Origin: a virus
DNA: 58,655 nucleotides
Reading direction: 5' to 3' (one strand)
IMG/VR virus record: IMGVR_UViG_3300037070_005559
Coordinates: 1 to 58,655 of that record
A model generated the notes under the pieces. That model was not told the origin of the DNA and made no database searches. It saw only the letters and a list, made by a program, of their open reading frames with translations. The position numbers were made by a program, and so were the translations under genes. Shown piece by piece: positions 1-58,655 of the stretch; position 1 is the stretch's first letter; the number at the start of each line of letters is the position of its first letter.

Positions 1-102
1 GTTCCGAGGAGAGGTGTGATGAAAGGAGGGGACTCCACCTCGTTCGGTCGGGCGGAAAATCCGGGTGCCGGGGGCGGTAGTGCGGTCACCAGTCGGCCGG
101 CA
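1..102. repeat. 102-bp terminal direct repeat, copy 1 (identical to 58554..58655). Circular-assembly overlap or terminal redundancy.
   Basis: Read directly: gttccgaggagaggtgtgatgaaagg...cagtcggccggca at bases 1-102 recurs exactly as the last 102 bases of the window. Confidence 0.95.
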
Positions 103-361
103 AGAGATTCCTTACCCGAAATTTTTCAGTCGATTGCCGCGCGCTGTAGCCCGTGGCGAGGCGATTGAGCGTCTGAACGGGTCACGGCAGGGTGAAGCGG
201 ATCAAAACGCGTCCAGGGGCAAGCGCGGGGCCAAGTCCGTACTCCAACGAATATATTTTAATACAATGTTGGATATCCTCACTACGATTTACTGGGAGAC
301 AACGAGTTACGATTGAACGTAACTTGCGACAGCCAATATACACTACGGGTTGTGGTGTTGG

Positions 362-778
362 CTAATCGATCTGGCGCAAACCCGTCGCCGGCATCGGGCG
401 CCAGTCTTCTGCGATTGGGCTGGGATCTGCAGATGCCGATTCGCGGCGCGCCTTTGTTGGACGCATTGAACCTGGGAGTGGGCGGCCGGCAAGCTGCCGC
501 TCTTGTTCGGCCAATCGCGCTTGCGCGTCTGTGAGCTCTTTCAGGCGCTTTGAATCCTTGCCAGCACACAGTTCAATCTCGCGATCTACAATCGCCAATT
601 GACCACGCACACGCGAAAGCCGTTGTGACCTGTAACTCTCATCCACTGGGGGCGGAACACTATTCCGCAACGCTTCCGCTAGTGCGATTGCCTCAGCGGA
701 TTTCCGTTTGCTCTCAGCGGCAACCAAGCGGGATTTAGCGGCATATTCCGCAGCATTTTCCTTTGTAAACAACGGCAT
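362..778 (-). CDS. Hypothetical helical, charged protein (138 aa)
   Basis: ATG at 778 is preceded by ggtgagg. Coiled-coil-like stretches (AEAIALAEAL, AQARLAEQERQLA) and a basic C-terminus. No family recognised. Confidence 0.6.
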   Translation of the reverse strand: MPLFTKENAAEYAAKSRLVAAESKRKSAEAIALAEALRNSVPPPVDESYRSQRLSRVRGQLAIVDREIELCAGKDSKRLKELTDAQARLAEQERQLAGRPLPGSMRPTKARRESASADPSPIAEDWRPMPATGLRQID

Positions 779-810
779 ACCTCACCATCTTCCCCCTGTT
801 ACACGTTGTA

Positions 811-845
811 AAGCAAAATCCGGCAGAGCGTGAGCAATGCCGGAT
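811..845 (-). terminator. Putative intrinsic terminator or attenuator between the zinc-ribbon gene and the 138-aa gene
   Basis: 8-bp stem atccggca (818-825) / tgccggat (838-845). On the minus strand it is followed by TTTTGCTTT (plus-strand A-run 811-817). Confidence 0.45.
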
Positions 846-886
846 CAGTGAACCACGCGCGAAGCATGGCCCGAGGCGCTAGGTGG

Positions 887-1057
887 TCAGTCTTTCAGCA
901 TCAGCCTTGTTAGCTGGCCGCAGTCACGACAGTTGACGTATTTGCTTTGCCGATCCATTTCATATCGGTTGGTAGTGCCGCAAGTGCTGCAATTCCACCA
1001 GACCCTGGCTGGCCTTGCAACATGAGGCTGCGTAACAATGCGCGCTTTCTTGTTCAT
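887..1057 (-). CDS. Small zinc-ribbon protein (56 aa)
   Basis: ATG at 1057 overlaps the upstream stop (ATGA). Carries CSTCG...CRDCG four-Cys motif. The track ORF start at 1084 is an upstream extension. Confidence 0.55.
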   Translation of the reverse strand: MNKKARIVTQPHVARPARVWWNCSTCGTTNRYEMDRQSKYVNCRDCGQLTRLMLKD

Positions 1058-1236
1058 TTGAGCAAATCTGAAAGTTCTTCCCAATTGCCCTGATGGCTTG
1101 GGTTGGATTCGCAGGCATCAATGGACCACTGTATTTTACCGGCTAGCAACGAAGGGATTTGACGCATTCTAGCTTTGGCGCGCGCAATCAACTCCCGCCG
1201 ATCCTCCAACTTGGTTAGATCAAGTGTGTTTTTCAT
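1054..1236 (-). CDS. Hypothetical protein (60 aa)
   Basis: The first ATG, at 1236, lies exactly 28 nt downstream of TTGACA (1270-1265, minus strand). The track start at 1257 is TTG. Confidence 0.55.
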   Translation of the reverse strand: MKNTLDLTKLEDRRELIARAKARMRQIPSLLAGKIQWSIDACESNPSHQGNWEELSDLLK

Positions 1237-1270
1237 ACCCCCACTCTCCCATATCAAAACAGTTTGTCAA
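1237..1270 (-). promoter_or_regulatory. Promoter-like element for a leaderless transcript (leftward)
   Basis: Minus strand reads TTGACA-aactgttttgatatgg-GAGAGT-gggggt-ATG(1236). The -35 box lies inside the 16-bp inverted repeat 1257-1272. Confidence 0.5.
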
Positions 1271-1312
1271 ACCATTTCACCGCATTAGGTATTACTACCG
1301 ACAGATAATAGT

Positions 1313-1346
1313 TTGACAAACTGTTTAAGGGGTTTAGTGTGGGGCG
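1313..1346 (+). promoter_or_regulatory. Promoter-like element for a leaderless transcript (rightward, early operon)
   Basis: TTGACA-aactgtttaaggggtt-TAGTGT-ggggcg-ATG(1347). The -35 box lies inside the 16-bp inverted repeat 1311-1326. Confidence 0.5.
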
Positions 1347-1727
1347 ATGAAATTCAAAATCGTTGAGAAGAAAAACCGGCTTGCCGTTCATGGCATATTT
1401 GACAGCCGGGAACGCGCGGAAAAGAATCTGCGCGAAGTCAAACCCGGTGAATGTGCACGCGAGCTATTCATGGATAAGACGCTGAAGCCGGAAGATTTTG
1501 AAATCATTCCCATGAGCAAACCCAAAGTCAGTTGCCAATGTTCAGACCCGGGCTGCCCTGTCCACGCTGGCAAGTCCTCTTGCACCCATCGCGCGATTAC
1601 CGCGTTAGTCCGCGTGGATATGGAAGACATCACCGGGACGGCGTTCTGCCGCGCTTGCGCCGATGATGCTTTCGAGTCGGGACTGTTTAGAGAATCAATC
1701 AAAGCCAAAATTGCACAAGGATTATGA
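1347..1727 (+). CDS. Hypothetical Cys-rich protein (126 aa)
   Basis: First gene of the plus-strand operon. Cys/His cluster CQCSDPGCPVH...C...CRAC. Confidence 0.7.
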   Translation: MKFKIVEKKNRLAVHGIFDSRERAEKNLREVKPGECARELFMDKTLKPEDFEIIPMSKPKVSCQCSDPGCPVHAGKSSCTHRAITALVRVDMEDITGTAFCRACADDAFESGLFRESIKAKIAQGL

Positions 1728-2098
1728 AATTAGAAAACATTGGATCACTTATCACCATTGCCGAAACGAATACCTGCCTGGGGTATCTTTTGGACTTCGC
1801 TGGCCGCGGTGTATTTTCACCCGACGGAAAAGTTGAAATCACCAAAGAGCAGGCGGACACGCACAATCGACTATTGGCGGAGGCGGAAATTGCAGGACTT
1901 GACCGCTGCGAAATTGGACAGTGGGGAACGTTCTATTGGAGCCCACAAAAGGGAGTGACAACGTGGACAGGTGTCAAGGTGGCGAACTACACGCTTAATC
2001 AGTCTCAAACCGTTCTGACGTTCAGACGCGGGGAAAAGGTGTTTCGCGGACGACTGAAAAAAGATGCCGACTGTTTCAATTTCAAACGCATCAAATGA
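1724..2098 (+). CDS. Hypothetical protein (124 aa)
   Basis: ATGA overlap with the upstream stop. Ordinary amino-acid composition. Confidence 0.7.
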   Translation: MKLENIGSLITIAETNTCLGYLLDFAGRGVFSPDGKVEITKEQADTHNRLLAEAEIAGLDRCEIGQWGTFYWSPQKGVTTWTGVKVANYTLNQSQTVLTFRRGEKVFRGRLKKDADCFNFKRIK

Positions 2099-2370
2099 AA
2101 ACCGAAAAACTCTTTGGGCAACGAATCGCCTGTTATGATGACGGTAAATCCATTGACCGTTACACAGTCGTCTATCTGGATCAACCGGAGACACGGCCTG
2201 GCACCTTTGCGGCTGTCGGAATGAGCGGCTTACCCTTTCACCCGCAAGGCATTGGCCAGCATTGTACCGCAATGCCAGGCCGTCACCTGGGCAAACGGAT
2301 TAAATTTCAAGACCTACCGGAAGATTGCCGGCGGCTTGTAGAGCAAGACCTGAAACCAGAAACAAAATGA
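2095..2370 (+). CDS. Hypothetical protein (91 aa)
   Basis: ATGA overlap with the upstream stop. Contains a DRYTVVY...PFHPQGIGQH...HLGKRI pattern. Confidence 0.7.
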   Translation: MKTEKLFGQRIACYDDGKSIDRYTVVYLDQPETRPGTFAAVGMSGLPFHPQGIGQHCTAMPGRHLGKRIKFQDLPEDCRRLVEQDLKPETK

Positions 2371-3185
2371 AAACCACACTCCACACCTACAATTTCAACA
2401 CCGACAATCCGCAAGACCGGGAGCCCGTTCATCAGCTCTGCGCGCGGCTTAACGCCACGATAGGCCGCGGCAGCAAAATGCGCGCGATCAAATCCAATCA
2501 GGATTTCAACCCGGAGCCCGGAGAAATAACGCTCGAACCGGAGCACCTTTTCGAAAACCAATGGAATTCAAATGTTGGCCGCGTTTTCGACTGGTACGAG
2601 GAAGCAATCTGGGCCAATGGACGCGAACTCAAAAACATCAAGCGCGGGCACTACCTGGAAATAACGCCGCAAATGGCGGCGATCCGGGAGAACACGCTGA
2701 AATGCGGGTACACCGGCCAGCAATTCCCGATTTCCGAATTCCCGGAAGGCACGCCACGATTCAACACCACTCAGCAGGCGCTTGGATCTCCGTATCTCAA
2801 GGAAAGCGAATTGCACCTTTGCCGGCTGCTTCCAGTTTCTCGGGAGTGGCGGGACCGCCGCAATGAACTGACGCCAGCCGAACGCGACTACTTGCTTCCG
2901 CTTTATATCCAGGCGCAGACGAAGCCGGGTGTAGGAGCGCGAGCAAAGCAGATTGAGGGAGTCCACGAGGAATTCAAAAAGACTGTCGCAACCGCCACGA
3001 TCAATCGCGACGGCTTTCTCTGGCTGTTGAATCGCGGCATCAATACAGAGAATTGCATTTTTTACAGCCACACCGGGCGCTTTGGATTCGGCTGGCGCAA
3101 CGAATACCGCAGGGCGGCATATTCGGCGCTCTCGGATCTCCTGAAAGAGTTTCCGTTTCCCTATGACATAAAGGGGGCAGGATGA
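2367..3185 (+). CDS. Hypothetical protein (272 aa)
   Basis: ATG at 2367 forms an ATGA overlap with the stop of 2095..2370. The track ORF from 2325 is an upstream extension. Confidence 0.7.
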   Translation: MKTTLHTYNFNTDNPQDREPVHQLCARLNATIGRGSKMRAIKSNQDFNPEPGEITLEPEHLFENQWNSNVGRVFDWYEEAIWANGRELKNIKRGHYLEITPQMAAIRENTLKCGYTGQQFPISEFPEGTPRFNTTQQALGSPYLKESELHLCRLLPVSREWRDRRNELTPAERDYLLPLYIQAQTKPGVGARAKQIEGVHEEFKKTVATATINRDGFLWLLNRGINTENCIFYSHTGRFGFGWRNEYRRAAYSALSDLLKEFPFPYDIKGAG

Positions 3186-3511
3186 ACCCCTCACACAATC
3201 ACACCATGAAAACACAACACACACCGGGACCGTGGGCAACATCACGCGACGCTGTTCCAGCCAGCCACGTTCAAATTACGGTTTACGCCGAAAGCACAGG
3301 CAACCGAGTGGCGACCGTATTCGACCGCGAGGCCAATGCCAACCTCATCGCCGCTGGTCCGGATTTGCTTTCAGCTTTGGAAGAATGCCTTGCGTGGTTC
3401 GACTTGGACCCGCAGCGTAATCATCCAATCATGGCGCAAGACACTGACATTGGCTTCAGGATGATTCGACAGGCCAGAACCGCCGTTGACAAAGCCAAAG
3501 GCCAATCGTGA
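3182..3511 (+). CDS. Hypothetical small phage protein (109 aa)
   Basis: ATGA overlap. Carries the HTPGPW...ANANLIAAGPDLL pattern that is common in small phage proteins. Confidence 0.7.
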   Translation: MNPSHNHTMKTQHTPGPWATSRDAVPASHVQITVYAESTGNRVATVFDREANANLIAAGPDLLSALEECLAWFDLDPQRNHPIMAQDTDIGFRMIRQARTAVDKAKGQS

Positions 3512-3879
3512 AAACCAGAATTTGTGCGAAGAAAGAAACGCCAAAGCCACTCAGCTCCGAACAGATGAAAACAATTACTGACCTGAAATCTCTGGCAACC
3601 GAGGTTAGAAAACTCAAGCGCCTGCTCGACGATCCGCAGCCCGGCTTGTTCACCTGGGCGCAAATGTATGGTGACTCCATGCAAGCGATGAGCGACTTCT
3701 GGAATGAGGATCTACTGAAGGCGGGCAAGGGCGTTCTCGAAGCGGTCAAAAGTGGATACGTATGCGATAAGAAAACGATCAAATTCTACTGCGGCCATGT
3801 CTCGCCAGAGCAGTTTTCAGAACTCCATAAAGCTGTTTATGGAGCAAAAGCGATTGACCATTTTCCGCGCCAGGAATAA
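3508..3879 (+). CDS. Hypothetical protein (123 aa)
   Basis: GTG start in a GTGA overlap with the upstream stop. Confidence 0.65.
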   Translation: MKTRICAKKETPKPLSSEQMKTITDLKSLATEVRKLKRLLDDPQPGLFTWAQMYGDSMQAMSDFWNEDLLKAGKGVLEAVKSGYVCDKKTIKFYCGHVSPEQFSELHKAVYGAKAIDHFPRQE

Positions 3880-3885
3880 AACTAT

Positions 3886-3920
3886 TTGACAAACCATCTC
3901 CACCCTGAGATTGTCCACCC
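3886..3920 (+). promoter_or_regulatory. Internal promoter-like element for a leaderless transcript, upstream of the HTH gene
   Basis: TTGACA-aaccatctccaccctga-GATTGT-ccaccc-ATG(3921). Embedded in aTTTGACAAAC, a third copy of the operator-like motif. Confidence 0.45.
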
Positions 3921-4094
3921 ATGCCAGCATCCCCGCAACTTTCAAAAGCCGTAGCGCGCCGCCGTAAACGCGTTCAGTCGTTGCGTCAAACGCTGAACAG
4001 CCGCGGGCGCCCGATGTCGTTTTGCCAGATCGGGCAACGCCTGGGGATCTCTCCGCAACTGGTGGCAAATGATTTGAAGGAGTTGGGGAAATGA
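3921..4094 (+). CDS. Small helix-turn-helix DNA-binding protein (57 aa; below the ORF-track length cutoff)
   Basis: Translated by hand: MPASPQLSKAVARRRKRVQSLRQTLNSRGRPMSFCQIGQRLGISPQLVANDLKELGK. SFCQIGQRLGISPQLV is HTH-like. The stop overlaps the next ATG (ATGA at 4091). Confidence 0.6.
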   Translation: MPASPQLSKAVARRRKRVQSLRQTLNSRGRPMSFCQIGQRLGISPQLVANDLKELGK

Positions 4095-4285
4095 TAGCGA
4101 AATACAACGCCGCATTTTGTCCGAAGTGCAAAATTGTTTTCCACGAGACTCACAGTTCGCCTTGGCATTGGAGCAAGTCGGCTGCCCTGCACACTCGCGG
4201 CACCGGCCACAAATTGAAAAGGTTTAACACGGCTGCGGTGGATATGTTGAAGCTGGCTTACGACGGGACGCTTGTGGAATTATGA
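4091..4285 (+). CDS. Small zinc-finger-like protein (64 aa)
   Basis: ATGA overlap. CPKC...H..H motif. Confidence 0.6.
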   Translation: MIAKYNAAFCPKCKIVFHETHSSPWHWSKSAALHTRGTGHKLKRFNTAAVDMLKLAYDGTLVEL

Positions 4286-4608
4286 CCCCTTGGAAAGCCA
4301 TCATCGCCAAAGCCCGAACAGCCGACGGCAACTGGGTATTAGAAACTGGTTTCCCATTCAAAGTGGGGATGACGATCGAGATCGATCTAGCCAGCCGCAA
4401 AAACGACCAGTTTGTAAAGACCTCGACTCAAAAAACGTATTGGACGGAGATCGTGAACCTGATTGATCCACAAAACCCACATGGGCCGCCCATGTATTTT
4501 CCCACCGAAATGCTGGCGCTGCGTTGTAAATTCTGCGACGGCACGCTGGTGAAAGACGAAGCTGATATGCGGTGCGACACGTGTTTGGAGATAAATGTGA
4601 TGAGGTAA
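4282..4608 (+). CDS. Hypothetical protein with a C-terminal zinc ribbon (108 aa)
   Basis: ATGA overlap. CKFCDG...CDTC motif. Confidence 0.65.
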   Translation: MTPWKAIIAKARTADGNWVLETGFPFKVGMTIEIDLASRKNDQFVKTSTQKTYWTEIVNLIDPQNPHGPPMYFPTEMLALRCKFCDGTLVKDEADMRCDTCLEINVMR

Positions 4609-4612
4609 AGTT

Positions 4613-4879
4613 GTGAAGCGCAAAATCTACAAATACGTTCTTCAGATCGACGACAATCAGGCAATCGAAATGCCGGAAGGCGCGACCATACTCACCGCTC
4701 AAATGCAGCGAGGCCATCTCTGCCTGTGGGCAGTCGTTGACATCGATCCGGAATTGCCACAGAAGATGCGGCACATTGAAATAATCGGCACCGGAAATCT
4801 TTTTACGGAAGCGCCACGGCGGTACATAGCTACCGTCCAAGACGGCTCGCTCGTCTGGCATGTGTTCGAGCGGCAGTGA
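4613..4879 (+). CDS. Conserved small phage protein (88 aa)
   Basis: GTG start. The KIYKY...LWAVVD...GTG...HVFE pattern is one I recall from a widespread small phage protein family. Family identity not verified. Confidence 0.6.
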   Translation: MKRKIYKYVLQIDDNQAIEMPEGATILTAQMQRGHLCLWAVVDIDPELPQKMRHIEIIGTGNLFTEAPRRYIATVQDGSLVWHVFERQ

Positions 4880-4888
4880 TGTGATGCG

Positions 4889-5164
4889 ATGATAAAGATC
4901 GTAACAACCATTCGTCAGCGCCGAATGTCCAACGGCAAGCGGGCGGTCATTGTCGACATCCGGCCAAACGGTTATGACCAGGCGAGTGAGGCGCTTAAAG
5001 CCGAGGCATGGCCGTTCCTGAAGGTCCAACAGGAACTGGCTCGCCTGAAATCGTCGAGAGTTCAAAACTCTTTCTTTGGCGAGGCGCCAACCAACGAATT
5101 CGGAGCACAGGTCATCAAGAATTTAACCAACGACTTTCTAAAACCCAGAAGGAACAAACCATGA
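4889..5164 (+). CDS. Hypothetical protein (91 aa)
   Basis: The ORF ends in an ATGA overlap with the RecT start. Confidence 0.6.
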   Translation: MIKIVTTIRQRRMSNGKRAVIVDIRPNGYDQASEALKAEAWPFLKVQQELARLKSSRVQNSFFGEAPTNEFGAQVIKNLTNDFLKPRRNKP

Positions 5165-6357
5165 CACAAGTAACCCAACAGCTTCAACGCCGCGCCGAAA
5201 CCGCAGTCAGCCTTCGATCTCTCGTCGAGAGTCCGGCCTACAAGAGCCGCTTCAATGAAGTGCTACGCGATCGCGCGCCGCAATTCGTCGCCTCACTCGT
5301 TCAACTGGTAAACGCATCACCGCAGCTTCAGCGATGCGAGCCCAACACCATCATCGCCGCCGCCATCACAGCCGCTGCGCTGGATCTGCCGATTGAAAAG
5401 AACCTGGGCTTTGCCTACATCGTGCCCTACGGCGATCAGGCGCAGTTCCAGATTGGTTACCGTGGGCTGGTTCAACTGGCGATTCGCACATCGCAATACA
5501 AATTCCTGAACGTGACGCCCGTTTACGAAGGTGAGCTCGATCTTCATAATCCGCTCACGAGCGAAATCGTGCTGGATACCAAAAAGCGGAAGTCGGACAA
5601 GATCGTGGGCTACGCCGCGTATTTCCGACTGGTCAATGGATTCGAGCACGCAGAGTACTGGGACGTCCAAACGGTCGAAGACCATGCCCGACGCTACAGC
5701 CAGGCGTATAAGTCGGGCCGCGAAACCCCGTGGAAAACCGACTTCCCGAAAATGGCGATGAAGACCGTGCTGAAGTCCATGCTCTCGCATTGGGGGATTA
5801 TGTCAGTCGAGATGCAGGGGGCGATTATCAACGATGAGAGCGTGCGGGTTGACGGCCAGGACCCGATCTACCCCGACTCGTCTGATCCGAAGGTGCCGAT
5901 GTTCGACGAGCCGGCGGTACTTCCTGCTCCGGTCGACCCGCCATCACCGAAGCCCGCAGCCAAACCCAAAGCGGCAAAAGCTGCCGCACAACCTTCCACT
6001 CCGGCACCGACTCCGCCGGAGCCGTCCCCAGCAGCCGCCACGGCACCCTCAGACGAGCCGGAGCCGCAGGCGGCTGCTTCTCTGCCGCTAGAGCCTGAAA
6101 CAGCCCAGCCTCAGCCAGCAGCGCCCACGTCAGGCTCCTCCGCGCTCGTCCAGCAGTTGGCCGAAGCCATCTTGGCCGCCGAGGTCACCGAAGCCCAGGT
6201 TCTGTCATTCTGCGCGAAGAAAAAGCTGTTTCGACCAGATGGACAACCGGCCGCAGCCATCTCCGAATTGAAAGGCAGCACGATCGAACTACTGACCAAA
6301 AACCTGAATAACCCGCTGAGTCCGTCGCTGAAGGGCATACGGGAAGAGGCAATCTAA
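5161..6357 (+). CDS. recT: RecT-family single-strand annealing protein with a Pro/Ala-rich linker and an extra C-terminal domain (398 aa)
   Basis: ATG at 5161 (ATGA overlap). RecT-like core: NTIIAAAITAAALDLPIEKNLGFAYIVPYG...IGYRGLVQLAIRTSQY. About 90 aa of P/A/E low-complexity sequence, then a ~75-aa helical tail. Confidence 0.85.
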   Translation: MTQVTQQLQRRAETAVSLRSLVESPAYKSRFNEVLRDRAPQFVASLVQLVNASPQLQRCEPNTIIAAAITAAALDLPIEKNLGFAYIVPYGDQAQFQIGYRGLVQLAIRTSQYKFLNVTPVYEGELDLHNPLTSEIVLDTKKRKSDKIVGYAAYFRLVNGFEHAEYWDVQTVEDHARRYSQAYKSGRETPWKTDFPKMAMKTVLKSMLSHWGIMSVEMQGAIINDESVRVDGQDPIYPDSSDPKVPMFDEPAVLPAPVDPPSPKPAAKPKAAKAAAQPSTPAPTPPEPSPAAATAPSDEPEPQAAASLPLEPETAQPQPAAPTSGSSALVQQLAEAILAAEVTEAQVLSFCAKKKLFRPDGQPAAAISELKGSTIELLTKNLNNPLSPSLKGIREEAI

Positions 6358-6363
6358 CGCAGA

Positions 6364-6427
6364 AGTCAGCGAAGTGGCGGTCGCTGACTCAAGTAAAACC
6401 CGTGGCATCCGCCCGCCACTTTCGCTG
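6364..6427 (+). promoter_or_regulatory. Two mutually exclusive RNA hairpins (candidate attenuator or translational switch)
   Basis: Hairpin A: agtcagcga (6364-6372) pairs with tcgctgact (6381-6389). Hairpin B: cagcgaagtggcgg (6367-6380) pairs with ccgccactttcgctg (6413-6427). The two share the same 5' arm. Confidence 0.4.
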
Positions 6428-6439
6428 GACTGATTGGTT

Positions 6440-6736
6440 ATGCCTGAACGAACTCAAAAACAAATCGAAGCCGAAATCGTGGCGCTCGAAGGCTGCAAAG
6501 CCTACGTGCCGCATTACACGAAATTCGGAGATGACAACCACCACGGAATAGACCTCCAAATCGAATACCTCCGTGGCGATATAGACACCACCGCTGGCGA
6601 GTGGGACGACTACACCGACGACGAACAAAGCACCATCCTCGAAGCTCAATACTGGAAAGAGGGCGAGGAAAAAGAATCGCCATCCGTTGGCTGGGACGAC
6701 TACAAGCCCGGTGCTAAGAAACGCGCAAAGGCATAA
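6440..6736 (+). CDS. Acidic hypothetical protein (98 aa)
   Basis: ATG at 6440 (the track start at 6434 is TTG). D/E-rich with a basic tail KKRAKA. Confidence 0.6.
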   Translation: MPERTQKQIEAEIVALEGCKAYVPHYTKFGDDNHHGIDLQIEYLRGDIDTTAGEWDDYTDDEQSTILEAQYWKEGEEKESPSVGWDDYKPGAKKRAKA

Positions 6737-6754
6737 CGATTGAGATCACCGACC

Positions 6755-7201
6755 ATGCCGCGAATCAAAACCATGCTCGACCGGATGAACGCTGAAAATC
6801 CAGACAAGGTGCTCGATGAACTGGAGGCTAAGCATGGTTCGCGTGCATCGACTTGTTCGGGGGCCTTACAACAGGCAGCTATCATAGCGGCGTGGCACGC
6901 ACTCAATTCCGTCCTGGCAGTGCGTGACGGGATCAGTGACGGGCTGATTAAGAACATCATCGCCCTTCTCGAAGCTGCAAAAGAAGGGCGCGCGTATGAG
7001 GCTTCCGAGGTTGAACTGCGCCTTGCGTTAGAGGAATCGGTCAAGCTCCAGAGCTTTTACGCGAAACACCTCAATATTTGGGACGGCGGAAAACGCATCG
7101 GATTTAAGGATGCGGCGGCGTGGGTAGGCCGACTCCGTGAAACGAAAACTCTGCCCTCGAACGACAAGCTGAGGCACGGCGCGGACAACCCAGACGTATG
7201 A
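6755..7201 (+). CDS. Hypothetical protein (148 aa)
   Basis: First ATG at 6755 (the track start at 6740 is TTG). Helical composition. Confidence 0.65.
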   Translation: MPRIKTMLDRMNAENPDKVLDELEAKHGSRASTCSGALQQAAIIAAWHALNSVLAVRDGISDGLIKNIIALLEAAKEGRAYEASEVELRLALEESVKLQSFYAKHLNIWDGGKRIGFKDAAAWVGRLRETKTLPSNDKLRHGADNPDV

Positions 7202-7503
7202 ATACTCCAAAGACTATCGAGCAGAGCAAACCCGCCGTTGCCTCCAGCGACTGGTTAGGCGTCTTTCGTATCGGCCAAAGAGTCTGGACGACTGTAACCG
7301 TGGCCGGGAAAACGCAGCGCATGGCGATGGGAGTGATAACTGGAATGCATAGCGGATACTGCGACGTGGACGTGATGGGTCTGCATGGCGGTGCGCCGTG
7401 GATACAACAGCACACCAACGCCAGCCTCGAACCTGTAATCTGCCGCGCCTGCGAATGCAAAGTGGACGCTGACGGATGCGGCTGCAACCCACATGACGCC
7501 TAA
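7198..7503 (+). CDS. Hypothetical protein with a Cys-rich C-terminus (101 aa)
   Basis: ATGA overlap. CRACECKVDADGCGC. Confidence 0.65.
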   Translation: MNTPKTIEQSKPAVASSDWLGVFRIGQRVWTTVTVAGKTQRMAMGVITGMHSGYCDVDVMGLHGGAPWIQQHTNASLEPVICRACECKVDADGCGCNPHDA

Positions 7504-7537
7504 CGCTCCGCATGAGCTACCGGAGCGCGAATAATCT

Positions 7538-7630
7538 ATGACTTTGAACACGCCAACGACTGACGAACTGGAGAGGCCCGCTCCGGTTAGCTCCATGCGG
7601 TTGTTGTGCCGTCCGGCCCGAATCGTATGA
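7538..7630 (+). CDS. Candidate 30-aa upstream ORF / leader peptide
   Basis: Hand translation: MTLNTPTTDELERPAPVSSMRLLCRPARIV. Its TGA overlaps the ATG at 7627 (ATGA). It spans the 3' arm of a long imperfect inverted repeat. Confidence 0.3.
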   Translation: MTLNTPTTDELERPAPVSSMRLLCRPARIV

Positions 7631-8010
7631 CCACAAAAAAAGTCACTCGACACTACTGCGACCACTGCCGCAAGGGGAGCTTCACGAAGCCTAGCATGGT
7701 CAAACATGAGTCACGATGCTGCCGCAACCCAAACCGTGCGTGCGGCGTGTGCGAGAAAGACAACACCAATGTCGAAGCCAATGCCAAGCTGCTAATGGCC
7801 GAAGGACTGGACACCCTAAAATCGAAAACCGACTGCCCGGCCTGCATACTCGCCGCTCACATGATGGCAAACAAACTTTCAGGATTCACAACGCCGGGCC
7901 GGTGGGCGGATGAGGACACGGAGTTCTACTACTACGACTACAAAGAGGCGATGAAGCAATGGTTCAGTGAGAAAAACAATCTGGCGGTGAACCTCGGACA
8001 CGACTACTGA
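7627..8010 (+). CDS. Zinc-finger protein (127 aa)
   Basis: ATG at 7627. HYCDHC...H..CC...CGVC and a CPAC motif. Confidence 0.65.
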   Translation: MTTKKVTRHYCDHCRKGSFTKPSMVKHESRCCRNPNRACGVCEKDNTNVEANAKLLMAEGLDTLKSKTDCPACILAAHMMANKLSGFTTPGRWADEDTEFYYYDYKEAMKQWFSEKNNLAVNLGHDY

Positions 8011-8014
8011 AAAT

Positions 8015-8290
8015 ATGAAGCAAAAACTCGATGAAGTCCGCACGCTGGCCATCAAACTGTTTGAGGCAGGCGAAAGGGAAAAGCGCAAACACGCAAAATG
8101 TATCTGGGGGCAGTCAAAGGAATGGCGCGACCTGCCATCTGAATCCGTGGCTGTGTGGGATGCCGTGGCCATCTGCGCCTACGACCAACTAGCGGCGTCC
8201 TCCCGGCGGCACAACGCCGGAACTCAGCGACCCGGCTCACCGGACGTGTCGCTTGCAACTGAATCGCGAAAGCCGGGTTCGCTGAAGTGA
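8015..8290 (+). CDS. Hypothetical protein (91 aa)
   Basis: ORF in the operon frame context. No motif recognised. Confidence 0.55.
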   Translation: MKQKLDEVRTLAIKLFEAGEREKRKHAKCIWGQSKEWRDLPSESVAVWDAVAICAYDQLAASSRRHNAGTQRPGSPDVSLATESRKPGSLK

Positions 8291-8301
8291 CTGGTTAGGC
8301 C

Positions 8302-8613
8302 ATGAAATTCTACGAGAAAATGATGATGACACCTCCGACCTCGGAGACTGTCCCGAAGCTCGGAATGCAGATAGCCGAAGTGCCGTGCTACCACTGCGGT
8401 CGAATAACCAGAGTGCCGGTCAAACCTGAATGGGTGGACTGGGAGCGAGTGGCCGAGAAATACCGTCAAGGCTACGAGAAGATGATGCAACGCTTCGGGC
8501 AAATCGTGACAGACGTTAACGTGATGCACGCCGGGCCAAATCCAGTGCTCGAATACATCGAAAACGAATGGAAGGTCTTGCTGGATGACCTCCGAAAAGA
8601 CCTAGAGGCGTAA
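8302..8613 (+). CDS. Hypothetical protein (103 aa)
   Basis: ATG at 8302. Ordinary composition. Confidence 0.65.
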   Translation: MKFYEKMMMTPPTSETVPKLGMQIAEVPCYHCGRITRVPVKPEWVDWERVAEKYRQGYEKMMQRFGQIVTDVNVMHAGPNPVLEYIENEWKVLLDDLRKDLEA

Positions 8614-8662
8614 TGGCCTAACAGTGTATTATGCAACACAAAACCGGAGTCAAGGAGCGCAA

Positions 8663-8941
8663 ATGAAATGGACAAAAGCACATAGCCGCAATGCCGTTGC
8701 AGCCAAAGCGCATAAGCGAATGGCTGAGCCTGTGTTCGATGAGGCGCCGGCGCGTAAGTTCAGGTTGCCGCGGGCACGCGCCCGATTCCGCATCACGATC
8801 CGTGACGAACAGATCGGTGATAGCCTCACACTGTCTTTGACTCCGATGCCGTGGCGTGGGAGGTTCCTGTCATCTGACCGGCAGGAACTCAGCACCTACA
8901 AAATCTGTAGGGCAATGCGCGAAATCCTCAACCACGAATGA
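8663..8941 (+). CDS. Hypothetical basic protein (92 aa)
   Basis: ATG at 8663 is preceded by aaggag about 6 nt upstream. The track start at 8624 is GTG. Confidence 0.6.
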   Translation: MKWTKAHSRNAVAAKAHKRMAEPVFDEAPARKFRLPRARARFRITIRDEQIGDSLTLSLTPMPWRGRFLSSDRQELSTYKICRAMREILNHE

Positions 8942-9024
8942 ACTGGAAAACCTTCGCCCTCATCTACGCCTGCATCCTGCTCATCGGCGTCGCCATGTTG
9001 TGCAAACGCAAGAAAACATCGTAG
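8938..9024 (+). CDS. Candidate 28-aa single-pass membrane peptide
   Basis: Hand translation: MNWKTFALIYACILLIGVAMLCKRKKTS. ATGA overlap with the upstream stop. Confidence 0.45.
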   Translation: MNWKTFALIYACILLIGVAMLCKRKKTS

Positions 9025-9038
9025 AGCACGAGGAGGGC

Positions 9039-9878
9039 GTGTTCCTTAACGTCCCCATGTCGGAATACCGCGCGGCATCAGGCGTCTCCCAAGGCAATCT
9101 GAAGGAGATTGCGATCTCCCCCGCGCATTATCGTGCAGCTGTTACCACGCCAGAAGAGGAGCCGACGCAGGCGCAGAAGATTGGCCAGGTCATCCACTCG
9201 GTATTACTCGATCACACGTTTAGCCAGTTTGTTATCCGCCCCGACACCTATCCCGCGACCGTCAAAGGCAAGAAAGGAATGCCGGACATCACTGTCAATA
9301 AAAAGTGGAGCGGCACCGCAAATTATTGCAAGGAATGGATGGAGCAACAGGAGGTGACGGTTATTACAACCACGGATTGGACTGACATTCGCGGCATGAT
9401 CGCCTCCATCCAAAGCCATCCAAAAGCCTCACGCATCCTCAATGGCGAAGGCAATAACGAGGTTTCGATCTGGAAACGCCATGAGCCGACTGGACTGCTA
9501 CTCAAAGGACGTGCCGACCGTGTGACGACCGACAACAATGACTTCATTTGTATTCCGGATCTAAAAAGCTGTCAGCGCGGGGGTGCGGCTCAAGATGAAT
9601 TCAGTCGGTCTATCTACAACTACGGTTACGAAAGGCAAGCGGCGTACTACCTGGATTTGTTCGGCGCCACGTTCTTTATCTTCATTGCGGTTGAGAAGGA
9701 GGCGCCTTATGCAGTTGCGTGCTACAACCTGTCTCCGGACAGCATTGCCCTGGGGCGACGTCAGAACGAGCGGGATCTGGCCATTGTGAATCGGTGTACT
9801 GAAACCGGGGTCTGGCCGGCGTACCCTGAGGGACTTTACACAATCGGAGTTCCTGATTGGGTTTTGAAAAGGGAGTAA
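9039..9878 (+). CDS. PD-(D/E)XK exonuclease (RecE / exonuclease VIII-like; partner of RecT)
   Basis: GRADRV...IPDLKSC (D...DxK) and ERQAAYY...FIFIAVEKEAPYAV motifs. The start is uncertain: GTG 9000, GTG 9039 or ATG 9057. Confidence 0.75.
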   Translation: MFLNVPMSEYRAASGVSQGNLKEIAISPAHYRAAVTTPEEEPTQAQKIGQVIHSVLLDHTFSQFVIRPDTYPATVKGKKGMPDITVNKKWSGTANYCKEWMEQQEVTVITTTDWTDIRGMIASIQSHPKASRILNGEGNNEVSIWKRHEPTGLLLKGRADRVTTDNNDFICIPDLKSCQRGGAAQDEFSRSIYNYGYERQAAYYLDLFGATFFIFIAVEKEAPYAVACYNLSPDSIALGRRQNERDLAIVNRCTETGVWPAYPEGLYTIGVPDWVLKRE

Positions 9879-9926
9879 CCCCATGCCCACGTCACCAAAC
9901 CCCAAACGCGGAGTGAAGGAGAGAGT

Positions 9927-10340
9927 ATGAGTGATAAGAAGCTGGTTGATTTTGACATCGTTGTCCCGGCGATGAAACAGGGCGGAGGTGATGGCTACAC
10001 AAAGACGATTAAGGTGTTGGCTTACACTAATGCCAGCGGTGAAGAAATACTCACGCCTGAGGCAATAGATAAAATTGAACAGTATCAGGTTCACCTTCAA
10101 CTGAAACAGCTTATTGCTGCGGTGCGCGAACTGAACTGGCTACCACCATTACCCGACGCCTTGGATATTGACCGAACAGAGGCAGCAGCGAACGTGGCTG
10201 CTCCTTTGGAGGCGTCGGGATCATTTATCAAGAAGCTCGACAAAGCCATAGCGTTTCACCAAAACAACCAAAACGACCCGCATGGAGTTGGAAGCGCCGT
10301 GATCGCTGCACTAATAGAAGTCAGGAACGCTGCACTATGA
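9927..10340 (+). CDS. Hypothetical protein (137 aa)
   Basis: ATG at 9927 is preceded by gaaggagagag. Confidence 0.7.
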   Translation: MSDKKLVDFDIVVPAMKQGGGDGYTKTIKVLAYTNASGEEILTPEAIDKIEQYQVHLQLKQLIAAVRELNWLPPLPDALDIDRTEAAANVAAPLEASGSFIKKLDKAIAFHQNNQNDPHGVGSAVIAALIEVRNAAL

Positions 10341-10380
10341 CCACCCCCAAAGGCTGGCGCAGGCTCAGGAAAGGCGAAGT

Positions 10381-10548
10381 ATGATCGCTGTGACGAGCCA
10401 CGATAAGAAGTGGGTTGAATGCGAGTCCTGCGCATGGGTAGGGCAACTCACCAAATTCATTCCGCTGAAGCTCTCATGCTGCGGTCAATGCGGATCAACC
10501 AAAATCAGACTCTACATCCGCCGCAAGAAGCGAAAGGAAAAGAAGTGA
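10381..10548 (+). CDS. Small zinc-ribbon protein (55 aa; below the track cutoff)
   Basis: Hand translation: MIAVTSHDKKWVECESCAWVGQLTKFIPLKLSCCGQCGSTKIRLYIRRKKRKEKK. Flanked by ATGA and GTGA overlaps. Confidence 0.5.
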   Translation: MIAVTSHDKKWVECESCAWVGQLTKFIPLKLSCCGQCGSTKIRLYIRRKKRKEKK

Positions 10549-10916
10549 GCATATCAAATTTCCAATACCTTCAGATGCTCGCGCGCTCACCGAAGCTGCG
10601 TCAGCCGAAGCCAGAGAATCCAGTCAAACGCGAAGGCGATCTCCACGATCAGATTATCAATTGGTGCGACAGCCAGTGGCCGCGAGTGAAATACATTCAC
10701 GCCAGGATGGATAGGAGATCCACGATTGCAGTTGGCGCCGCAGATTTTATTTTGTTCCTGTCAATGGGCAGAGTTCTCTGTGCAGAATGTAAAACCAAAA
10801 CCGGAAAGCTCAGCGCAGAGCAGTCTGCTTGGGCTAAAGAAATGGAGATGCTTGGCCATGCCGTTCACGTCGTCCGCTCCTTCGAAGAATTCCTGACCGC
10901 AGTTAAACCAAAATGA
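10545..10916 (+). CDS. VRR-NUC domain nuclease (123 aa)
   Basis: GTG at 10545 (GTGA overlap). AADFILFL...CAECKTKTGKLSAEQSAWAKEMEMLGHAVHVVRSFEEF matches the D...ExK VRR-NUC pattern. Confidence 0.75.
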   Translation: MSISNFQYLQMLARSPKLRQPKPENPVKREGDLHDQIINWCDSQWPRVKYIHARMDRRSTIAVGAADFILFLSMGRVLCAECKTKTGKLSAEQSAWAKEMEMLGHAVHVVRSFEEFLTAVKPK

Positions 10917-10925
10917 AAAACATGT

Positions 10926-11537
10926 ATGAAACTCACGACAACCATCACGCTCGCCCTTATCGCGAGCCTCCTACAATCGCCAGCCCAGACAAATGCGCCA
11001 GCCCTTGAAGAACCTCCGCCCAAACAAGAGGGCCTGGCCATCGTTCCGGTTATAGTGTTCAGCATCTGCGCGGTAGTTGCTGGCGTCATTATCAAGGGCA
11101 TTGCAAAAGTAGCCCACGACGCGTTTCCTCCAGAGACCCCGCCTCCTCCGCCTCCGACGTTCTATCCGATTTGGATACCGATTCCCATTCCGGCGCCAGC
11201 AGCCCCGCCGTACGTGCTTATGCCAATGAGTGTGACTACAAACTCAACGCACTTCTGGGATGTGTCCACCAACGGGTTGGTTGACCCCTTTGGAAACCCG
11301 GTCAAGACCTATCAGGTGACTATCGTGATGACGTCGACGAACATGGTGGACTGGTCGGAGGCGCTGAAGCTTGAGCACTGGAACAGCGACTTCTGGAGCA
11401 CCAGTGTAACCTCGAAGAATGGCGAGCCCGCCCAGACCAATCTTCTGGACACCTCCACACTGTCTACCAGCGATCACTTCACGCCGGCACAGTTGATGGA
11501 CATGCGCGAGCGGCAGAGATTCTTCAAACTGAAATAA
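10926..11537 (+). CDS. Membrane-anchored or secreted proline-rich protein (203 aa)
   Basis: N-terminal hydrophobic signal, a second TM segment (LAIVPVIVFSICAVVAGVII), then PPETPPPPPPTFYPIWIPIPIPAPAAPP. Confidence 0.65.
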   Translation: MKLTTTITLALIASLLQSPAQTNAPALEEPPPKQEGLAIVPVIVFSICAVVAGVIIKGIAKVAHDAFPPETPPPPPPTFYPIWIPIPIPAPAAPPYVLMPMSVTTNSTHFWDVSTNGLVDPFGNPVKTYQVTIVMTSTNMVDWSEALKLEHWNSDFWSTSVTSKNGEPAQTNLLDTSTLSTSDHFTPAQLMDMRERQRFFKLK

Positions 11538-11542
11538 CTTTT

Positions 11543-11630
11543 CCGGCCCGATCCCATAGCGATTAACCAGACTTCGCAAAACGACTAAAAGCCCTTGGCA
11601 GGGCACGAACCTGGCGCAAGATCGGGCCGG
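11543..11630. terminator. Convergent-operon terminator region (long inverted repeat enclosing a small hairpin)
   Basis: ccggcccgatc (11543-11553) pairs with gatcgggccgg (11620-11630). Inner hairpin gccct-tggc-agggc is followed on the minus strand by TTTTAG. Confidence 0.45.
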
Positions 11631-12041
11631 CTACTTTCCCAACGCGACACCAATCCCATCGTGAACGCCTTTCCCGAAGGCAACGATGTACACGCCATTG
11701 GTTTCGATGTTGAACTTCCCGCCAGTCGCCAGATCTAACAGGAACGTCGCCTGCTCGATGCCGATGATTGCCTTCGGCGAGTGAAGTTCTTTGATCGGCA
11801 ACTTTGCCAGTGCATCGCGTAGACCCTGGCCAGTCAGGTTCGTTTTCGTAATCAAATCGTCCAATGCTGACCACGCGAGCTCGAAGCCGGGTCGGTGAGC
11901 GGGATTGAGCTTCATATCGGTGTCGGCACCGATGGACGAGGCGGCGTAGCTGAGTTTGTAGATCCGCTCCTCAGTCGTACCCTGAAACAGGGCGCAGCCG
12001 ATGAGGAGTGCGATAACCAGTGATGGAAGTATTGTCTTCAT
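11631..12041 (-). CDS. Lipoprotein (136 aa)
   Basis: Signal peptide with a lipobox, MKTILPSLVIALLIGC. Last gene of the late operon. Confidence 0.7.
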   Translation of the reverse strand: MKTILPSLVIALLIGCALFQGTTEERIYKLSYAASSIGADTDMKLNPAHRPGFELAWSALDDLITKTNLTGQGLRDALAKLPIKELHSPKAIIGIEQATFLLDLATGGKFNIETNGVYIVAFGKGVHDGIGVALGK

Positions 12042-12062
12042 GTCGTCAGTGTATCAGGTTGG

Positions 12063-12278
12063 TCAAGCACCTGGGGCCTTATCCGCGGCCTCCTGCGTGG
12101 CCTGCTTGCGCCCCTCCGCCACACCCTGATCTCGCTCGATCTCCAGCCATTGATCCAGCCGCGAGTTGATGGTCTTATGAACGACCTCCACCTTTCTCAG
12201 CACCAGAATCAATCCAGTGATGGCGATTATTGTCGGCGGGATGACTACGATCAGCGCGGTTAACACGGCGTCGCTCAT
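12063..12278 (-). CDS. Single-pass membrane protein (71 aa), i-spanin-like or holin-like
   Basis: N-terminal TM segment (LTALIVVIPPTIIAITGLILVL) followed by a charged helical tail. Confidence 0.6.
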   Translation of the reverse strand: MSDAVLTALIVVIPPTIIAITGLILVLRKVEVVHKTINSRLDQWLEIERDQGVAEGRKQATQEAADKAPGA

Positions 12279-12388
12279 GGCTTTCTCATCCGTTTATCGT
12301 TCATAACCATCTCCGTCAGGGCAAACACGCAGATAGCACATATCACCAGCCTGAATCCGCCCAGTTCCAACAGCGTGAGTTCCATCAT
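12275..12388 (-). CDS. Candidate 37-aa membrane peptide (holin-like)
   Basis: Hand translation: MMELTLLELGGFRLVICAICVFALTEMVMNDKRMRKP. ATGA overlaps at both ends. Confidence 0.5.
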   Translation of the reverse strand: MMELTLLELGGFRLVICAICVFALTEMVMNDKRMRKP

Positions 12389-13038
12389 TGAACCATCCAC
12401 TGGTTGTTCGTCGGGTTGAAGGTCGTGTACGAAAGCGTAACCGCCTTCGACGCGTGCCGGCCACGGTAAAACATGCGCGGCTGGTTCATCAGCACCGTCA
12501 CCGGCGCTGGAAGTAGGGCCAACCAGTTTGTTCCGCGAGGCTCGAATGAGAATTCGATCATGGTGTTGCTCTCGCTTGAGCTAATCCTCAGTTGATTCGG
12601 ATAGTACAGCGGCCAGAACGCGCTTTTGGAGTAAGGGCTTTCCCGGCCAAGGTCGTCCACGACCGTCGTTCGGAACCAATCCCGCATGTTCCGCCAGTGA
12701 CGATGAACAACGGTGAATTCAGAGCCGGGGTGCGCGTCATAAATCCAGAAGAACTCAAGATCGTTTGTCCCGTGATAGACCTTGAACATCACCGCTCGTG
12801 GGTCGTAACTGGTCACTCCAAGGGTATTCGTCACCAGCCACGATGCCGGTGGAACGAACACAGCGGCCACAACATTGCGTGCGCGGCTGAATGCCTGGGC
12901 AGCTCCGATTGTTTCGAGCGGCATCCGCTCCTCTCTGGACTGGGCCCGGCGGGCGGATGACGGTGGTCGGGGTTGGTCGGGTTCTCGCTTGAAAACGGAG
13001 CAGCCGCAGAGCAACACCAGAAAAATCAGGAACATCAT
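12385..13038 (-). CDS. Lipoprotein (217 aa)
   Basis: ATG at 13038 is in an ATGA overlap with the upstream stop. MMFLIFLVLLCGC lipobox. The track ORF up to 13332 is an extension that overlaps the upstream gene. Confidence 0.65.
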   Translation of the reverse strand: MMFLIFLVLLCGCSVFKREPDQPRPPSSARRAQSREERMPLETIGAAQAFSRARNVVAAVFVPPASWLVTNTLGVTSYDPRAVMFKVYHGTNDLEFFWIYDAHPGSEFTVVHRHWRNMRDWFRTTVVDDLGRESPYSKSAFWPLYYPNQLRISSSESNTMIEFSFEPRGTNWLALLPAPVTVLMNQPRMFYRGRHASKAVTLSYTTFNPTNNQWMVQ

Positions 13039-13631
13039 GGAGAATAGATCACAGACCAGGCCAAGTCGGCGTCGCCGGATATTCCACATCCGAAGTTCAC
13101 CGTGAAAGAATTCTGGGTTATATCCGAATAACTGAGAGGCGCACTTGCGACTGGGCTTGCTGCCAGGAACGACACGGACGGGGTGTAGTTCGTTGACGGC
13201 ATTGTGTGACCAATCTGGATCACCAGACTCGTTGCCGAATTCGTAACGTTTGTTCGCCCGGAATACATCACCGTTCCCGAGTGCAAAATGCCGTCCTCGT
13301 CCACGGTAATCAGGCTCGGAACATCCGTCCATGGAGCCTCGATTTTGGGGAGTTGGTCGGTGACAATCTCAGCGCGGCCCCCGGTTCCAATAGTGAAGAA
13401 GCAGTCATTGGGTTCGGCCATTCCAAAAGCAACCATTCCATTGTCCAGCATCTGTAAGTGTCCCTTCCCGTTAAGCCCGTGATACCAGATGTTCATGGTT
13501 CCGGAGTCGTGCAGATGAAATTCAAACATTCTCCCGCCATTGGTAACGACCCAATGGGTTGGTAGGTAGGTAATCTGAGACAGCGCGGGGAAGTTTATCA
13601 GGACGAACAGGAATCCAAGGATCGCTCTCAT
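13035..13631 (-). CDS. Secreted protein (198 aa)
   Basis: Signal peptide MRAILGFLFVLINFPALSQ. Confidence 0.65.
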   Translation of the reverse strand: MRAILGFLFVLINFPALSQITYLPTHWVVTNGGRMFEFHLHDSGTMNIWYHGLNGKGHLQMLDNGMVAFGMAEPNDCFFTIGTGGRAEIVTDQLPKIEAPWTDVPSLITVDEDGILHSGTVMYSGRTNVTNSATSLVIQIGHTMPSTNYTPSVSFLAASPVASAPLSYSDITQNSFTVNFGCGISGDADLAWSVIYSP

Positions 13632-13635
13632 AGTT

Positions 13636-15570
13636 TTAGTTGGTTGTTACCGAATTTCCTGCAACAATCAGAATACCCTTGTCGATGATTCCCTGGCCAC
13701 TGGGTGCCGCGCTTGTCCCGCCACCGATGTTAATGCTCAGGCTGGTCACTCCGGAGGCGACGAGCCGGGCGAGAATGTGATTTACAGAGGCCCCATCCAG
13801 AGCCGCTCCGGCGATATTCACGCTCTGGCCATTGTCTGGGAAAATGATATTGGGAAACGACACAGACGACAGGTTGGGGCAGTTGCCGGCATCGAAATCC
13901 CCCGGAGAGCCCGGAGAAATCAGAGCGGGAAGGGAAATGGACGTGAGTGCGGCGTTGCTGAACAGGAACAGCTCGGTTCCAACACTGGTCAGGGCCGGCA
14001 TTGAAATCGTTGTCAGGGCCGTGTCGTTGATGCTCAGGTTAACTGCTATCGTTACCAGCAGCGGAACACTGAGCGTTGTAAGCAATAGATTGTTGGTTAT
14101 CATAAACCCGCCGCCTCCGTTTACAGCGGTCAGGGCCGGCAGGCTGATGGTTGTCAGAGCGGTGTTGATGAAATCTATCTCGCCCGCGACCGTGGCCAAG
14201 GATGTCAGCGTTGCGCTCGTCAAACTTGTATTGTTCAGAAACACAAGACTACCACCAACCGAGGAGAGAACCGGAGAGTTGAACGACACCATTGCGGTGT
14301 CGTTGCTGAATACAAAGTCACTGGCAACGCTGGTCAGTGCAGGGGTGCTCCATGCCAGAAGTGCTGGACACGCTGATGCGTCAATGAATCCGCCGACAGT
14401 TTGAAGATTCGTGGCAGTAATGGTGGTCAGATTCGGGCTGGGGTTAAAGTCCAGCACTCCGCCTATAGAGGATACTGAGGCGATATTGACAGCCGTATTG
14501 ATGTTGTTCTTACAAAAAAAGCTGGTGACAACCGCTGAGAGGACTGGAAAGTTTATCGTGCCTGCGAGGGTGGCGTTTCCGGTGATGGATATTGTGCCAC
14601 CACACTTCAACATCCTCGGAAGGTTCACAACAGTCAGGTTCGGACAGTTGGCGATCTGGAACGTCGTATATCCTATGACTACATTCGGAAACGATGCGGA
14701 CAGCAGCACGGCGTCGGCAATCTTGATATAATTGTTCAGCGCACAAGCCGGTGTGGTAAAAGCCGAACACGGCCCTGAGCACGCCCTCACTTCGTAGCAA
14801 TACTCGTCGTCATCAGCCATCACTGCCGGGTCGGTTATGGTTGTAGCACCACCGGCTACAGTTGAGAACAGGGTAAAGGCCGCTCCATTAATACTGCGCC
14901 AGACCTCGTTGGTTGTCGGCGCCGACCCCTGTGTCCATACGAGGATCGTATTTCCGTTCGTGCTCGAAAGATCAATCGTCAGGCTCAACGGCGCATCAGG
15001 CGCTATTGGAGTATCAGAAAAAAAAACACAGACAAGCGAGATCAGCACCGGCAACAGTAACCCCGCCGGTATACCGCACAGCAGGCACGAGGCGGCGCTC
15101 ATCAGCGATTGAGGATCACTCGATGCCCCGGCGATCACGGAGAAGATATAGATGAGGATGGCCAATTCCATTCCAGGTGTGATCCCACACGCAATGCAAT
15201 CAGCGTTGGCCGCCAGCGTCTGACTCGTGCAATCGGCGCCCGCTTGTTCACAAAACGATGATAGCACGATCGACCAATACATGCCCGGACTTATTCCACA
15301 GTCGAGGCATGAAGCGTCTGTCGCCAGCGCCTGCGCGTCCGCTGGAACGCCGGCTATTACGGTAGAGAGGTAGATGAGGACCGGCAGTCGAGCGCCTATC
15401 GGGATACACCGCTGGATGCACCGCGCATTGTTTTCCAGCGTTGTGGGATCGGTTGAGACTCCGGCTTGAACGGTCGCCAAGTAGATCAGGGCTGGAATTT
15501 GTCGACCGCGCGGGATGCAATGGTCAACGCACGTCGCCAGATTGATGAGTGTTTGAGGATCGCACGGCAT
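13636..15570 (-). CDS. Tail fibre / receptor-binding protein with N-terminal Cys-pair repeats and BspA-type leucine-rich repeats (644 aa)
   Basis: Five ~37-aa repeats (DPxxL...A.C..C.IP.G....LIYL....AG), followed by more than 10 roughly 22-24-aa repeats (LTTISLPALTAV..., LTSISLPALIS...). Confidence 0.65.
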   Translation of the reverse strand: MPCDPQTLINLATCVDHCIPRGRQIPALIYLATVQAGVSTDPTTLENNARCIQRCIPIGARLPVLIYLSTVIAGVPADAQALATDASCLDCGISPGMYWSIVLSSFCEQAGADCTSQTLAANADCIACGITPGMELAILIYIFSVIAGASSDPQSLMSAASCLLCGIPAGLLLPVLISLVCVFFSDTPIAPDAPLSLTIDLSSTNGNTILVWTQGSAPTTNEVWRSINGAAFTLFSTVAGGATTITDPAVMADDDEYCYEVRACSGPCSAFTTPACALNNYIKIADAVLLSASFPNVVIGYTTFQIANCPNLTVVNLPRMLKCGGTISITGNATLAGTINFPVLSAVVTSFFCKNNINTAVNIASVSSIGGVLDFNPSPNLTTITATNLQTVGGFIDASACPALLAWSTPALTSVASDFVFSNDTAMVSFNSPVLSSVGGSLVFLNNTSLTSATLTSLATVAGEIDFINTALTTISLPALTAVNGGGGFMITNNLLLTTLSVPLLVTIAVNLSINDTALTTISMPALTSVGTELFLFSNAALTSISLPALISPGSPGDFDAGNCPNLSSVSFPNIIFPDNGQSVNIAGAALDGASVNHILARLVASGVTSLSINIGGGTSAAPSGQGIIDKGILIVAGNSVTTN

Positions 15571-15857
15571 TACTCCTCCTCAGCGCCCATCATCTTGTCG
15601 AGTGCGGCATCCGCGCGCTCCATGCCTGACTCCTTATTTTCCCCGTGAGGCAGGTATTTGAATTCCACTTCGTCCTCGTACTCGTGGACGACCTCAAATT
15701 CGCATCGGGTTCCTGGGGTAGTTTCCTTGCCACCCAACGCGGATTTTGGAACCAGAAAGGTTTCGCCCGAGTCCTCGGATTTCTCATCCGAAGGCCCGGG
15801 GTTCTCTGATCCAGGATTCTCCGTCCCGGGATCGGGTTGGTCGTACATGTCAGCCAT
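15570..15857 (-). CDS. Acidic small protein (95 aa)
   Basis: ATG at 15857 (the track start at 16088 would overlap the capsid gene). Very D/E-rich. TAATG junction with the fibre gene. Confidence 0.55.
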   Translation of the reverse strand: MADMYDQPDPGTENPGSENPGPSDEKSEDSGETFLVPKSALGGKETTPGTRCEFEVVHEYEDEVEFKYLPHGENKESGMERADAALDKMMGAEEE

Positions 15858-15872
15858 ATTATTTGGTGAAAC

Positions 15873-15900
15873 CCCTCGTAGGATTTCAACCCTACGAGGG
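15873..15900 (-). terminator. Strong hairpin immediately downstream of the capsid gene
   Basis: 10-bp perfect stem ccctcgtagg (15873-15882) / cctacgaggg (15891-15900) with an 8-nt loop. Only a weak U-tract follows. Confidence 0.5.
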
Positions 15901-15913
15901 TGACACGAAACGC

Positions 15914-17536
15914 TTATTGAAGCCAGGGGATCGAAACTGTGGAGCACCCACCGACGAGCCGGATCTGAGTCGCATTCAGCACGCTCCAGGTTCCGAGTTC
16001 GTTGGCCGTGGCATTCAATTGCGCCACCAGAGTCGTGAGGTTGGCTGCACCACTGATCTCCGCGTGCGGGATCTCGTTGCCCATGCACTGGATGGAACTG
16101 GCCTCGACATCGTAGGTGGAGGTTGCGGGATTGAGCACAGGCGTGAACGACAGCGTATACGACGCCGCAGTGTTGGTGCAGTTCGTGGGATCGCTGCTGT
16201 AGACCTGAGCGGGGTATCCGGGGTCAGCCGCGCAGGGACTGATCTCGATGATGCACTGGGGCTCACCCTTGTGGAAGATGAGTTCCAGGAACTCGGTGTA
16301 CATCGGCCTCACCGCCAACTGAAAGTCGGCAATGAACTGGCCTTTGTTGCGCCGCTTGTTCTCGATCGCCCGTCCATTGATGTCCTCCCCAAGGTTGTCC
16401 ATCACGAACTGCCAGTTGCCCATGAAATTCCGTTTACCAAACGGCATCTCCGGACTGATCTGGGTCGTCTGCGCCACCAGCGACTGCATGGCTTTACGGT
16501 GCCAGATGTAGCTGAACCGGAATTGCGCGCGGTCGAACGATGGATTATCCACGTCCTTCAAGCCCGCTGCCCCACCCGCGCCACTCGACGGCACATTCAC
16601 GTACGGGAGCACGATCTGGTAGCGGTAGAGGCCACCAACCACACCGACAAAGTTGAAGCGCAGGTTGAACGGATCGACACGCGTGACGTAGTTGCCGATC
16701 GTTCCACTGAAGCCGTACTTCCAGTAGCGAGATGTGTCATCCCACTGCGTAAACCTCCAGTTGCCGGCAATCGAAGGCGTTCCGCCAATGCCCTGCTGCC
16801 CGCCCAGGTGATCGAGTTCCCACACGGTATCCATGTCGGACACCAACTCGATATTCGGCGGCATGTCTTTGAACGGCTGCTTGCCCAAGTAGCCCAACCG
16901 GATCAACGGCTGAAACCGCTGCTGCAACATCTGCGGCGTCAGCTTGAACACGTTCGCCGGGTTGGCATTGGTGTCGATGTAGATTTCGGCGTCGCCACTC
17001 TGCACCCACACGAAAGTGAATTCCGCAGCGGCCGTTCCAAAGTTTCGGTTGGCAATCCATTTCTTGCCCGCCAACTCCGCGGCTTTCTTCCGCATGTGGT
17101 TGGAGTAGATGGCAGACGTCGCCGGCTTCAGGATGTCGCTGATGATGTAGCGGAAGTTCTCCTTGGCCTTGGTGATGTGGATCAACTGGTCGAAGCACAG
17201 CAGCGGCGTCGCCCAACTGATTTCTTCCAGCGAATACACCAGCCGAGTCGCGCCCCAGGTAATCTGGTGCTCGGTCTTGTCGCATGGCGTGCCCAGACAA
17301 TTGCCGGCCACGGTTGGCACCCAACGCTTGGTGACGTTCGGCCAGACGTGGTTGAAGCGGTCGAGAGTGTGCTGGACGCCCGACGCGGCAGGGAATTCAC
17401 CGGTGTCGACGTGATTTATCCAACCATCAGTTGGTCTTACGTCCTCAAGTATGAGGTCATCGTAAAAAGGAAGCTGATCGACAAGGAGTTGCGTGAATTG
17501 GCACCCCGTAATTGTGCTGGTAGGACATGCCGGCAT
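15914..17536 (-). CDS. Major capsid protein (candidate) with a Ser/Thr-rich C-terminal extension
   Basis: A ~540-aa ORF downstream of portal and scaffold, followed by a strong hairpin. First ATG at 17536 (the track TTG start is at 17563). The call rests on position and size only. Confidence 0.6.
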   Translation of the reverse strand: MPACPTSTITGCQFTQLLVDQLPFYDDLILEDVRPTDGWINHVDTGEFPAASGVQHTLDRFNHVWPNVTKRWVPTVAGNCLGTPCDKTEHQITWGATRLVYSLEEISWATPLLCFDQLIHITKAKENFRYIISDILKPATSAIYSNHMRKKAAELAGKKWIANRNFGTAAAEFTFVWVQSGDAEIYIDTNANPANVFKLTPQMLQQRFQPLIRLGYLGKQPFKDMPPNIELVSDMDTVWELDHLGGQQGIGGTPSIAGNWRFTQWDDTSRYWKYGFSGTIGNYVTRVDPFNLRFNFVGVVGGLYRYQIVLPYVNVPSSGAGGAAGLKDVDNPSFDRAQFRFSYIWHRKAMQSLVAQTTQISPEMPFGKRNFMGNWQFVMDNLGEDINGRAIENKRRNKGQFIADFQLAVRPMYTEFLELIFHKGEPQCIIEISPCAADPGYPAQVYSSDPTNCTNTAASYTLSFTPVLNPATSTYDVEASSIQCMGNEIPHAEISGAANLTTLVAQLNATANELGTWSVLNATQIRLVGGCSTVSIPWLQ

Positions 17537-17743
17537 AAAATCGTTTTCGTTTTGCGGGAACAACGGTAGTTCCCACGGATTCCGACTTTATGTAGGGCGA
17601 CCTACAATCGCCTTTCAGCGACTCGCCGCGATCAGAACAGAAGATGTTCAGCTATCGGCGCTTTTACAACCTATGCGGATTGTTGCGCCTCGGGCCGTGC
17701 AGCGCCGAGATTTTTTGTCGCACTGATTGAAGCCTTACGCGAA

Positions 17744-17953
17744 TCAATCCAAACTGTCAAATACATTCTTTAAGGCGTCCCCCCTTCTCTGATCGAAAAA
17801 CTTACGAAGAACTGCCCACTTTAGCGGAGTTTGTCTTGGTGCTAAAGCCCAACATTCGGAACACCACACCCATGACGGAGATCCGCCCTTGGGGTGCAGG
17901 TGAGGTTCAAGTGGAACGCCAACCCGATGGCAGGCAATGCACCTATTTCCCAT
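17744..17953 (-). CDS. Small zinc-ribbon protein (69 aa)
   Basis: CIACH...CSEC motif. Confidence 0.5.
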   Translation of the reverse strand: MGNRCIACHRVGVPLEPHLHPKGGSPSWVWCSECWALAPRQTPLKWAVLRKFFDQRRGDALKNVFDSLD

Positions 17954-18003
17954 CTTACCCTTTGCCTTTATCCTCGCAACTCTTTCGGATTCTATTTTTC
18001 GGG

Positions 18004-18032
18004 AGTATGCACATTACAAAGGTGGTTGTCAA
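18004..18032 (-). promoter_or_regulatory. Sigma-70-like promoter downstream of the accessory island
   Basis: Minus strand reads TTGACA (18032-18027), a 17-nt spacer, then CATACT (18009-18004). Lies about 45 nt upstream of the ATG at 17953. Confidence 0.4.
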
Positions 18033-18055
18033 TAACCCGGCAGCCCATGGTCGGC

Positions 18056-18973
18056 TCACTTTTGGAGTTGCTTGGTTTCGGAAACGGCGGCCAGCACCAT
18101 GCTTGTTATCGAAGGCGGAAGTGCGCGTTTCTTTTCTTGGCTCTCAAGATAAATCGGCAATTTGATTTTCAAATACACATTGCGCATCCATTGGCGATAC
18201 TCCGGCAGAGCGGCTTCTGGATACGCCCACGGGTGCTGAGGGTTGGATCTGGCCTGAGGAAAATACTCGGGGTAATTGTGTTCGTATCGAATGCGCGCTC
18301 CATGCACCTCATCAAATCCGTTATCTTCCCAATGCTTCCCCCAGTGAATTCTAACGCTACCGTCAGGGACGGTATGTTCGTCAACGGGCACCCCGCCTTG
18401 AATGAGCGATACTATGATGTCCGCCATTTCTTTGAAGATGCTGAAATAACCAACAGGGACCTTATGATAATTAAGCGACACTCTGTCGTGAAATTTTTTC
18501 CAACACTCGGGGATTTTGTTCGTTGGATCGTAGCCAACCTGAACATAAATAAACGCCGTCAAAGACGACTTGGTTAGCAACCTGAAATTCTTTAATGCAG
18601 TTTCGCGCGGAGGTTTTACCTCAAAGGCATAATATTCTAGGATCGCAGTGCAAACGACTGCCGGATATGCAAAATGGGTTGAACCGTCTACCTCAAGCCG
18701 CATGAATAGCGGGCCATCATATTCGGCGTCGTGGAGAATATTGGATATGGCCCTGCCGCGCGGTTTTGATTGTTCGGACTCCCAGTCATTTGTTAGGTCT
18801 TGGATTACAGAATGGACGACTCCGCACATTGCTGCCAATCCACGGCCCGTCAGATAAGCCGTGCCGTCGCTCATCACTCCCATTTGAACGCCATCAATCT
18901 CAACCTGACGAGCGATGGTCAGATTAAGCATTGTCTGTGCTTTTGGGGCGGCGGGTAAATCCTTTGGTTTCAT
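18056..18973 (-). CDS. P63C-domain-like phage protein (305 aa)
   Basis: ATG at 18973 with aagga upstream (the track GTG start is at 19018). The YPAVVCTAILEYYAF...HWGKHW...YPEYFPQ...WAYPE...YL pattern is recalled as P63C-like. Not verified. Confidence 0.45.
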   Translation of the reverse strand: MKPKDLPAAPKAQTMLNLTIARQVEIDGVQMGVMSDGTAYLTGRGLAAMCGVVHSVIQDLTNDWESEQSKPRGRAISNILHDAEYDGPLFMRLEVDGSTHFAYPAVVCTAILEYYAFEVKPPRETALKNFRLLTKSSLTAFIYVQVGYDPTNKIPECWKKFHDRVSLNYHKVPVGYFSIFKEMADIIVSLIQGGVPVDEHTVPDGSVRIHWGKHWEDNGFDEVHGARIRYEHNYPEYFPQARSNPQHPWAYPEAALPEYRQWMRNVYLKIKLPIYLESQEKKRALPPSITSMVLAAVSETKQLQK

Positions 18974-19025
18974 TTGTAATATCCTATCCTTCAACGTAGT
19001 TACCCGGCGGGTAGCCACGCGCCAG

Positions 19026-19169
19026 TCACTTCGTCCGCTTAGTGCGCTTCGGCGTGAGTGGTTCCGGCTTCACCCTGATGGCCCGGCGCATCGCTGCGTC
19101 AAAGTCCATCGCCAGCACCAAGCCTCGTTCCTGGGGCCGCTTGGTTTTACCTTTGGGGGCCATTGCCAT
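19026..19169 (-). CDS. Small basic protein (47 aa; below the track cutoff)
   Basis: Hand translation: MAMAPKGKTKRPQERGLVLAMDFDAAMRRAIRVKPEPLTPKRTKRTK. Starts 2 nt after the stop of the toxin-like gene. Confidence 0.45.
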   Translation of the reverse strand: MAMAPKGKTKRPQERGLVLAMDFDAAMRRAIRVKPEPLTPKRTKRTK

Positions 19170-19171
19170 AA

Positions 19172-19450
19172 TTATTCAGCGTCCAAGGAATAATTCACAA
19201 CCGAAAGCAATATCACGTGTGATGCATTGAACGTGTAGAATATTCCGAGTTCTCGGCCTTTCGGAACGTCGCGCGAGAATACACACCAGACGGATGTGCC
19301 CGGCACATTGCGGCCACATTTGGGATTCCTCGCCAATACCCAGATAGCCCCCTCTATCAATTCATCTGCCCGCCGAGCGCTGGGTTCAATTTTTTTCAGC
19401 TCGGCTTCAAATTTATGCTCGCAAACTACAGTCCTTAAGGGCGCTTGCAT
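19172..19450 (-). CDS. RelE/ParE-like toxin candidate (92 aa)
   Basis: Small protein directly downstream of the Panacea-domain gene and overlapping it. The C-terminal IFYTFNASHVILLSV pattern is typical of RelE/ParE toxins. Confidence 0.5.
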   Translation of the reverse strand: MQAPLRTVVCEHKFEAELKKIEPSARRADELIEGAIWVLARNPKCGRNVPGTSVWCVFSRDVPKGRELGIFYTFNASHVILLSVVNYSLDAE

Positions 19451-20036
19451 CTGCTTTTAGGGCAGCAGCAGCAATGGATTCCAATGTCGCCCCGTGCTTT
19501 AACTCTTCTTGTCTCAACTGTCGCGTGGACACAAGAGCTACCGGATACGGAATGGTTTCTTCATTGCTGGCCAATTGCCATCCGATGAAGTCGTGAGACT
19601 CTTCGCTAATCTCCGATGCTGTTTTGCCTCGGTGAGCCTCAACAACCTTGTCCATCATATCGATCTCATGTGCCGAAAACAAATCTAAATTCGGTTTCCG
19701 AAGTCCGACGGTGCGATTCTGGGTGAACCCAAAATATTCCGCTCGATCAATTCTTATGTCGCCGCTCCTTATCATCTGCTTGCTCACGGGGAGCCATCTT
19801 CGCGGCGCTGGTCCATTGCCAAGTCTAAAATAACTTTGGCCGGTGATGGCTTGTCCGAAATTGAGATATGCTAAAAAGTCGCAATAAAACAAAAGCTTGT
19901 TTTGCTTTGTCGCGCCAAATGTTTCATCCCCGCGACACTTCTCGGCGAGATAGAGCACAGCCTCACGCAGTTTTGCATCCTGCACTTCACTCTTTAGCGG
20001 CTGATGTATCTTTCGTAGCGCCATAACTCGTTCCAC
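19413..20036 (-). CDS. Panacea (DUF4065 / SocA-like) domain antitoxin
   Basis: KQNKLLFYCDFLAYLNFGQAITGQSYFRLGNGPAP matches the KLLYyaD...G..iTG..Y....GPv signature. GTG at 20036 or ATG at 20024. Confidence 0.7.
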   Translation of the reverse strand: MERVMALRKIHQPLKSEVQDAKLREAVLYLAEKCRGDETFGATKQNKLLFYCDFLAYLNFGQAITGQSYFRLGNGPAPRRWLPVSKQMIRSGDIRIDRAEYFGFTQNRTVGLRKPNLDLFSAHEIDMMDKVVEAHRGKTASEISEESHDFIGWQLASNEETIPYPVALVSTRQLRQEELKHGATLESIAAAALKADASALKDCSLRA

Positions 20037-20055
20037 GGCACGCTACCACAGCAAC

Positions 20056-20070
20056 ATTGTTGCCGCAACA
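20056..20070. promoter_or_regulatory. 15-bp perfect palindrome upstream of the antitoxin gene (candidate operator)
   Basis: TTGTTGC-c-GCAACAA, read directly, 20-34 nt upstream of the GTG at 20036. Confidence 0.45.
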
Positions 20071-20141
20071 AGGAGTTATTGGGGTTTTCCACCACTTTTC
20101 CGGCCCCTTTTAATCAGTCAATCATAGAAGTTTGCCTTGAT

Positions 20142-21152
20142 TCAGGCAGACTGCTTATACGTGAGCACCTTTCCCTCGATCTTGCCCAACCCGGCAATCA
20201 TTCGCTCGCCGTCCGTGACGTGGCGATTATTCCAGCGGAACGTGAACTCATTGCAGTAGCGGAACAGGTGCTCTTTGCTGACGTGATGGAACGAACCCGC
20301 CAGCCCGCGCTTCAATAACGAGAAGAAACTTTCCGCCGTGTTCACATGGCTAACGGTTCCATCCGCGTTGTGCTTCGCGTATTGCTTCTTGCGATGGACA
20401 ACGGAACCGTGACTCTTGAACGCCCGGCGAATCGGACGATACAGGTGTGACTCGTCAGTGTTGAATGTGGCCTGACGGGATACATTGTCGAAAACGAAGT
20501 CCCGGAGATTCTTCGGGGTGACAGTCGCCAGCACCTTAGTGCGAACCTGGCCCCCGCGTTCCACGAGCGCGAGAATGGGCGACTTTGAGCTACCCTTGCG
20601 ATATCCCTTTTCCTTCAAGTTGCCCTTTGAGTCGCGGTTCGGGTTGGGGCCGTAATAGGTTTCGTCTGCCTCTACCGTGCCCGTCAGTGGCTTGTTGAAC
20701 TGTGGGTCACTCATGGCGTGCCGAATCTTGTGCATCATCATCCAAGCCGTGCGGTAGCTGCCGAAGCCTAACGCCCGTTGAATCTGCTTTGCGCTCACGC
20801 CCTTCTTGGCGTTGCAAATGAGATACCACGCGACGAGCCACTTCCAGAGCGGGATTTTGCTGTCGGTGAAAATGGTTCCAACCATCACAGAGAATTGCTT
20901 GTCGCACGCTCCACACTCATAGAGACCGTGGCGAATGCTCTTGGCCGTGTTGCCTTCGATCTTCCAGACCTTTGATTGCTCCGCATTCTTGCAGTGGGGG
21001 CAAACCGGGCCATTGGGCCAGCGGATAGCCTCAAGGTATTCACGGCCCTTGCGGTCGGGGTCGGTCAATTCCTCGCTGCTGTCCGGGGCGAAGCGGGACA
21101 TGATCTGAGTAAGGCTTAACTCCTTTGGGGTTGGCAACAAGTCGCTTTTCAT
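20142..21152 (-). CDS. IS1595-family (ISXO2-like) DDE transposase
   Basis: N-terminal zinc ribbon RWPNGPVCPHC...YECGACDKQFSVMVGTIF. Also SYRTAWMMMHKIRHAM, VEADETYYG, HVNTAESFFSLLKRG..GSFHHVSKEHLFRYCNEFTFRWNNR. ATG at 21152. Confidence 0.85.
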   Translation of the reverse strand: MKSDLLPTPKELSLTQIMSRFAPDSSEELTDPDRKGREYLEAIRWPNGPVCPHCKNAEQSKVWKIEGNTAKSIRHGLYECGACDKQFSVMVGTIFTDSKIPLWKWLVAWYLICNAKKGVSAKQIQRALGFGSYRTAWMMMHKIRHAMSDPQFNKPLTGTVEADETYYGPNPNRDSKGNLKEKGYRKGSSKSPILALVERGGQVRTKVLATVTPKNLRDFVFDNVSRQATFNTDESHLYRPIRRAFKSHGSVVHRKKQYAKHNADGTVSHVNTAESFFSLLKRGLAGSFHHVSKEHLFRYCNEFTFRWNNRHVTDGERMIAGLGKIEGKVLTYKQSA

Positions 21153-21186
21153 GGGCACAGACTACCATGGGGCTAACCTTTGTCAA
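21153..21186 (-). promoter_or_regulatory. Promoter-like element for a leaderless transposase transcript
   Basis: Minus strand reads TTGACA-aaggttagccccatgg-TAGTCT-gtgccc-ATG(21152). The -35 box overlaps the HNH stop codon. Confidence 0.45.
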
Positions 21187-21587
21187 GTGCATACTCCCGC
21201 TATTTTTGATCTTACGTGACCACGCAGCCTTTTGAGCACGCTATCAGTAAAAATGATTCCGTGTTTTTGAGCGATGTGGATTTTGTGATGGCATTTACGG
21301 CAAAGGGTGATGCAGTGTCTTGCCTGAGTTTCCCAAACGTTCTTTGGGTATTCCTTGTGATGAACGTCGTTTGATAAATTGAACGCATCACATAGAAAGC
21401 ATTTCGCACCATCGCGAGCCAGAACCTCCGCCCGCACGGTCTGCCACTGCTCAGACTTCAGGTATCCGAACCTATAAGCGTGTTTACCTGCTATGCTCAC
21501 ACCAACGTCAACATCGGCTTCCGACAGCACTCGCAAGCGCATCTCGACGACCACGCGTGATGAAACGCCCGACATCTGCGGCACCAA
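21183..21587 (-). CDS. HNH-type endonuclease-like protein (134 aa)
   Basis: WQTVRAEVLARDGAKCFLCD...VHHKEY...LCRKCHHKIH. Confidence 0.65.
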   Translation of the reverse strand: MVPQMSGVSSRVVVEMRLRVLSEADVDVGVSIAGKHAYRFGYLKSEQWQTVRAEVLARDGAKCFLCDAFNLSNDVHHKEYPKNVWETQARHCITLCRKCHHKIHIAQKHGIIFTDSVLKRLRGHVRSKIAGVCT

Positions 21588-21651
21588 AGCAACTGGCGCC
21601 CTTGCCGGCGAAGTACATCAATCCAGCCGATGGGTTGTGAAACAGGTTCCA

Positions 21652-21849
21652 TTACCGGCTTGGTGGGAGGTGAATCACCGGCTCATCTGTTGGCGCAGGC
21701 GGTGGCGGAGGCTGTTCGCTTTTCATCAGCTTCAGCATGTTATCCGCCTGGGAGTGGAGAACGGTGAATATGAACGGCCCTTGAACGCCGGCCTTTAACG
21801 CCGATCGAATGGCACCCACGATGTGGCTTTGGAATTCTTCGGGGCTCAT
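21652..21849 (-). CDS. Hypothetical protein (65 aa)
   Basis: ATGA overlap with the scaffold stop. Proline run near the C-terminus. Confidence 0.5.
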   Translation of the reverse strand: MSPEEFQSHIVGAIRSALKAGVQGPFIFTVLHSQADNMLKLMKSEQPPPPPAPTDEPVIHLPPSR

Positions 21850-23087
21850 CGTCCGCCCGCCAATCTATCCACAGCCGCATCAAACCCAGCCAGCCCCTTT
21901 GGAGCGGCCTCTCCGCCTTCCTTGCGCCCGCCCTTCCCATCAAGGTTCGGCTCCGATTTCTCGTACTCCTCCAATTTGGCCTCCAATTCGGCAACGCGCG
22001 CCTTTGTTTGTTTCAGCCGGTGATTGAGCAACCCGGCGGCTGCCGCACGATTGCGGATCGCCGAATACAGATTAGCCTTGGCTTGGGCAGTCATCTTCGA
22101 CGTGACCTCCTCCAAAAATGCGTCGTCGGCCATCTTCATCCCCTTTTCCAGAATGGCCTTTCCTTCATCGTCGCCATCATCGGCGTTGAACCAATCTTTT
22201 AGGACGGGATTTTCCAGCGCGGATTTGACCGCCGATTGGTACATGCCATTGAACTCCTTTTGCTGAGCCTTTGTAGTCTCGGTCTTCTGGTTCTCCCTCT
22301 CAAGTCCTTTGGCCCGGAAATCATCAACAGCTTTGACGCGCGCGGTATTCAACTCATTGACCTTCTCCCTCAGGTTGAGCACCAGCGGCGCCTTCTCTCC
22401 AAAAGTCTTGTTCGCGAATTCCCAAGCCGATTCATCGTCGGCGATCCCCATCAGGTTGTCGAAGTCGGCGGCAGTGCCCTGGCGGACGCTCCCGGCTTTG
22501 ATGACATCGCCGGTGGCTGGGTCTTTCTGATCGGGTTCCCTGATCTTCAATCCCTCGACGCGCTTGCGGCCACTTTGGTAGGCTTCGAGGAATGGGGCTT
22601 CATATTTGTCCTTGTACTCCTGGCTGCGCGTGTAGTCGGCAAACTTGAGCTCGTTCTCCAATTCCTCGCGCGTCTTCCCCCAATTCTCGCGCTCCTCCAG
22701 CAGCTTTTTCTTCTCCGGGTCCTCCGGCGGGGTCTTGAGCTTGGTTTCCAACTCCTGGATTTTGGAACGCAACGTCCGATTTTCAGCCTCCACCCGGTCT
22801 TTGGCCTCGCGGAGTGACGAGGCTTTGTTGGGGTCTTTCGGCTGGGCCTTGTCGTCCTTCAGTTCCTTGGGCTGGGCCTTTGGCGCTGCGGGTTCTACCT
22901 TGTCCTTCGGCTCTTTTGGCGCGACTGGCTCCTTGGCCGCGGGCTCTTTCGGTGGCTCATCTTCCTTCGCGGGCTCGACGCCGAACAATTCGTTGATCGC
23001 GTTGTCCGCGCTGGTCGTGGCCGGCCCGGCGGGGATTGCGGCTGGGTCGACGGGTGCGGCTGGTGGGGCTATGGCTTCGGCTGGCAT
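21846..23087 (-). CDS. Scaffolding protein (candidate; 413 aa)
   Basis: Highly charged, K/E/A/P-rich, coiled-coil composition. Located after the portal and before the capsid gene. Confidence 0.6.
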   Translation of the reverse strand: MPAEAIAPPAAPVDPAAIPAGPATTSADNAINELFGVEPAKEDEPPKEPAAKEPVAPKEPKDKVEPAAPKAQPKELKDDKAQPKDPNKASSLREAKDRVEAENRTLRSKIQELETKLKTPPEDPEKKKLLEERENWGKTREELENELKFADYTRSQEYKDKYEAPFLEAYQSGRKRVEGLKIREPDQKDPATGDVIKAGSVRQGTAADFDNLMGIADDESAWEFANKTFGEKAPLVLNLREKVNELNTARVKAVDDFRAKGLERENQKTETTKAQQKEFNGMYQSAVKSALENPVLKDWFNADDGDDEGKAILEKGMKMADDAFLEEVTSKMTAQAKANLYSAIRNRAAAAGLLNHRLKQTKARVAELEAKLEEYEKSEPNLDGKGGRKEGGEAAPKGLAGFDAAVDRLAGGR

Positions 23088-23091
23088 AAAT

Positions 23092-23367
23092 TTATTTCAG
23101 AATGTCCTCAATCCACGAGGCAACTTCTTTTGGAAAGGCGCTCCCGTTTCCTTCGGAAAACGAGATCATGTCATCCATCACCTGCGCCCAATTCAGTATG
23201 CACTCCGGAGAGCGATCGAAAATTCTTTCATCCAGAGCAACACGCAGAGTGGAGCCCATTCTGAATCGGTTCAACTTCAAGACCGTTGCCGCTTTCTGCA
23301 ACTGGTCTTTTGTATAGGTGAAGGTTGTGTGATCCACAGCTATCGGTGATGGGTTTTCGCCTTCCAT
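23092..23367 (-). CDS. Hypothetical protein (91 aa)
   Basis: ORF in the head module. Confidence 0.6.
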   Translation of the reverse strand: MEGENPSPIAVDHTTFTYTKDQLQKAATVLKLNRFRMGSTLRVALDERIFDRSPECILNWAQVMDDMISFSEGNGSAFPKEVASWIEDILK

Positions 23368-23370
23368 AAA

Positions 23371-23637
23371 TCAAGTCTGATGCAAATTATCCGGATCGGT
23401 CTTGGCCTTCTTCGGCTCGGTTACCAACGCGATGGATCGCAGCCGACGCAGGTATTCCACAGCGCCCTGACGCATCCACTCGTTGGCCGCTGAAGTGCCC
23501 ATGTCCGATGCGGGCTTAAAGCTCTCCTGAAATTCCAGCATCGCGCAATCAGCCGCCGCCTGAAATTGATCGCTGTCGGCCAAGTCAGTCCAGTTTTTAG
23601 CGAACGGGGATTTTTGAAACCTTTCTCTGTGCGTCAT
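23371..23637 (-). CDS. Hypothetical protein (88 aa)
   Basis: ATG at 23637, 30 nt downstream of a TTGACA. Confidence 0.6.
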   Translation of the reverse strand: MTHRERFQKSPFAKNWTDLADSDQFQAAADCAMLEFQESFKPASDMGTSAANEWMRQGAVEYLRRLRSIALVTEPKKAKTDPDNLHQT

Positions 23638-23673
23638 TTCCCAAGTTAATAACTAACACCCGTCAGGTGTCAA
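23638..23673 (-). promoter_or_regulatory. Promoter-like element after the portal gene
   Basis: Minus strand reads TTGACA (23673-23668, overlapping the portal stop)-cctgacgggtgttagt-TATTAA-cttgggaa-ATG(23637). Confidence 0.4.
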
Positions 23674-26063
23674 CCTTCTTTCGGTGCCTCAGCAGCTTTA
23701 CGCTGTTTTTCAAGGTCGATCTCGGCTAATCCACGAGCCTTCTCCAATTCAAGTGCCGTACGCTGGGCCTCCGCCTGCATCTCCATCTGATGCTTCTGCT
23801 GATTCTGTTCGGATGTCATCTCGAATTGAACCTGACGCTGGGCGGTTTTTTCGGCGTGTGAAGCGCGTCCGGCTTCGATCTTCGCCTGACTCGCCGCCTG
23901 CTGTGCCTGAATCTTGGCCATCGCCTCGGGGTCCATATCGTTGCCATTCTGCTTCGCCTGAGCCTCCTGCATTCGTTGAGCAAACGCACGAACCTCGTTC
24001 ATCAGCATTTTCAAATGGTCGGACAGGGATTTCACCAGCTCCTTCGTGGTGTTGTCCGGCGCCTCGCCCCGCGCGTGCGGTTGCTGCGCGTCTTGAGCAA
24101 GAATCGCAATGTGATTGGCGATGCCGTTGCCCTTGATTGGCGCACCTTGAACGGTCTGACCCGCCAGGTTCTGCATACCCACCAATTCCTGTGGGGTACA
24201 CACCCCACCACGTTGGGTGATTTCCTGAACCTTCGCGCCTAACGCGACCAGCATGGCTTCGCTGTATTCGCTGTGATTGACTCCCTCTTTCAAACCCATC
24301 TGAGTACCAGCCAGCAACACACCAGCCGAAAGTTGGGCATCATGCACGCTGTCACTCACATGTGGTTCTTCAGGCACGAGATCCTGCGCCAGCGAATAGT
24401 CATCCAAATCCACCGCCAGCTTCATCCGTAAAACCTTTCGCTGCGCCTGCGGGTCCAACTTGGTGTAGACGGTCATCGCCCGATCAACCATTGCCGATTG
24501 CAGCATTTTGTTTCCGGCGCCCAACACGCGTGTGGGTTGAATATCCCAGCAGGCACTGTTGAGAGCTTCTTCCGGGATACCGCGCTTCAGCATGTTGACC
24601 CGGAATCGGCGGACGTCGGCGTCTCGGCTGTTCGGCAGGCAGAAGCGCCGACAGATTTCCATGTACTGAAATTTCTTGTTCGTATACGCCTGGTTGGTCA
24701 TGCCACTTACCATTGCCGCCGTCTTATTCACCTTGGCCATCGTACGCGTCGCCGTCTCGTTGGCGCTTCCGAAATCAAGGTCTTCCGTATAACTACTGCT
24801 GCTGTCGGAGATCGATTGGCGGTTTATTTGCAGGCACATTTCAGCCAGATTCGCCTCCACCTTCCAACGCTCCTCCTGTCTTACGAATTGGATGCCGTCG
24901 GGAATTGGTGTCTTATCCGTGAGATCGATCTTCAGCGCGCGTTCGGCATCGGGCATGTTGGTCACGCGATAGTACTGCATCAGGCTTTCAAACGTGGCCT
25001 CGGTGAACTTGCATTGCAGCCGGTTTTGAAGATGGCAGACGGCGTAGAGTAGGAATCCCAGTGACCGAACAGAGTGATATTTGAAAGGCGCCTTCGATGA
25101 ACAATTGGCAATCTGAAAATGGATTAGCTCCGAGAGTTTGTCCGCGACCTTGCGCTTGCCACTGTCGTAGAGGAACGCGCTTTTGGTGGCGCCGTATTTG
25201 CCGTCTATTTTTGAGATCGTGGGTGATGCTCCTCCAGTGAGTCCCGGCTGCCCCCAGGCGTCGAGGATTATCTTTTTTCTCCAACCACTCTGTTTGCCAC
25301 TGTCGTCCCACCAGTAGAATTGGAAGGTGTCGATCGTGGGTATGTTGTCGCCCGCGTAGAGCCCGCCATCTTGCTTGATCCGGTCATCCATCTTCTCCGG
25401 ACTCCAGATGTCGGCGAATGATCCACTCATTAGACGCTGGGCCTCACTATCCACCCATTTGATCGCGGCTTTTACCGACGGCATGTTCCATCCTGGGTCA
25501 ACGTTCGGCCCAGAGGTAATCCGTGAAAGTTCGAACGCCGTGTATTTCTGATAACACGCCCAGAACGGGAGGTTGGTCATGGACGTCAGCGTGTCACCGG
25601 GGATGAGTACATCCTCGATCCCTCGGTCAACCGCACACCACGAGTATTTGTCGGTCCAAACCGTCGGCCCAATCCCGTGAGATACATTCATCGAGTTGAT
25701 ACCCTTTTGGGTATCAACGTAGTTCGATGAGTTTTTTATCAGCTTATTGATCTCACGTGTGATCTGGTGGCTCCATTCCTGACGCTTCCATTTTGGACCG
25801 TAATCGAGTTTGACTGTAAAAAGCGGATCAGGGAGGAGGAGGGCGTTATCCAACTGCCGGCGCGCGTCGTGGACTACGTTTGGTCCGTTCTCGGGGAAGT
25901 TGACGTTGACCGACAGATTGTTTTGAGAGACTTCGGCGTCGGTGTAGGTCGGCCAGCCGTCCATTAGCCGGTCAATGCGAGCGCGGTTGCGGCCCCGCCA
26001 GTAGTCACTAAGCCGCATTTGGGAAACCAATTGTTCTACCGTCTCAGGTGAGTCGAAACGCAC
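23670..26063 (-). CDS. Portal protein (candidate; 797 aa) with a Q/A/E-rich coiled-coil C-terminus
   Basis: The call rests on size and on position upstream of scaffold and capsid. GTG start at 26063; start uncertain. Confidence 0.6.
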   Translation of the reverse strand: MRFDSPETVEQLVSQMRLSDYWRGRNRARIDRLMDGWPTYTDAEVSQNNLSVNVNFPENGPNVVHDARRQLDNALLLPDPLFTVKLDYGPKWKRQEWSHQITREINKLIKNSSNYVDTQKGINSMNVSHGIGPTVWTDKYSWCAVDRGIEDVLIPGDTLTSMTNLPFWACYQKYTAFELSRITSGPNVDPGWNMPSVKAAIKWVDSEAQRLMSGSFADIWSPEKMDDRIKQDGGLYAGDNIPTIDTFQFYWWDDSGKQSGWRKKIILDAWGQPGLTGGASPTISKIDGKYGATKSAFLYDSGKRKVADKLSELIHFQIANCSSKAPFKYHSVRSLGFLLYAVCHLQNRLQCKFTEATFESLMQYYRVTNMPDAERALKIDLTDKTPIPDGIQFVRQEERWKVEANLAEMCLQINRQSISDSSSSYTEDLDFGSANETATRTMAKVNKTAAMVSGMTNQAYTNKKFQYMEICRRFCLPNSRDADVRRFRVNMLKRGIPEEALNSACWDIQPTRVLGAGNKMLQSAMVDRAMTVYTKLDPQAQRKVLRMKLAVDLDDYSLAQDLVPEEPHVSDSVHDAQLSAGVLLAGTQMGLKEGVNHSEYSEAMLVALGAKVQEITQRGGVCTPQELVGMQNLAGQTVQGAPIKGNGIANHIAILAQDAQQPHARGEAPDNTTKELVKSLSDHLKMLMNEVRAFAQRMQEAQAKQNGNDMDPEAMAKIQAQQAASQAKIEAGRASHAEKTAQRQVQFEMTSEQNQQKHQMEMQAEAQRTALELEKARGLAEIDLEKQRKAAEAPKEG

Positions 26064-26074
26064 GTACTGAGGTA

Positions 26075-26248
26075 TTACTCTCCTTCTTGTGGTTTGCCAA
26101 GCACTTCTTCAACCACGTCAGCCACCTGAGTGTCAGGAGGAAACACCCAACTCGTGTGGCATTCGTTACAGTGATCGACCTGCACCAACACCCAGCCATC
26201 GACGTAAAATCGCTCCATGCCGTCACATTCCAGCTCCTCGACCGGCAT
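26075..26248 (-). CDS. Small Cys/His protein (57 aa; below the track cutoff)
   Basis: Hand translation: MPVEELECDGMERFYVDGWVLVQVDHCNECHTSWVFPPDTQVADVVEEVLGKPQEGE. Same reading frame as the upstream DUF1643 gene. Confidence 0.5.
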   Translation of the reverse strand: MPVEELECDGMERFYVDGWVLVQVDHCNECHTSWVFPPDTQVADVVEEVLGKPQEGE

Positions 26249-26362
26249 CTGAAGCTCGTTCGCGCAAGAAGCTGCTGTTCGATGGTGTTCACAGGTTTTG
26301 GGATTGGGTGGTTTCAGGCTGGGGATACGGGAGTTGAGGCGGTGAATAAGGTGTTCACAACT

Positions 26363-26902
26363 TTACCCATGCGGCGCGTAGAGCTTCGGCACTACCTCAT
26401 ACGGCACATAAAGTGGGTGCTCTGGAAATCCGTGCTTGGTTGTACGAAGGCAATGAGTCTTCACCCCGATTCCATTCAGCCACTGCAATACCGTCAGATC
26501 GCGATTCCTGTGCCTGCCGTTTACTCCCCAAGCCGCAATGACTATTGACGCTTGGGAGGAGCGCTGCAAGAGATGGTGATGGTTATCGCATCCTTCTGGC
26601 TCTGGATGCCGCCGCATGGATGCCGGAGATGTATCTCGAACCGCAAACAGGTTCGTCATGCAGAGCGCGCCGTATCCCCACCGCTTTGAAAATCCGATGC
26701 ACTTCCGGATTGTGGGATCATCCTTGGTTTCGTCGGCAGTGCTTGGATTGAGTCCGATGAACATCGCATAGCCATCGACTTTTGGAAGGTCGTCGCTGCA
26801 TCCGGTAATCGAGTCCACATCCCATTCCCGCCACAGCGTGTATCTATAAACGCGGTCAGGCGAAAGAATCGTCTGCCGACAACTTGTTGGCTCCGGATTC
26901 AC
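26363..26902 (-). CDS. DUF1643-family protein (179 aa)
   Basis: RVYRYTLWREW...MFIGLNPSTADETKDDPTIRKCIGFSKRWGYGALCMTNLFAVRDTSP...AAWG...TKHGFPEHPLY. Confidence 0.75.
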   Translation of the reverse strand: MNPEPTSCRQTILSPDRVYRYTLWREWDVDSITGCSDDLPKVDGYAMFIGLNPSTADETKDDPTIRKCIGFSKRWGYGALCMTNLFAVRDTSPASMRRHPEPEGCDNHHHLLQRSSQASIVIAAWGVNGRHRNRDLTVLQWLNGIGVKTHCLRTTKHGFPEHPLYVPYEVVPKLYAPHG

Positions 26903-28134
26903 AACCCCACAATCTCCACCCGCGGAACCGGGATAATGAACTTCCCACCCGCCTCAAGATACGGCCGCATTTTGTCCAGAATTTCCTCCCTGTAATTCCA
27001 AGCGAAAAGGATAACGTAATCCGGCATCCGTTTCATCAACTCCTCCTCCGCCACGACTGGAATGCTCGTGCCCGGAACCATTCGCCCAATCTTCTGTTCC
27101 GTGGTATCGGTCACGAACTCCAACATATTGTCCAACCCACAGGCGTTGATCCACACCGTGCCTTTGGCAGATGCTCCAAATCCAGCCACGCGATTACCCT
27201 CGGCCCGCAGCGAGATCACCATAGAACGCAAGTGGTGGATGAGGTCATTCGACTTGTTTTTGAAATCGTGCCACGCCTGTAATCCGGTGGTGGCCTCGGT
27301 TTCGAGAGCCACAAACTCATCGAAACTTTTGTCCGGTGGAATCGTGCTGTCATCGTGGCGCAACATCACCACGATTGACCCGCCGTGGATCGGATAGCGT
27401 TTAACTTTGTGGATATGCCAGTTGGTGTCTCCCAACAGCCAGTCCAGGGCTTTGATTGTGAGGTAGCTCAGGTGCTCTGAATAAATTTGGTCGAACTCGA
27501 CGCGGGAGAGTGTGTCCAACACGTATGGGACTTCGATGCAGACTAATGTGTGCTCGTCAGAAACGATGTCCAGCGCAGCGATGAACCCCTTCCAATCGTC
27601 GACGTGGCAGAAGCAGTGGCGGGCGATGATGGTTCGGGCATTTGCGGAATCGCGTAAGAAGGCTTTTGCATTTGCGGCCATGGCTTCACTCCACGTCCCG
27701 CATATCACATTAACCATACGCCCAAATGCTGAGTCGCAAAGATTGGGTGCTGGGTCTACTCCCACTACCCCATTCACAAAGCCGTTATTTTCAAGAAATT
27801 CTAAAAAGTGCCCATCGTTCGAACCAATCTCGATCACCGAACCAACTCCGTTTTCCTCCTTCATGTCGGCACACAGCTGCTTGAAGTGGTCAGCCATTGT
27901 CTGGCTGCGGCTGGTCGTGTACGGGTACGAGCCGTAAAGTATTTCCGGTCGCACCACCACGCTTAGTTGGGCCAGCGTGCAGCGTGGGCACAGGAGTATT
28001 TTCAGCGGCGCGTAGCCAGCGTGTTCGTCGTCCGGCCGTCGGAAGTCATTCGCAAGAGCAAAAATACCCATATCAAAGACTTCGGTGAGAGCACCCCATT
28101 GACACGCTCGGCAGACTTTGTGTTCAGTGTACAT
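26899..28134 (-). CDS. NDP-hexose C-methyltransferase-like enzyme (TylCIII type; 411 aa)
   Basis: N-terminal 4-Cys motif (CRAC...CPRC), SAM motif VIEIGSNDGHFLEFL, and a C-terminal domain with AGFGASAKG. Confidence 0.75.
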   Translation of the reverse strand: MYTEHKVCRACQWGALTEVFDMGIFALANDFRRPDDEHAGYAPLKILLCPRCTLAQLSVVVRPEILYGSYPYTTSRSQTMADHFKQLCADMKEENGVGSVIEIGSNDGHFLEFLENNGFVNGVVGVDPAPNLCDSAFGRMVNVICGTWSEAMAANAKAFLRDSANARTIIARHCFCHVDDWKGFIAALDIVSDEHTLVCIEVPYVLDTLSRVEFDQIYSEHLSYLTIKALDWLLGDTNWHIHKVKRYPIHGGSIVVMLRHDDSTIPPDKSFDEFVALETEATTGLQAWHDFKNKSNDLIHHLRSMVISLRAEGNRVAGFGASAKGTVWINACGLDNMLEFVTDTTEQKIGRMVPGTSIPVVAEEELMKRMPDYVILFAWNYREEILDKMRPYLEAGGKFIIPVPRVEIVGL

Positions 28135-28618
28135 AATGCTTTAGTGGGGGAGTCGTCAGGGCCTTCTCCAAAGACCAGCCTCGCTCTAGTCGCTGTTTCA
28201 CTAGCTTTCCGTCACCGCCTAAGCGCCTACACCAATCCCTCTCGACCATCCTTATGCCGTTCAATTCGTGCCATACATTCTTGCTGGTATTTCTATTTTG
28301 CTGTGCTGGTGTGGCCCAGATACAATTTTTTGGAGTGTAGCCTTTCGAGCTATCCTTCCTTTCTAGCGTCAGTCCATGACTCCAGGTGGGACCCATGTCT
28401 TTTAAAAAATTAGGAAACGAGTACAGCCATCGGTCGCAGACTTTTATGCCCTTGCCTCCGTATATCTTGTAGTCTCTTGATTTTCGCCTCCAACTAGCAT
28501 GGCAGCACCTTCCAATCATATTGGACCAGCAGTTATAGAGCGGATGTCTGTTAGGACTCGTTTTGCCGTATCCATGACGGTTATACGGCCTCTTTTTGGA
28601 TCTACCTTTATTCTTCAT
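28124..28618 (-). CDS. Homing-endonuclease-associated DNA-binding-like protein, paralog 1 (164 aa)
   Basis: HPLYNCWSNMIGRC...YKIYGGKGIKVCDRW..FPNFLKDMGP...LERKDSSKGYTPKNCIWAT. ATG at 28618 in an ATGA overlap. Paralog of 32469..33248. Confidence 0.55.
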   Translation of the reverse strand: MKNKGRSKKRPYNRHGYGKTSPNRHPLYNCWSNMIGRCCHASWRRKSRDYKIYGGKGIKVCDRWLYSFPNFLKDMGPTWSHGLTLERKDSSKGYTPKNCIWATPAQQNRNTSKNVWHELNGIRMVERDWCRRLGGDGKLVKQRLERGWSLEKALTTPPLKHYVH

Positions 28619-29445
28619 GGCCTCCAATAAGAAATCGCCTCATCAACCGCGTCCGTCACATGCCGAACCTTCACCCCGGCGTTGACCAGCTTCTGCACCG
28701 ACATCCTTGATCCGGTCGACGTGTAATTCGTTTCCACTTTTGGAATGGTTTCAATGATACCCGCCGACGCCATCATCGTCACAACCTCTCGCGCGGTGAT
28801 CTGGCCAACGCAACAACAATTGTAAATTCCGTATGGCGCACGATTCTTCCACAACTCCAACGCGTGGCGCACCATATCCCGGCGATGCGTCAACGAATTC
28901 AGGTGATTCCACACCGATGTAAATCCCGCCAGCTTCGTCAAATAATTACGCGGGCTATTGAATTCGTCGAACGGAAGCCGTATACGCAGGATATAGCTGT
29001 CGGGGTATTGCCCAACGAAGTTCTCAGCCAGCAGCTTTGATCCAACGTAGGTTCCGCAATAGCCGTCGAAGCCTCGGATTGGGGGATCAGTTTCATCGTA
29101 CTCGCGCAGCTCGTTGTAGAGGCAGGCTGTGGAGAGGTGCATCAGCGGGACAGACGCGCTCTCGCACGCGTTAGCCAACGTGGCAGGAAATATTGCGTTG
29201 GCCCTCAGTGTCTCACCCTTGTGATTGTCGCAGTTTGAGACTGAACCACCGGCCAAGTACGCCGCACAATTGATGACCAGAGTGGGGTTGGCGTCGGAAA
29301 TCAGTTGGCGCAGCTTTCCAAACTGCGTGTAATCTAATTCGGAACGGCGTACAGCGTGGAAGGCCATTCCGGTTGCGCGCATCTCGGATTGGAAGGCGGT
29401 GCCGAGGTAGCCTGAGCCGCCCAGAATAAGCAGTCCTGTTTTCAT
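28615..29445 (-). CDS. NAD(P)-dependent sugar epimerase/reductase (RmlD-like extended SDR; 276 aa)
   Basis: Rossmann motif LILGGSGYLG. Catalytic YVGSK (YxxxK). Confidence 0.75.
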   Translation of the reverse strand: MKTGLLILGGSGYLGTAFQSEMRATGMAFHAVRRSELDYTQFGKLRQLISDANPTLVINCAAYLAGGSVSNCDNHKGETLRANAIFPATLANACESASVPLMHLSTACLYNELREYDETDPPIRGFDGYCGTYVGSKLLAENFVGQYPDSYILRIRLPFDEFNSPRNYLTKLAGFTSVWNHLNSLTHRRDMVRHALELWKNRAPYGIYNCCCVGQITAREVVTMMASAGIIETIPKVETNYTSTGSRMSVQKLVNAGVKVRHVTDAVDEAISYWRP

Positions 29446-29864
29446 AGTTTATTTTCAGGAAGTTCAAAGTCAAGTGCGCCAAATGATCCGGAAAAGCATA
29501 CAAGCTCCTCTTTCCCAGATTCCTCAAAAATCATCATGCATTTCCATCGTGGCTGGCCTTTTGACTCTTCTTTGGTTGCTCTTCGCGTGATGGTGCCTAT
29601 CACGACTCCACCTTTGCTTACTTTCATACCGGGGAGAAGTTCCTCTGGGTCTATCAACTTCTTGGGATCACGCTCCATTCGGTTGCACCCAAAAATACTA
29701 GATACCAGAAACTTCCCTTCTAGATTTAACTGAACATAGGCGTCTCTCCACTCAATGGATTTGCTCGTAATCATTGGATGCACGCATTCTCCAAGCGGCC
29801 AAATCTTATTTGGACGATGATCTCCGGGTCGAAAATGAATGCAGGCAAAGCAATAGTTTATCAT
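29442..29864 (-). CDS. Hypothetical protein (140 aa)
   Basis: ATGA overlaps at both ends. Confidence 0.65.
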   Translation of the reverse strand: MINYCFACIHFRPGDHRPNKIWPLGECVHPMITSKSIEWRDAYVQLNLEGKFLVSSIFGCNRMERDPKKLIDPEELLPGMKVSKGGVVIGTITRRATKEESKGQPRWKCMMIFEESGKEELVCFSGSFGALDFELPENKL

Positions 29865-30469
29865 AACGCCTTACGAAACACGCAAAGTTCTCGACTGAAG
29901 TACATCGAGTCAATCCCCGCCCCAGCGTTGAGCGCGTCGATGTTGGATCGTAGCCAGTCAATGTGATTTGGGAATCCGGGTTTGAGAAAGATCGAGTTCT
30001 GGGAGTATGCGACTCCCAGATCCTCGATCGCATAAAAGCCACCGGGTCGCACGTGTGGCCACAGCGCGTTGAATGTGGTGATGATGTCGCTGTTAATGTG
30101 TGATCCATCATCAATGCAGATGTCCCAATCCACTCCGTAATCGGCGATGAAGCATTGCCAGAAAACTGGATCGCCTTGGTTGCCGGTGACGAAGGTGTAG
30201 CGGTCGTTCGTGCCGGGCGTGTCCCACGGATTTGTGTTCGACACGATGTCCACACCGAACACGCGTGCGGCAGGAAAATACTCCAGCCACCCCCGAATTG
30301 ACTCGCCGCCCCCAACTCCTACTTCTGCGATCTTCATCGGCTTGTCGCGCAGCTCTCCGAAGCACCGCTCGTAATGCTGGCAATAGCCTTTCGGTTTGGC
30401 GTAGGTGCGAGTAAACTGGCTGGCTTTGTCGCTGCCGTGAAAAATCATCAGGTCATCAAGCGTGCTCAT
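29861..30469 (-). CDS. Class I SAM-dependent methyltransferase (sugar O-methyltransferase-like; 202 aa)
   Basis: ATG at 30469 in an ATGA overlap with the radical SAM stop. HGSDKA..., IAEVGVGGGESI, ICIDDGSH. Confidence 0.65.
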   Translation of the reverse strand: MSTLDDLMIFHGSDKASQFTRTYAKPKGYCQHYERCFGELRDKPMKIAEVGVGGGESIRGWLEYFPAARVFGVDIVSNTNPWDTPGTNDRYTFVTGNQGDPVFWQCFIADYGVDWDICIDDGSHINSDIITTFNALWPHVRPGGFYAIEDLGVAYSQNSIFLKPGFPNHIDWLRSNIDALNAGAGIDSMYFSRELCVFRKAL

Positions 30470-31536
30470 ACAGGTGGCGTCCATTTCCTCGCGTCTGTCA
30501 GGTGAAAATAATAGCGCAGCTTGTAACGGCTGCACTGAAGACACACCGCGTGGCCCGTTCGCTTCTCAGTCATTTCATCCTGAGTCATGTCCAAATAGTT
30601 TCCGAGAACCAAGCGTCGGTCGGCCACGCACGCGCACATTTCCACCAAGCCATCGTGACGGATGAAGCAGAACATCCAGCCAATGGGGCATGTGGGTGGC
30701 GCTTCCAAGTGCGAGTACATCTCCCGAGATTTATCCGGAGGGATCACCACGCGTTTCATCGCGTCGATATACGTCTGACTGATAGGCGGCAGCATTGCGT
30801 TGTAATCCGGACGACCGGGTTGCACCTCGAACGGAACGGCTTCCGGATCGAGGCTGCGGTTGTATTGTATCGCGTTTTCCATCGAGATCGCACGCGCGTA
30901 GGAGGTGAAGAATTCTATCCCAAGCGATTCAGCGTATTCCTTCATCGGCTGAATCTCATGCTGGTTGTCGGTGTAAATATGGAAATTGACGGCGATTCTT
31001 ATTTTCGGATTGGCCCGTGCGTTGGCCTCCGAAATCAGCTTCATATTGGCCTTCACCTTTTCGATGTTGCCTCCAGCGTGACCGCGCTCGTAAATCTCTT
31101 GAGTGAAGCCGCTGAGAGAAATGATAATCATGTCCGGCTGGGCAGCCAATACTTCATCGAGTTTTCGAACGGAGTTCAGATTGGTCGACACCTGTGCATT
31201 CAGCCCGCGGCGCTTTACCGACGAAATGCACTCCGCAAGTCGTGGGTGAATCCAGGGCTCAGAATTTCCATAAAGCATGACCATCGCATTCGGATTCTCC
31301 GATTGGATTTTGTCGAGAATTCGCTCCATCAATTCAGGCTCCATAATTCCCGTCTGGTGGTCGTAGCCTTCGGGAACGCCTTTCGTGCAGGTTGGGCAAT
31401 GGAGGGAGCACAACGAATTGCATTCGAGGAAAAAGCGCCAGCTTTTCAGCTTCGTCTCTGCGATGGAGATCGCGCCTCCGCCCTGCCAGAATGGGATGCT
31501 GGCGTCGTCCATTGCTTTTTGGAGTTCGGGTGTCAT
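30466..31536 (-). CDS. Radical SAM enzyme with a Cys-rich C-terminal (SPASM/twitch-like) region (356 aa)
   Basis: CSLHCPTC (CxxxCxxC). C-terminal CPIGWMFC...MCACV...CLQC. Confidence 0.75.
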   Translation of the reverse strand: MTPELQKAMDDASIPFWQGGGAISIAETKLKSWRFFLECNSLCSLHCPTCTKGVPEGYDHQTGIMEPELMERILDKIQSENPNAMVMLYGNSEPWIHPRLAECISSVKRRGLNAQVSTNLNSVRKLDEVLAAQPDMIIISLSGFTQEIYERGHAGGNIEKVKANMKLISEANARANPKIRIAVNFHIYTDNQHEIQPMKEYAESLGIEFFTSYARAISMENAIQYNRSLDPEAVPFEVQPGRPDYNAMLPPISQTYIDAMKRVVIPPDKSREMYSHLEAPPTCPIGWMFCFIRHDGLVEMCACVADRRLVLGNYLDMTQDEMTEKRTGHAVCLQCSRYKLRYYFHLTDARKWTPPV

Positions 31537-31537
31537 G

Positions 31538-32221
31538 TCAAAACGGCAGTCTATCGCGATAGGCTTTTACGATTGGGCGGGGGCCATTTCCCCACGCCAC
31601 CTCTGCTTCGTAACGCGAGGACAGAGCGCCGATGCCATCTTGCTTGATTCGTTCGCGTAGGTAAAGGGATGGGAGTTTGCGAACAAAAGAGGCTTTGGTC
31701 CAGAGCCAATTTCCGGCCGGGATGTGTTGGCTTTGATCCCAACCCTGATCCCACATCCAGTGCATACAGGCGATGTCGTTGCCAGCCTCCAGATCAGCCA
31801 CACACTGACGCCAGTTGGTTATCAGGTCTTGGGTCATGGCGAGTCTCCACGGCTTGGCCACGTTCTCCCCATAGTGGGAGCCCGGCGCATGTGTGCTCCC
31901 CTTTTGATGCGCGTACAGGATGTAAGCCTCGCCTTCGATTTGGTGAGTGTGATCGAACAGCTTCATTATTGTGAGGTTTTCGCTGCGGCAGTCTGTACCG
32001 TGGTAAACGACTTCGGCTTTCGGTGGGAAGATGCTGCTCACGATACCCGCACTCTCGTCGGGTGATCCGTTGATGCACACGTGAAATTCACTGGCGGCGT
32101 CCAATAATCCACTGGATTTGAACGCCTCCATTTGTTCGCGCGCGATTGGCTCAGCACTTGGCAAATAGCGACCTTCGATTGCGAAGACTCCGTGGAGGTA
32201 GATTATGATTGGGGTTGTCAT
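31538..32221 (-). CDS. Hypothetical protein (227 aa)
   Basis: ATG at 32221 in an ATGA overlap. No motif recognised. Confidence 0.65.
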   Translation of the reverse strand: MTTPIIIYLHGVFAIEGRYLPSAEPIAREQMEAFKSSGLLDAASEFHVCINGSPDESAGIVSSIFPPKAEVVYHGTDCRSENLTIMKLFDHTHQIEGEAYILYAHQKGSTHAPGSHYGENVAKPWRLAMTQDLITNWRQCVADLEAGNDIACMHWMWDQGWDQSQHIPAGNWLWTKASFVRKLPSLYLRERIKQDGIGALSSRYEAEVAWGNGPRPIVKAYRDRLPF

Positions 32222-32472
32222 TTCTTCCAAAAATACTGTTGGGCGATTATCATGGCACAGTCGAAAAACGGAGCCTCTTCCATATCGCCATTAAAATGGC
32301 ATTCCATCAAGTCGAGTTCCAGCAAGGTTTTTACCATGATGCGCATTTTATCCTCTGAACTGAGTATGAATTCGACTGTATCAAATGGCTTCTTTAGACC
32401 GCCATCGGATATTTCGGCCATCAACTTTTTGATGAGCTTTTTCGCCGCCTTCTCTGCGTCTCGCTTTCTCAT
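32218..32472 (-). CDS. Hypothetical protein (84 aa)
   Basis: ATGA overlaps at both ends. Confidence 0.6.
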   Translation of the reverse strand: MRKRDAEKAAKKLIKKLMAEISDGGLKKPFDTVEFILSSEDKMRIMVKTLLELDLMECHFNGDMEEAPFFDCAMIIAQQYFWKK

Positions 32473-33248
32473 CGGAGTATTGTGACGCTACCGTTTGTGC
32501 CAACCCCTCCAGCCGGGGTTGAGAGGGCGCGCTCGATAGACCAGCCACGACCCAGACGAACGTAAATAATATCAGCGTTTCCTCCTATTTGCCGTGACCA
32601 TTCTCGCTTCGTTAGGGTTTTGCCGTTGAATGTGATGGGCTTGACGTTCCTCTTGTTCTGGTTTTGCTCATGTCGAGTAGCCCAACGGCAGTTCTTGGGA
32701 CAGTAGCCTTTGCTGTTGTTGATGCGCTCGATTTCAAGTCCGGGCTTATATGTCGGACCCATGTCCTTCAGAAAATTTACGAACTTTCGCCAGCGATGGC
32801 AGACGGTTATGCCGCGACCACCGTAGTTCTTGTAATCTATTGATGTTTTACATCGACATCGGCGGTTCATTCCTGTCCAGGTCTTATATAGTGGGTGCTC
32901 ATGACCACGCCTTGCGAGTCCGTGCGTGGTGTTTCGCTTTGATAGCATTTCACGAAACAGACATCCGCATGATCCGGTTAAACCCTTCCTTACATTTCTG
33001 AGAAGGATGTTTTTGAAGTTTCCGCATTCGCACTTGAATTTCCACAACTGACCGCCTTTCACCTCTATAAACCTGACTGCTGTGAGGCGATTGAATTTCT
33101 TTCCAACAAAGGCTTGAACTCTCGGGTCTTTTGGTCCAGTAATTTTGGCAGGCATACGATCAAGTGATTTTGATTTTATGTTCAGGGCCGGGAGGCGCGT
33201 CACGGCGTTCTCTCGGCTCGAATTATTTTGGAGTGACCTCTGAATCAT
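32469..33248 (-). CDS. Homing-endonuclease-associated DNA-binding-like protein, paralog 2 (259 aa)
   Basis: FNRLTAV...WKFKCECG...SCGC, then HPLYKTWTGMNRRC...YKNYGGRGITVCHRW..FVNFLKDMGP...IERINNSKGYCPKNCRWAT. Confidence 0.55.
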   Translation of the reverse strand: MIQRSLQNNSSRENAVTRLPALNIKSKSLDRMPAKITGPKDPRVQAFVGKKFNRLTAVRFIEVKGGQLWKFKCECGNFKNILLRNVRKGLTGSCGCLFREMLSKRNTTHGLARRGHEHPLYKTWTGMNRRCRCKTSIDYKNYGGRGITVCHRWRKFVNFLKDMGPTYKPGLEIERINNSKGYCPKNCRWATRHEQNQNKRNVKPITFNGKTLTKREWSRQIGGNADIIYVRLGRGWSIERALSTPAGGVGTNGSVTILR

Positions 33249-33260
33249 TGCAACTCCAAT

Positions 33261-33980
33261 CTACGGGGCGTGCCAGTACGGGGGCTTACAAAGGCGGTCG
33301 CCCACAAGAAGATTCTCTTGCTGATTCTGATGAAACCCGTCAGGCAGCGAATCGCAACTCTCAATCGGCACGATTCCGTTCCACCCAACGATGTAAGGCT
33401 GCATCCCCTGGCTAATAACCCACGAGGTGAAGCACGAGGGACCATGCTCGAAGTCATACCGCTTCCCACCCGTCCCGCCCTCAGTCACCGAATGCGGATA
33501 ACTCGCCATCAACGACGGATGGCACCAAAAGCCAGTTGTACGAACATGCGGGAACACATTCGACCGCGGATCACCCTGATTGCCGGTCGAACCATAAAGC
33601 GTGTTCCCCTTCTCCGCCACGACCTCGACCATGCGCGATAACCACCCGGGTTTTCGAAAGTACGCGTGACTTCCGAGGAACAGCATGAGGTCGCAGTCCA
33701 CCGTTCGCGCCGCCAATTGAAAGGCTCCGATGTCCCAGCCTGAGTTATCGTGGTCGATGAACGTCACGTTTGGCAGCGCGTTGAACAACGCTTTGGATGG
33801 GTCAGTGGCCGGCGCACCATTGCAGACGACAAGCGTATCGTGATCCATGCCGGGAGGATTTCGCTGGTAGGATGCTGCGAATTCGTGGGCCATTGGTGCG
33901 AATCCTTGATCTCCATTTAGGGGATAGCAATACACGATCGTGATTTTGATACGATCTGGGGTGATGAAGAAGCAACTCAT
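33261..33980 (-). CDS. Hypothetical protein, possibly glycosyltransferase-like (239 aa)
   Basis: FIDHDNSGWDIGAF segment. Sits in the sugar cluster. Function not verifiable by eye. Confidence 0.4.
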   Translation of the reverse strand: MSCFFITPDRIKITIVYCYPLNGDQGFAPMAHEFAASYQRNPPGMDHDTLVVCNGAPATDPSKALFNALPNVTFIDHDNSGWDIGAFQLAARTVDCDLMLFLGSHAYFRKPGWLSRMVEVVAEKGNTLYGSTGNQGDPRSNVFPHVRTTGFWCHPSLMASYPHSVTEGGTGGKRYDFEHGPSCFTSWVISQGMQPYIVGWNGIVPIESCDSLPDGFHQNQQENLLVGDRLCKPPYWHAP

Positions 33981-34450
33981 GGATATAGAATGAATGCCGC
34001 GATGTGTCGTCCGGTGCCTTTACCCTGGGATCCGTCCTCGATGGCGTGCCATCGCACGTCTCCGAGGTTGCGGACGTTTGCTGCTCCGGTGGCCTTGAGC
34101 ATCATCAGCACCCATTTGTCCACAGGATAGACGACGACGGAGAGTTTTCCTTTTAGTTGCTCCTCAATGGCTTTTCGCATCCACGCCGTAGGACCTTTCT
34201 TGCGTCCTTCATGGATGATGGATCCGAACGGCGGGTTGACGTAGTTGCGTTGCCCCCATTCGCACGTCAGACCGTCGAATCCTACGGGTACTGGATACGG
34301 ACGTGGATCGAAGTCGAAATTAAATTCCGAGTCGAGTTGAGCATACAGATCGGGCGGCGTAATCCAATAGTGCTTGCCGTCGTCACCGTTTCCGACGTGG
34401 AATTTGTTGTCGGCTGGCTGGAGTTGGCTTTGGTGAATGGCTGTCGTCAT
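33977..34450 (-). CDS. Phage-type DNA N6-adenine methyltransferase-like protein (157 aa)
   Basis: ATG at 34450 (ATGA overlap). WITPPDLYAQLDSEFNFDFDP...NYVNPPFGS. Confidence 0.65.
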   Translation of the reverse strand: MTTAIHQSQLQPADNKFHVGNGDDGKHYWITPPDLYAQLDSEFNFDFDPRPYPVPVGFDGLTCEWGQRNYVNPPFGSIIHEGRKKGPTAWMRKAIEEQLKGKLSVVVYPVDKWVLMMLKATGAANVRNLGDVRWHAIEDGSQGKGTGRHIAAFILYP

Positions 34451-35820
34451 TTCAACCAGCTTTCTGGAATCTCCGGAGTGTTGTAAATCGCCCCATCCCT
34501 TATCAGCCGACAATTAGGATTTTTAGGCCACTCCTCCACCACAACTCTCTTACACAACCCATGCGCGATCGCCAGCGGCAACGACTGATTCATCACGCAC
34601 ACGCGCGCGCCCGCTATCACGCGAGCGAGGTCCAGCGCGTTTTCAGTACGGTGCCACGGGATCTCAAACTTTGGAGCGCCGAATCCTTGGAAAATGTGAG
34701 CCTCCTCCTCAGTGCCGACGAATGCCATGAGATGACCCCACTTCTGAACGAGATCAAACCACGGGAAGCTCATGTTTTGATAACGAGGGGATCGAGCGAC
34801 TACGATGGGGCGATCAGGAATGACAATCGGATCATCCACCGTCAGCCACGGCATGTCCTCCGGCCAACTCACGCCAAACGCGTCGAGGTGGAGTTTTAGA
34901 ATGCTCCAGTTGTCTTTGGCTGTTCGCGCCTTCCACGGTTCTCGGAATTTGTTGAGGTCGTGGGTTGTGCTGAACGGAAGGCCGTGGGTGAATGACACTC
35001 GGTCGATGTAATCCTGGGCTTCGAGGAGTGGCTTGAGATTGTCCACCGCAGACGCAGGTCCACCCATGCGCGACCATCGGGAGTTGAGCGGGTACGGATA
35101 GCGGTTGTCGGTGGAGATGAATAGCACACCTCCGCCAATGGCCTTCATCACGGCTGCGGCGTACACGCAATCGCCAGCGTCGAGAGAGTGGTGAAATACA
35201 TTGGGCGAGTTCGGCACTCCCGGAGTCAACCAACTATGAAATCCAAACTCTCCGCCCCACCTGTTCGGAGTCCCCTGCCACTCTTTTGAGTTCCACGACC
35301 GTCCTTCCATCGCGAACAAGCGAGCGACCTCCGTTGGTGCGATTTTGAATCCTTTGGACTGAAGTTCAGCACGGTGGCGAATGCAGATCGCGCTATCCTC
35401 TGGATGATCGTCGGTCCAGCCGGCGTTTGCCATGTAGTCCAGTAGACGTTTGCTTCTGAGAGAAAATCCGCCGTTGCCTACCGCTCCACTCGGGTTGAAC
35501 GGTGCCCCGCAGTAGTCATGCTGGGTAAACATCGGCGTCCACTGCCGGCTGTTCAGCACGTAACCGTCGGCTTGGCAGACGAGCGCGAATGGCGTCTCAA
35601 CGTGCTTGGCCATTTGCTTGATGCAGAATCGGCTGTAGCCTTCTAGTCCTTCTATGCGCGGGATCTCAACCGCGTATGGAAGGCTCATGTCGTTCGTCAG
35701 CAGCTTAACCGCGCCGAATGAGCATTGTTCGAGACTGCGTTCGATTGCGACAGCAGCAAGACGGGCCTTGGGAGTTGTGTCTGCGGCCAGCAGAGTAATG
35801 TTAGGAAGGCTGAGTTTCAC
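34447..35820 (-). CDS. Two-domain glycosyltransferase-like protein (DUF5672-like N-terminus + GT9/heptosyltransferase-like C-terminus; 457 aa)
   Basis: N-terminus: ITLLAADT...YSRFCIKQM...LVCQADGYVLN..W...DYCGAPF....VGNGGFSLRSKRL. C-terminus: VARSPRYQN..FPW...FVGTEEE...LDLARVIAGARVCVMNQSLPLAIAHGL. Confidence 0.55.
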   Translation of the reverse strand: MKLSLPNITLLAADTTPKARLAAVAIERSLEQCSFGAVKLLTNDMSLPYAVEIPRIEGLEGYSRFCIKQMAKHVETPFALVCQADGYVLNSRQWTPMFTQHDYCGAPFNPSGAVGNGGFSLRSKRLLDYMANAGWTDDHPEDSAICIRHRAELQSKGFKIAPTEVARLFAMEGRSWNSKEWQGTPNRWGGEFGFHSWLTPGVPNSPNVFHHSLDAGDCVYAAAVMKAIGGGVLFISTDNRYPYPLNSRWSRMGGPASAVDNLKPLLEAQDYIDRVSFTHGLPFSTTHDLNKFREPWKARTAKDNWSILKLHLDAFGVSWPEDMPWLTVDDPIVIPDRPIVVARSPRYQNMSFPWFDLVQKWGHLMAFVGTEEEAHIFQGFGAPKFEIPWHRTENALDLARVIAGARVCVMNQSLPLAIAHGLCKRVVVEEWPKNPNCRLIRDGAIYNTPEIPESWLK

Positions 35821-36026
35821 ACCTCTTGCAGAATCGTACTATCGTAAATTGGAGGCAGGTCGACAATCACAGATTTGAACTGACAGATCGAGGACGGGAC
35901 TGGCTGGCGTTTACGAGTAATGCTGGGCCTGAAAGTTCCACGCTGCCACCGATGCCATGAGTCGCGCATCAACTCAAGTTGCCGCACCGTGACTTCGGTT
36001 TTAAGGAGTTCGATTAGAGCGATCAT
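35817..36026 (-). CDS. Hypothetical protein (69 aa)
   Basis: ATGA overlap with the downstream gene start. Confidence 0.55.
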   Translation of the reverse strand: MIALIELLKTEVTVRQLELMRDSWHRWQRGTFRPSITRKRQPVPSSICQFKSVIVDLPPIYDSTILQEV

Positions 36027-36033
36027 TTTGGAT

Positions 36034-36252
36034 TCACGGCGGAAGAATCAGCCACCGCTTGCAAATCTTATTCTGGAACCTCGACCCTTCGCATGAGGGG
36101 CAGCGCGAGACATGGAACACCCGCACCTTGGGTTCGTTCGGATCAAGTTGATTTTCCAAATCCATCACGATTGGCATGTCGCCCCTATAGGCCATCCATG
36201 CTGGGTCTGTAAACCACACTCCGGTTTCGCGTCCTGTTTTTGGATCGATCAC
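36034..36252 (-). CDS. Small protein with a CPSC motif (72 aa)
   Basis: GTG at 36252 in a GTGA overlap with the upstream stop. The track start at 36378 would overlap the upstream gene by 130 nt. Confidence 0.5.
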   Translation of the reverse strand: MIDPKTGRETGVWFTDPAWMAYRGDMPIVMDLENQLDPNEPKVRVFHVSRCPSCEGSRFQNKICKRWLILPP

Positions 36253-36911
36253 TTTGCTTCCTTCGTCACCCAACAATTCTCCCAAAGTCTGGCACGTGAA
36301 TCCGAGGGCATCTGCTTCACGATCTCCTCGATTTCCATGTGGACCTTCAGTCGCATCGGGCATAGGCAGGCGTCGCAAACTCCAAGTAATTCATCGTGCG
36401 AGGTCGTGAGTTTCAACTCCTTGAACCGATTCACCGCCTTGCGAATGGCTATCGAAATAGGCATGGTGAAAAACGCCGTAAAGTCCTTTGAATTGTTGTT
36501 CGGACAACTGACGCACACGCTCGCTCGTGACTCGGATAGTTCGGGTGCCACTGCTTTTGCCCCGCTGGTCAACCAATCGAAGTTTGCCTTAGCTCCGATT
36601 GCAACATTTTTCAGCCTTTGCCCCAGGTTGCGCTGGGGCAAGAATTTTGGGGGCGGTAAATCCCCTTCAGTGAGGTAAATCATGGCGCCCGGGATTTCGG
36701 CGACTCGGGCGGCGTTGACAGAATTGACCTCGTTCCGTATTGAGTCCATGTCGAGCGTGAGCCTGAATTTCGGGTTGGCCCGGCGATGCTTCTGAAGCTC
36801 TTGGCAGAGGAGTTCGAAATCCCAGTTCGAAAGCTCCCACCCCGACTCGGCCTGACGATAGTAGAAGCCGTTGGGTGGAGCTTGGGTGAGTGATTTAAGT
36901 TTCAGTGACAT
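36249..36911 (-). CDS. Hypothetical Cys-containing protein (220 aa)
   Basis: CVSCPNN...CDACLCP motifs. Confidence 0.65.
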   Translation of the reverse strand: MSLKLKSLTQAPPNGFYYRQAESGWELSNWDFELLCQELQKHRRANPKFRLTLDMDSIRNEVNSVNAARVAEIPGAMIYLTEGDLPPPKFLPQRNLGQRLKNVAIGAKANFDWLTSGAKAVAPELSESRASVCVSCPNNNSKDFTAFFTMPISIAIRKAVNRFKELKLTTSHDELLGVCDACLCPMRLKVHMEIEEIVKQMPSDSRARLWENCWVTKEAK

Positions 36912-37107
36912 TGGTGTCGGTCGCTCCAGTTGCCCGCTGTTCGGAGTAGATGCCTTTTATTCGCTCAACGTATCTGTTCAGAGCGGCGATTACTTCGGGT
37001 TCGAGAAATATGGTGTTGCTCGCTCCAAGACCATTTTCAGTCGTGAGCTTGACCATGCCGTCTTCTATTTCGGCGTACACGCTATCACCAAGATAGTCCT
37101 TGTGCAT
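36895..37107 (-). CDS. Conserved small phage protein (70 aa)
   Basis: The YLGDSVYAEIEDGMVKLTTEN pattern is common in small phage proteins. Confidence 0.6.
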   Translation of the reverse strand: MHKDYLGDSVYAEIEDGMVKLTTENGLGASNTIFLEPEVIAALNRYVERIKGIYSEQRATGATDTNVTET

Positions 37108-37110
37108 ACC

Positions 37111-37431
37111 TCACCCCAAAACCGCAATCACCTCATCCTCCGGCACCAGCAAATACGTCTTGCCGTCGAATTTCAGTTCCTCTCCCGCGAACTGTCGAAA
37201 GACCACGATCTGACCCGCCTTGAATTCACATGGAACGCGCGTACCAGCGTCCGACCAGCGTCCGGGTCCAACGGCTCTAATGCGACCTTGAGTGGGCTTG
37301 CCCTTCGCGCCTTCAGGAATGTGGAGGATGCTGCTCACAACCTCCTCCATCGGTTCAATGATGACGCGGTGGAAGGTTGGTGTTGGGAATGTCAGACCTT
37401 CGTTCAGGGCTACGAGTTTTCCGTCTTCCAT
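37111..37431 (-). CDS. groES: GroES (Cpn10)-like co-chaperonin (106 aa)
   Basis: HRVIIEP..EVVSSILHIPEGAKGKPTQGRIRAVGPGR....G...P.EFKAGQIVVF..FAGEELKFDGKTYLLVPEDEVIAVL aligns by eye along the whole GroES consensus. Confidence 0.8.
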   Translation of the reverse strand: MEDGKLVALNEGLTFPTPTFHRVIIEPMEEVVSSILHIPEGAKGKPTQGRIRAVGPGRWSDAGTRVPCEFKAGQIVVFRQFAGEELKFDGKTYLLVPEDEVIAVLG

Positions 37432-37438
37432 AAAATAT

Positions 37439-37621
37439 TTATCCTGTCAGTGCGCCTTTGCCTCTTTGACTCACGTATCTATCGGTTTCGTCTTGGGTCG
37501 CCTCTCGTACGCATCGTACACAGCCCCGACCGAATTCAGACACGCCTTCCGAATACGCCTTTCGTTTGCTATCGGCTGTCGTCACGAACCATCCGTTTCC
37601 TTCTACGTAGTAGTTTTTCAC
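37439..37621 (-). CDS. Hypothetical protein (60 aa)
   Basis: ATGA overlap with the upstream stop. Confidence 0.5.
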   Translation of the reverse strand: MKNYYVEGNGWFVTTADSKRKAYSEGVSEFGRGCVRCVREATQDETDRYVSQRGKGALTG

Positions 37622-37869
37622 ACAGCCTCGTAAAACAGCGGCTTGTCGTGGTTTGTCAGCCGCACGACCTTCAACCCGACCATTCGCCGCAATCTGTTAT
37701 TAATTGCGGTCGTATCCACATTCTCCTTCAACCGAGAATGAACCTGTGCAGCCGTGGCGGGTCCAATCCGCTTCAACACGTTGAACGTGCGGAGGTGTGG
37801 CCCATTGAGATCGACCGCTCCGCTTCCACGGCAGGCGCGGCATTTTATTTTTGGTGCCGTTTTTGACAT
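37618..37869 (-). CDS. Zinc-ribbon + winged-helix-like DNA-binding protein (83 aa)
   Basis: ATG at 37869, 29 nt after TTGACA. CRACRGSG, then LKRIGPATAAQVHSRL...INNRLRRMVGL. Confidence 0.55.
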   Translation of the reverse strand: MSKTAPKIKCRACRGSGAVDLNGPHLRTFNVLKRIGPATAAQVHSRLKENVDTTAINNRLRRMVGLKVVRLTNHDKPLFYEAV

Positions 37870-37904
37870 GGCTCTCTCTACACGAGATGACAACTGACTG
37901 TCAA
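37870..37904 (-). promoter_or_regulatory. Internal promoter-like element directly after the 1473-aa gene
   Basis: Minus strand reads TTGACA (37904-37899)-N29-ATG(37869), with TAGAGA as the -10 candidate. Confidence 0.4.
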
Positions 37905-37907
37905 CAG

Positions 37908-40900
37908 TTATTCTCTCTTGTAGGTTTGAAGACCTTCTCCCAGGAGCGCGAGAAGCGCCAGAGCAACACCGTCTGGAAGGTCTTGCTCTTTCAACGCAGC
38001 GTAAATATCAACGTAGGTGATCGGCGCAATCAAATTGCCAGCCTGATTTACCAGTGTGGCTTCGCTTCCGCCAAGGTCCGTTCCATCAAACAGATTGGCG
38101 ATAGACGCTGGCACCGGGTGGAGTTTTCCCCTCAAATGACTGGCTACGATGTCCGACCACTTATCGCCACCGAATGGCACTTGACCACGAATCGGCTGAA
38201 TCTCGCCTCTGATCGTTTTCTTCTCTCCGGTTGCTGTACGCGATGCGAGCACGATGGCCTGTGACAGTCCGGCCAGTGGGTCAAGTCTAGTGCTTCCAAC
38301 TTTCACCTTTCCGAAATCGGTTGAGCGCGGGTCGGTTTCAAGTGTACCATTGTTTTTGTCGCCAGAGAAATACACGCCAAGAGCGGTGTAGTACAGGCTT
38401 AGACCAATCAGCGCCCGCGCGTATTCGGTGGCTATAATTCTGCGGGTTCTCATTGTGCCGCCCCACAACGAATGGCCGGCCGCCAGTTGCCATCGGCTGA
38501 TGTAGTAGCGTGGCGAGAACATGGCGCGTCCAAGAGCGACCGCAGCGGGCTCTACCTTTCCAAGCCCACCCCTTCCAGTCGCCTCGTTCACAAACATGGC
38601 GATCTGACGATCTTCAGCCAGCGTAGGCGTTCCAGATTTTGACATGCTCTTACGCATGGCCCGCCACATGTCGAACCGCACTCGATTGAGAAACACCTGG
38701 GCCGCACGGTTGAAGTTTTTAACCACCGGGATCTTGCCCACCCACCGCCCCATCATTATCTCCTCCTGTTTATGGAGTGATACACCCTCATCTACCAAAT
38801 GGAGCTTGGCTGCGCGCGCGGCTGGGGCGTCTGGGTGATTGTGAACGGCCAGATCAATCTCGTGCGCCTTTTGCTCGTTAGACAATAACGCCCTGAACAT
38901 TGATGGCAGAGCCTTGGCGGTTTGGATTGGGTGAGACAGTGCCGCCAGCTTCCCCTGCCGTAAAATGAATGAGAACTCGCCGGTTGTCATCAACGCGCGA
39001 GCCGCGTCGTAGGTATCGGCGACGATGCGCTTACCCTTCTGGAACACCGACATGTTTTTCCACCTGTCGCGTTCCAGTCCGGCGTTGAAAGCATCTTTTG
39101 CGAGATCGAGTTCAGCCTTGATTCGGTTACCTTCGGCGTCCAAAGCCACTGGCTTGCGTTCGCGCTTTGCGAAGTCTCCCTTGGCCAGTCGATCCATGTA
39201 ATCGGCTGTCCGGGTCTTCATCCGCGTCTTGAGAGATTGCAGAGCTATTTCGGCTGGTGTCTTTTTGGGATTAGCCAAATCCTTTAACTCCTGAACGTGG
39301 TCCTTTATCTCCTCTGTCCGTGCCTTGATAGCCTCCAGTTCTGCGCTGGTTACTTTGGTCCCAGGAGCACGCTTGTCGAAGATACCCTTCTTAGCATTCT
39401 CCAAGCTAGTTTGCCAATGCGCCTGATTACGTTCAGCCGCGGCGAGTGCCAGCTTGAGCCGCTGGGCGTCCGTCATTTCCTGACGTGGGAAAATGGTGTC
39501 GTGCTCGGCCTGAAGTCGATCGCGCTCAGCAATCAACGCCTGCAATGCAGCATCAGTCGGAGACGGCGTTTTCGTTTTAACGATTCTATCGCGAGTGGCG
39601 ATTTCGTGCTTTAGATCGGCGATACGATGCTCGTAATAAGTCTTTCGGGCGGCCAGTGCTGACTTTAATTGCGTGGCTGAGTCGGTGACAACCACTCCGT
39701 ATTTGCGCTTCAATTCGTTGACCTGCTTAATCAGACGTCGCTCCTCGTCAGTAGGAGTGCGTCGCTCCTGCCCCGTCTTTTCCAGGGGGCGCCGGGCTTC
39801 CAGAGCTTCCAATTTCAACACTTGCTGGGTCTGCCCCCTCAGATCGCGCAATCCTACATCAATCGACTCCTTGCTCAGCGGCTTGAAATTTCCGTATCCG
39901 GAAAACGCGCGCTGAGTCTGATCTCTAGTGAATTCTGGAACGATTGTTTTGAGAGTCGCATGTAACTCGTCGATCATTGCATCGCGTTTCCTCACACCGC
40001 GACGCCACAGCACGCGCGCAAGTTGCTGAACCAACGACGTGATGTCATTCAGTTGCCCCTTGTCGATCTTTGCCTTGATTTGTCCAACCAGATTTTCTTC
40101 GCGATCTATGTCGAAGTCTTTTGAGCGCGCCTCCTTCGGAGCCTCGCGTGCGACATCGGCCATTGTGGAATCAGTTTCCTTTGTAACCTCCTTTGTTTCA
40201 CGCGTGGACTCCAGCTCGTTCAGGCGAACTTCCAGCGCGGCTATTTTCTCCTGGGCCTTGATGAGTTGAATATGCTCCTCCGGCGTCAGGTGCCTGCCCT
40301 TAGCCTGCATCGCACGCAACTCCATAGCAGCGAGTGTGAAATCCTCGTTGGCCATCATCTTGCGGGCCTGAAGGCTTCGACCGGATTCGGTGCCAATGGT
40401 TTTGGTGATGTCTTCCAAATCGGAAAGTTTTGAACTCCAGTCCTTGACTCTTTGAGACTCCTCGGCTGCGCGAACAAAATCGTCGCCCTCGAATGCCTCA
40501 CGCCAGCGATGCAGCGCCTTCTCGTACTCGTTGCGAAGATCAATCCGACGGTGCATCAACATCGCGTTCTCTGTGGGCGTTACGGCGCGAGGTTCGGACG
40601 CCAGTTCTGTAATCAGTTCGTCCTGAACGCGTGGGTTCTCATCTACGGCACGCATGGCCTCATCCCACGCAGCCTGATTGGACTGCCGCTCAGCCTGCAT
40701 CATCGGCGGCAATCCACGCGCTTTGCGTTCGGCGTCCACCGTTGCGTTTTTATTGCTCGTCTTGAACGGCTTTGGAGGCTCCAGCTCGCCAGCAGCCATT
40801 GCTCCCATGCCCTCGGGTTGCATCTCGGGAGATGTCAATACCTCGGCTTGCGCGGCTTGCGTTTTTTCAGCTTTTTCATTTGGTGACTTTGGTTGTGTTT

Positions 40901-42329
40901 TTGCAGCTTCCTCGTTGAATAGTTTGCGGGACAGGTTTTCTTCACCGCTTTTTGGTGTTCTCCATAATTCCTCTCCGTGTTTCAGGAGCCAGTCCCTGAC
41001 TTCGGGATTCTTTCTCCAATCAAGAGGTCGTTCTCCGTATTTCGATGGTATGGTCCCCTCGCCTTCGATGTGGCTTCCAGTGTTTGTGGCTGTCTCTATG
41101 GCCTCTCTCGGGAGTTGGGGATTCTTGCCGAACATCTCCTTGAACAAGGCTTCCTTTTCCTCCATCGTTTTTGCCTTATCAAGTTTCGATTCAAGCTCGG
41201 ACCGATCTAATTCCCCCTTCGCAATCTGGTCGCCTTGGGTCTTCAAAAGAGCTTCGAGATCAGCGATTGTTTTGACCTTCATTCCGGTCGCCACGGCGTT
41301 GTGTGTGGTCAAGATTTTACCCCCATTGAAATCTTTCCCGAATTGTTCTACCTCTGGAGTCAGCGATACATCGCCGGTTCCTTCGGCCTTTGGTATCCCC
41401 CCTTCGGCTTGTGGCTGAACTCCCTCGCCACCTTCTTTGATGGGCATTTTCCCCGCGCCTTCGAGGGGCTGTGGCTGCACATCCCCATGAACTTCTGTTG
41501 CTTCTTCGATACGGATGGCATTTTGTCCTTTCTGGATTTCTTTGGGAGATTTCCAGGCCGACGACCCGATGTGCTTGGCAATTGCGACGGGCAGAACCGT
41601 GTTCAGTGTGACGTCCGCCGTCAGCTTCGCAATCTTCCCGAGGTCACGTTGATCCTCTGGTTTCCCGAGTTCAGTCCCAAGTTCTTCGGCAAGGTGCGGC
41701 GCCTGCTCGATCATCGAAGCCGCAAAGGCTGCGCCGACCATCTTTTGAGCAGCTTTCGGCAGCGCGCCCGTGCCAAGCGTGGCGATACCGACCGGCGAAG
41801 CGAAGAAGTCCCCGAAGTCCGCCAGGCTGCTTGTTGCCCCGGCGACGACTTTTACATCCGGGGGGGATTCTGGTGATTCAATGAGTTCGTCAACATCTGG
41901 CGCCGCACCGTCGCCACCAGCCAGACGGTATCCGCCACGAATGCCGAGGTTGAGCAAGCCTTTCAGGGGGCGAACAATGGGAGTCATCGCCATGTCCATG
42001 ATTTCCTGAATCTTCGGAGCCGCCGCCCTCATCATATCGGCATCGGAGCTTTGTGGGTCGAGCGGGTTCGCAACGCCTGAACTGAACTGCGTCGGCATGT
42101 GAACACCCTGACTCGGAGGAATGTTCTTAGCCATGCGTTCAGTTGCGGAGATGTTTTCCTCCAATGACTGTGGCCGACTGCTCTGATAGTCGGCGCGAGC
42201 GTTCCTTTCAAGGGGTGAAACACTCGATGGCTGACTCTGCTTCTTGAGGACTACAGAAATATCGTCATCCGACATCTCATCCGGAAATTCTACCAATCCC
42301 GTACCCTCCACCTGTACGGTCTTGGGCAT
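37908..42329 (-). CDS. Giant virion-module protein (1473 aa; internal/ejection-protein-like)
   Basis: Long coiled-coil, charged middle region and a C-terminal hydrophobic segment (LIGLSLYYTALGVYF). No catalytic motif recognised. Confidence 0.6.
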   Translation of the reverse strand: MPKTVQVEGTGLVEFPDEMSDDDISVVLKKQSQPSSVSPLERNARADYQSSRPQSLEENISATERMAKNIPPSQGVHMPTQFSSGVANPLDPQSSDADMMRAAAPKIQEIMDMAMTPIVRPLKGLLNLGIRGGYRLAGGDGAAPDVDELIESPESPPDVKVVAGATSSLADFGDFFASPVGIATLGTGALPKAAQKMVGAAFAASMIEQAPHLAEELGTELGKPEDQRDLGKIAKLTADVTLNTVLPVAIAKHIGSSAWKSPKEIQKGQNAIRIEEATEVHGDVQPQPLEGAGKMPIKEGGEGVQPQAEGGIPKAEGTGDVSLTPEVEQFGKDFNGGKILTTHNAVATGMKVKTIADLEALLKTQGDQIAKGELDRSELESKLDKAKTMEEKEALFKEMFGKNPQLPREAIETATNTGSHIEGEGTIPSKYGERPLDWRKNPEVRDWLLKHGEELWRTPKSGEENLSRKLFNEEAAKTQPKSPNEKAEKTQAAQAEVLTSPEMQPEGMGAMAAGELEPPKPFKTSNKNATVDAERKARGLPPMMQAERQSNQAAWDEAMRAVDENPRVQDELITELASEPRAVTPTENAMLMHRRIDLRNEYEKALHRWREAFEGDDFVRAAEESQRVKDWSSKLSDLEDITKTIGTESGRSLQARKMMANEDFTLAAMELRAMQAKGRHLTPEEHIQLIKAQEKIAALEVRLNELESTRETKEVTKETDSTMADVAREAPKEARSKDFDIDREENLVGQIKAKIDKGQLNDITSLVQQLARVLWRRGVRKRDAMIDELHATLKTIVPEFTRDQTQRAFSGYGNFKPLSKESIDVGLRDLRGQTQQVLKLEALEARRPLEKTGQERRTPTDEERRLIKQVNELKRKYGVVVTDSATQLKSALAARKTYYEHRIADLKHEIATRDRIVKTKTPSPTDAALQALIAERDRLQAEHDTIFPRQEMTDAQRLKLALAAAERNQAHWQTSLENAKKGIFDKRAPGTKVTSAELEAIKARTEEIKDHVQELKDLANPKKTPAEIALQSLKTRMKTRTADYMDRLAKGDFAKRERKPVALDAEGNRIKAELDLAKDAFNAGLERDRWKNMSVFQKGKRIVADTYDAARALMTTGEFSFILRQGKLAALSHPIQTAKALPSMFRALLSNEQKAHEIDLAVHNHPDAPAARAAKLHLVDEGVSLHKQEEIMMGRWVGKIPVVKNFNRAAQVFLNRVRFDMWRAMRKSMSKSGTPTLAEDRQIAMFVNEATGRGGLGKVEPAAVALGRAMFSPRYYISRWQLAAGHSLWGGTMRTRRIIATEYARALIGLSLYYTALGVYFSGDKNNGTLETDPRSTDFGKVKVGSTRLDPLAGLSQAIVLASRTATGEKKTIRGEIQPIRGQVPFGGDKWSDIVASHLRGKLHPVPASIANLFDGTDLGGSEATLVNQAGNLIAPITYVDIYAALKEQDLPDGVALALLALLGEGLQTYKRE

Positions 42330-43183
42330 TATTTTTTGACCTGCTCGAAATGTTCATTGGGCAACATTCCGCCGTAGGTATTACCCGCAGTTTTAAGCAT
42401 CGGAACGCCGCTGGGGCTTATCTCTATCGCTTCGGATTCGGGCGCGGCCTTCACAGCCTCAATTTTCCCTGTTTTTGGATTCCAAATGTGAGTCACTGCA
42501 CCGGCAGATGCGGGGGGCGCTGCGGCTGGGGCGCCGTTTTCCGTATACCTGGCCTCGATCTCGGCCATCGCCTGCTTGGCTGAGGCGTATTTAGGATTTT
42601 CCTTTCCAGACCCCATTCCAAGAAATCCGGTTGATAGCCGATTCTGTCCGGATTTTTCCATATCAGCTACATTCTTTTGGGCGGTCGTATATTTCATGCG
42701 GTCAATGTCGCTCATCCTGCCCATTGTAGCCGGTCGGCGTGTGGCCGCATTAACCAGAGACGTGTTGACTCCGCGATTCATCAATCTTGGAACGCGCAAT
42801 ATCGCTTGCTCCATTGGAACTCCCGATTGGACGAGGCGGGATAATTCCTGCTGCGCTGCAAAATCCTTGGCCGATTCTTGTGCTGTTTGATCCAGCTTCT
42901 GCTTTTCCAGCGACAGTTGCGCCCGGTTGTGCGCGTCCTGCACGTCTGTCCGATGCTGAGTCGTTAGAAATTCCCGTTCCTGCTGCTCTTTGGCAGCCGC
43001 CGTTTCCATTAGTGCGAGCTTTTCTCGCTGCGCCAACTGTTGGGCGGCTTGCGCTAGATTCCCCGACTGCATCGCCACACGATCGCGCTGCGCCGATGCC
43101 GCCTGGCCCAACGCGCGCCCACGTTCAGCCGCCTGAACGAAGTCGCGGGGATTGGTTTGCAGTTGTGGGGCAATGACGGGCAT
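42329..43183 (-). CDS. Virion-module protein (284 aa), Q/A-rich
   Basis: ATG at 43183 in a TAATG junction, and a TAATG junction at its 3' end as well. Confidence 0.6.
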   Translation of the reverse strand: MPVIAPQLQTNPRDFVQAAERGRALGQAASAQRDRVAMQSGNLAQAAQQLAQREKLALMETAAAKEQQEREFLTTQHRTDVQDAHNRAQLSLEKQKLDQTAQESAKDFAAQQELSRLVQSGVPMEQAILRVPRLMNRGVNTSLVNAATRRPATMGRMSDIDRMKYTTAQKNVADMEKSGQNRLSTGFLGMGSGKENPKYASAKQAMAEIEARYTENGAPAAAPPASAGAVTHIWNPKTGKIEAVKAAPESEAIEISPSGVPMLKTAGNTYGGMLPNEHFEQVKK

Positions 43184-43791
43184 TAGACGTAGAGTCGGTT
43201 GACCATCCAATCGGGTTTGATCGGCTTGCTCGTTCCAGGAAGCATTGTGCCGCCCGCGCCGGCCAGAATGTTTCCGCTGATCTGGGTGGACGGATTCTCC
43301 ATCTGATACATCTCCTGCATTAACCTCAGTTGCTCCTGCGCAGCCATGCGTGGATCAGGCGCAGCCGCATTAATCGCGTTTTGATTCGAGATCTCATACT
43401 GAAGTGACGGATCAATTTGAGTGGATGCCAGCGTGGGCAGCATCTGGTTGAAATTCTGAACGCCTTGTTGAGACTGCGCCTCGCTGCTCATGCCAAGATT
43501 TCGCAGAAATTGGTTGGACGCAAATCCGCCACCCTGCATCCCTGGCATCCCCATTTGAATTCCGAACTGAGCAGCTTTGTCTTGAAGAAAACTTACGGTC
43601 CCGGGCGAGAGCTGGCCCTCAAGTTGGGCTCCTACAACATCGCCCGCGGACTGAGTAAGGTTCGGCAGCGCCGGCAGGACGTTGCCGACCTGAGCGTAAG
43701 ACGAGGATGGGGCGCTGATCGCTCCCGGCACGGCACCGTACGCGCCTGATCCGGTGCGCGGCGTGGGATTTAGATTGGGTAGGGTTGGCAT
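43183..43791 (-). CDS. Virion-module protein (202 aa), G/Q/M/P-rich
   Basis: Low-complexity composition typical of internal virion proteins. Confidence 0.6.
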   Translation of the reverse strand: MPTLPNLNPTPRTGSGAYGAVPGAISAPSSSYAQVGNVLPALPNLTQSAGDVVGAQLEGQLSPGTVSFLQDKAAQFGIQMGMPGMQGGGFASNQFLRNLGMSSEAQSQQGVQNFNQMLPTLASTQIDPSLQYEISNQNAINAAAPDPRMAAQEQLRLMQEMYQMENPSTQISGNILAGAGGTMLPGTSKPIKPDWMVNRLYV

Positions 43792-43797
43792 ATTATT

Positions 43798-44808
43798 TTA
43801 GAGGAACCCACCAGTAACACGCTCGAATTTGGCGGTTCCAAACGGCGAAAAATTTGAAACAAACTGCTCAATCGGGAATTTCTCCCGCAGTTGGTAATTC
43901 TGCTCCCGAAACGCATCCAGCTCCAACTGCCGAGCCGCATCTATATCCTTCGACGTAAGATTTTTGATGCTGAACATCATCAATTGGAGTGCATCCAGAT
44001 TGTCTATCAACACCAGATCGTTGTTCGACACCACGGGAATGTATTCGAGCTTCACCAACGCATCTATCGCAGTCGGGCACGAGCCACCGCGCAGACAGCC
44101 AACGAATTTTGAAAAGTTGTAGCTCGGACTCGTCTCATTCGGATCGTACACCGAACAATCCCAGAGGTTGGTCCCGTCGTAGTAGTAATTACGGACCACG
44201 CCTTGGGTGACCTGTTTTACCGCGCGATCGACCCGCCTGATCTTGAACGGAGTGGTTGCGAATGGAAGCGCCAACGTGACAACCACGCCTTCCTGAAGCA
44301 CTCCATCTTGAACGGTACGGATGACCTGCCCATTGTCGTCGATTCCAAACCACGTGATTTTTTTGCCCACGTCGGCCTGGGTTGAGGGATAGGATCGGAT
44401 GTAGGCGTCGACCCCACACTGAGGCTGGGCGACGACGCTGGTGGTTCCCACGTTCTCGAACCTCACATTGCCCGCGCATGGGACGCCCCGGAAATCTGGA
44501 GACAATCCCCAAGCTTCCCACTCCCCGCTTTGCATTGGTAAAAACGAGGCCCAGAAATCTTTTTGAGGCACGTGGATGCCGCAGATGTTGGTGGCCAACA
44601 CGGTTCCGATTTGCCGCGGCCACACAACGCAGTTGTTGCGAATGCAGTTGCGGATTTTTTGCACCGTGCCAAACCAACTCCCTCTCCGCATCAGCTTTCG
44701 CGTTCCTTGATTGAGGAGATTTCTGAAGGCTTCACCGCCGCTGCATACTCCGGAGATGTCGGCCAGTTCCCGGCTTTGCTTGGCTTCGGCGTAGGTGAGA
44801 AGGCTCAT
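43798..44808 (-). CDS. Virion structural protein (336 aa; adaptor or tail candidate)
   Basis: The call rests on position between the 1172-aa protein and the internal-protein genes. Confidence 0.55.
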   Translation of the reverse strand: MSLLTYAEAKQSRELADISGVCSGGEAFRNLLNQGTRKLMRRGSWFGTVQKIRNCIRNNCVVWPRQIGTVLATNICGIHVPQKDFWASFLPMQSGEWEAWGLSPDFRGVPCAGNVRFENVGTTSVVAQPQCGVDAYIRSYPSTQADVGKKITWFGIDDNGQVIRTVQDGVLQEGVVVTLALPFATTPFKIRRVDRAVKQVTQGVVRNYYYDGTNLWDCSVYDPNETSPSYNFSKFVGCLRGGSCPTAIDALVKLEYIPVVSNNDLVLIDNLDALQLMMFSIKNLTSKDIDAARQLELDAFREQNYQLREKFPIEQFVSNFSPFGTAKFERVTGGFL

Positions 44809-44851
44809 GCTGTACTGTCTTCTACGCTCCTAACCAGCTTTTGGCAATGAA

Positions 44852-47800
44852 TTAAGAGAGGCAGGTTGTGTTGGACCCGGGAGTTGTAGCCCCGGCCCCC
44901 AACTCGATGTTGATTGAGGCCGGTGTTGCATCTATGCCTCCGGTTCTGGGATAAACCCCCTCCGGCGTGTTTCCTCCCACTTTTACCCCGGTCCAGATTG
45001 TCGCGTCATTGTCAGCGGTGATGATAAAGGTCCATTGGGGCACGTCATCGGTGCAGCCGTCGAAAAACAATCTTGCCGTGCAGAAGCTCAAGCCGTCCAT
45101 TTGGAATTCTGAAATCCCGCCTGAAATCCAGCCATCGGACGGCCCCGTGAATGATTGAACAAGTGTTCCGGTCCAGACCGGATCAACCCCAGGCGCCCCC
45201 CCGGTTGGATTGGCAAACAGTCCATCAACATACGCCGTAATCTGATAAACGTTGTCGAGAAGCGAGCCCAAGCCTTCGGTGCAAATGCTTGGAACGTCCT
45301 CGCACGAGAGATCACCTGAGATCACAGCCGCCCCAGCAAAGTTGTTCAGCGCCGCCTGAGCCAGCGCGTCTGCGCCTGCCTGAGTTGCTGCTGTGAACAC
45401 GCCAGACGCGCCAACCAGTCGACTATTCGGAACATCAACAGAAATCCATGCCGGAACCACTCCGGTCAGTGTGATCTCGCCAGTCTCGCACGGGAAATCA
45501 AAATACACTGGATTGTTCGTCACCTGTTGGGGGCACAACGCGCTTGCGTTGGCGGTGGCCAGCGCACACACGGCAATCATCTCGTTGACGATCACGTCGA
45601 TCTGTTCCTGAGTGGCACCAGTCGGAACCTCGCGCACTATGTTGCCGTTGACGCATCCCAACACTAAAGGCGGATACACGCCTCCAAAGTCCGGAGGATA
45701 GGGCAGTGTGTAATTGATCGTGCCGGGCTGAATGAAAATCTCAAGCACCGAACCATCTGGGCATGTGACGTCAAATCGGAGTAGCGGATTAGTGTAGGAC
45801 TTTCCGAACGAGTAGAACACGAGCGGAAACGTGAGACACGGCGCCTGAATCTTGCACGGCTCGCACGGTTCGACCACAACGGTGTCGCACAGCGGATCAC
45901 AGATCGGAACCGAGAAGTATGTTTCCTCTTTGGGATGCGCCTTGAACTGCGCCCCCATGAATTTACAAGCGCCTGTGATTTGGAGCCTGAATTGGAAATC
46001 GTTGCCCACTCGATAGGGCCGATCATTCGTCGGTTCGCACGCTGTGACATCGGGCGTTCCTAATCCCAATCGAGTTCTGAATTGCTTTGGCTCTGTCAGT
46101 GCATCGTTCGCCGCGCAAATCGTGAACTTGTGCCACGGCGTCCAACATTCGGAGTAATCCGGACGATACCACGTCTCAAATGTGACGATGCCCCGGATGT
46201 CTCGTACGTAAATCTCACCATCCTGCAACTCGCAGAGTTCAAACTTTCCCTTGTTCGGAACGTTTTGGAAAAGTGCGGCACTCTCCATCGACCACGTAAT
46301 GGGCTGACTCGTCAGATCAAAGTTCGACTCCTCATCCGCCAGTAGCTCCCAGAACTCGATTGTCAACGTATCTCGATTGAGAACAAACGCGTAACAACGA
46401 TCGGCACCGTTGACGAAGCCTTGCAGCAATTGGAAGATATTCAGCCCCGTCCAAATTCCCTCCCAGATCGAAGGCAGCTTCCCGCGCATTGTGCTCAACG
46501 GGTCTAAATTGAGCGATACCAACCCACGGTGAAAAATCCCAAGCGGACTGCTGGCTGGAAGTACGCTCTTGAGAAGGCGATTGTCGAAAACGACTGACGT
46601 TCCAAATTGAAGGAGCGTCTTATCGTTCTCTTTCAACCCGCGCGTGACCTCCCGGCTGATCGGAGTATTCGGCCACTTGTTGTAATCCAGCCGTGAAATC
46701 AAATACGAGCGCACTGCGTTGTCGGATGATCCAAAAAATATGTCGACGTTGTTCAACGCAACATCATATTGACCGGCACCGCCGCTGCCCTTCAGTGCTT
46801 CGGTAAGGATTGGGCTGGTTAGAGTCGCCAGATCGGTGACGCTCAACGGTGCCTTGCAATTAAAAACGCTGCGCGGCGTAAATATCGCGAGTGGACCCTG
46901 ACCAAGAGATACGTCTGGCATGGCTACAAACTTCATCGCTCGAATCTCCCCCGCGCTGGACGGTACTCGGAAGTTTCCTAACCCACCAACGGAAGAAGTC
47001 TGGATTGTGCGCAGCACCGCATCCCTGTAGTTATTCGCCTGAGTTCCACTCGATGAGCCAACGAGATCGCTGTAGATGAAACTCACGCCGTCGGTGAGCG
47101 ACATCGCGTTTTGACCCGGGCCGTAGTCGCCCATGCGGCCGGGCGGGAGTTCGGGGATGGATAGCAGATTAAGGCCGGGAGGGAACGCGTGAAGGGTTCC
47201 GGGAGTGTCGGTCAGATTTATCGCCTGAACGACTATTCCGGGAGGAGGCGGGACTATCGGGGCGATAAGAAATTGATCTCCGTTGATGAATACCATCTGA
47301 CCCGCCGACCCACTGTACAGCGCGTCAAGCAGAACGGTGCTGCTTGCTCCTACGGCTGGGGCGACGTATGTTCCGAAGATTCCACCAACAACGCTGTTTG
47401 GAAGATTGGTGTTCCAGTTTAGGATCTGATCCCCCGCATTGATCGTCGCCGGCAACGTCACCGTCTCTTGATTGAGCAGAGATATGAATACTCCACCCGT
47501 GTTGGTGACCATCCACTTCACTCCAAAAAGAGTTACAAACACTCCAGTTGGCCCGGTGTACGGCGCAGTCAAATTGGTGACGAACACCACGCCGCCAGGA
47601 CCGTATGTATTGCCAGCTCCCGGGATTGGCGCCGTCAGAGACTGGACGGCGAACACATTGGGGTTTATCACCACCTGGGTTCCGTTGGGATATACGACTG
47701 GGGCGGCAAGGTATAGCGTTGTCAGTGTCGCGGCGTAGCCAAGTGCTCCGGATGTTATCTGGTACAGAACGTCACCGATCAGAACTACCGCGTTGGGTGG

Positions 47801-48370
47801 GCCTGTATACGGTGCGGCCAACGTGATTCCACCAGCCACCAGTTCCCCAATTGCCGGAGCGGTGAACGCAGCCGCGGTAACCCCATAAGACACTTGAACC
47901 GAATTAGATCTCCGTATGCTCGTCCCGTCAAAAAACCATGGGATGCTCAATCCGTCTTGGCCAACTACATAGTTTTCGGTCTGCCAAAGCCACGCCTGTG
48001 GCTGAGTCGCGGGATTTGCTCCGCCTGGAATCACGTGCTCGACGACAGTTGCGGTTGGAATGTGCTGCGGGTCTGGAGTGATTTGAAATACTCGTCCGCC
48101 AATCTGAACCAGCATTGACGCCGTGCGATCATCTGCGGTGTAAAATGTGCCACCCTGCCAGTTGTTGGTGGTGAATGCCGATTGAACTGATGGACTACTG
48201 AAACTCAGTGAGATTCGTCGAACGCCCGGCCGTGGGCCGATGAATGCCCCACGGTTAGTCGCGTTGGTCTGCCACGAGGTCTGATTCGATTGAAGAAGGT
48301 GATGCTCTACGCCGCTGTTCGTGCCGGCATCCAAGGACGAAATTCCATCAATGAATTCTTTGTTCGCCAC
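44852..48370 (-). CDS. Large tail/nozzle-like structural protein (1172 aa)
   Basis: Size, beta-rich G/T/V/N composition, and position next to the tail fibre. Confidence 0.55.
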   Translation of the reverse strand: MANKEFIDGISSLDAGTNSGVEHHLLQSNQTSWQTNATNRGAFIGPRPGVRRISLSFSSPSVQSAFTTNNWQGGTFYTADDRTASMLVQIGGRVFQITPDPQHIPTATVVEHVIPGGANPATQPQAWLWQTENYVVGQDGLSIPWFFDGTSIRRSNSVQVSYGVTAAAFTAPAIGELVAGGITLAAPYTGPPNAVVLIGDVLYQITSGALGYAATLTTLYLAAPVVYPNGTQVVINPNVFAVQSLTAPIPGAGNTYGPGGVVFVTNLTAPYTGPTGVFVTLFGVKWMVTNTGGVFISLLNQETVTLPATINAGDQILNWNTNLPNSVVGGIFGTYVAPAVGASSTVLLDALYSGSAGQMVFINGDQFLIAPIVPPPPGIVVQAINLTDTPGTLHAFPPGLNLLSIPELPPGRMGDYGPGQNAMSLTDGVSFIYSDLVGSSSGTQANNYRDAVLRTIQTSSVGGLGNFRVPSSAGEIRAMKFVAMPDVSLGQGPLAIFTPRSVFNCKAPLSVTDLATLTSPILTEALKGSGGAGQYDVALNNVDIFFGSSDNAVRSYLISRLDYNKWPNTPISREVTRGLKENDKTLLQFGTSVVFDNRLLKSVLPASSPLGIFHRGLVSLNLDPLSTMRGKLPSIWEGIWTGLNIFQLLQGFVNGADRCYAFVLNRDTLTIEFWELLADEESNFDLTSQPITWSMESAALFQNVPNKGKFELCELQDGEIYVRDIRGIVTFETWYRPDYSECWTPWHKFTICAANDALTEPKQFRTRLGLGTPDVTACEPTNDRPYRVGNDFQFRLQITGACKFMGAQFKAHPKEETYFSVPICDPLCDTVVVEPCEPCKIQAPCLTFPLVFYSFGKSYTNPLLRFDVTCPDGSVLEIFIQPGTINYTLPYPPDFGGVYPPLVLGCVNGNIVREVPTGATQEQIDVIVNEMIAVCALATANASALCPQQVTNNPVYFDFPCETGEITLTGVVPAWISVDVPNSRLVGASGVFTAATQAGADALAQAALNNFAGAAVISGDLSCEDVPSICTEGLGSLLDNVYQITAYVDGLFANPTGGAPGVDPVWTGTLVQSFTGPSDGWISGGISEFQMDGLSFCTARLFFDGCTDDVPQWTFIITADNDATIWTGVKVGGNTPEGVYPRTGGIDATPASINIELGAGATTPGSNTTCLS

Positions 48371-48371
48371 A

Positions 48372-49238
48372 TTACGTGAGCGCCAACGGGATAAGGGCGA
48401 TGCTTGCTTCCATCACTTCAGAAGTGCCGGCGGTTTCAACCACGTCGATTCCGATTTGAAGCGCCACGACATCATTCAAAGCCAAGGTCGCCACCTTGAA
48501 CGGTGTGTGGTAATCGAGGGATGGGTAGCCGGTGGTCGTGATGATGCCCGTCGTTTTGGCCGCGGTGGAAATATCAGCGCCTGCTGTAGTGTTGCGAGTT
48601 TTGAGCGTGATCGTTCGACTGGCGGCGAAAGTTGTTCCTCGAAATTCAACGGTTGCGAAGGCGACGACCAAATACAGTCCGGCGGCAGGAGCAACAACGG
48701 TAGCGCCCGTGATCGTCGCTGGCGTTGGGGCGGTGATCGCGTAGGCCAGTGCTGTGCCATTGAATTCAGTGATCGTCTGCCCGAGTCCGAGAGCAGCCTG
48801 AGCAGCGGCCTTTGTAGCCGCTCCGGTTCCACCGTTTGCAATGTCCACTGGGACCGTTGGGAGGTATCCAGCGGGACCGACCAACGCCCCGGAGTTGATT
48901 TGAGTTCCACCAGCGGAGTCGCCTGGGTATTGAAGCCACTGACCTTCCACGCTTTGGGCCGAGGGCTTGCTGATGACTTTGAAGGTGCCGACGTTGGCGC
49001 CGTCGGATGCGAAAATATTGGTGCCGATTCCTAACGGGGCAGAGTTAGCAACCAAGAACGTTACATTGGTGTTTACCACGCCTGGAATGTTGAAATTGGC
49101 GGTGGTGATCGTGTAGCTGTTTTGGCCGGCGGCTCCAGTGGCGCCGGGTGCGCCGTCATTCCCAGGAACTCCCGGTATCGCTATTGGTGGGATAGTCTGT
49201 CCACAGGCGTGGCAACATTCGCTCGGATTCACGTGCAT
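48372..49238 (-). CDS. Tail fibre protein with a short collagen-like segment (288 aa)
   Basis: GVPGNDGAPGATGAAGQ (G-X-Y repeats). IANGGTGAATKAAAQAALGLG is a motif typical of phage tail fibres. Confidence 0.7.
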   Translation of the reverse strand: MHVNPSECCHACGQTIPPIAIPGVPGNDGAPGATGAAGQNSYTITTANFNIPGVVNTNVTFLVANSAPLGIGTNIFASDGANVGTFKVISKPSAQSVEGQWLQYPGDSAGGTQINSGALVGPAGYLPTVPVDIANGGTGAATKAAAQAALGLGQTITEFNGTALAYAITAPTPATITGATVVAPAAGLYLVVAFATVEFRGTTFAASRTITLKTRNTTAGADISTAAKTTGIITTTGYPSLDYHTPFKVATLALNDVVALQIGIDVVETAGTSEVMEASIALIPLALT

Positions 49239-49243
49239 TACAT

Positions 49244-49278
49244 TTGAACCTCGGGCGACAGTATGTCAATCTGCAAAT
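49244..49278 (+). promoter_or_regulatory. Weak promoter-like element with the leaderless geometry, upstream of terL
   Basis: TTGAAC-ctcgggcgacagtatgt-CAATCT-gcaaat-GTG(49279). Confidence 0.3.
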
Positions 49279-51159
49279 GTGCCACGCCTTAAATACGGCA
49301 TCCCCTGGAAAGACGGTATCTCCGACGCCGAGATCGAACGCCACTGCATTCAGAACGGAGGCCTTTGGACTCACCACGGGCGTACGTGCGGTGCTGGCCT
49401 GATGGAACACTTCAAAAATTATTGGGCCGCGCTATGGCCCGAAGACTCCCAGAATTGGTGGACCGACCTGATGATGGAGAACATTCTCAAGCATCAGTTT
49501 ATTTCCATCGTGGGTCCGGCCAGCAGTTGGAAATCTGGAACCGTCGCGCGCATGGCGATCATGGATTGGTCGTGCTATCCCGATTGCACTTCGATCATCA
49601 CCAGCTCAACTGACATGGAGGGATTAAAGGCGCGCGTGTACGCGGAGATCACAATGGTGTGGCACCGGGCGAGAGAGCGACACGAATGGTTCCCCGGTCA
49701 TCCGGTTGACAGCAAGTGCGTCATCACCTACACCAACGTTGAGGAGGACAAAGCTCGCGATTTGAGAAATTCCATCGTTGGAGTTCCGTGCAAGACTTCA
49801 AGCGGTCAATTTATTGGCATGGGAAAATATTCGGGGCGAAAGAACCGACGAGTGTGGTGTGTCGCCGAGGAATTTCAGTTCATGCAGGCGTCGATTTTGC
49901 AGGCTCAGGATAATCTAATCAGTAATTCCGATGGCGACAACCCGATGCACGGGTACTATCCACAGAATTACCAAAACCCGGTTGAGCGAGGCCTCCCGCG
50001 GCGTGGATATAAGGGCATTTTTGTTGGTAACACCAATCCGTCAGTTCGGGACAATCCGTTGGACATTGTTTCGGAGCCGGAGGGTGGATGGTCTTCCGTT
50101 TTTCAAGCGACCGAGACTCAGGGAAAGACACAGGTTTGGAAGTGTAAGAAACATCCAAATCATCCGGTTCAATGCTACTGCGTGAATCTTGATGCGCTGG
50201 ATTCCCCAAACAGTGCGCACCCAATTGAACGCCCTCGATGGTCACACATGGCTGGCCCGCACAAGGTAGCGAACTACACTCCAGGCTCTGAGTCCTATTG
50301 GTCCAACGGTCGTGGCGTTTTCAAATTCGGACTCGACCAATTCAAGATTATCACTAAAGAAATCTGCGACGCCCATCACGCGTTCGACGACGTGACGTGG
50401 GATGGAAAGACTCCCACGATCAAAATTGGAATGTGTGACGCCTCGTACGGTGGCGGCGACCGATGTCCCGTTGGATGGCTTGAGTTTGGGATGTGCGTGG
50501 ACGGCAAGACGCGGATGCTGTTCCATAAATACGAGTTGGTTCCTGTGGCAGTCAGAAAAGGAATGACGCCCGAGGACCAGATTGCAGATTTCTGCAAATT
50601 GAAAATGGAGGCTGCGGGTGTTCCTCCGGAAAACTTCTTCTTCGACGGACGTGGCAGTTTGGCTATGAGTTACGCCGCGCGGTGGAGTCCTCGCGTGAAT
50701 GCGATTGAGTTTGGAGGATCGCCCACTGATAGACCAGCCGGACCGGACCTTTATACGATTGATCCACTTACCAAACAGCGCCGGCTAAAACTCGCGAAGG
50801 AGCATTTTTCCAAGTTCGTCACCGAACTCTGGTGGTCGTGGAGGTACGCCGTTGAATCCGATCAGGTAAGAGGACTGACGCTTGATGTGGTGTTGGACGC
50901 CCAGCCTCGGGAGTGGACGAAGGTTGCGGGTGACAAGATTGAGGCGGAGGCAAAGAAGGATATGAAGAAGCGCACGGGCGTCTCTCCCGACTTGGCGGAC
51001 ATGATTGTCACCGGCATTGAAGGCGCCCGACGTCGGGGCTTCAACATCGACCGACTGGCCGACGCGGTGGAGCCGATCGAGCGGTCAATGCAGTGGTTCA
51101 TCGACCTACAACGCCGTCAGCGTGAGGCGCGCCAAAATTCGGAGTTAAATTACCGTTGA
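49279..51159 (+). CDS. terL: Terminase large subunit
   Basis: P-loop-like IVGPASSWKSGT, Walker B-like VWCVAEEF, and nuclease-domain motifs MCDASYGGGDRCPVG and SPDLADMIV. GTG at 49279, which is the first start after the divergent fibre gene. Confidence 0.8.
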   Translation: MPRLKYGIPWKDGISDAEIERHCIQNGGLWTHHGRTCGAGLMEHFKNYWAALWPEDSQNWWTDLMMENILKHQFISIVGPASSWKSGTVARMAIMDWSCYPDCTSIITSSTDMEGLKARVYAEITMVWHRARERHEWFPGHPVDSKCVITYTNVEEDKARDLRNSIVGVPCKTSSGQFIGMGKYSGRKNRRVWCVAEEFQFMQASILQAQDNLISNSDGDNPMHGYYPQNYQNPVERGLPRRGYKGIFVGNTNPSVRDNPLDIVSEPEGGWSSVFQATETQGKTQVWKCKKHPNHPVQCYCVNLDALDSPNSAHPIERPRWSHMAGPHKVANYTPGSESYWSNGRGVFKFGLDQFKIITKEICDAHHAFDDVTWDGKTPTIKIGMCDASYGGGDRCPVGWLEFGMCVDGKTRMLFHKYELVPVAVRKGMTPEDQIADFCKLKMEAAGVPPENFFFDGRGSLAMSYAARWSPRVNAIEFGGSPTDRPAGPDLYTIDPLTKQRRLKLAKEHFSKFVTELWWSWRYAVESDQVRGLTLDVVLDAQPREWTKVAGDKIEAEAKKDMKKRTGVSPDLADMIVTGIEGARRRGFNIDRLADAVEPIERSMQWFIDLQRRQREARQNSELNYR

Positions 51160-51328
51160 TGGCCACGCGTTTTACCGTGTGGCCTTTGCTCTCCAGTATG
51201 GCGGCCAGGTTATGCGCCTTGGGCCCGCTGCGTTGCCATGTTTTTATCCCGTCTTCGAAGCATGTGATGGTTGACCTACAGCCTTTGCCGCGGCCGTAGT
51301 TGATTATTTTTAACAGGTAGTGGGTCAT
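51098..51328 (-). CDS. Hypothetical protein (76 aa)
   Basis: ATGA-coupled to the upstream gene. Its 3' end overlaps the terL 3' end by 62 nt (convergent). Confidence 0.45.
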   Translation of the reverse strand: MTHYLLKIINYGRGKGCRSTITCFEDGIKTWQRSGPKAHNLAAILESKGHTVKRVAINGNLTPNFGAPHADGVVGR

Positions 51329-51639
51329 AATTTCTCCAACGTCGCCTGCGGCTTCTCATACCCCGCCAGTCCAATCGGGGTCGTATCAAACGCCGCCAGT
51401 AAATTCTGTAACTTGCGCAATCGCGTGTTCTTCATCCGATCAGCCTTGGCCAGCAGCTTCTCCTTCGCCTCGTCGTGGCGCTTGTACTCCTCGTTGTTTG
51501 ATTCGCGCAGCAGCATGGCTGTCAATTCCTCGCCCGATGCAGCATTGAGGATGCGCTGGTGTTTACGGAGGGCAGCATCTATATCTTTAATGATGGCCTT
51601 CCGGTCGACGTACTTCTTCTGGCGCTTTGGTTTAGTCAC
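51325..51639 (-). CDS. Hypothetical basic helical protein (104 aa)
   Basis: K/R/E-rich. Confidence 0.6.
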   Translation of the reverse strand: MTKPKRQKKYVDRKAIIKDIDAALRKHQRILNAASGEELTAMLLRESNNEEYKRHDEAKEKLLAKADRMKNTRLRKLQNLLAAFDTTPIGLAGYEKPQATLEKL

Positions 51640-51856
51640 ATTCGAGCTTTTCAGTTAAGAGTAAGGTCTGAACCCCTGTCGTGGTGTTGTGCTCAACTCC
51701 TTTAATCAAGAGCACTTTGTATTCCTCGTTCCACGTTCGGGTGATCTCGCACCACACGTCAAACCTGACCTCGATTCCAACCTCGTCATCCATGTCGATC
51801 CCGGCCCTCTCAGCGTCGTAGCCGGAGAGGAGCACTAGCACGTCTTTGACTTTCAT
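51632..51856 (-). CDS. Hypothetical protein (74 aa)
   Basis: ATGA overlap with the upstream stop. Confidence 0.6.
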   Translation of the reverse strand: MKVKDVLVLLSGYDAERAGIDMDDEVGIEVRFDVWCEITRTWNEEYKVLLIKGVEHNTTTGVQTLLLTEKLECD

Positions 51857-52101
51857 AATTTCAACATCTGCTCCAATTGATTCAACGACTCCCCGCAGAT
51901 CGGTGCAGGAGTTTCATGCCACTTCTCCCAATCCATCTGTCCGCCCTTTCCAAAAGACTGCTGCTGTCCGGCAAACACGCGATGGCGTATCCTCATCAGT
52001 TCCTTGTCCAGATCGGCGCACCTCACGCAAATCCATTCCCCGCCCTTTGGAATAATTGCCGGATCTCCGCAATCACATTCTGTGCGATGATATTTGGGCA
52101 T
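51853..52101 (-). CDS. Small zinc-binding protein (82 aa)
   Basis: CDCG...CVRC motif. Confidence 0.6.
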   Translation of the reverse strand: MPKYHRTECDCGDPAIIPKGGEWICVRCADLDKELMRIRHRVFAGQQQSFGKGGQMDWEKWHETPAPICGESLNQLEQMLKL

Positions 52102-52293
52102 TTAGTCTCCTTTTCGCGGGTCTTCCACACCGGTCATTCGTAGCTCAAGGTGCAGCAAATGTCCGGATGTCACGCGAGCCGAACGCAATGCCGCGCGCAC
52201 GGTTTTGGGGCGGAACTTGCGGCTGCGTTCGAGGATGCGGAGTAGCTTGCGCGCTTCGTCCAGCGCGCGGCGGAGGAGTTGGGGGTTGGTCAT
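52102..52293 (-). CDS. Hypothetical protein (63 aa)
   Basis: ATG at 52293, 2 nt after the upstream stop. The longer track ORF (to 52467) overlaps 52296..52598. Confidence 0.5.
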   Translation of the reverse strand: MTNPQLLRRALDEARKLLRILERSRKFRPKTVRAALRSARVTSGHLLHLELRMTGVEDPRKGD

Positions 52294-52295
52294 GC

Positions 52296-52598
52296 TCAAA
52301 ACAGCTTCGGTCCAGAGATTGGATTGAACCACGCATGGTGATAACCGCCGGGCTTCTTGAGGCTGTCCAGTTTTACGACGATCGAAAAAAGACCGACGCC
52401 CTTCACGGTACCTCGCTTCGCCTTCTTCCGAGTTGGGAATCCGGCCTCCCGCGCTTTGCGACTCCACTCCACGCGCTGGCCGATACCAAACCGTTGCTCG
52501 GCCTTAATCGTCCACGCCATGTGCTCCTCAATCGCCTTCAGCTTCTCGCAGATCGCATCGAGTTGCGTTCGGATTTGGTCGTCTATTTTTGGTTTCAT
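52296..52598 (-). CDS. Hypothetical protein (100 aa)
   Basis: Ordinary composition. Follows the J-domain gene directly. Confidence 0.6.
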   Translation of the reverse strand: MKPKIDDQIRTQLDAICEKLKAIEEHMAWTIKAEQRFGIGQRVEWSRKAREAGFPTRKKAKRGTVKGVGLFSIVVKLDSLKKPGGYHHAWFNPISGPKLF

Positions 52599-52599
52599 A

Positions 52600-53184
52600 T
52601 TATTTCACCCCCGACTCCTCATACGCGCGCTGAATCTGAACGAACTGCTCGCGATCACCGCCGGTATCAGGGTGATGCTGCTTGGCCAGCTTTCGGTACG
52701 CGTCTTTCACCATCTCGGGTGTAGCATTTACGGTTACACCCAAAATCTTCCACCAGCCTGAAGTCTCTCCCGGCGCCGGCAACGCGGTGAATCCCCTGAA
52801 CGCCGCCTCCATCATGTCACCCGTCCCCCATCGCGCTATTCCGCGCAATGCCGAGATCGTTAGATTGATCGCGTGCATGTTGTCCTGAACGTGTGCCCAG
52901 CAATCGCAGGCGAAACACATTTCCTTGCCGTTGCGCTTGAAGTAAATCGCTACACCGGGATCGGCCATCTTGTGACCCCACTCAACTCCCTGCGGAAGAC
53001 CGTTGCGCTTGAGCGGAACGTTGGTTGAGATGATTGTGTCCGTGCCTCCAAGGCGGCGAATCTCCCGCAAGCATTCATCGCGCGCGTCGGCGAACCCAAC
53101 GCGAAATCTGGTCTGCGTACGGCGCTGGGCAGATCGGGGTCTACCGGGGGGCCAAAAAATCGGAAACGATGTTTTTTCCTGCAT
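52600..53184 (-). CDS. J-domain (DnaJ-like) protein with a phage-specific N-terminal domain (194 aa)
   Basis: C-terminal WWKILGVTVNATPEMVKDAYRKLAKQHHPDTGGD...IQRAYE with the HPD motif. ATG at 53184 (the track TTG start is at 53202). Confidence 0.8.
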   Translation of the reverse strand: MQEKTSFPIFWPPGRPRSAQRRTQTRFRVGFADARDECLREIRRLGGTDTIISTNVPLKRNGLPQGVEWGHKMADPGVAIYFKRNGKEMCFACDCWAHVQDNMHAINLTISALRGIARWGTGDMMEAAFRGFTALPAPGETSGWWKILGVTVNATPEMVKDAYRKLAKQHHPDTGGDREQFVQIQRAYEESGVK

Positions 53185-53227
53185 CAGTCCTTTCTGTAAC
53201 AAAAGTTGGTCAGTAGCAAGGAAAATG

Positions 53228-53262
53228 TTGCGTTCCTCACATTTATTTGTCAGGCTCGTGGT
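53228..53262 (+). promoter_or_regulatory. Weak promoter-like element with the leaderless geometry (replication operon)
   Basis: TTGCGT-tcctcacatttatttgt-CAGGCT-cgtggt-GTG(53263). Confidence 0.3.
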
Positions 53263-53487
53263 GTGAAACGTTATATCATCTACGAAAATGGGGAGGGGTG
53301 GTTGGTTTATGATCGAGATGCGGACAGGGTGACACGATGCACCCTCGATATATTGGAGGCTACTGAAATGTCATATCGCGAGGCGCTGATTTGGGTGGGC
53401 TACAAGACCCGGTATGGTCAGAGATTTATGATGCCGTCAATTCCAACGACTACCAGAATCCTCGGACTGCTGGAGGAGCAAGGGTGA
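53263..53487 (+). CDS. Hypothetical protein (74 aa)
   Basis: GTG at 53263 (the track TTG start is at 53206). Confidence 0.5.
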   Translation: MKRYIIYENGEGWLVYDRDADRVTRCTLDILEATEMSYREALIWVGYKTRYGQRFMMPSIPTTTRILGLLEEQG

Positions 53488-53801
53488 CTCCCGAACCCTT
53501 CATTTTTAACGTCGGTCAAAAAGTTCTCAAACCCGGAGGTGACTACACCTTCCCCGGCACCGTTGTGTCGGCGTTTCGCAAACTATCCGGACTAGCCCGG
53601 TACGTGGTCGAGGACGATCGCGGGATTTGTCACATCTTTAGCGCGAAGAATCTAGTTGAGGATAGAGGTGGGTGCGTCGGCAAACTTCCGGAGCCGACTG
53701 AAGCGCAGAAACAGTGCGGCCACGGACGGTGGCGACGCAGTTCTCCAAAGCCGAGACATTGCCAGTGCTGCGGACTGTTAATGTGGGACGCCGGAGATTG
53801 A
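53484..53801 (+). CDS. Hypothetical protein (105 aa)
   Basis: GTG in a GTGA overlap with the upstream stop. Confidence 0.55.
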   Translation: MTPEPFIFNVGQKVLKPGGDYTFPGTVVSAFRKLSGLARYVVEDDRGICHIFSAKNLVEDRGGCVGKLPEPTEAQKQCGHGRWRRSSPKPRHCQCCGLLMWDAGD

Positions 53802-53803
53802 AC

Positions 53804-54073
53804 GTGTCAAAGAAAAAGAAAATCCTCCCGAAGTGTGATCTGCCGTCGTACCCGCTTGGCGCGTCGATCATCCTCGTGAATTGCCATTTGTGGACTGGCG
53901 CGGTTGGCACGGTGGAGACGGTGTACGATGACGGTCGACACCTGATTTGCATTCCATCCAAGCATGGCGGTGTCTGGCACTGCGAGGCCACGCCGGATAC
54001 CATGCGCTATTGGCTTTGGAGTGACTCGAAAAGAATTTCGCCTGAGGTGGTATGTTCCTCGGGTGAGACGTAA
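53804..54073 (+). CDS. Hypothetical protein (89 aa)
   Basis: GTG at 53804, 2 nt after the upstream stop. Confidence 0.5.
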   Translation: MSKKKKILPKCDLPSYPLGASIILVNCHLWTGAVGTVETVYDDGRHLICIPSKHGGVWHCEATPDTMRYWLWSDSKRISPEVVCSSGET

Positions 54074-54144
54074 CCAGTGAGAGCGTGCCCCTTGTCGGGG
54101 ATTTGTTCACGCGCGCCCGACGTGAAGCTATCCACTGGATCGGG

Positions 54145-54414
54145 CTAAAATGGCACCGGATCATCGTCCGGTAGTGGGCCATCGTAATCCGCAACCCTGA
54201 TCGGAGGCTCGCTCCAGATTTGTAGCGGTGCCCTGCGGCGAACCCGGTAGGTAATTATCCACAGCACACTTCCTTTCCCGCGTTGCATCATTGAAATGTG
54301 GTAGCCCCAGGATTCGAGCTGGCGTATGCGTTCGGAGGCGCCAACACATAGTTCTTCGTGGACGATTTCTTCGTCGAAGAGGTCACTTTGCATTCCACGC
54401 CAGATGAAGGCCAA
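54145..54414 (-). CDS. Hypothetical protein (89 aa), co-oriented with the HNH gene
   Basis: Overlaps the 3' end of the HNH gene. Opposite strand to the surrounding operon. Confidence 0.45.
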   Translation of the reverse strand: MAFIWRGMQSDLFDEEIVHEELCVGASERIRQLESWGYHISMMQRGKGSVLWIITYRVRRRAPLQIWSEPPIRVADYDGPLPDDDPVPF

Positions 54415-54973
54415 TAGGCTTCAACGAATCCAGGTATTCAATCTCCGTCCGATTGCCCTTGCGGTGGTTGCACTCGCGACACGCGCCAATCAAATTGTCC
54501 GGCAGATTGTCACCGCCGCGGCTCAGTGGGGTCTTGTGATCGATCGACCACAGATTGAACGGAATGTGATTATGGCAGTAGTGGCAGATCCCGCTTTGCC
54601 GAGCGTAAAGTTGATTTTTCACCGTCCTCGACTGCCTTGGACGGAGCCCCCGATATCTCTTTCGCCTCCTTTTGGAACGAGGTCGAATCAAGAAAGAACT
54701 TAAATCCCGAGGCTGATCCGGAACCGAGAGACCGCTGACGATCAATGGAAACGACACCTCGTCTTTACGCTCGATAGTTAACGGCCGCGGCCACTTGTGA
54801 GGCTCATACGCTTTCCAGAATTGGGCGTTGCAACACGTCCAATTGAAATAACGCCGGCCCGATACCAGCATAAACTGCGGCTCGAAGTCAAAGATAAGTC
54901 CAATCTCATGCCAGCTCTCGCTGCGGATGAGAGTTTTGATCTCGTCGCGTGTTATGGTTTCTGAGCGGTTCAT
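54383..54973 (-). CDS. HNH endonuclease
   Basis: C-terminal CHYCHNHIPFNLWSIDHKTPLSRGGDNLPDNLIGACRECNHRKGN. ATG at 54973 (a GTG alternative lies at 55000). Confidence 0.8.
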   Translation of the reverse strand: MNRSETITRDEIKTLIRSESWHEIGLIFDFEPQFMLVSGRRYFNWTCCNAQFWKAYEPHKWPRPLTIERKDEVSFPLIVSGLSVPDQPRDLSSFLIRPRSKRRRKRYRGLRPRQSRTVKNQLYARQSGICHYCHNHIPFNLWSIDHKTPLSRGGDNLPDNLIGACRECNHRKGNRTEIEYLDSLKPIGLHLAWNAK

Positions 54974-55429
54974 AAATACTGCCGTCTTTCCGGCTGTCAC
55001 CTCTGTCCTCGCTGTAGGTCATGTTCGACCGCATTTACGGGTTACGAGTTTCCGGGCCGTGCCTTCCGCCGGGAGTTGCGGCCATCCCTTGCTTGTCGCG
55101 GGAACTGAGTTTCCCCAGTAAACCCGGCGCGGGAAAAAATTAAAGCTGGCGCGGGTCACCGCGACAACCGGGGGTCGATTACGCCCTCGCCGATCAGGTA
55201 AGGGCAATCCCAGGTCGTTGATCGCTACCGCGCCAACAGAGTTTGTATCTCACACCTGACTGACACTTGGCAATAACTTTATCTTGAATAACAATTTTGA
55301 AACGCGCAAGGTCGTTCGGTTTTGCGACACCATGATAATAACTGAAACCTCCATGCTCTCTCTGGTTCCTCGCCTTCGCGGGCACGGTGTCGCAACCGGA
55401 GGGTCGGGGAGAGCATTGAGGTTTTTGAT

Positions 55430-55648
55430 ATGACCGACGAACGCTATGCCAGACTGATGCAATCCGACGATCCTCTTACGGCCCAAGAGGTATTCGACGG
55501 CTGGCACTTTTGTCGCGAGTTCGATGAATTGCTGGTAGGTCCTGGGATGTCGGAGCTTCGGCGTTGCTCGTGTTTGCCGAAGGAGCATCCGGTTTATTCG
55601 ACGGCGCCGCCTGATGAGGGGCCGGTGGATTTGGAGGGGCAACTATGA
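55430..55648 (+). CDS. Hypothetical protein (72 aa)
   Basis: ATG with gagg 8 nt upstream. Confidence 0.6.
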   Translation: MTDERYARLMQSDDPLTAQEVFDGWHFCREFDELLVGPGMSELRRCSCLPKEHPVYSTAPPDEGPVDLEGQL

Positions 55649-56100
55649 ACTCAGACTGCTCCCACGTAACCACAGAAGTCCGACGTCGCGTAAAAAGTAA
55701 TGGCGCGGTCGTCGTTTGCCGGCAATGCGTCGACTGCGGCACGAGCCTGGGTGAACTTCCAAAACACCAATTCGTGGTCGAGAGCCTTCCCGAGTACGAT
55801 TACACGCTGAATGAGCGTTGGAGAACTGAATACAATCAGAGATTCCGAGATATTGCGGACGTGGAGCAGGCGAAACGAACTGAAGAATGGTGGACGGCTT
55901 ACAACGCCTACCTTCAGACACCTCATTGGAGGAAAATCCGAAAAATAGTGCTACAGCGCGATCCTACCTGCACCGCCTGCCTTGAGTATCCATCCGAACA
56001 GGCCCATCACCTTTCTTATGAGTCATACAACAAACACGGGTTCAGTTTTGCACACGAATGCGTTGGCGTTTGTGTGGATTGTCATCGGAGACTCAGTTGA
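55645..56100 (+). CDS. Zinc-ribbon / HNH-like protein (151 aa)
   Basis: ATGA overlap. CRQCVDCG, then WRKIRKIVLQRDPTCTAC...AHHLSY...VCVDCHRRL. Same architecture as 21183..21587. Confidence 0.6.
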   Translation: MNSDCSHVTTEVRRRVKSNGAVVVCRQCVDCGTSLGELPKHQFVVESLPEYDYTLNERWRTEYNQRFRDIADVEQAKRTEEWWTAYNAYLQTPHWRKIRKIVLQRDPTCTACLEYPSEQAHHLSYESYNKHGFSFAHECVGVCVDCHRRLS

Positions 56101-57102
56101 ATGACCCTCGACGAACGCATAGCCCGCTACCTCTGCGCCTGCGCGCCTGCTGTTAGCGGCCAAGATGGCCACGGGCAGACGTTTTTCGTCGCGTGTCAGT
56201 TGGTAAACGGCTTCGGACTGTCCGAAAACGATGCCCTTCACTATCTCACGCTGTACAACGACCGCTGCCAGCCGCCGTGGAGCGAGCGAGAGCTGATTCA
56301 CAAGGTGAGAAGCGCGATGAACGCCTCCCACGCCAAGCCAATTGGCCACCTCATCGGCGAAAATGGAACATTCCGACGGGAGGACATGCAACCACAGCGC
56401 GTCGAGCGTCCAAAGATCGAGCCCGCGCAGGCTATTGAAAAATATCTCAAGGGATTCCAGTGTGGGGAGGCTGATTTATGGGAGGCCAGCCCCATACGTC
56501 CCGACGATGACTTCACCCAGGATGGGATTTTACTGGTCGAGCACCTGTTTCACACAGGCGAATCAATCAACGTCGTCACAAATTTCACCATTGCCGAGAC
56601 AAAGGACAAACGGCAGAAGGCCAATCCAAGTGGCGTCGGTGAAACTACTGAACGTGACACCCTGATTGACCGTTGGAAACTCGAAGGAATGCCCGTCAGC
56701 GCGGCTGGGGGATGGATGCGGATCAATCCAGTGAATGGTGGTGTCTCAAACGAGCATGTTACTGCCTTCCGATTTGCTCTGCTGGAGTTTGACCGAATCC
56801 CAATCTCGCTTCAGCTACGGTTGCTCGCGCGCCTGCCGTTGCCAATCAGCGCGATATTGACCAGTGGTGGAAAATCCGTCCATGCGTGGGTCAAAATAGA
56901 TGCCAGGTCCTTCGAGGAGTATGACGAGCACGTGCTGGCATTGCGCGACATCATTGGTGACTTCGGAGCCGACCGGGCGAACAAGAACCCGAGTAGACTC
57001 TCGCGGCTTGTGGGTGTCACCCGTAAAATTGAAGCCGTGGGCGATGGCCGGCAGCGCTTGATCTACCTGAATCCCGAGCCGAAGGAGGAAGCGATTCTGT
57101 GA
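56101..57102 (+). CDS. Primase (archaeo-eukaryotic primase / prim-pol-like; 333 aa)
   Basis: N-terminal GQDGHGQTFFVACQLVNGFGLS...CQPPWSERELIHKV. Core FALLEFD...SGGKSVHAWV...NPSRLSRLVG. Confidence 0.6.
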   Translation: MTLDERIARYLCACAPAVSGQDGHGQTFFVACQLVNGFGLSENDALHYLTLYNDRCQPPWSERELIHKVRSAMNASHAKPIGHLIGENGTFRREDMQPQRVERPKIEPAQAIEKYLKGFQCGEADLWEASPIRPDDDFTQDGILLVEHLFHTGESINVVTNFTIAETKDKRQKANPSGVGETTERDTLIDRWKLEGMPVSAAGGWMRINPVNGGVSNEHVTAFRFALLEFDRIPISLQLRLLARLPLPISAILTSGGKSVHAWVKIDARSFEEYDEHVLALRDIIGDFGADRANKNPSRLSRLVGVTRKIEAVGDGRQRLIYLNPEPKEEAIL

Positions 57103-58259
57103 TAGACCTTGAGAAATTAAAGGCGAAGCTGCACGCGGAGTGTCCTGAACTATTCCCGAACGGTGCGGAGCCCGCTCCGGCGCCCACCGACGACCCACCG
57201 CCCGAACTAGCCGACCGACACGCCGATATGTCAGCGAGCATGATGCGCTACCTCGAAATCGAGCCGGAGACACCACAGCGCGAACTGCCTAAGATCGATA
57301 ACGCGACCTCCCTACTTGCCGAATCTCTGGAACTCCCACCCCAGGTCATCCACGGACTACTACATCAAGGGCTCAAAGGCGTTTTAGGCAGCAGCAGCAA
57401 AGCGCGCAAGACCTGGATATTGCTCGACGCCGCGATCTCCGTCGCATCGGGCCGTCCGTTCTGGAATTGGGCAACCGTCCGAGGCCGGGTGTTGTACATC
57501 AACTTCGAGATCCCGCGCGCGTTCATCCGTAGTCGCATCAAATGCCTGTCCGAGGCCAAAGGCGTGACCGACCTCTCACTGATCGACTGCTGGACATTAC
57601 GCGGATTCGCCGGCGTCTTGGGGAGGCTCGTCCCTCGATTGCTAGAACGCATAGCAAAAACCAATTACCTGCTGGTGATCATCGACCCGATTTACAAAGG
57701 ACTGGGCGGCCGCGATGAAAACTCAGCCGGCGACATCGGGGAGTTGTGCAACGAACTCGAACAAGTGGCAGTCCAAACCGGAGCGGCAGTCCTCTACGCC
57801 GCCCACTTTTCAAAGGGCAACCAGGCTGGTAAGGACGCGATCGACCGAATTGGCGGCTCTGGCGTGTGGACCCGCGACGCCGACAGCATCATCACGTTGA
57901 CCCGCCACGAGGAGGAGGACGCGTACACGGTCGACACCATACTGCGCAATCTTCCGGAGTCTCCACCGTTCGTCGTGCGCTGGCAGTTTCCACTGATGAC
58001 GATCGACCAGGAACTCAACCCGGAGTCCCTAAAACAGATCTCTACCGGACGCCCGAGGCAGCACGATCCAGACGACCTTTTAGACCTGCTTCCAGATAGC
58101 GGAATCAGCGACAAAGAATGGCAGAAATCAGCACGTGAAGAACACGAGATTTCACGCGCAACTTACTTCCGGCTGAAAAACGAGCTGAAGGAGCGCGGTC
58201 TCATAATGTTTTCCGTGATCGACGACGTGTGGAAGCGTATAATAGTCAACAAGAAGTGA
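57099..58259 (+). CDS. RepA-like / AAA_25-type RecA-family ATPase (putative replicative helicase; 386 aa)
   Basis: GTGA overlap. Deviant P-loop GSSSKARKT, Walker B LLVIIDP, and AAHFSKG...RIGGSGVWTRDADS. HTH-like C-terminus. Confidence 0.65.
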   Translation: MIDLEKLKAKLHAECPELFPNGAEPAPAPTDDPPPELADRHADMSASMMRYLEIEPETPQRELPKIDNATSLLAESLELPPQVIHGLLHQGLKGVLGSSSKARKTWILLDAAISVASGRPFWNWATVRGRVLYINFEIPRAFIRSRIKCLSEAKGVTDLSLIDCWTLRGFAGVLGRLVPRLLERIAKTNYLLVIIDPIYKGLGGRDENSAGDIGELCNELEQVAVQTGAAVLYAAHFSKGNQAGKDAIDRIGGSGVWTRDADSIITLTRHEEEDAYTVDTILRNLPESPPFVVRWQFPLMTIDQELNPESLKQISTGRPRQHDPDDLLDLLPDSGISDKEWQKSAREEHEISRATYFRLKNELKERGLIMFSVIDDVWKRIIVNKK

Positions 58260-58276
58260 TTTCTGTTCTCGCCTTC

Positions 58277-58411
58277 GGTCTCATTAGTGTCAAAAGTCCT
58301 AAAATCAGTCTCAAAAGGCTTATGATACTTATGATACTTATGAGATTTTTAGTCGCTACAATCACAATATCAGTGTCTTAGGAAAGTCTCATAAGTCATT
58401 GGTCTCCAAAA
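58277..58411. other. Iteron-like repeat cluster (candidate replication origin or protein-binding array)
   Basis: (A/G)GTCTC(A/C) motifs at 58277-58287, 58307-58317, 58385-58395 and 58401-58411. Inverted pair cttatgag (58337-58344) / ctcataag (58388-58395). Confidence 0.4.
58321..58345. repeat. Tandem 9-bp repeat tatgatact x2.8
   Basis: Read directly: tatgatact tatgatact tatgaga. Confidence 0.9.
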
Positions 58412-58553
58412 AAAGCCCTAACCCCGTTAGTAATCAAAACTCCTCTGGAGAGTTTTGATACTAGGGAGGGGGTTGTTTTGGTTGTAAGAGTTTGAAAGTT
58501 TTCTGTCAAGACAAAAATGAGGTGAAAACGGGAACTATTTTGGAAGGCGAAAA

Positions 58554-58655
58554 GTTCCGAGGAGAGGTGTGATGAAAGGAGGGGACTCCACCTCGTTCGG
58601 TCGGGCGGAAAATCCGGGTGCCGGGGGCGGTAGTGCGGTCACCAGTCGGCCGGCA
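58554..58655. repeat. 102-bp terminal direct repeat, copy 2 (identical to 1..102)
   Basis: Exact match to the first 102 bases of the window. Confidence 0.95.

Follow-up and report, generated by a model that had tools for sequence, protein, structure and literature searches.

Two small genes of an uncultured phage (genome ~58.5 kb) diverge from a 110-bp gap at positions 1237-1346 of the window, by which we mean the whole stretch of 58,655 nucleotides that was analyzed. The 60-aa gene lies on the left (1236..1054, minus strand) and the 126-aa gene is the first of a rightward block of 24 genes (1347-11537). Both starts are preceded by a promoter-like arrangement, at 1237..1270 on the minus strand (site 1: TTGACA 1270-1265, N16 ending in TGG, GAGAGT 1248-1243, N6, ATG 1236) and at 1313..1346 on the plus strand (site 2: TTGACA 1313-1318, N16, TAGTGT 1335-1340, N6, ATG 1347). 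An earlier note on this DNA had listed them with six other sites and proposed that the recurring distance from TTGACA to the start codon marks leaderless transcripts at operon starts. All eight sites were re-read in the sequence, and the coordinates, hexamers, spacers, and start codons matched throughout. Independent JGI and Logan gene calls agree with all eight start codons, three of which come from one caller only: 3921 from JGI, 21152 from Logan (shorter gene in JGI), and 53263 from Logan (JGI starts at TTG 53206 instead).

The -35 regions of the two divergent sites are mirrored by a 20-bp inverted repeat, found in a repeat search, with arms at 1257-1276 and 1307-1326 that are complementary at 19 of 20 positions; its location suggests an operator covering the -35 elements. 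Inside each arm lies an 11-bp palindrome, GTTTG(A/T)CAAAC, that is a probable operator. The sequence TTTGACAAAC is present in three copies (1262-1271, 1312-1321, and 3885-3894) overlapping the -35 elements of sites 1-3, which sit inside a shared palindrome, (G/A)TTTGACAAAC. Since TTGACA is here part of a longer palindromic element common to the three sites, it probably also serves as an operator. The only other -10-like hexamer in the gap is GATAAT (1304-1309), which has neither a -35 nor a TGn.

The third TTTGACAAAC copy belongs to site 3 (3885..3920, plus strand), where TTGACA 3886-3891 is followed by N17 ending in TGA, GATTGT 3909-3914, N6, and ATG 3921. The gene served is that of a 57-aa HTH-like protein (3921-4094) with weak matches to LexA_DNA_bind (5.5e-4), HTH_11, and Sigma70_r4, all under the Pfam cut-offs, and no homologues were found for it. 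None were found for the 60-aa protein either, nor, in viral contigs, for the 272-aa neighbour. For the 126-aa protein, searches of viral contigs, metagenomes, and a set of 5.8 billion proteins returned only homologues of its C-terminal Cys-rich domain (proteins of 69-85 aa). These short homologues begin at ATG 1512, and a start of the 126-aa gene at that position was considered and provisionally dropped; ATG 1347 is preferred for now, as the coding signal of the frame peaks in codons 1-55 (0.23 per codon versus a genome mean of 0.13). When the region was examined as a lambda-type switch, the 60-aa and 126-aa products gave no match to HTH or any other family and no full-length homologue, and the nearest HTH protein was the 57-aa product at 3921. 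Sites 1-3 are without relatives, and their start codons and promoters are therefore without comparative support.

The IS1595-family element and the other candidate sites

Site 4, counted as an operon start in the earlier note, is instead the putative promoter of an inserted IS1595-family element with its -35 in the terminal inverted repeat. The unit is 3,200 bp long (18000..21199, minus strand), with 20-bp inverted repeats at its ends (18000-18019 and 21180-21199, two mismatches), and it is flanked by the 8-bp target duplication CTATTTTT (17992-17999 and 21200-21207). Its transposase matched DDE_Tnp_IS1595 (PF12762, 3.8e-33) and PF12760 (2.7e-12) and has the IS1595/ISXO2-type DDE domain together with an N-terminal zinc ribbon. 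Besides the transposase, the element carries a Panacea-domain protein, a 92-aa ParE-like protein (weak match), a 47-aa ORF, and BstA (PADLOC E=2.4e-117). Site 4 and the left inverted repeat, IRL CGGGAGTATGCACTTGACAA, occupy 21153..21199 on the minus strand, with TTGACA 21186-21181, N16 ending in TGG, TAGTCT 21164-21159, N6, and ATG 21152. In one MAG, nine copies begin exactly at GGGATTATCCACTTGACAA and have the same ends as the copy described here, which places the -35 inside the IRL.

Nineteen left ends were aligned, namely the copy in this genome and 18 diverged, mostly verrucomicrobial copies whose transposases are 44-61% identical to the one found here. TTGACA, A2 and T6 of the -10 hexamer, and the start codon, ATG in every copy, were invariant whereas the spacer varied; the G of TGn and the C at -1 were at least 90% conserved. 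The strict motif was observed 21 times in the IS loci with 0.47 expected, and the typical -10 of the chromosomal copies reads (T/C/G)ATATT. The phage host is probably a member of the Verrucomicrobiota, an assignment drawn only from the phyletic distribution of these IS homologues, at identities of 61% or less.

Site 5 (37870..37904, minus strand; TTGACA 37904-37899, N29, ATG 37869) lies upstream of a gene whose 83-aa product, a putative small DNA-binding protein, contains a CxxC motif and an HTH-like region. TTGACA is there part of a dyad, TTGACA-N6-TGTCA, and no -10 hexamer with T6 is found in this genome. In related phages (L090-L093, 72 kb), the strict motif occurs six times with 0.37 expected, each time at the start of an ORF of 55 aa or longer, and four of these ORFs are orthologues of the site 5 gene. 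The N-termini of these orthologues align at the ATG, the arrangement cTTGACA-N17/18-NANNNT-N8-ATG is kept with diverged spacers, and dyads around TTGACA recur. Site 6 (23638..23673, minus strand) is a weak candidate consisting of TTGACA, N16, TATTAA without T6, N8, and ATG 23637 of an 88-aa gene. Its TTGACA overlaps the stop codon of a 797-aa gene, and no orthologue of the 88-aa gene was found in the loci examined. That sites 5 and 6 are operon starts, as proposed, is doubtful: they lie 38 and 32 nt past the preceding gene in a long same-strand array.

The promoter-like site 7 (49244..49278, plus strand) combines TTGAAC 49244-49249, N17 ending in TGT, CAATCT 49267-49272, N6, and GTG 49279, and serves a 626-aa gene. 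It lies in a divergent gap of 40 bp whose other strand holds a TTGACA (49269-49264), N25 from ATG 49238 and N31 from GTG 49232. In three of four related phages, the 626-aa gene has a candidate promoter with a -35, TGA, and a -10 ending 7-8 nt before the ATG, namely TTGCGA-N17-(TGA)CATAAT-N8-ATG, TTGACT-N18-(TGA)CATAAT-N7-ATG, and TTGAAC-N17-(TGA)TAGGGT-N8-ATG, and the N-termini align (MPR/VPR). The fourth relative, L090, has GGAGG-N8-GTG instead. The label terL given previously to the 626-aa protein could not be confirmed, with no match in Pfam, PHROG, NCBIfam, or PDB sequences. By eye, the protein shows only GPASSWKS, which is Walker-A-like, and the acidic motif MCDASYGGGD. Site 8 (53228..53262, plus strand; TTGCGT, N17 ending in TGT, CAGGCT, N6, GTG 53263) is a weak candidate in front of a 74-aa gene. 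GTG works poorly as the start of leaderless mRNAs in E. coli, and the GTG starts of sites 7 and 8 thus count against a leaderless reading there.

Two further candidates were uncovered. One, missed in the earlier reading, is at 779..812 on the minus strand (TTTACA-N17-GATGGT-N5-ATG 778) and belongs to a 138-aa gene, whose orthologue in L092 is preceded by a terminator and then by TTGACA-N17-CATGTT-N11-ATG. The early region of L097, a phage related through the same gene, was not syntenic and held no matching sites. The other is an extended -10, TGA-TACACT-N6-ATG(12041), at 12042..12056 on the minus strand, with no -35 at the proper spacing. In the relatives, the -10 is separated from the ATG by 7-8 nt (orthologues of sites 5 and 7) or 11 nt (the 778 gene), which would correspond to very short leaders and not strictly to none.

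Frequency and placement of the motif

An exact TTGACA is present at sites 1-6, all of which start with ATG. A spacer of N16-17 followed by NANNNT is found at sites 1-4, 7, and 8, and the A2 and T6 reported for these six hexamers, as well as the lack of T6 at sites 5 and 6, were borne out. The extended -10 TGn is present at sites 1, 3, 4, 7, and 8 and absent at sites 2, 5, and 6; overlooked until now, it strengthens the view of these elements as putative promoters. The position before the start codon is a pyrimidine in four of the six TTGACA cases (T at site 1, C at sites 3-5). A generic scan for the sigma-70 consensus does not report sites 1-4, whose -10 hexamers match TATAAT at 3 of 6 positions. 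We gave this no weight as counterevidence, since promoter function depends above all on A2/T6 and TGn.

Compared with the dinucleotide-shuffled control suggested in the earlier note, TTGACA-N28-30-ATG is over-represented (6 versus 1.70±1.31), and only 3 of 500 shuffles reach 6. The full form, TTGACA-N16-17-NANNNT-N6-ATG, occurs four times versus 0.068 in shuffles, and no shuffle out of 500 reaches that count. TTGACA alone is not enriched (29 observed, 34.8±5.7 expected), yet non-coding DNA, 6% of the genome, holds 8 of the 29 copies (P=2.5e-4). The full geometry is found at 4 of the 86 annotated gene starts versus 2 of 3517 other ATG/GTG (Fisher P=4e-6), and a test blind to the -35, using TGn-NANNNT-N6-(A/G)TG, gave 6 of 86 versus 10 of 3517 (P=1e-6), all of these P values being optimistic since the patterns were defined after the data had been seen. 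Among the seven TGn-NANNNT matches located N5-8 from a start, six sit at exactly N6. The effect sizes are large despite the after-the-fact choice of patterns. The strict motif was not significantly enriched (6 versus 3.1) in a set of 25 loci from unrelated phages that carry homologues of an AAA_25 (helicase-like) protein. No close phage relative was found in INPHARED, apart from a 90-bp RecT match.

Ribosome binding and alternative readings

The earlier note had also stated that none of the eight starts has a Shine-Dalgarno (SD) sequence, in contrast to internal genes. This is incorrect for site 1, where GGGAGAG lies 9 nt upstream of the start, overlapping the -10 (anti-SD duplex dG -10.9). 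It is a possible SD, for which a leaderless mRNA would have no use, and its presence hints at a transcript with a leader. The contrast with other genes disappears as well, the mean anti-SD pairing being -4.6 kcal/mol for the eight starts and -4.9 for the 78 others. The genome is SD-poor throughout, with -6 kcal/mol reached by 36% of all genes versus 17% of random positions. As the candidates pair like other genes in an SD-poor genome, the absence of an SD is uninformative here. Folding of the first 40 nt was likewise no weaker in the candidates' putative mRNAs than in the mRNAs of the remaining genes (Mann-Whitney P=0.57). Nor is a split between leaderless first genes and coupled downstream genes general, given that the first genes at 8663, 9039, 9927, 55430, and 53184 have leaders, SDs, or distant promoters. 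What holds of the earlier interpretation is the non-random geometry and its conservation where relatives exist, at sites 4, 5, and 7; the SD contrast, the general split, and the assignment of every site to an operon start do not.

Leaderless starts are, in our judgment, the best reading of the sites. We give a probability of about 60% to the full explanation, that promoters read by the host polymerase abut the start codons and yield leaderless mRNAs. In this model TTGACA would be the -35 of sigma-70-type housekeeping promoters of the host, followed by a 16-17-bp spacer usually ending in TGn and by a weak NANNNT that leaves exactly 6 nt to the start codon. A -10 spanning -12 to -7 followed by 6 nt would place the predicted +1 on the A of the ATG or within 1-2 nt of it. 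The mRNA would have no 5' UTR or SD, and ribosomes would take the 5'-terminal AUG directly. The candidate genes are small regulators, a transposase, and first genes of divergent operons; the design would serve the divergent region 1237-1346, the genes of three small, putatively DNA-binding proteins, the IS1595 transposase, and probably the 626-aa gene. A dimeric regulator could cover the -35 through the palindrome of sites 1-3 or the dyad of site 5, making the promoters repressible or autoregulated. Because genes without a ribosome-binding site should be translated poorly from read-through transcripts, expression would be bound to each gene's own promoter, which would be useful for a transposase and for regulators.

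An unlikely, though not negligible, alternative is that the element is mainly an operator, made of the TTTGACAAAC palindromes at sites 1-3 and the TTGAC-N-GTCAA dyads of the site 5 family, with transcripts starting elsewhere and genes read from leadered, SD-independent mRNAs. RNA polymerase needs far less for a -35 than the mirrored module of 20 bp and the third copy of TTTGACAAAC provide, the dyads recur in the site 5 orthologues, and the -10 hexamers are weak. The SD-like GGGAGAG of site 1 points the same way, and about half of the genes here have no SD yet must be translated. However, such a model does not account for the exact N6 between NANNNT, with TGn, and 6 of 86 starts, nor for the invariant A2/T6 and ATG beside a variable spacer in the IS family. 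The 110-bp divergent gap offers no better promoter than sites 1 and 2, GATAAT included. Operator and -35 roles are also compatible, their overlap being the normal build of a repressible promoter.

It is less probable still that the promoters are real, with leaderless transcripts, but are read by an alternative or phage-directed sigma factor whose specificity is seen in the odd -10 hexamers (GAGAGT, TAGTGT, GATTGT, and TAGTCT, most with a final GT) and in the extended TTGACAAA. Sites 1-4 do all read TTGACAAA, their -10s are unlike those typical of the chromosomal IS copies, and the Sigma70_r4 match of the 57-aa protein (E=0.005, under cut-off) would fit. Against this, no sigma factor gene was present among the proteins scanned, the same -35, TGn, and A2/T6 recur in chromosomal IS copies that the host polymerase must read, and housekeeping promoters canonically have TTGACA at a 16-17-bp spacing. 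The least probable account, and a very improbable one, is that TTGACA and ATG fall together by chance and that the selection of patterns after the fact exaggerated the effect. It can draw on the lack of overall TTGACA enrichment, the few shuffles matching the loose form, the weakness of sites 6 and 8 taken singly, and the result from the unrelated AAA_25 set. For sites 1-4 and the IS family, it is largely refuted by the full motif count that no shuffle reached, by the comparison with real non-start ATG/GTG, and by geometry kept in independent genomes; for sites 6 and 8 individually, chance may suffice.

Comparison with known systems

In the telomere phage PY54, 5' RACE showed that divergent mRNAs begin at the AUG of cI and of cro, and lambda cI is cited as leaderless in the same paper (PMC4488713). 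Region 1237-1346 resembles PY54 cI/cro and lambda P_RM-cI in being a short divergent phage control region with palindromic operators (putative here) at the promoters. It differs from PY54 in its 5' ends, predicted here and mapped there, in its flanking 60-aa and 126-aa genes, which have no homologues or repressor fold, and in the host phylum; no lysogeny module or integrase was identified in this phage genome. For the Cluster O mycobacteriophages (Corndog and relatives), SigA-like promoters PL1/PR2 were predicted computationally, with another such promoter inside the structural operon and conserved palindromes in the genome (PMC4351075). The host of those phages is an actinobacterium, a group in which leaderless mRNAs are abundant, whereas here it is probably one of the Verrucomicrobiota, for which we found no leaderless or transcription-start literature. 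To our knowledge, almost no molecular genetics exists for this phylum.

A TANNNT signal some 12 bp before the start codon is accepted as the computational signature of leaderless genes (PMC3160421), and a -10 region adjoining ORFs led to the same deduction of a missing 5' UTR in Deinococcus-Thermus (PMC12340547). In Actinobacteria and Deinococcus-Thermus, such TA-led genes exceed 20% of the total (Zheng et al. 2011), compared with ~6-9 of 86 genes here. A strong -35 and a TGn further set the candidates here apart, in a genome that uses SD-led and leadered genes as well. An IS transposase promoter in the IRL travels with the element, and transposase binding can occlude it. The IS1595-family copy shares with such promoters a -35 within the IRL; a limited literature search returned no report of a conserved promoter directly next to the start codon of IS1595-family transposases.

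To judge from our literature search, confirmation would make these the first promoters and 5'-end arrangements described for a verrucomicrobial phage and for an IS family of that phylum. They would provide a usable promoter consensus, TTGACA-N13/14-TGn-NANNNT, and compact promoter/operator modules that are probably repressible, and they would imply that start codons in these genomes cannot be called reliably from SDs. SD scarcity is on record for some Verrucomicrobia (PMC10783764). We would advance only tentatively, and with some doubt, the wider idea that Verrucomicrobiota, their phages, and their IS elements routinely use start-codon promoters for regulators and transposases, so that, with no ribosome-binding site at the start codon, translation would be confined to mRNAs begun at the gene's own promoter and read-through would be silent. 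If true, an unstudied phylum would join the groups that use leaderless mRNAs, and the design would have a functional reason in mobile elements. The placement of the motif is real and non-random and its design is familiar from lambda cI, PY54 cI/cro, mycobacteriophages, and Deinococcus; what is new is the lineage, to which these sites only extend it.

Promoter-like geometry upstream of gene starts

The earlier note had described eight gene starts with a promoter-like sequence at a set distance, and the hexamers, spacers and start codons of all eight read exactly as claimed. Sites 1 to 4 have the form TTGACA-N16/17-NANNNT-N6-ATG, with starts at 1236 (-), 1347 (+), 3921 (+) and 21152 (-). Sites 5 and 6 [37869 (-) and 23637 (-)] have TTGACA and an ATG, and sites 7 and 8 combine weaker -35 hexamers (TTGAAC and TTGCGT) with N17, N6 and a GTG at 49279 (+) and 53263 (+). 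Independent gene callers agree on these start codons apart from three partial exceptions: only JGI called 3921, 21152 comes from Logan (the JGI version is shorter), and 53263 comes from Logan where JGI picked 53206.

The word TTGACA shows no enrichment in the window (29 copies, 34.8 expected); eight of the 29 lie in non-coding DNA, which makes up 6% of the genome (P = 2.5e-4). The spacing TTGACA-N28-30-ATG was found six times, against 1.70 +/- 1.31 expected from dinucleotide shuffles, a count attained in 3 of 500 shuffles. For the full TTGACA-N16-17-NANNNT-N6-ATG, the four occurrences compare with 0.068 expected and were attained in none of the 500. The observation therefore stands on the shuffle check that the note itself had proposed. 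With the window's own real sequence as internal control, the full geometry was present at 4 of the 86 annotated starts and at 2 of the 3517 other ATG/GTG (P = 4e-6). One of these two, GTG 49232, lies two codons inside an annotated 288-aa gene and may be its true start.

The three bases preceding the -10 hexamer at sites 1, 3, 4, 7 and 8 are TGn, which the earlier reader had overlooked. TGn in this position is the extended -10 motif, and it offsets weakness in the -35 or -10 hexamer. When the -35 was ignored, 6 of the 86 gene starts carried TGn-NANNNT-N6-(A/G)TG, compared with 10 of the 3517 remaining ATG/GTG (odds ratio 26, P = 1e-6), with 12041 (-) as an extra candidate. Relaxing the search to N5-8 yielded just one extra start, so the distance from the -10 to the start is sharply fixed at 6 nt. 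A relaxed -35 search added a candidate at 778 (-), TTTACA-N17-GATGGT-N5-ATG.

The divergent region and related phages

Sites 1 to 3 form the core of the finding. Sites 1 and 2 face in opposite directions, away from each other, in the 110-bp gap (1237-1346) between a leftward 60-aa gene and a rightward 126-aa gene, the latter opening a rightward block of 24 genes, with RecT and a DUF3799 protein among their products. The two sites are mirrored by a 20-bp inverted repeat (1257-1276 / 1307-1326, 19/20 complementary), each arm of which holds the palindrome GTTTG(A/T)CAAAC enclosing TTGACA. A third copy of TTTGACAAAC is the -35 of site 3, whose gene product, of 57 aa, clearly contains a helix-turn-helix segment (Pfam matches below threshold). 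The simplest reading of these sequences is a promoter/operator module used three times, at which a dimeric regulator would compete with RNA polymerase for the -35 within the candidate operator. Full-length homologues of the genes at sites 1 to 3 were found in none of the collections searched, and these sites thus have no comparative support.

ATG 1347 is supported as a real start because codons 1-55 of the 126-aa gene have an average coding score of 0.23 per codon (genome mean 0.13), which disfavours the internal ATG 1512, where short homologues begin. The C-terminal half of the protein (1512-1727, +) is a small Cys-rich domain (CQCSDPGCP...) that forms stand-alone 69-85-aa proteins in other viral/metagenomic contigs (L098-L103, P0002-P0011); the first 55 residues occur in this phage alone.

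The 83-aa product of the site 5 gene has a CxxC motif and, after it, an HTH-like segment. Four related phages have orthologues at a different genomic position, and these retain the promoter-like geometry, as cTTGACA-N17/18-NANNNT-N8-ATG with diverged spacers and with protein N-termini aligning at the ATG. At site 7, upstream of a 626-aa gene, three of the four related phages have TTGCGA, TTGACT or TTGAAC, N17-18 ending in TGA, CATAAT or TAGGGT, 7-8 nt and an ATG, with aligned N-termini (MPR vs VPR). In the fourth, a canonical GGAGG-N8-GTG replaces the promoter-like site; one gene can therefore be leadered in one genome and promoter-abutted in another. Pooling the four related loci (72 kb) gave six strict motifs against 0.37 expected, each at the start of an ORF of 55 aa or more. 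Site 6 has no supporting evidence beyond its own sequence.

The 626-aa gene had been called terL, an identity that searches of Pfam, PHROG, NCBIfam and PDB sequences left without a match. A perfect 10-bp inverted repeat, AGGCGTGGCA / TGCCACGCCT (49205-49214 and 49280-49289), flanks the 40-bp divergent gap at this locus, with one arm about 24-33 nt inside the 288-aa gene and the other beginning at the second base of the GTG of the 626-aa gene. The gap holds two overlapping candidate promoters, the -35 of one sharing bases with the -10 of the other; TTGACA at 49269-49264 (-) stands N31 from GTG 49232.

The IS1595-family element and the probable host

Site 4 had been taken for a phage operon start, but its gene proved to be the IS1595/ISXO2-type transposase of an inserted element. 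This IS1595-family element (18000-21199, 3.2 kb) lies in the phage's long leftward gene array, bounded by 20-bp inverted repeats (18000-18019 and 21180-21199) and an 8-bp target duplication, CTATTTTT (17992-17999 and 21200-21207). Besides the transposase, it encodes a Panacea-domain protein (antitoxin-like), a weakly ParE-like 92-aa protein, a 47-aa ORF and BstA, a full-length abortive-infection/defence protein (PADLOC E = 2.4e-117). Judged by these matches, an IS inside a phage genome carries predicted defence and toxin-antitoxin cargo.

Nine copies of a related IS in one MAG each begin exactly at GGGATTATCCACTTGACAA, with unrelated flanks, so the -35 falls within the left inverted repeat. 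In an alignment of 19 IS left ends from different genomes, the invariant columns include TTGACA, the ATG and, in the -10, the A at position 2 and the T at position 6; conservation is >=90% for the G of TGn and for the C at -1, and the 12-nt spacer core is freely variable. The IS loci (~104 kb) hold 21 strict motifs against 0.47 expected, nearly always with N6. Such conservation is the textbook footprint of a promoter, with its predicted +1 at the A of the start codon.

The IS1595-family copies from Verrucomicrobiota MAGs (L007-L041) share an invariant TTGACA within the left inverted repeat, TGn, and a -10 with exactly 6 nt between it and the transposase ATG; several are 1.8-2.2 kb long and hence carry passenger genes. 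In the window, an outward-facing promoter-like TTGACA-N17-CATACT [18004-18032 (-)] crosses the right inverted repeat and points to downstream phage genes, a 69-aa Cys-rich ORF (17953-17744) and a 549-aa gene, whose transcription it could restore after insertion.

The 20-odd closest relatives of the transposase (44-61% identity) come almost exclusively from Verrucomicrobiota MAGs, and from this distribution we infer, short of proof, that the host phylum is probably Verrucomicrobiota. The window represents a whole genome of 58,553 bp, circular or circularly permuted, since it ends in a 102-bp exact terminal direct repeat (1-102 and 58554-58655) and the same ~58.6-kb contig was assembled independently in JGI 3300037071, 3300037119 and Logan SRR11673795 with different break points. 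An INPHARED search found no phage resembling it; related viral contigs are 42-59 kb, with a 626-aa protein 65-68% identical to that of the window. The majority of its proteins are without a family match; those with one include RecT, the DUF3799 protein, an AAA_25 ATPase, HNH nucleases, a Cpn10 homologue, a DnaJ-domain protein (53184-52600) and the products of a sugar-modification cluster. The sugar/nucleotide-sugar modification genes [26899-35820 and 37111-37431 (-)] encode a C-methyltransferase, an NAD-dependent epimerase/RmlD-like protein, radical SAM, DUF5672 and DUF1643, and the Cpn10 (GroES-like) gene lies within the same coordinates. A mostly non-coding stretch of ~650 bp (58260-58553 and 1-361; one 49-aa ORF, 19-168) might serve as an origin, as a packaging site or for small RNAs; no gene begins at promoter spacing from either of its two minus-strand intergenic TTGACA (58293-58288 and 58509-58504).

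Probable leaderless transcription and its alternatives

The earlier note had proposed a general split between leaderless first genes and coupled downstream genes, separated by their Shine-Dalgarno (SD) sequences. That contrast fails, as anti-SD pairing averages -4.6 kcal/mol at the eight starts and -4.9 at the other 78; nor are all sites free of an SD, site 1 having GGGAGAG with a 9-nt spacer (-10.9 kcal/mol). The genome is SD-poor overall, predicted pairing reaching -6 kcal/mol at only 36% of genes against 17% of random positions, and some Verrucomicrobia are likewise reported to be SD-poor (PMC10783764). Operon-start status holds for sites 1, 2 and 7, perhaps for 3 and 8, and not for 4, 5 and 6; sites 5 and 6 do keep the TTGACA-ATG spacing, and a -10 with T at position 6 is missing there. 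Nor is the split a general one. Four divergent junctions (eight genes) show the geometry at 1236 and 1347 and, with weak -35 hexamers, at 49279 and 53263; it is ambiguous at 49238 and was not seen at 53184, 54973 and 55430, and a conventional TTGGCA-N17-AACAAT sits 135 nt upstream of 55430. Genes 8663, 9039 and 9927 have good SDs following 48-97-nt gaps. The observation holds, and the leaderless-first-gene interpretation is only partly supported.

We favour, with a probability of about 0.6, a model where the sites are host-type, often extended -10 promoters whose +1 coincides with the start codon or lies no more than 1-2 nt from it. RNA polymerase would initiate there and give an mRNA without a leader, and at the regulator genes operators would overlap the -35. 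The 5' structure of the putative mRNAs of the window candidates added no support for leaderless transcripts. A motif that is chiefly an operator, with transcripts starting elsewhere, is unlikely, as it leaves both the fixed N6 distance and the invariance of A2 and T6 unexplained. Still more doubtful is a reading of the sites by an alternative or phage-directed sigma factor, which would make the transcripts leaderless all the same. Chance co-occurrence is plausible individually for sites 6 and 8 only and is very improbable overall.

Promoters abutting the start codon of leaderless genes are already well known as a design, lambda cI from P_RM being the classic case. In the telomere phage PY54, 5' RACE showed that the divergent cI and cro mRNAs both begin at the AUG (PMC4488713). 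The standard way to recognise leaderless genes computationally is by a TANNNT signal ~12 bp ahead of the start codon (PMC3160421); in Deinococcus-Thermus this is a dominant mode (PMC12340547). Our literature search on Verrucomicrobiota found no transcription-start or leaderless publications. The novelty lies in where this probable design is seen: in an uncultured phage, probably of Verrucomicrobiota, and in an IS family of that phylum.

Follow-up and report, generated by a model that had tools for sequence, protein, structure and literature searches.

The window, i.e. the whole 58,655-nucleotide stretch analysed here, contains a phage genome that is complete at about 58.55 kb, and in it a cluster of minus-strand genes is located between the scaffold-like gene and that of the major capsid protein, as had been noted from the letters alone. 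The order of the features is IRL, transposase, Panacea antitoxin, RelE/ParE-fold toxin candidate, 47-aa basic peptide, aba-like site, bstA homologue and IRR (Table 1). The sequence-only reading had described the last four of these genes as one cassette, and all its ORFs are found as described on the minus strand, including the 38-nt overlap, the 2-nt spacing and the extent of the 47-aa frame. The transposase gene immediately upstream, the inverted repeats, the target-site duplication and the aba-like repeats had been left out of that cassette.

Table 1. Features at the locus and their positions in the window
Feature	Position	Strand	Remarks
Probable 3' remainder of HNH gene	17744..17991	-	In frame with the 5' part once 18000-21207 is removed
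Target-site duplication, copy 1, CTATTTTT	17992..17999	+	Same 8-mer immediately flanks each inverted repeat on its outer side
IRR, cargo-distal terminal inverted repeat, CGGGAGTATGCACATTACAAAGGT	18000..18023	+	22/24 complementary to 21176-21199
bstA homologue, 305 aa from ATG, abortive-infection replication inhibitor family	18056..18973	-	PADLOC, PHROG
aba-like element, 9-bp direct repeats TACCCGCCG	18949..19013	-	-40 and +16 of bstA ATG, 56 bp start to start
47-aa basic peptide gene	19026..19169	-	Core MDFDAAMRRAIRVKP and K/R tail; 2 nt past toxin stop codon
92-aa RelE/ParE-fold toxin candidate (PanT)	19172..19450	-	38-nt overlap with Panacea gene, as in L047
Panacea-domain antitoxin (PanA), 203 aa	19413..20024	-	Likely ATG 20024; longest ORF opens at GTG 20036
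Promoter-like TTGCGG (20068-20063), 17 nt, TAGCGT (20045-20040)	20040..20071	-	Overlapped by palindrome 20057-20071
IS1595-family transposase, 336 aa from ATG	20142..21152	-	Zn ribbon and DDE domain
IRL, transposase-proximal terminal inverted repeat	21176..21199	+	Conserved TTGACA inside
Target-site duplication, copy 2, CTATTTTT	21200..21207	+	Perfect 8-bp match to copy 1
5' part of interrupted HNH endonuclease gene	21208..21587	-	PHROG HNH families down to E = 1e-11

The antitoxin-toxin pair and the upstream palindrome

The antitoxin matches Pfam PF13274 (49.9 bits against a cutoff of 25.7, E = 7e-13), which bears out its earlier assignment to DUF4065/Panacea, and 138 homologues of it were found. 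Pfam detects the Panacea domain only and no HTH in this protein, a search of PDB sequences gives no match, and the AlphaFold model is confident, but its fold matches in the PDB are non-significant (winged-helix regulators, best E = 0.2).

The 92-aa protein is supported as a RelE/ParE-fold toxin candidate by its predicted structure. The AlphaFold model (pLDDT 94.1, pTM 0.83) is confident, and its top PDB matches in Foldseek are all RelE/ParE toxins (RelE2, ParE, ParE2, HigB2 and YoeB), whose fold is beta-alpha-alpha-beta-beta-beta, with E = 1e-4 to 7e-4 and TM 0.64-0.73 for 3g5o_C, 5ceg_B and 5cw7. The RelE/ParE likeness first proposed from sequence holds at the level of the predicted fold but not at that of Pfam, where the ParE_toxin score of 18 bits lies under the gathering cutoff of 23 and only 7/60 members of the toxin family have a match at E <= 0.01. 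A word-based homology search with this protein retrieves only itself, an exhaustive phmmer search collects 267 representatives of the family at E <= 1e-3, and the family profile finds nothing significant among PDB sequences. The conserved basic and aromatic positions of the Pfam ParE/RelE profile are absent from this toxin family, whose target could therefore be either gyrase or ribosome-bound mRNA.

The pair occurs in five independent contexts (the window, L047, L048-51, L063 and L064), three of which are bacterial chromosome contexts with the antitoxin and toxin alone; the toxin homologues following the Panacea genes in L047, L048, L063 and L064 are 44-65% identical. It resembles the described PanA-PanT pairs (Kurata et al. 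2022, PMC8832971), in which a Panacea gene lies directly upstream of, and overlaps, a small toxin-like gene, the pair being conserved across taxa; Panacea pairs, including those with ParE-type toxins, often adjoin transposases (PMC8832971), whereas the toxin family in the window falls under the Pfam ParE threshold. Type II pairs beside a transposition gene within the element are also described for Tn3-family transposons (Lima-Mendez et al. 2020, as summarised in PMC8832971); compared with that summary, the element in the window is of the DDE IS1595 type, has no resolvase or res site and carries another type of antitoxin.

Upstream of the antitoxin gene, the 15-bp perfect palindrome (TTGTTGCCGCAACAA) reported earlier exists and is unique in the window, although its coordinates are 20057-20071 rather than 20056-20070. 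Its proposed role as an operator of the antitoxin is unsupported, because perfect palindromes of the 7-1-7 form are at chance frequency in the window (five observed, 3.8 +/- 2.1 expected), L047, which alone is closely related to the locus, does not share the palindrome, and the antitoxin has neither a detected HTH in Pfam nor a significant match to a DNA-binding fold. L047 conserves the promoter-like hexamers of the window, their spacing and a downstream block (TAGCGTGCCGTGGAACG), but not the right arm of the palindrome.

The bstA homologue and its aba-like site

The P63C-like label given earlier to the 305-aa protein is unsupported, as our own Pfam-A search with the 320-aa and 305-aa versions returns nothing at E <= 0.1 and E <= 0.01, respectively, P63C included. 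The protein is instead a full-length homologue of BstA (PADLOC E = 2.8e-117 over 4-290 of 292 positions; PHROG 6287 E = 1.5e-93), and a precomputed Pfam record lists BstA_C for it, the C-terminal domain that in BstA proteins goes with a KilA-N-like N-terminal region. It is 44% identical to BstA of phage BTP1 and retains 52/52 invariant columns of a 10-sequence BstA alignment; a BstA profile search of PDB sequences gives no match.

Two direct repeats straddle the bstA start codon. The pattern CCCGCC-N45-55-CCCGCC occurs once in the window (0.07 expected), a repeat of such length, position and spacing has an empirical P of about 0.001, and the same architecture is present at 9/10 distinct BstA loci. 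Both the CCCGCC hexamer and the 56-bp spacing equal those of the functional 63-bp aba of BTP1 (PMC8585504). As judged from these repeats, the bstA in the window would carry an aba-type self-immunity site, and as such sites are cognate-specific, the shared CCCGCC core is no proof of function.

BstA of BTP1 is a self-sufficient single-gene system, and the characterised bstA genes all lie behind a prophage repressor, while 21% of the homologues are prophage-independent (PMC8585504). In the four reference phages, a gene in the cI position precedes bstA in every case and is annotated as CI repressor in three. The genes upstream of bstA in the window are those of the peptide, toxin and antitoxin, with no prophage repressor immediately upstream. 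The locus shares with BstA-aba of BTP1 (Owen et al. 2021, PMC8585504) a full-length homologue and CCCGCC repeats 56 bp apart around the start codon, but differs in that bstA is the last gene of an IS1595-type element in the structural module of a phage for which no integrase or repressor is detected, and in that the repeats are of 9 bp, lie 12 bp further upstream relative to the ATG and enclose an unrelated sequence.

Transposon ends, transposase and insertion site

Positions 18000-21199 are read as a single IS1595-family cargo transposon ("transporter IS") inserted into an HNH endonuclease gene, a reading given, together with the mechanism set out below, a probability of roughly 0.78. The 3,200 bp contain the IS1595 transposase and all four cassette genes, which are exactly enclosed by 24-nt inverted repeats (92% complementary). 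As these repeats are of the IS1595 type and are flanked by an 8-bp duplication, the cassette is regarded as transposon cargo. Duplications of 8 bp are the typical length for the IS1595 family (ISfinder). The transposase matches NCBIfam NF033547 with 197 bits (cutoff 75), covering profile positions 2-215 of 215, as well as Pfam PF12760 and PF12762, and has relatives at 58-82% identity. IS elements with passenger genes are known (PMC7986276), and the "tIS" of the IS1595 family (Siguier, Gagnevin & Chandler 2009), as presented in that source, share with the window a Zn-ribbon and DDE transposase (NF033547), short repeats, an 8-bp duplication and cargo placed after the transposase gene and before the distal repeat.

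In-silico excision of 18000-21207 gives a continuous open HNH reading frame, and the present stop codon of the 5' part falls within IRL. The 3' remainder includes a 69-aa ORF with CxxC...CxxC. In five related phages, the scaffold and capsid genes are adjacent, being roughly 0.3-1 kb apart as against 4.3 kb in the window, and all the cassette genes are missing. The uninterrupted HNH sequence is expected to contain AGATCAAAAATAGAATCCGAAAG, and the empty-site junction GATCAAAAATAGAATCCGAAAG has 0 matches in viral and metagenome contigs. The rebuilt HNH protein aligns in tblastn searches of phages only at residues <= 119, leaving its C-terminal continuation uncovered, and megablast of 15000-24000 finds no match among GenBank phages.

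Searches of viral, metagenome and genome collections found diverged sister elements only and no exact second copy of the transposon, and the inverted-repeat pattern has 0 matches in viral and metagenome contigs. Because neither an empty site nor a second copy was found, mobility is argued from the duplication, the inverted repeats and the related elements. The 12 matches to the 17-base core of the inverted repeats in genome contigs are attributed to chance, a transposase lying near none of them. The Rfam scan of 17400-21700 gives results at noise level throughout.

Mobile elements that occur repeatedly are a frequent cause of misassembly in metagenomes, and a bacterial transposon could in principle have been misjoined into a phage contig. 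This explanation is extremely improbable, as the same junctions are present in five independent assemblies from three pipelines, both flanks are phage sequence, and the duplication is perfect and the reading frame restored. The phage is ~100% identical in these five assemblies, which are therefore taken to represent one clone, and four different samples yielded the identical genome. The phage is apparently non-temperate, in agreement with the earlier view, as no integrase is detected among the recorded Pfam hits of the called genes or in a PHROG scan of 10 large ORFs; no lysogeny genes were detected in this genome, most proteins of which match no family.

Sister elements, the basic peptide and the possible role of the cargo

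Four further elements share the end consensus of the inverted repeats with the element in the window, each with a perfect 8-bp duplication of its own and with other cargo. L047 (duplication TGATATTG) carries the antitoxin, toxin, peptide and AbiD, L054 (TCCCTCCA) a mixed cargo including a DCD/dUTPase-like gene, L056 (CCACTGGT) a methyltransferase and an EcoO109I-type restriction enzyme, and L059 (GCAGCAAT) DUF3800, DUF6941 and small ORFs. As the cargo of L054 and L059 has no PADLOC match, it is not called a defence system. L047 is a sister transposon with the same kinds of transposase, antitoxin, toxin and peptide, in which AbiD takes the place of BstA; the contig that carries it is of a phage whose large terminase is 36% identical to that of the phage in the window, and the two phages are distantly related. 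The transposase, antitoxin, toxin and peptide together with one abortive-infection gene are found in these two phages, and so far in phages only. Compared with "tIS" as presented in PMC7986276, this lineage carries anti-phage or toxin-antitoxin cargo (BstA, AbiD and type II restriction-modification in 3/5 elements) and a conserved gene for a small basic peptide close to its distal end, and two of its members lie in phage genomes. Homing-endonuclease genes were also considered as the target of these transposons, an idea that was dropped, since the T5orf172 domain of L047 lies inside the element and is cargo rather than target.

The 47-aa peptide is, on its sequence pattern and distribution, considered a real gene and a signature of the transposon lineage rather than a toxin-antitoxin component. 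Its invariant bases at codon positions 1/2/3 number 9/10/2 of 16, which points to coding selection on the ORF, and its motif is present in 5/5 of the IS1595 cargo elements examined, whatever the cargo, but absent from the other 57 loci of L001-L062 and from the remainder of the window. In L056 the ORF of the restriction enzyme ends in the peptide as its C-terminal tail, at a distance of about 40 bp from IRR. That the peptide might be a third component of the toxin-antitoxin system (for instance a regulator or toxin partner), on the model of paaR-paaA-parE and similar three-gene ParE systems, is improbable. Three-gene architectures are known among Panacea and ParE systems (PMC8832971), and the peptide gene not only follows the toxin stop codon closely here but overlaps it in L047, and follows a small 79-aa/90-aa gene pair in L059, a pair with no Pfam or PADLOC match. 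However, L054 and L056 contain the peptide but no toxin next to it, and the peptide is missing downstream of the three chromosomal antitoxin-toxin pairs (L048, tblastn with E up to 0.5; L063 and L064, motif regex), so that its distribution follows the transposon and not the pair.

These comparisons also bear on the earlier proposal of a phage-evolved toxin-antitoxin or abortive-infection operon, with the peptide and the 305-aa protein as extensions of the pair and with an antitoxin that would regulate itself through the palindrome. The four genes are tightly packed on one strand (the 38-nt overlap, the 2-nt gap and a 52-nt gap) with no convincing intergenic terminator, and the palindrome overlaps the -35 region of the conserved promoter-like element. 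This proposal is nevertheless very unlikely, as the inverted repeats and duplication mark the genes as having arrived as transposon cargo, the quartet was found nowhere else, AbiD replaces BstA in L047, BstA alone suffices in BTP1 (PMC8585504), and the palindrome is unconserved, at chance frequency and accompanied by an antitoxin in which no DNA-binding domain is detected. A Panacea pair and an abortive-infection gene are present as proposed, but as transposon cargo and not as a single extended operon of the phage; what recurs is the antitoxin with the toxin in chromosomes, these two with the transposase and peptide in L047, and the peptide in every element of the lineage.

In the cargo-transposon reading, the transposase would move the whole unit, and the antitoxin-toxin pair would be an autonomous type II module whose most likely role is to keep the transposon stable in bacterial replicons or, alternatively, to serve as a further abortive-infection switch. 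The peptide would belong to the transposon backbone, possibly as a small nucleic-acid-binding cofactor or regulator. By the known BstA/aba mechanism (PMC8585504), BstA would block DNA replication of phages lacking its cognate aba, while aba repeats amplified on the replicating carrier would titrate BstA, so that the carrier phage would be immune and co-infecting or superinfecting competitors would be aborted. What BstA would do in a phage that is apparently non-temperate is a matter of speculation. The transposon probably originated in bacterial chromosomes, with one sub-lineage now in phage genomes and carrying exchangeable abortive-infection cargo.

How far this sub-lineage has become part of phage biology can be read in two ways. 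Tentatively, it may be adapted to phage genomes, with a backbone of the toxin-antitoxin pair and the hitherto undescribed peptide, a distal slot in which BstA-aba and AbiD are swapped, and BstA serving as an offensive weapon between phages. It is likewise possible, though rather doubtful, that the element arrived recently as a selectively neutral or slightly harmful hitch-hiker, whose BstA and toxin-antitoxin cargo is of no use to the phage and matters in bacterial replicons only. The perfect duplication, the intact repeats, the target gene that is in frame after excision, the single clone, the dispensable-looking HNH gene and the GC content of the transposon (0.520, slightly lower than 0.544 for the remaining genome) are consistent with a recent arrival, whereas the presence of the same sub-lineage in two distantly related phages, the recovery of an identical genome from different samples and the aba-type self-immunity, which is precisely what a replicating carrier needs, argue against a mere passenger. 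If the sub-lineage is indeed adapted to phages, BstA biology would reach past prophage defence, and minimal transposons would carry defence genes back and forth between bacteria and phages of the virulent kind.

Each component of the locus is of a known kind, and what is new is their combination and location. BstA is known as a repressor-linked prophage defence, while the bstA-aba unit here appears as a transposon passenger in the late-gene block of a phage. An aba site travelling with bstA offers a simple account of how any replicon may carry the gene without the carrier being killed, and the locus is a natural system in which the use of BstA in phage-phage competition may be tested. With AbiD and restriction-modification among the sister cargo, IS1595-type transposons may be an overlooked route for defence genes, phages included. 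Annotation could also gain from two small additions: the peptide of 47 aa, which is conserved, and the repeats spaced 56-57 bp apart that are general at the starts of bstA genes. The relatives of the transposase carry Verrucomicrobiota names, and the likely host phylum thus differs from that of the known BstA homologues, which are from alpha-, beta- and gammaproteobacteria (PMC8585504).

Anatomy of the insertion

The sequence-only reading described four ORFs accurately (the coordinates of a palindrome excepted) but left out the adjoining upstream gene, which is an IS1595-family transposase (NF033547, 197 bits versus a cutoff of 75) containing a Zn ribbon and a DDE domain. A repeat search identifies 24-nt inverted repeats, 22/24 complementary, which bound exactly the transposase and the four cassette genes, and an identical 8-mer (CTATTTTT) lies directly outside both repeats. 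These repeats and the 8-bp duplication make the supposed cassette the cargo of a transposon, so that its unit and origin have to be redrawn; the anatomy shows that a single IS1595-type transposition event carried three predicted functional modules.

Coordinates of the locus in the window, where every feature lies on the minus strand, and of chromosomal sister elements
Feature	Position	Strand	Remark
Scaffold-like gene, 413 aa	21846-23087	minus	Ala/Glu/Lys-rich
65-aa ORF	21652-21849	minus	
Duplicated 8-mer	21200-21207		
HNH ORF, 134 aa	21183-21587	minus	
Inverted repeat	21176-21199		
IS1595 transposase	20142-21152	minus	
Panacea gene	19413-20024	minus	
92-aa ORF	19172-19450	minus	38-nt overlap with Panacea gene
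47-aa ORF	19026-19169	minus	starts 2 nt past 92-aa stop codon
305-aa gene	18056-18973	minus	
Inverted repeat	18000-18023		
Duplicated 8-mer	17992-17999		
69-aa ORF	17744-17953	minus	CxxC...CxxC
549-aa protein	15914-17563	minus	homologues in capsid position of related phages
Chromosomal element L054	4632-9474		mixed cargo including DCD/dUTPase-like and MazG-like genes
Chromosomal element L056	5953-9022		methyltransferase and EcoO109I-type restriction enzyme
Chromosomal element L059	5953-9497		DUF3800 and DUF6941 genes

In-silico deletion of 18000-21207 fuses the 134-aa HNH ORF in frame with the 69-aa ORF, and the element apparently interrupts an HNH endonuclease gene; homologues gave no confirmation of the C-terminal continuation of the restored gene. 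The scaffold-capsid spacing is roughly 0.3-1 kb in five related phages versus 4.3 kb in the window, and none of the cassette genes occurs in the fetched locus of these five. Five assemblies of the phage genome, made from four samples by three pipelines, are essentially identical and represent a single clone; the insertion is no assembly chimera. The ends of the window overlap by about 102 bp (1-102 and 58554-58655) and the other assemblies are circular permutations of it, so that the genome is complete, at about 58.55 kb.

A promoter-like TTGACA-17 nt-CATACT sequence (18004-18032, minus strand; 10/12 match) overlaps the distal inverted repeat in part and faces outwards, in the direction of the capsid gene. 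This sequence, which lacks a conserved counterpart in L047 (a sister transposon on a phage contig), might compensate for polarity of the insertion in late-gene expression.

The Panacea antitoxin and its toxin

The Panacea gene is assigned to PF13274 (49.9 bits versus a cutoff of 25.7), the only Pfam domain found in the antitoxin, whose confident AlphaFold model has no significant match in the PDB (best E = 0.2, winged-helix regulators). The 92-aa protein scores below threshold against ParE_toxin (18 bits versus 23) and belongs to a family of 267 representatives (exhaustive phmmer, E <= 1e-3), nearly all of 85-100 aa. The AlphaFold model built from the alignment of this search (pLDDT 94.1, pTM 0.83) has a beta-alpha-alpha-beta-beta-beta topology, and its best PDB matches are RelE2 (3g5o), ParE (5ceg), ParE2 (5cw7), HigB2, YoeB and RelE, with TM up to 0.73. 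As the model is confident and these matches are all RelE/ParE-superfamily toxins, the RelE/ParE-like fold proposed earlier is borne out, and the candidate toxin may act in either a ParE-like (gyrase) or a RelE-like (mRNA) mode.

The pair occurs in two transposons (window and L047) and in three unrelated chromosomal contexts (L048-51, L063 and L064), where neither the transposase nor the peptide lies beside it. The predicted antitoxin and toxin are a conserved two-gene unit and have the architecture of PanA-PanT (Panacea antitoxin-toxin) pairs, for which ParE-type toxins and frequent transposase neighbours are on record (PMC8832971).

The palindrome upstream of the Panacea gene (TTGTTGCCGCAACAA) exists, at 20057-20071, one base away from where it had been placed. 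The window contains five perfect 7-1-7 palindromes versus 3.8 +/- 2.1 expected, a chance-level count, and the right arm is absent from L047; the proposed operator role is thus possible but unsupported. Conserved between the window and L047 are instead a promoter-like TTGCGG-N17-TAGCGT and the block TAGCGTGCCGTGGAACG. A second perfect palindrome (ATGTGCCCGGCACAT, 19294-19308), within the 92-aa toxin gene, is probably also a chance occurrence given the same count. The non-coding block TTGCT(G/A)TG(G/T)TAGCGTGCCGTGGAACG, just 5' of the Panacea ATG (window 20024-20056, minus strand; L047 5960-6000), is better conserved than the coding sequences of the two transposons, and may serve as a binding site or as a -10 promoter region plus leader.

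BstA and the aba-like site

The designation of the fourth gene as P63C-like is unsupported, as the 305-aa protein has no Pfam-A match; it is a full-length BstA, matching positions 4-290 of 292 of the PADLOC model (E = 2.8e-117) and PHROG 6287, "BstA abortive infection system, replication inhibitor" (E = 1.5e-93). Its recorded Pfam hits include BstA_C, its identity with BstA of Salmonella phage BTP1 is 44%, and none of the 52 columns that are invariant in an alignment of 10 BstA sequences is altered in it.

In BTP1, aba is a 63-bp DNA element (29 bp upstream and 34 bp coding) with terminal CCCGCC direct repeats, each essential, and at high copy it suppresses BstA, so that the replicating carrier is spared (PMC8585504). 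The start of bstA in the window is flanked by TACCCGCCG repeats at -40 and +16, whose 56-bp spacing is identical to that of BTP1 aba, and CCCGCC-N45-55-CCCGCC occurs once in the window versus 0.07 expected. A direct repeat of at least 5 nt spaced by 55-58 bp lies at the bstA start in 9/10 distinct BstA loci (null probability 0.11 for at least 5 nt, 0.001 for 9 nt). Together with this predicted immunity site of its own, bstA forms a predicted autonomous unit. In four of four reference phages bstA lies directly behind a repressor-position gene (an annotated cI-type repressor in three), whereas in the window its location, within a transposon, is new.

Across diverse BstA loci (L001-L004, L023-L031) a short direct repeat pair 56-57 bp apart spans the start codon, with CCCGCCA in BTP1 and three IMG/VR contigs, CCGCCAG in Pseudomonas phage D14H, TGGTCA in Klebsiella phage RCIP0114 and GGGCA in others. 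Such variation agrees with "cognate" aba elements; in its main text, the BstA paper reports these repeats for BTP1 only (PMC8585504).

Sister elements, the 47-aa peptide and the carrier phage

The closest Panacea homologue (72% identical) lies on the 38.9-kb contig L047, a phage whose large terminase is 36% identical to that of the window. The homologue is part of a related transposon that shares the inverted repeats and has a perfect duplication of its own (TGATATTG). In this element the transposase, the Panacea protein and the toxin are 66%, 67% and 65% identical to those of the window, the Panacea and toxin genes overlap by the same 38 nt, and the toxin is followed by a 39-aa peptide homologue and then AbiD (PADLOC, 5.6e-68) where the window has BstA; the DNA is 67% identical over the first 1.95 kb and unrelated thereafter. 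A T5orf172/GIY-YIG-like ORF of L047 (8166-8675, minus strand) has its domain inside the transposon and its called start outside the distal repeat; it probably represents cargo whose start is mis-called, or a fusion that the insertion created.

The perfect duplication in the window, the clonality of the phage and the slightly lower GC content of the transposon (0.520 versus 0.544 elsewhere) are consistent with a recent neutral hitch-hiker. This explanation is considered the less likely one. That one sub-lineage inserted independently in two phages which are only distantly related argues mildly for adaptation.

Transposases 58-62% identical are found in bacterial chromosomes, and those related transposases that have a source name are labelled Verrucomicrobiota, Methylacidiphilales or Opitutaceae. 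The chromosomal elements have the repeat consensus of the transposon in the window; every one is flanked by a perfect 8-bp duplication, and their cargo differs, with PADLOC recognising nothing in that of L054 and L059. The situation is the same as that of the "transporter IS" of several IS families including IS1595, going by the citation of Siguier et al. 2009 in PMC7986276. Directly after the transposase the chromosomal elements carry a 63-72-aa ORF with no Pfam hit (L054, 5796-5987; L056, 7092-7307; L059, 7053-7271; minus strand), which in L054 and L056 contains a common motif, G-K-N-K/R-S-E-V-A-Y-x-I-x-E-W; the Panacea gene takes this position in the window and L047.

The peptide motif F-D-x-x-M-R-R/L-x-x-x-V-K-P with a Lys/Arg tail is present in all five elements; elsewhere in the window, and in the 57 further loci fetched (L001-L062), it does not occur. 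The peptide ends ~40 bp from the distal repeat in L059 and L056, in the latter as the tail of the restriction-enzyme ORF. Invariant sites over the five copies number 9, 10 and 2 of 16 at codon positions 1, 2 and 3, a signature of selection on protein. By this comparison, the predicted 47-aa peptide is a real gene of the transposon; from its composition and position, one may guess that it binds nucleic acid and acts as a small cofactor or regulator for the element. Directly upstream of the motif in L059 (8779-9287) lies a 79-aa and 90-aa gene pair, the latter product ending in VVFYISGNTVFTIDIGNHDIYR and RelE/ParE-like by eye, without Pfam or PADLOC match; if the pair is real, the toxin-then-peptide order would recur with an unrelated antitoxin.

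The transposase would move the whole unit, the toxin-antitoxin pair could stabilise the element or add an abortive-infection switch, and BstA would block replication of phages lacking aba while amplified aba would protect the carrier, which could thereby exclude competitors. From the interpretation made before database searches, a toxin-antitoxin pair and an abortive-infection gene on a phage survive; the unit, origin, palindrome and fourth-gene identity do not. BstA-aba, Panacea toxin-antitoxin pairs, RelE/ParE toxins and cargo-bearing IS1595 elements are all already known. In the literature, no paper was found connecting IS1595 with anti-phage cargo, or BstA with transposons or virulent phages. 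New are the carriage of bstA by a transposon together with a predicted aba, its placement among the structural genes of a phage and away from any repressor, an exchangeable abortive-infection slot (BstA or AbiD) and a lineage-specific peptide of the transposon.

No integrase, recombinase or repressor family is among the recorded Pfam hits of the genes called genome-wide, or in a PHROG scan of ten large ORFs, which identifies a primase/helicase and RecT. Most proteins of the phage have no match, and the description "apparently non-temperate" is therefore plausible only. The majority of its structural proteins belong to no PHROG or Pfam family. The phage also carries an unusual accessory gene set (26363-36000, 54383-55000 and neighbours), comprising an epimerase, methyltransferases, a radical-SAM-like protein, DUF1643, DUF5672, Cpn10 and DnaJ homologues and a second HNH endonuclease.

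Follow-up and report, generated by a model that had tools for sequence, protein, structure and literature searches.

Mycobacteriophages use transferases of their own to glycosylate capsid and tail-tube subunits at the C-terminus (Freeman 2023, as relayed in PMC12619734 and PMC12363180), and Che8 gp110 and Corndog gp38 are reported to be essential capsid glycosyltransferases (PMC12363180). Virus-encoded transferases and sugar pathways are also in use in chloroviruses and mimiviruses (PMC9614988). Here we analysed a block of sugar-tailoring and glycosyltransferase genes in an uncultured podovirus-like phage; the window, that is, the whole 58,655-nt stretch of DNA, is its complete, circular genome (58.5 kb). 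Across a large clade of uncultured podovirus-like phages (~55 kb), a hypervariable glycosylation locus lies between the gene for a conserved Cys-rich protein (Cys220) and that for the portal, and we found that the block is one version of it.

Gene content of the block upstream of the portal gene

The ~10.5-kb block lies immediately upstream of the portal gene, and all genes between 26363 and 36911 are on the minus strand. The block and the virion genes discussed below are as follows.

15914–17563, minus: putative major capsid protein, 549 aa, candidate acceptor
23670–26063, minus: portal protein, podovirus type, 797 aa, right border of the variable locus
26363–26902, minus: DUF1643 protein
26899–28134, minus: NDP-hexose 3-C-methyltransferase (TylC3/TcaB9/MtmC family)
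28124–28618, minus: HNH homing endonuclease HNH1, paralogue of HNH2 (phrog_3377 5e-46; GC 0.473)
28615–29445, minus: RmlD/NRS-ER-like extended SDR
29442–29783, minus: 113-aa ORF (longest form 140 aa), low GC (0.444)
29861–30469, minus: MycE/TylE-like sugar O-methyltransferase (Methyltransf_24 type)
30466–31536, minus: radical SAM enzyme with a Cys-rich (SPASM/twitch-like) C-terminus
31538–32221, minus: DUF8361-family protein, 227–230 aa
32218–32472, minus: 84-aa ORF, low GC (0.431)
32469–33248, minus: HNH homing endonuclease HNH2, mobile passenger (phrog_374 1.2e-66, phrog_3377 1.1e-52)
33261–33980, minus: GT239, a 239-aa GT2-like (GT-A-like) protein, putative second transferase
33977–34450, minus: Dam-like N6-adenine DNA methyltransferase (NPPF motif)
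34447–35820, minus: two-domain glycosyltransferase, N-terminal DUF5672 (GT-A, glycogenin-like) and C-terminal GT9-like (GT-B)
35817–36026, minus: 69-aa ORF
36034–36252, minus: 72-aa ORF, as called in the public record
36249–36911, minus: Cys220, conserved Cys-rich 220-aa protein, left border of the variable locus

As the original prediction had described, the run is unbroken and mostly overlapping: of its 15 junctions, 9 are 4-nt start/stop overlaps, 3 overlap further, and no gap exceeds 77 nt. The genes thus make up one translationally coupled run. Promoter-like and terminator-like sites within it did not exceed their frequency in shuffled sequence. Upstream there is a GroES-like gene; genes for a scaffold-like protein and for the capsid candidate follow downstream.

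The sugar-tailoring families proposed by the original prediction were confirmed by profile searches. The C-methyltransferase, first described as TylCIII-type, matched MtmC (4rv9, 2.3e-77) and TcaB9 (3ndi, 9.3e-53) over the full length, as well as Pfam Methyltransf_13 (2e-12), Methyltransf_23 (2.6e-14) and Methyltransf_14 (7.5e-45), and has homologues with 39–50% identity in at least eight related loci. The extended SDR, which carries the motifs GGSGYLG and YVGSK, matched RmlD_sub_bind (Pfam, 7.8e-25) and, in the PDB, 3,5-epimerase/4-reductases and RmlD (4qqr, 1.8e-17; 1vl0, 1.2e-12; mimivirus UDP-L-rhamnose synthase 7jid, 2.4e-8), while its TIGR01214 score was 69.6 bits, under the cutoff of 224; its sequence suggests an NDP-4-keto-6-deoxyhexose reductase-like enzyme, possibly a 3,5-epimerase/4-reductase. 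The order SDR, C-methyltransferase, portal recurs in two other loci (L149 and L202). What had been called a class I methyltransferase could be refined to a MycE-like sugar O-methyltransferase (MycE 3ssm, 3.1e-25; TylE 8ia9, 7.8e-20; phrog_21658, 5.8e-22; Pfam match only weak), and its gene, when started at 30469, overlaps the radical SAM gene by 4 nt. MycE and TylE methylate a 6-deoxyhexose that is already attached. The radical SAM enzyme contains the CxxxCxxC motif and matched TIGR04317 (1.9e-21) and DesII (TIGR04426, 1.3e-9; PDB, 1.3e-3), with a Pfam Radical_SAM score slightly under threshold (5.5e-6).

The two-domain call for the DUF5672-GT9 protein was likewise sustained, by Pfam (DUF5672, 1.9e-14) and by an AF2 model (pLDDT 95.4, pTM 0.91) whose top Foldseek matches were GT9 enzymes; the PDB matches included GT9 3tov (1.4e-6), WaaC, the protein heptosyltransferase TibC, WaaF and glycogenin. 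The GT9-like similarity of the predicted fold is modest (TM 0.33–0.47) and does not tell protein-acting from LPS-acting relatives. More than 500 full-length homologues share 47 invariant columns, and the matches in BFVD came from giant viruses and uncultured phages, among which multidomain DUF5672 glycosyltransferases of this kind are common. GT239, singled out earlier as a possible second transferase by HDNSGWDIG, stands as a GT2-like candidate with a match slightly below threshold (Glycos_transf_2, 1.1e-4; a score of 22.7 bits where the cutoff is 23.3), and a profile search of PDB sequences gave no match. The protein at 31538–32221 had no match in the Pfam or PHROG libraries searched or in the PDB, and was assigned through a homologue (L004, 54% identity) with a precomputed PF27674 (DUF8361) match; it is perhaps a transferase.

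Four other genes of the run, those for the Dam-like protein, the DUF1643 protein and the two HNH endonucleases, are probably passengers outside the sugar pathway. Among the genes originally listed as unknowns, one is the DUF8361 gene and two encode HNH homing endonucleases, both with GC below that of their neighbours (HNH2, 0.488 versus ~0.54). The Dam-like protein (phrog_111, 2.7e-13; Pfam Dam 1e-4, sub-threshold) and the DUF1643 protein (Pfam 1.4e-42, phrog_3230 5.3e-49) keep their family assignments and probably lose their place in the sugar set; neither has a homologue in 117 portal-centred loci, and DUF1643 is unique to the window among 118. The Dam-like protein is probably an anti-restriction passenger; one related locus has a weak Dam-like match (27%/111 aa) immediately upstream of its Cys220 gene (L010), and another has a Dam gene at a different place on the opposite strand (L006). 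Literature mentions of DUF1643 are restricted to SCCmec elements and phages, and the family is common on mobile elements. The 72-aa ORF has no homologue in the related loci, and its long form (36034–36378) would overlap Cys220.

A hypervariable slot between Cys220 and the portal gene

The identity of the 797-aa protein as a portal was borne out by its predicted fold (AF2, pLDDT 74): the top 41 Foldseek matches were all portals, nearly all from short-tailed phages (SU10, 2.5e-9; GP4, LME-1, N4 and T7). We found 1257 homologues in metagenomes and none in GenBank phages. Cys220 matched no Pfam or PHROG family, yet its own family comprises 955 representatives at 50% clustering, and the protein, with six invariant cysteines (C133, C136, C179, C182, C184 and C213), probably binds zinc. 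Of 67 related metagenomic loci, 63 have a Cys220 homologue at most 10 kb upstream of the portal gene, and in 58 it is on the portal strand. The original prediction had regarded sugar genes midway through a structural operon as unusual; since the locus is present in 63/67 clade loci, this needs revision, the arrangement being the rule in the clade. Mycobacteriophage Corndog also carries a methyltransferase and glycosyltransferase cluster inside its structural operon.

The content of the slot varies widely. Across 71 loci it ranged from 0.7 to 10.2 kb and held 206 gene clusters, the version in the window being the longest found in this analysis. A glycosyltransferase was present in 43 of these loci and a methyltransferase in 35, and Pfam supported Glyco_tranf_2_4 and a GT9+GT2 fusion as additional transferases, and FkbM and a second Methyltransf_24 type as additional methyltransferases. 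Among the 67 loci, slots contained the MycE-like O-methyltransferase in 33, mostly adjoining the portal gene, GT239 in 29, every time on the portal strand, the DUF8361 protein in 26, usually after GT239, and the radical SAM gene in 10 (56–67% identity).

Proposed pathway and putative acceptor

The family assignments support the proposal that this is a sugar-tailoring and glycosyltransferase set, in a late operon beside the portal gene, that relies on a host-made NDP-4-keto-6-deoxyhexose. Pfam searches of window ORFs of at least 200 aa, with PHROGs alone for four replication/recombination genes, gave no match to RmlA/RmlB, ThyA, TET or C5-methyltransferase, nor did the public record's precomputed Pfam matches for the block region, in agreement with the RmlA/RmlB-like and thymidylate-synthase-like genes having been reported missing. 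In the pathway that we infer, from substrate to acceptor, the host-made intermediate would be methylated at C-3 by the TylC3/MtmC-type enzyme, and the SDR would reduce it, possibly with 3,5-epimerisation, to an NDP-3-C-methyl-6-deoxyhexose. Three to four soluble transferase domains (DUF5672, GT9-like and GT239, with the DUF8361 protein as a possible fourth) would then act in the cytoplasm, passing this sugar and host nucleotide sugars to a soluble macromolecule with no lipid carrier involved. The MycE-like enzyme would O-methylate the deoxyhexose once attached, the radical SAM enzyme would further modify sugar or acceptor, and the locus would be expressed late. The best reading, to which we give about an even chance, is that a C- and O-methylated deoxyhexose oligosaccharide is built in the cytoplasm on virion proteins.

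The putative acceptor is most likely a virion protein, either the C-terminal tail of the capsid candidate or another head or tail protein, on the circumstantial evidence that the block sits among head-morphogenesis genes and its enzymes are all soluble. The host envelope was also considered in the original prediction; no initiating lipid-carrier transferase, flippase, polymerase or export machinery was found, and the block proteins contain no transmembrane-like segment, the transferases among them being acidic or neutral. DNA is disfavoured in that no hydroxylated-base pathway was seen among the ORFs searched; phage clusters for DNA glycosylation, too, have been reported close to structural genes (bioRxiv 10.1101/2023.12.21.572611).

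The capsid candidate itself had no match in Pfam, PHROG or PDB searches and is a putative major capsid protein by synteny, downstream of the portal and scaffold-like protein, and by conservation, which among its top homologues (54–73% identity) is higher than for the portal or DUF5672 proteins. The Ser/Thr-rich C-terminal extension cited earlier in favour of a capsid acceptor is real (87 aa, 24% Ser+Thr versus 11% in the core), but the argument built on it is weakened, because tail-less relatives keep such loci and the association with the transferase follows phylogeny. Homologues fall into two length classes (~450–475 and ~535–580 aa), and the C-terminus is hypervariable over the clade, with tail types varying by subclade. 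The window-type tail (87–96 aa) occurred in 8 of 9 loci with DUF5672-GT9 and a complete capsid gene versus 2 of 34 without DUF5672-GT9, an association that tracks portal phylogeny and therefore may stem from a single ancestry event. Furthermore, the tail occurs without DUF5672-GT9 in L218 and L107, DUF5672-GT9 accompanies a different tail type in L223, and a DUF5672-GT2 fusion accompanies a tail-less 461-aa capsid candidate in L005. Two subclades without any capsid tail still have gene-rich slots, with a Pfam-supported glycosyltransferase in some loci only.

If a virion protein is the acceptor, the particles would carry a variable, methylated glycan coat. Mycobacteriophage transferases acting on capsid and tail-tube C-termini offer a precedent for this, as do the transferases and sugar pathways encoded by chloroviruses and mimiviruses.

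Enzyme content of the island

The original prediction described the block from 26363 to 36911 as an unbroken run of minus-strand genes. We found that all genes in it do lie on the minus strand, with 4-nt overlaps at nine of the fifteen junctions, and that promoter-like and terminator-like sites in the run were not above shuffled expectation. Searches against Pfam, PDB and predicted folds largely upheld the earlier family calls, and Pfam and PHROG did the same for the Dam-like and DUF1643 proteins. Two genes that had been left among several unknowns are instead paralogous HNH homing endonucleases. The assigned genes, together with that of the portal, are listed here:

23670-26063, minus strand, portal (797 aa)
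26363-26902, minus strand, DUF1643 protein
26899-28134, minus strand, C-methyltransferase (411 aa)
28124-28618, minus strand, HNH homing endonuclease
28615-29445, minus strand, extended SDR (276 aa)
29861-30469, minus strand, O-methyltransferase
30466-31536, minus strand, radical SAM protein
31538-32221, minus strand, DUF8361 protein
32469-33248, minus strand, HNH homing endonuclease
33261-33980, minus strand, GT239, a candidate transferase with the motif HDNSGWDIG
33977-34450, minus strand, Dam-like methyltransferase of the N6-adenine type
34447-35820, minus strand, DUF5672-GT9, a two-domain transferase (457 aa)
36249-36911, minus strand, Cys220, a Cys-rich protein (220 aa)

The C-methyltransferase was found to contain all three Pfam domains of the sugar C-methyltransferase family, namely the zinc domain (PF08421 Methyltransf_13, 2e-12, residues 8-67) with the four cysteines of CRAC...CPRC, a class I SAM domain (PF13489, 2.6e-14) and Methyltransf_14 (PF08484, 7.5e-45). 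It aligned end to end with MtmC (4rv9, 2.3e-77 over residues 7-409) and with TcaB9 (9.3e-53). Judged by its sequence, it is a member of the NDP-hexose 3-C-methyltransferase family (TylC3/TcaB9/MtmC), with predicted methylation of NDP-4-keto-(deoxy)hexose at C-3. The SDR showed the GGSGYLG (GxxGxxG) and YVGSK (YxxxK) motifs and the RmlD substrate-binding domain (PF04321, 7.8e-25), and its best solved relatives, with 4qqr (1.8e-17) and 1vl0 (1.2e-12) among the PDB matches, were a plant 3,5-epimerase/4-reductase, RmlD enzymes and the mimivirus UDP-L-rhamnose synthase. Its TIGR01214 score of 69.6 bits was far under the equivalog cutoff of 224, indicating that the enzyme is RmlD-like and not an RmlD orthologue. 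A Ser-Thr-Ala-Cys motif, which we take to be common to bifunctional NRS/ER enzymes, suggests that 3,5-epimerisation may also occur.

The catalytic domain of the O-methyltransferase (202-227 aa) matched MycE (3ssm, 3.1e-25, query residues 23-180 against MycE 175-329) and TylE (8ia9, 7.8e-20). The protein aligned to the C-terminal half of MycE and lacked its N-terminal auxiliary domain of ~170 aa, and its Pfam Methyltransf_24 score of 22.1 bits was under the cutoff of 26.3. Both MycE and TylE O-methylate a 6-deoxyhexose that is already on its acceptor. In the radical SAM protein the CSLHCPTC (CxxxCxxC) motif was present, PF04055 scored 27.1 bits against a cutoff of 29.5, and TIGR04317 matched at 1.9e-21, covering the N-terminal 175 residues only. 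Its family matches were SPASM-type maturases and, weakly, the sugar enzyme DesII; a Cys cluster, putatively SPASM/twitch-like, is visible at its C-terminus.

The N-terminal half of DUF5672-GT9 scored 54.1 bits against PF18922 (cutoff 24.4, residues 56-175) and had the glycogenin GT8 fold among its matches. When the AF2 model (pLDDT 95.4, 44 homologues) was searched with Foldseek, the top PDB matches were GT9 enzymes, including 3tov (1.4e-6), WaaC (2.2e-5), the protein heptosyltransferase TibC (8e-5) and WaaF (1.5e-4), at TM values of only 0.33-0.47, and its BFVD matches were multidomain transferases with DUF5672, encoded by giant viruses and uncultured phages. There was no PF01075 match at E<0.01 and no PDB sequence match with the 44-sequence profile. 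In this model the C-terminal half is GT9-like at the level of fold, and we do not class it as GT9. The GT2 Pfam score of GT239 was just below threshold. Profile-profile comparison revealed no relation of GT239, the DUF8361 protein or u478, a protein family of related loci, to DUF5672, nor of GT239 to DUF8361, and DUF8361 and u478 were therefore not called transferases. Searches of PDB by sequence and profile gave no match for the portal, DUF5672-GT9, GT239, DUF8361 or the 549-aa capsid candidate, and the portal and DUF5672-GT9 were identified by fold search only.

The island proteins contained no transmembrane-like segment (maximum 19-residue Kyte-Doolittle hydropathy ≤1.72), its transferases were acidic or neutral, and no Pfam family of a membrane transferase, an initiating lipid-carrier transferase, a flippase, a polymerase or a ligase was found. 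RmlA/RmlB-type enzymes were not found among the scanned window ORFs. The biochemical part of the original interpretation, sugar tailoring followed by transfer, is supported. We propose that a host NDP-4-keto-6-deoxyhexose would be methylated at C-3 and then reduced to an NDP-3-C-methyl-6-deoxyhexose, that three to four soluble transferase domains would assemble a short glycan straight onto a macromolecule that is itself soluble, and that the MycE-like enzyme would O-methylate the deoxyhexose once it is attached; the radical SAM enzyme may contribute a further modification.

The DUF1643, Dam-like and HNH genes are best read as passengers. Neither DUF1643 nor Dam had a homologue in 117 portal-centred loci of relatives (elsewhere, a weak Dam-like match lies just upstream of the Cys220 gene in L010, and L006 has a Dam gene at another place). 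Both HNH genes and two small ORFs have a GC content distinctly below that of the surrounding enzyme genes (0.47-0.49 for HNH). At least four HNH-type endonuclease genes occur in the 58.5-kb genome (28124-28618, 32469-33248, 21183-21587 and 54383-55000), and HNH genes recur between the Cys220 and portal genes, an interval termed the slot, in at least 12 related loci.

A hypervariable locus in an uncultured phage clade

The first and last 102 nt of the window form an exact terminal direct repeat (1-102 = 58554-58655), indicating that it is a closed assembly, circular or circularly permuted, of a 58,553-bp genome. The same contig is contained in NCBI (GCA_025450795.1, JANRHI010023000.1) and JGI. 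It carries phage replication and recombination genes (RecT, exonuclease and primase/helicase) and a late operon that forms a single long minus-strand run from ~49.2 kb to 12.3 kb; tRNA genes were absent from the window, and no integrase was found among its scanned ORFs. GenBank phages gave no match to the island DNA by megablast or to the portal and scaffold proteins by tblastn, indicating a clade without a cultured relative, and no description of the clade or the locus was found in the literature searched. Homologues in metagenomes numbered 1,257 for the portal, 811 for the capsid candidate and over 500 for the two-domain transferase; contigs of 52-58 kb carry many of them, and the portal homologues came from soil, peat, rhizosphere, groundwater and lake. 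The earlier portal call was confirmed by the AF2 model (pLDDT 74), whose top 41 PDB fold matches were all portals, nearly all of short-tailed phages (SU10, GP4, LME-1, N4 and T7). The window belongs to a phage clade that is large and uncultured and whose portal is of the podovirus type. A single-sequence portal scan of IMG/VR gave no match, and IMG/VR relatives were recovered by alignment-based scans. Host bins disagreed, with portal homologues on Armatimonadota and Pedosphaera (Verrucomicrobiota) contigs and a capsid homologue on Terracidiphilus (Acidobacteriota); the MAG-binned clade contigs are L089 (JBAXBU010000032.1), L090 (JAQGOT010000648.1) and P0352. These inconsistent assignments are probably binning artefacts, and host assignment is unreliable.

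The locus was compared across 117 non-redundant loci centred on portal homologues, drawn from IMG/VR and JGI metagenomes and searched with iterated profiles of the window's proteins; counts out of 67 refer to the loci whose upstream sequence, measured from the portal, is 8 kb or longer. Of these, 63 had a Cys220 homologue upstream and within 10 kb of the portal, in 58 cases on the portal strand. The interval between the Cys220 and portal genes ranged from 0.7 to 10.2 kb (median 4.4 kb), the window's being the longest in the sample. In 71 loci, the 447 slot ORFs fell into 206 clusters, 156 of which were singletons. The MycE-like O-methyltransferase occurred in the slot of 33/67 loci, GT239 in 29, the DUF8361 protein in 26, DUF5672-GT9 in 15, the radical SAM enzyme in 10, C-methyltransferase homologues in 8 and the SDR in 3, and the order SDR, C-methyltransferase, portal was repeated in L149 and L202. 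The slots of relatives also held families that the window does not have, among them Glyco_tranf_2_4 (13 loci), a protein combining GT9 and GT2 domains (GT9+GT2, 7 loci), an FkbM methyltransferase, another type of Methyltransf_24 and further HNH genes. The island coordinates coincide exactly with the allele that this phage has of a hypervariable glycosylation locus found across the clade, and the window carries the most elaborate allele of the sample, with branched-chain sugar synthesis. The placement of such genes amid virion genes, at first regarded as unusual, is now better described as a locus conserved beside the portal gene across a large clade.

Cys220 consists of two conserved domains joined by a variable linker rich in Pro, Ser, Thr and Ala, with six invariant cysteines (CxxC, CxxCxC, C-W); its family comprises 955 representatives at 50% clustering, for which no annotation was found. 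A 907-aa ORF in L218 matches the Cys220 profile. In a distant relative, L005 (JGI 3300075322), DUF5672-GT9 is fused to a GT2 domain (10001-12247, 748 aa), and the genes of the portal and the capsid candidate are on the other strand, indicating that the locus architecture is not universal.

Collectively, an abundant uncultured clade (>1,200 portal homologues) keeps a glycosylation locus at a fixed portal-side position, and the gene content of this locus turns over as fast as that of a bacterial O-antigen cluster. Some members, including the window, have enzymes for rare branched-chain methylated deoxysugars. For glycoengineering, the locus would offer a compact set of sugar-tailoring enzymes and of soluble transferases that work independently of lipid.

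Possible acceptors of the predicted glycan

Upstream of the island lie a GroES-like gene, small ORFs and a gene for a 1,473-aa protein without an assigned fold; downstream of the portal come a 413-aa scaffold-like protein rich in Pro, Ala, Lys and Glu, then a mobile insertion, then the 549-aa capsid candidate. These and other features outside the island are:

37111-37431, minus strand, GroES/Cpn10-like co-chaperonin (1.3e-19), two genes upstream of Cys220
18056-21587, mobile/defence insertion between the scaffold-like gene and the capsid candidate, splitting the head module
21183-21587, HNH endonuclease in the insertion
20142-21158, IS1595-family transposase
19413-20036, SocA_Panacea protein
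18056-19018, BstA_C protein
15914-17563, minus strand, capsid candidate (549 aa)
13636-15570, minus strand, Cys-rich protein (644 aa, 23 Cys)
49138-51159, plus strand, TerL-like protein (673 aa), recognized by motifs only, with no Pfam or PHROG match

Homologues of the GroES-like protein were present in 29 related loci, with no constant position or strand, and the insertion cargo (HNH, IS1595, SocA_Panacea and BstA_C) was also seen in two near-identical Logan contigs, L002 and L003. The 673-aa protein has Walker A-like (GPASSWKSGT) and Walker B-like (VWCVAEE) motifs and nuclease Asp motifs (MCDASYGGGDR and SPDLADM), and by these it is probably a TerL of high divergence, whose gene points away from the late operon. 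A 478-aa slot protein of relatives was considered as terminase, with Cys220 as small subunit, and was rejected, as it has neither Walker motifs nor a window homologue. The 644-aa protein, which likely serves as a tail fibre or in receptor binding, has about four copies of the repeat C...C(I/L)P.G...LIYL in its N-terminal part and one hydrophobic segment; its C-terminal half is Ser/Thr-rich and LRR-like with a weak BspA LRR_5 match, and a 49-nt imperfect direct repeat lies in its gene region at 13982 and 14123. Many relatives have, directly after the portal, a conserved protein of ~430 aa that is ATP-grasp-like by eye and has no counterpart in the window (L004 18417-19715; L006 18917-20221; L007 15622-16911; L008 12804-14108).

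The 549-aa protein occupies the position where a capsid gene is expected and is among the most conserved of the clade. The 120 homologues listed show 54-73% identity to it, and the corresponding ranges are 46-74% (portal) and 47-68% (DUF5672 protein). It had no Pfam, PHROG or PDB match, and a PHROG scan of 40 homologues was also empty. We infer that it is probably the major capsid protein. Its database homologues fall into two length classes (~450-475 aa and ~535-580 aa), and its C-terminus is hypervariable in the clade, with four states: none, a 21-48-aa Pro-rich tail, a 54-75-aa Pro/Thr/Ser-rich tail and an 87-96-aa Cys-containing tail. The window's tail is of the last type (87 codons, 15914-16174), with 24% Ser+Thr versus 11% in the core. 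N-glycosylation sequons in this tail were discarded as candidates, not being conserved among relatives.

The best-supported candidate acceptor is a virion protein. This is favoured by the fixed position of the locus among head-morphogenesis genes (GroES-like, portal, scaffold and capsid candidate), by its late co-transcription, by a scheme in which no membrane machinery is needed, and by precedent in mycobacteriophages and giant viruses. The 87-96-aa tail was present in 8 of the 9 loci with DUF5672-GT9 and a complete capsid gene, versus 2 of the 34 without DUF5672-GT9. In the portal tree, capsid tail type and transferase content both follow subclades, exceptions occur both ways (L218, L107, L223 and L005), and two subclades have no capsid tail and keep gene-rich slots, with a Pfam-supported glycosyltransferase in only some loci; the association was therefore given little weight. 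An apparent rise of capsid length with transferase content, and with it the rule that loci without a transferase have no capsid tail, failed, as Pfam annotation of further slot families revealed transferases such as GT9+GT2 and Glyco_tranf_2_4 in tail-less loci too. The acceptor could equally be a virion protein other than the capsid candidate.

With a virion acceptor, the locus would be a phage 'serotype' locus that diversifies the glycan coat of the particle, as O-antigen loci do for bacterial surfaces. Environmental phage particles would then bear diverse, strain-specific glycan coats, and adsorption, aggregation, grazing, decay and recognition by host defences would be affected. To our knowledge, actinobacteriophages are the only phages for which experiments have shown that phage-encoded enzymes glycosylate the virion, which in their case shields particles from antibodies.

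Remodelling of the host envelope is disfavoured, and we consider it unlikely. The enzymes would here alter the LPS core or O-antigen, the capsule or the S-layer of the infected or lysogenised cell, blocking superinfection or the sticking of progeny to debris. GT9 enzymes are classically LPS-core heptosyltransferases, and 6-deoxyhexoses with C-methyl or O-methyl groups are a typical feature of glycans on bacterial surfaces; cyanophages also carry large NDP-sugar and transferase clusters that include DUF5672 proteins (14 kb in S-H68), and prophage-style cargo is present in the genome (BstA_C, SocA_Panacea and the IS1595 transposase). However, the lack of transmembrane-like segments and of any membrane-anchored transferase, flippase, polymerase or ligase in the island does not fit this reading, nor does its location in a late head-morphogenesis operon, away from integrase or early genes, the scanned ORFs having yielded no integrase. 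A portal-adjacent position kept in 63/67 loci would also be unexpected of a moron.

Glycosylation of DNA is a serious alternative to a virion acceptor, and in our estimate a distinctly improbable one. In this case the transferases would build a glycan on phage DNA bases late, before packaging, as a means of evading restriction or CRISPR, and the Dam-like, DUF1643 and radical SAM proteins would belong to the DNA chemistry. In phages, transferases akin to enzymes of LPS and teichoic-acid synthesis decorate 5hmC with hexose, HexNAc and heptose, and their clusters are reported to lie near structural and defence genes (bioRxiv 10.1101/2023.12.21.572611); arabinosylated 5-hydroxycytosine occurs in RB69 and DLP3 (PMC13326640). 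A DNA methyltransferase and several ORFs without assigned function lie within the island, and an arms race with restriction systems would likewise be in keeping with how diverse the locus is. However, the known routes all start from a hydroxylated base, for which they need either a ThyA homologue or 5mYOX/TET, the latter sometimes together with a C5-methyltransferase, and none of these had a Pfam or PHROG match among the scanned window ORFs of ≥200 aa, in agreement with the earlier remark that no hydroxymethylase is visible. Phage DNA polymerase and dNTP-pool enzymes were not detected either, making a pre-replicative route unlikely. The DNA methyltransferase of the island belongs to the N6-adenine type and has no counterpart in the 117 portal-centred loci, the fold matches were GT9 and GT8 rather than T4 alpha/beta-GT, JGT or TarP, and the transferases are not basic. 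We know of no precedent in DNA glycans for a MycE-like O-methyltransferase or a 3-C-methyltransferase. There is a very slender chance that a branched, C- and O-methylated deoxyhexose glycan is built on phage DNA without a hydroxylated base made by ThyA or TET; radical SAM chemistry could activate the base, and Cys220 or DUF8361 could be new DNA-handling components. If true, this would be a new class of DNA hypermodification, spread in an abundant soil and freshwater phage clade.

A non-structural or small acceptor, be it a host cytoplasmic protein (a takeover effector), Cys220 as glycan carrier or a small-molecule glycoside, is very doubtful, and so is the alternative that the radical SAM/SPASM enzyme acts on a protein and not on a sugar. 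In favour of this group, Cys220 is the most constant partner of the slot (63/67 loci) with its Pro/Ser/Thr/Ala-rich linker, the best family matches of the radical SAM protein are SPASM-type protein and cofactor maturases, and MtmC, TcaB9 and MycE are natural-product pathway enzymes. Against it, the genome has no scaffold-biosynthesis gene (PKS, NRPS or aglycone), the late-operon position speaks against takeover effectors, and Cys220 had no Pfam or PHROG match.

Comparison with known systems

Several known systems share parts of this gene set. Gtr-type and Wzx/Wzy-dependent seroconversion modules differ from the island, in which their membrane transferase, flippase and polymerase were not found. 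Phage DNA-glycosylation clusters (T4 alpha/beta-GT; 5mYOX- and ThyS-linked, bioRxiv 10.1101/2023.12.21.572611; arabinosyl-5hoC, PMC13326640) share with the island phage GT-A/GT-B enzymes derived from LPS or teichoic-acid enzymes, sometimes near structural genes and with accessory sugar enzymes, whereas the window has no detectable ThyA homologue, 5mYOX/TET or C5-methyltransferase, and its folds match GT9/GT8 and not T4 beta-GT, JGT or TarP. Nucleotide-sugar clusters of cyanophages and huge phages, such as those of Synechococcus phage S-H68 and of an uncultured huge phage (LR756502), combine DUF5672 with NDP-sugar dehydratases, epimerases and C-methyltransferase homologues, but they include RmlB/RmlC-type enzymes of their own, count as auxiliary metabolic genes and are not tied to a conserved portal-side position.

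Related chemistry is seen in actinomycete antibiotic deoxysugar pathways for branched-chain sugars (MtmC, TcaB9, TylC3; 4-ketoreductases; MycE, TylE). The window's C-methyltransferase matches theirs from end to end, zinc domain included, the window has an RmlD-type reductase as well, and the catalytic domain of the O-methyltransferase matches MycE and TylE. In contrast, the window's genes stand in a phage late operon and are accompanied by no aglycone pathway, the O-methyltransferase is without the MycE N-terminal auxiliary domain, and the SDR is far under the RmlD equivalog cutoff. Giant viruses encode multidomain transferases (PBCV-1 A064R and A111/114R) and UDP-L-rhamnose and viosamine pathways (mimivirus; PMC9614988). 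They share with the window multidomain GT-A/GT-B transferases, methyltransferases and nucleotide-sugar tailoring, theirs acting in the cytoplasm on capsid proteins or fibrils; DUF5672 is frequent in their transferases, and the window's SDR resembles the mimivirus UDP-L-rhamnose synthase. The window differs as a bacterial virus with a 58.5-kb genome and in having no RmlA/RmlB-type first-step enzymes, indicating that the phage relies on host intermediates.

In mycobacteriophages Che8, Corndog and Myrna, glycans are found on C-terminal extensions of capsid and tail-tube subunits, as Freeman 2023 Cell Host Microbe 31:1216 is relayed in PMC12619734 and PMC12363180. The likeness lies in phage-encoded soluble transferases located with structural genes, here known from genes and predicted folds. 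In Corndog, an O-methyltransferase presumably also accompanies the glycosyltransferases, inside the structural operon. The window's lineage is unrelated, a soil and freshwater clade that is uncultured, with a podovirus-type portal and no GenBank phage match; its transferase families are DUF5672, GT9-like and GT239, the locus of its clade is hypervariable, and NDP-sugar tailoring (3-C-methyltransferase and 4-reductase) and a radical SAM enzyme are added. The virion glycans of mycobacteriophages have been demonstrated, and those of the window's phage are predicted. In summary, the locus resembles known virion-glycosylation systems in its logic and differs from them in lineage, enzyme families, variability and sugar chemistry.
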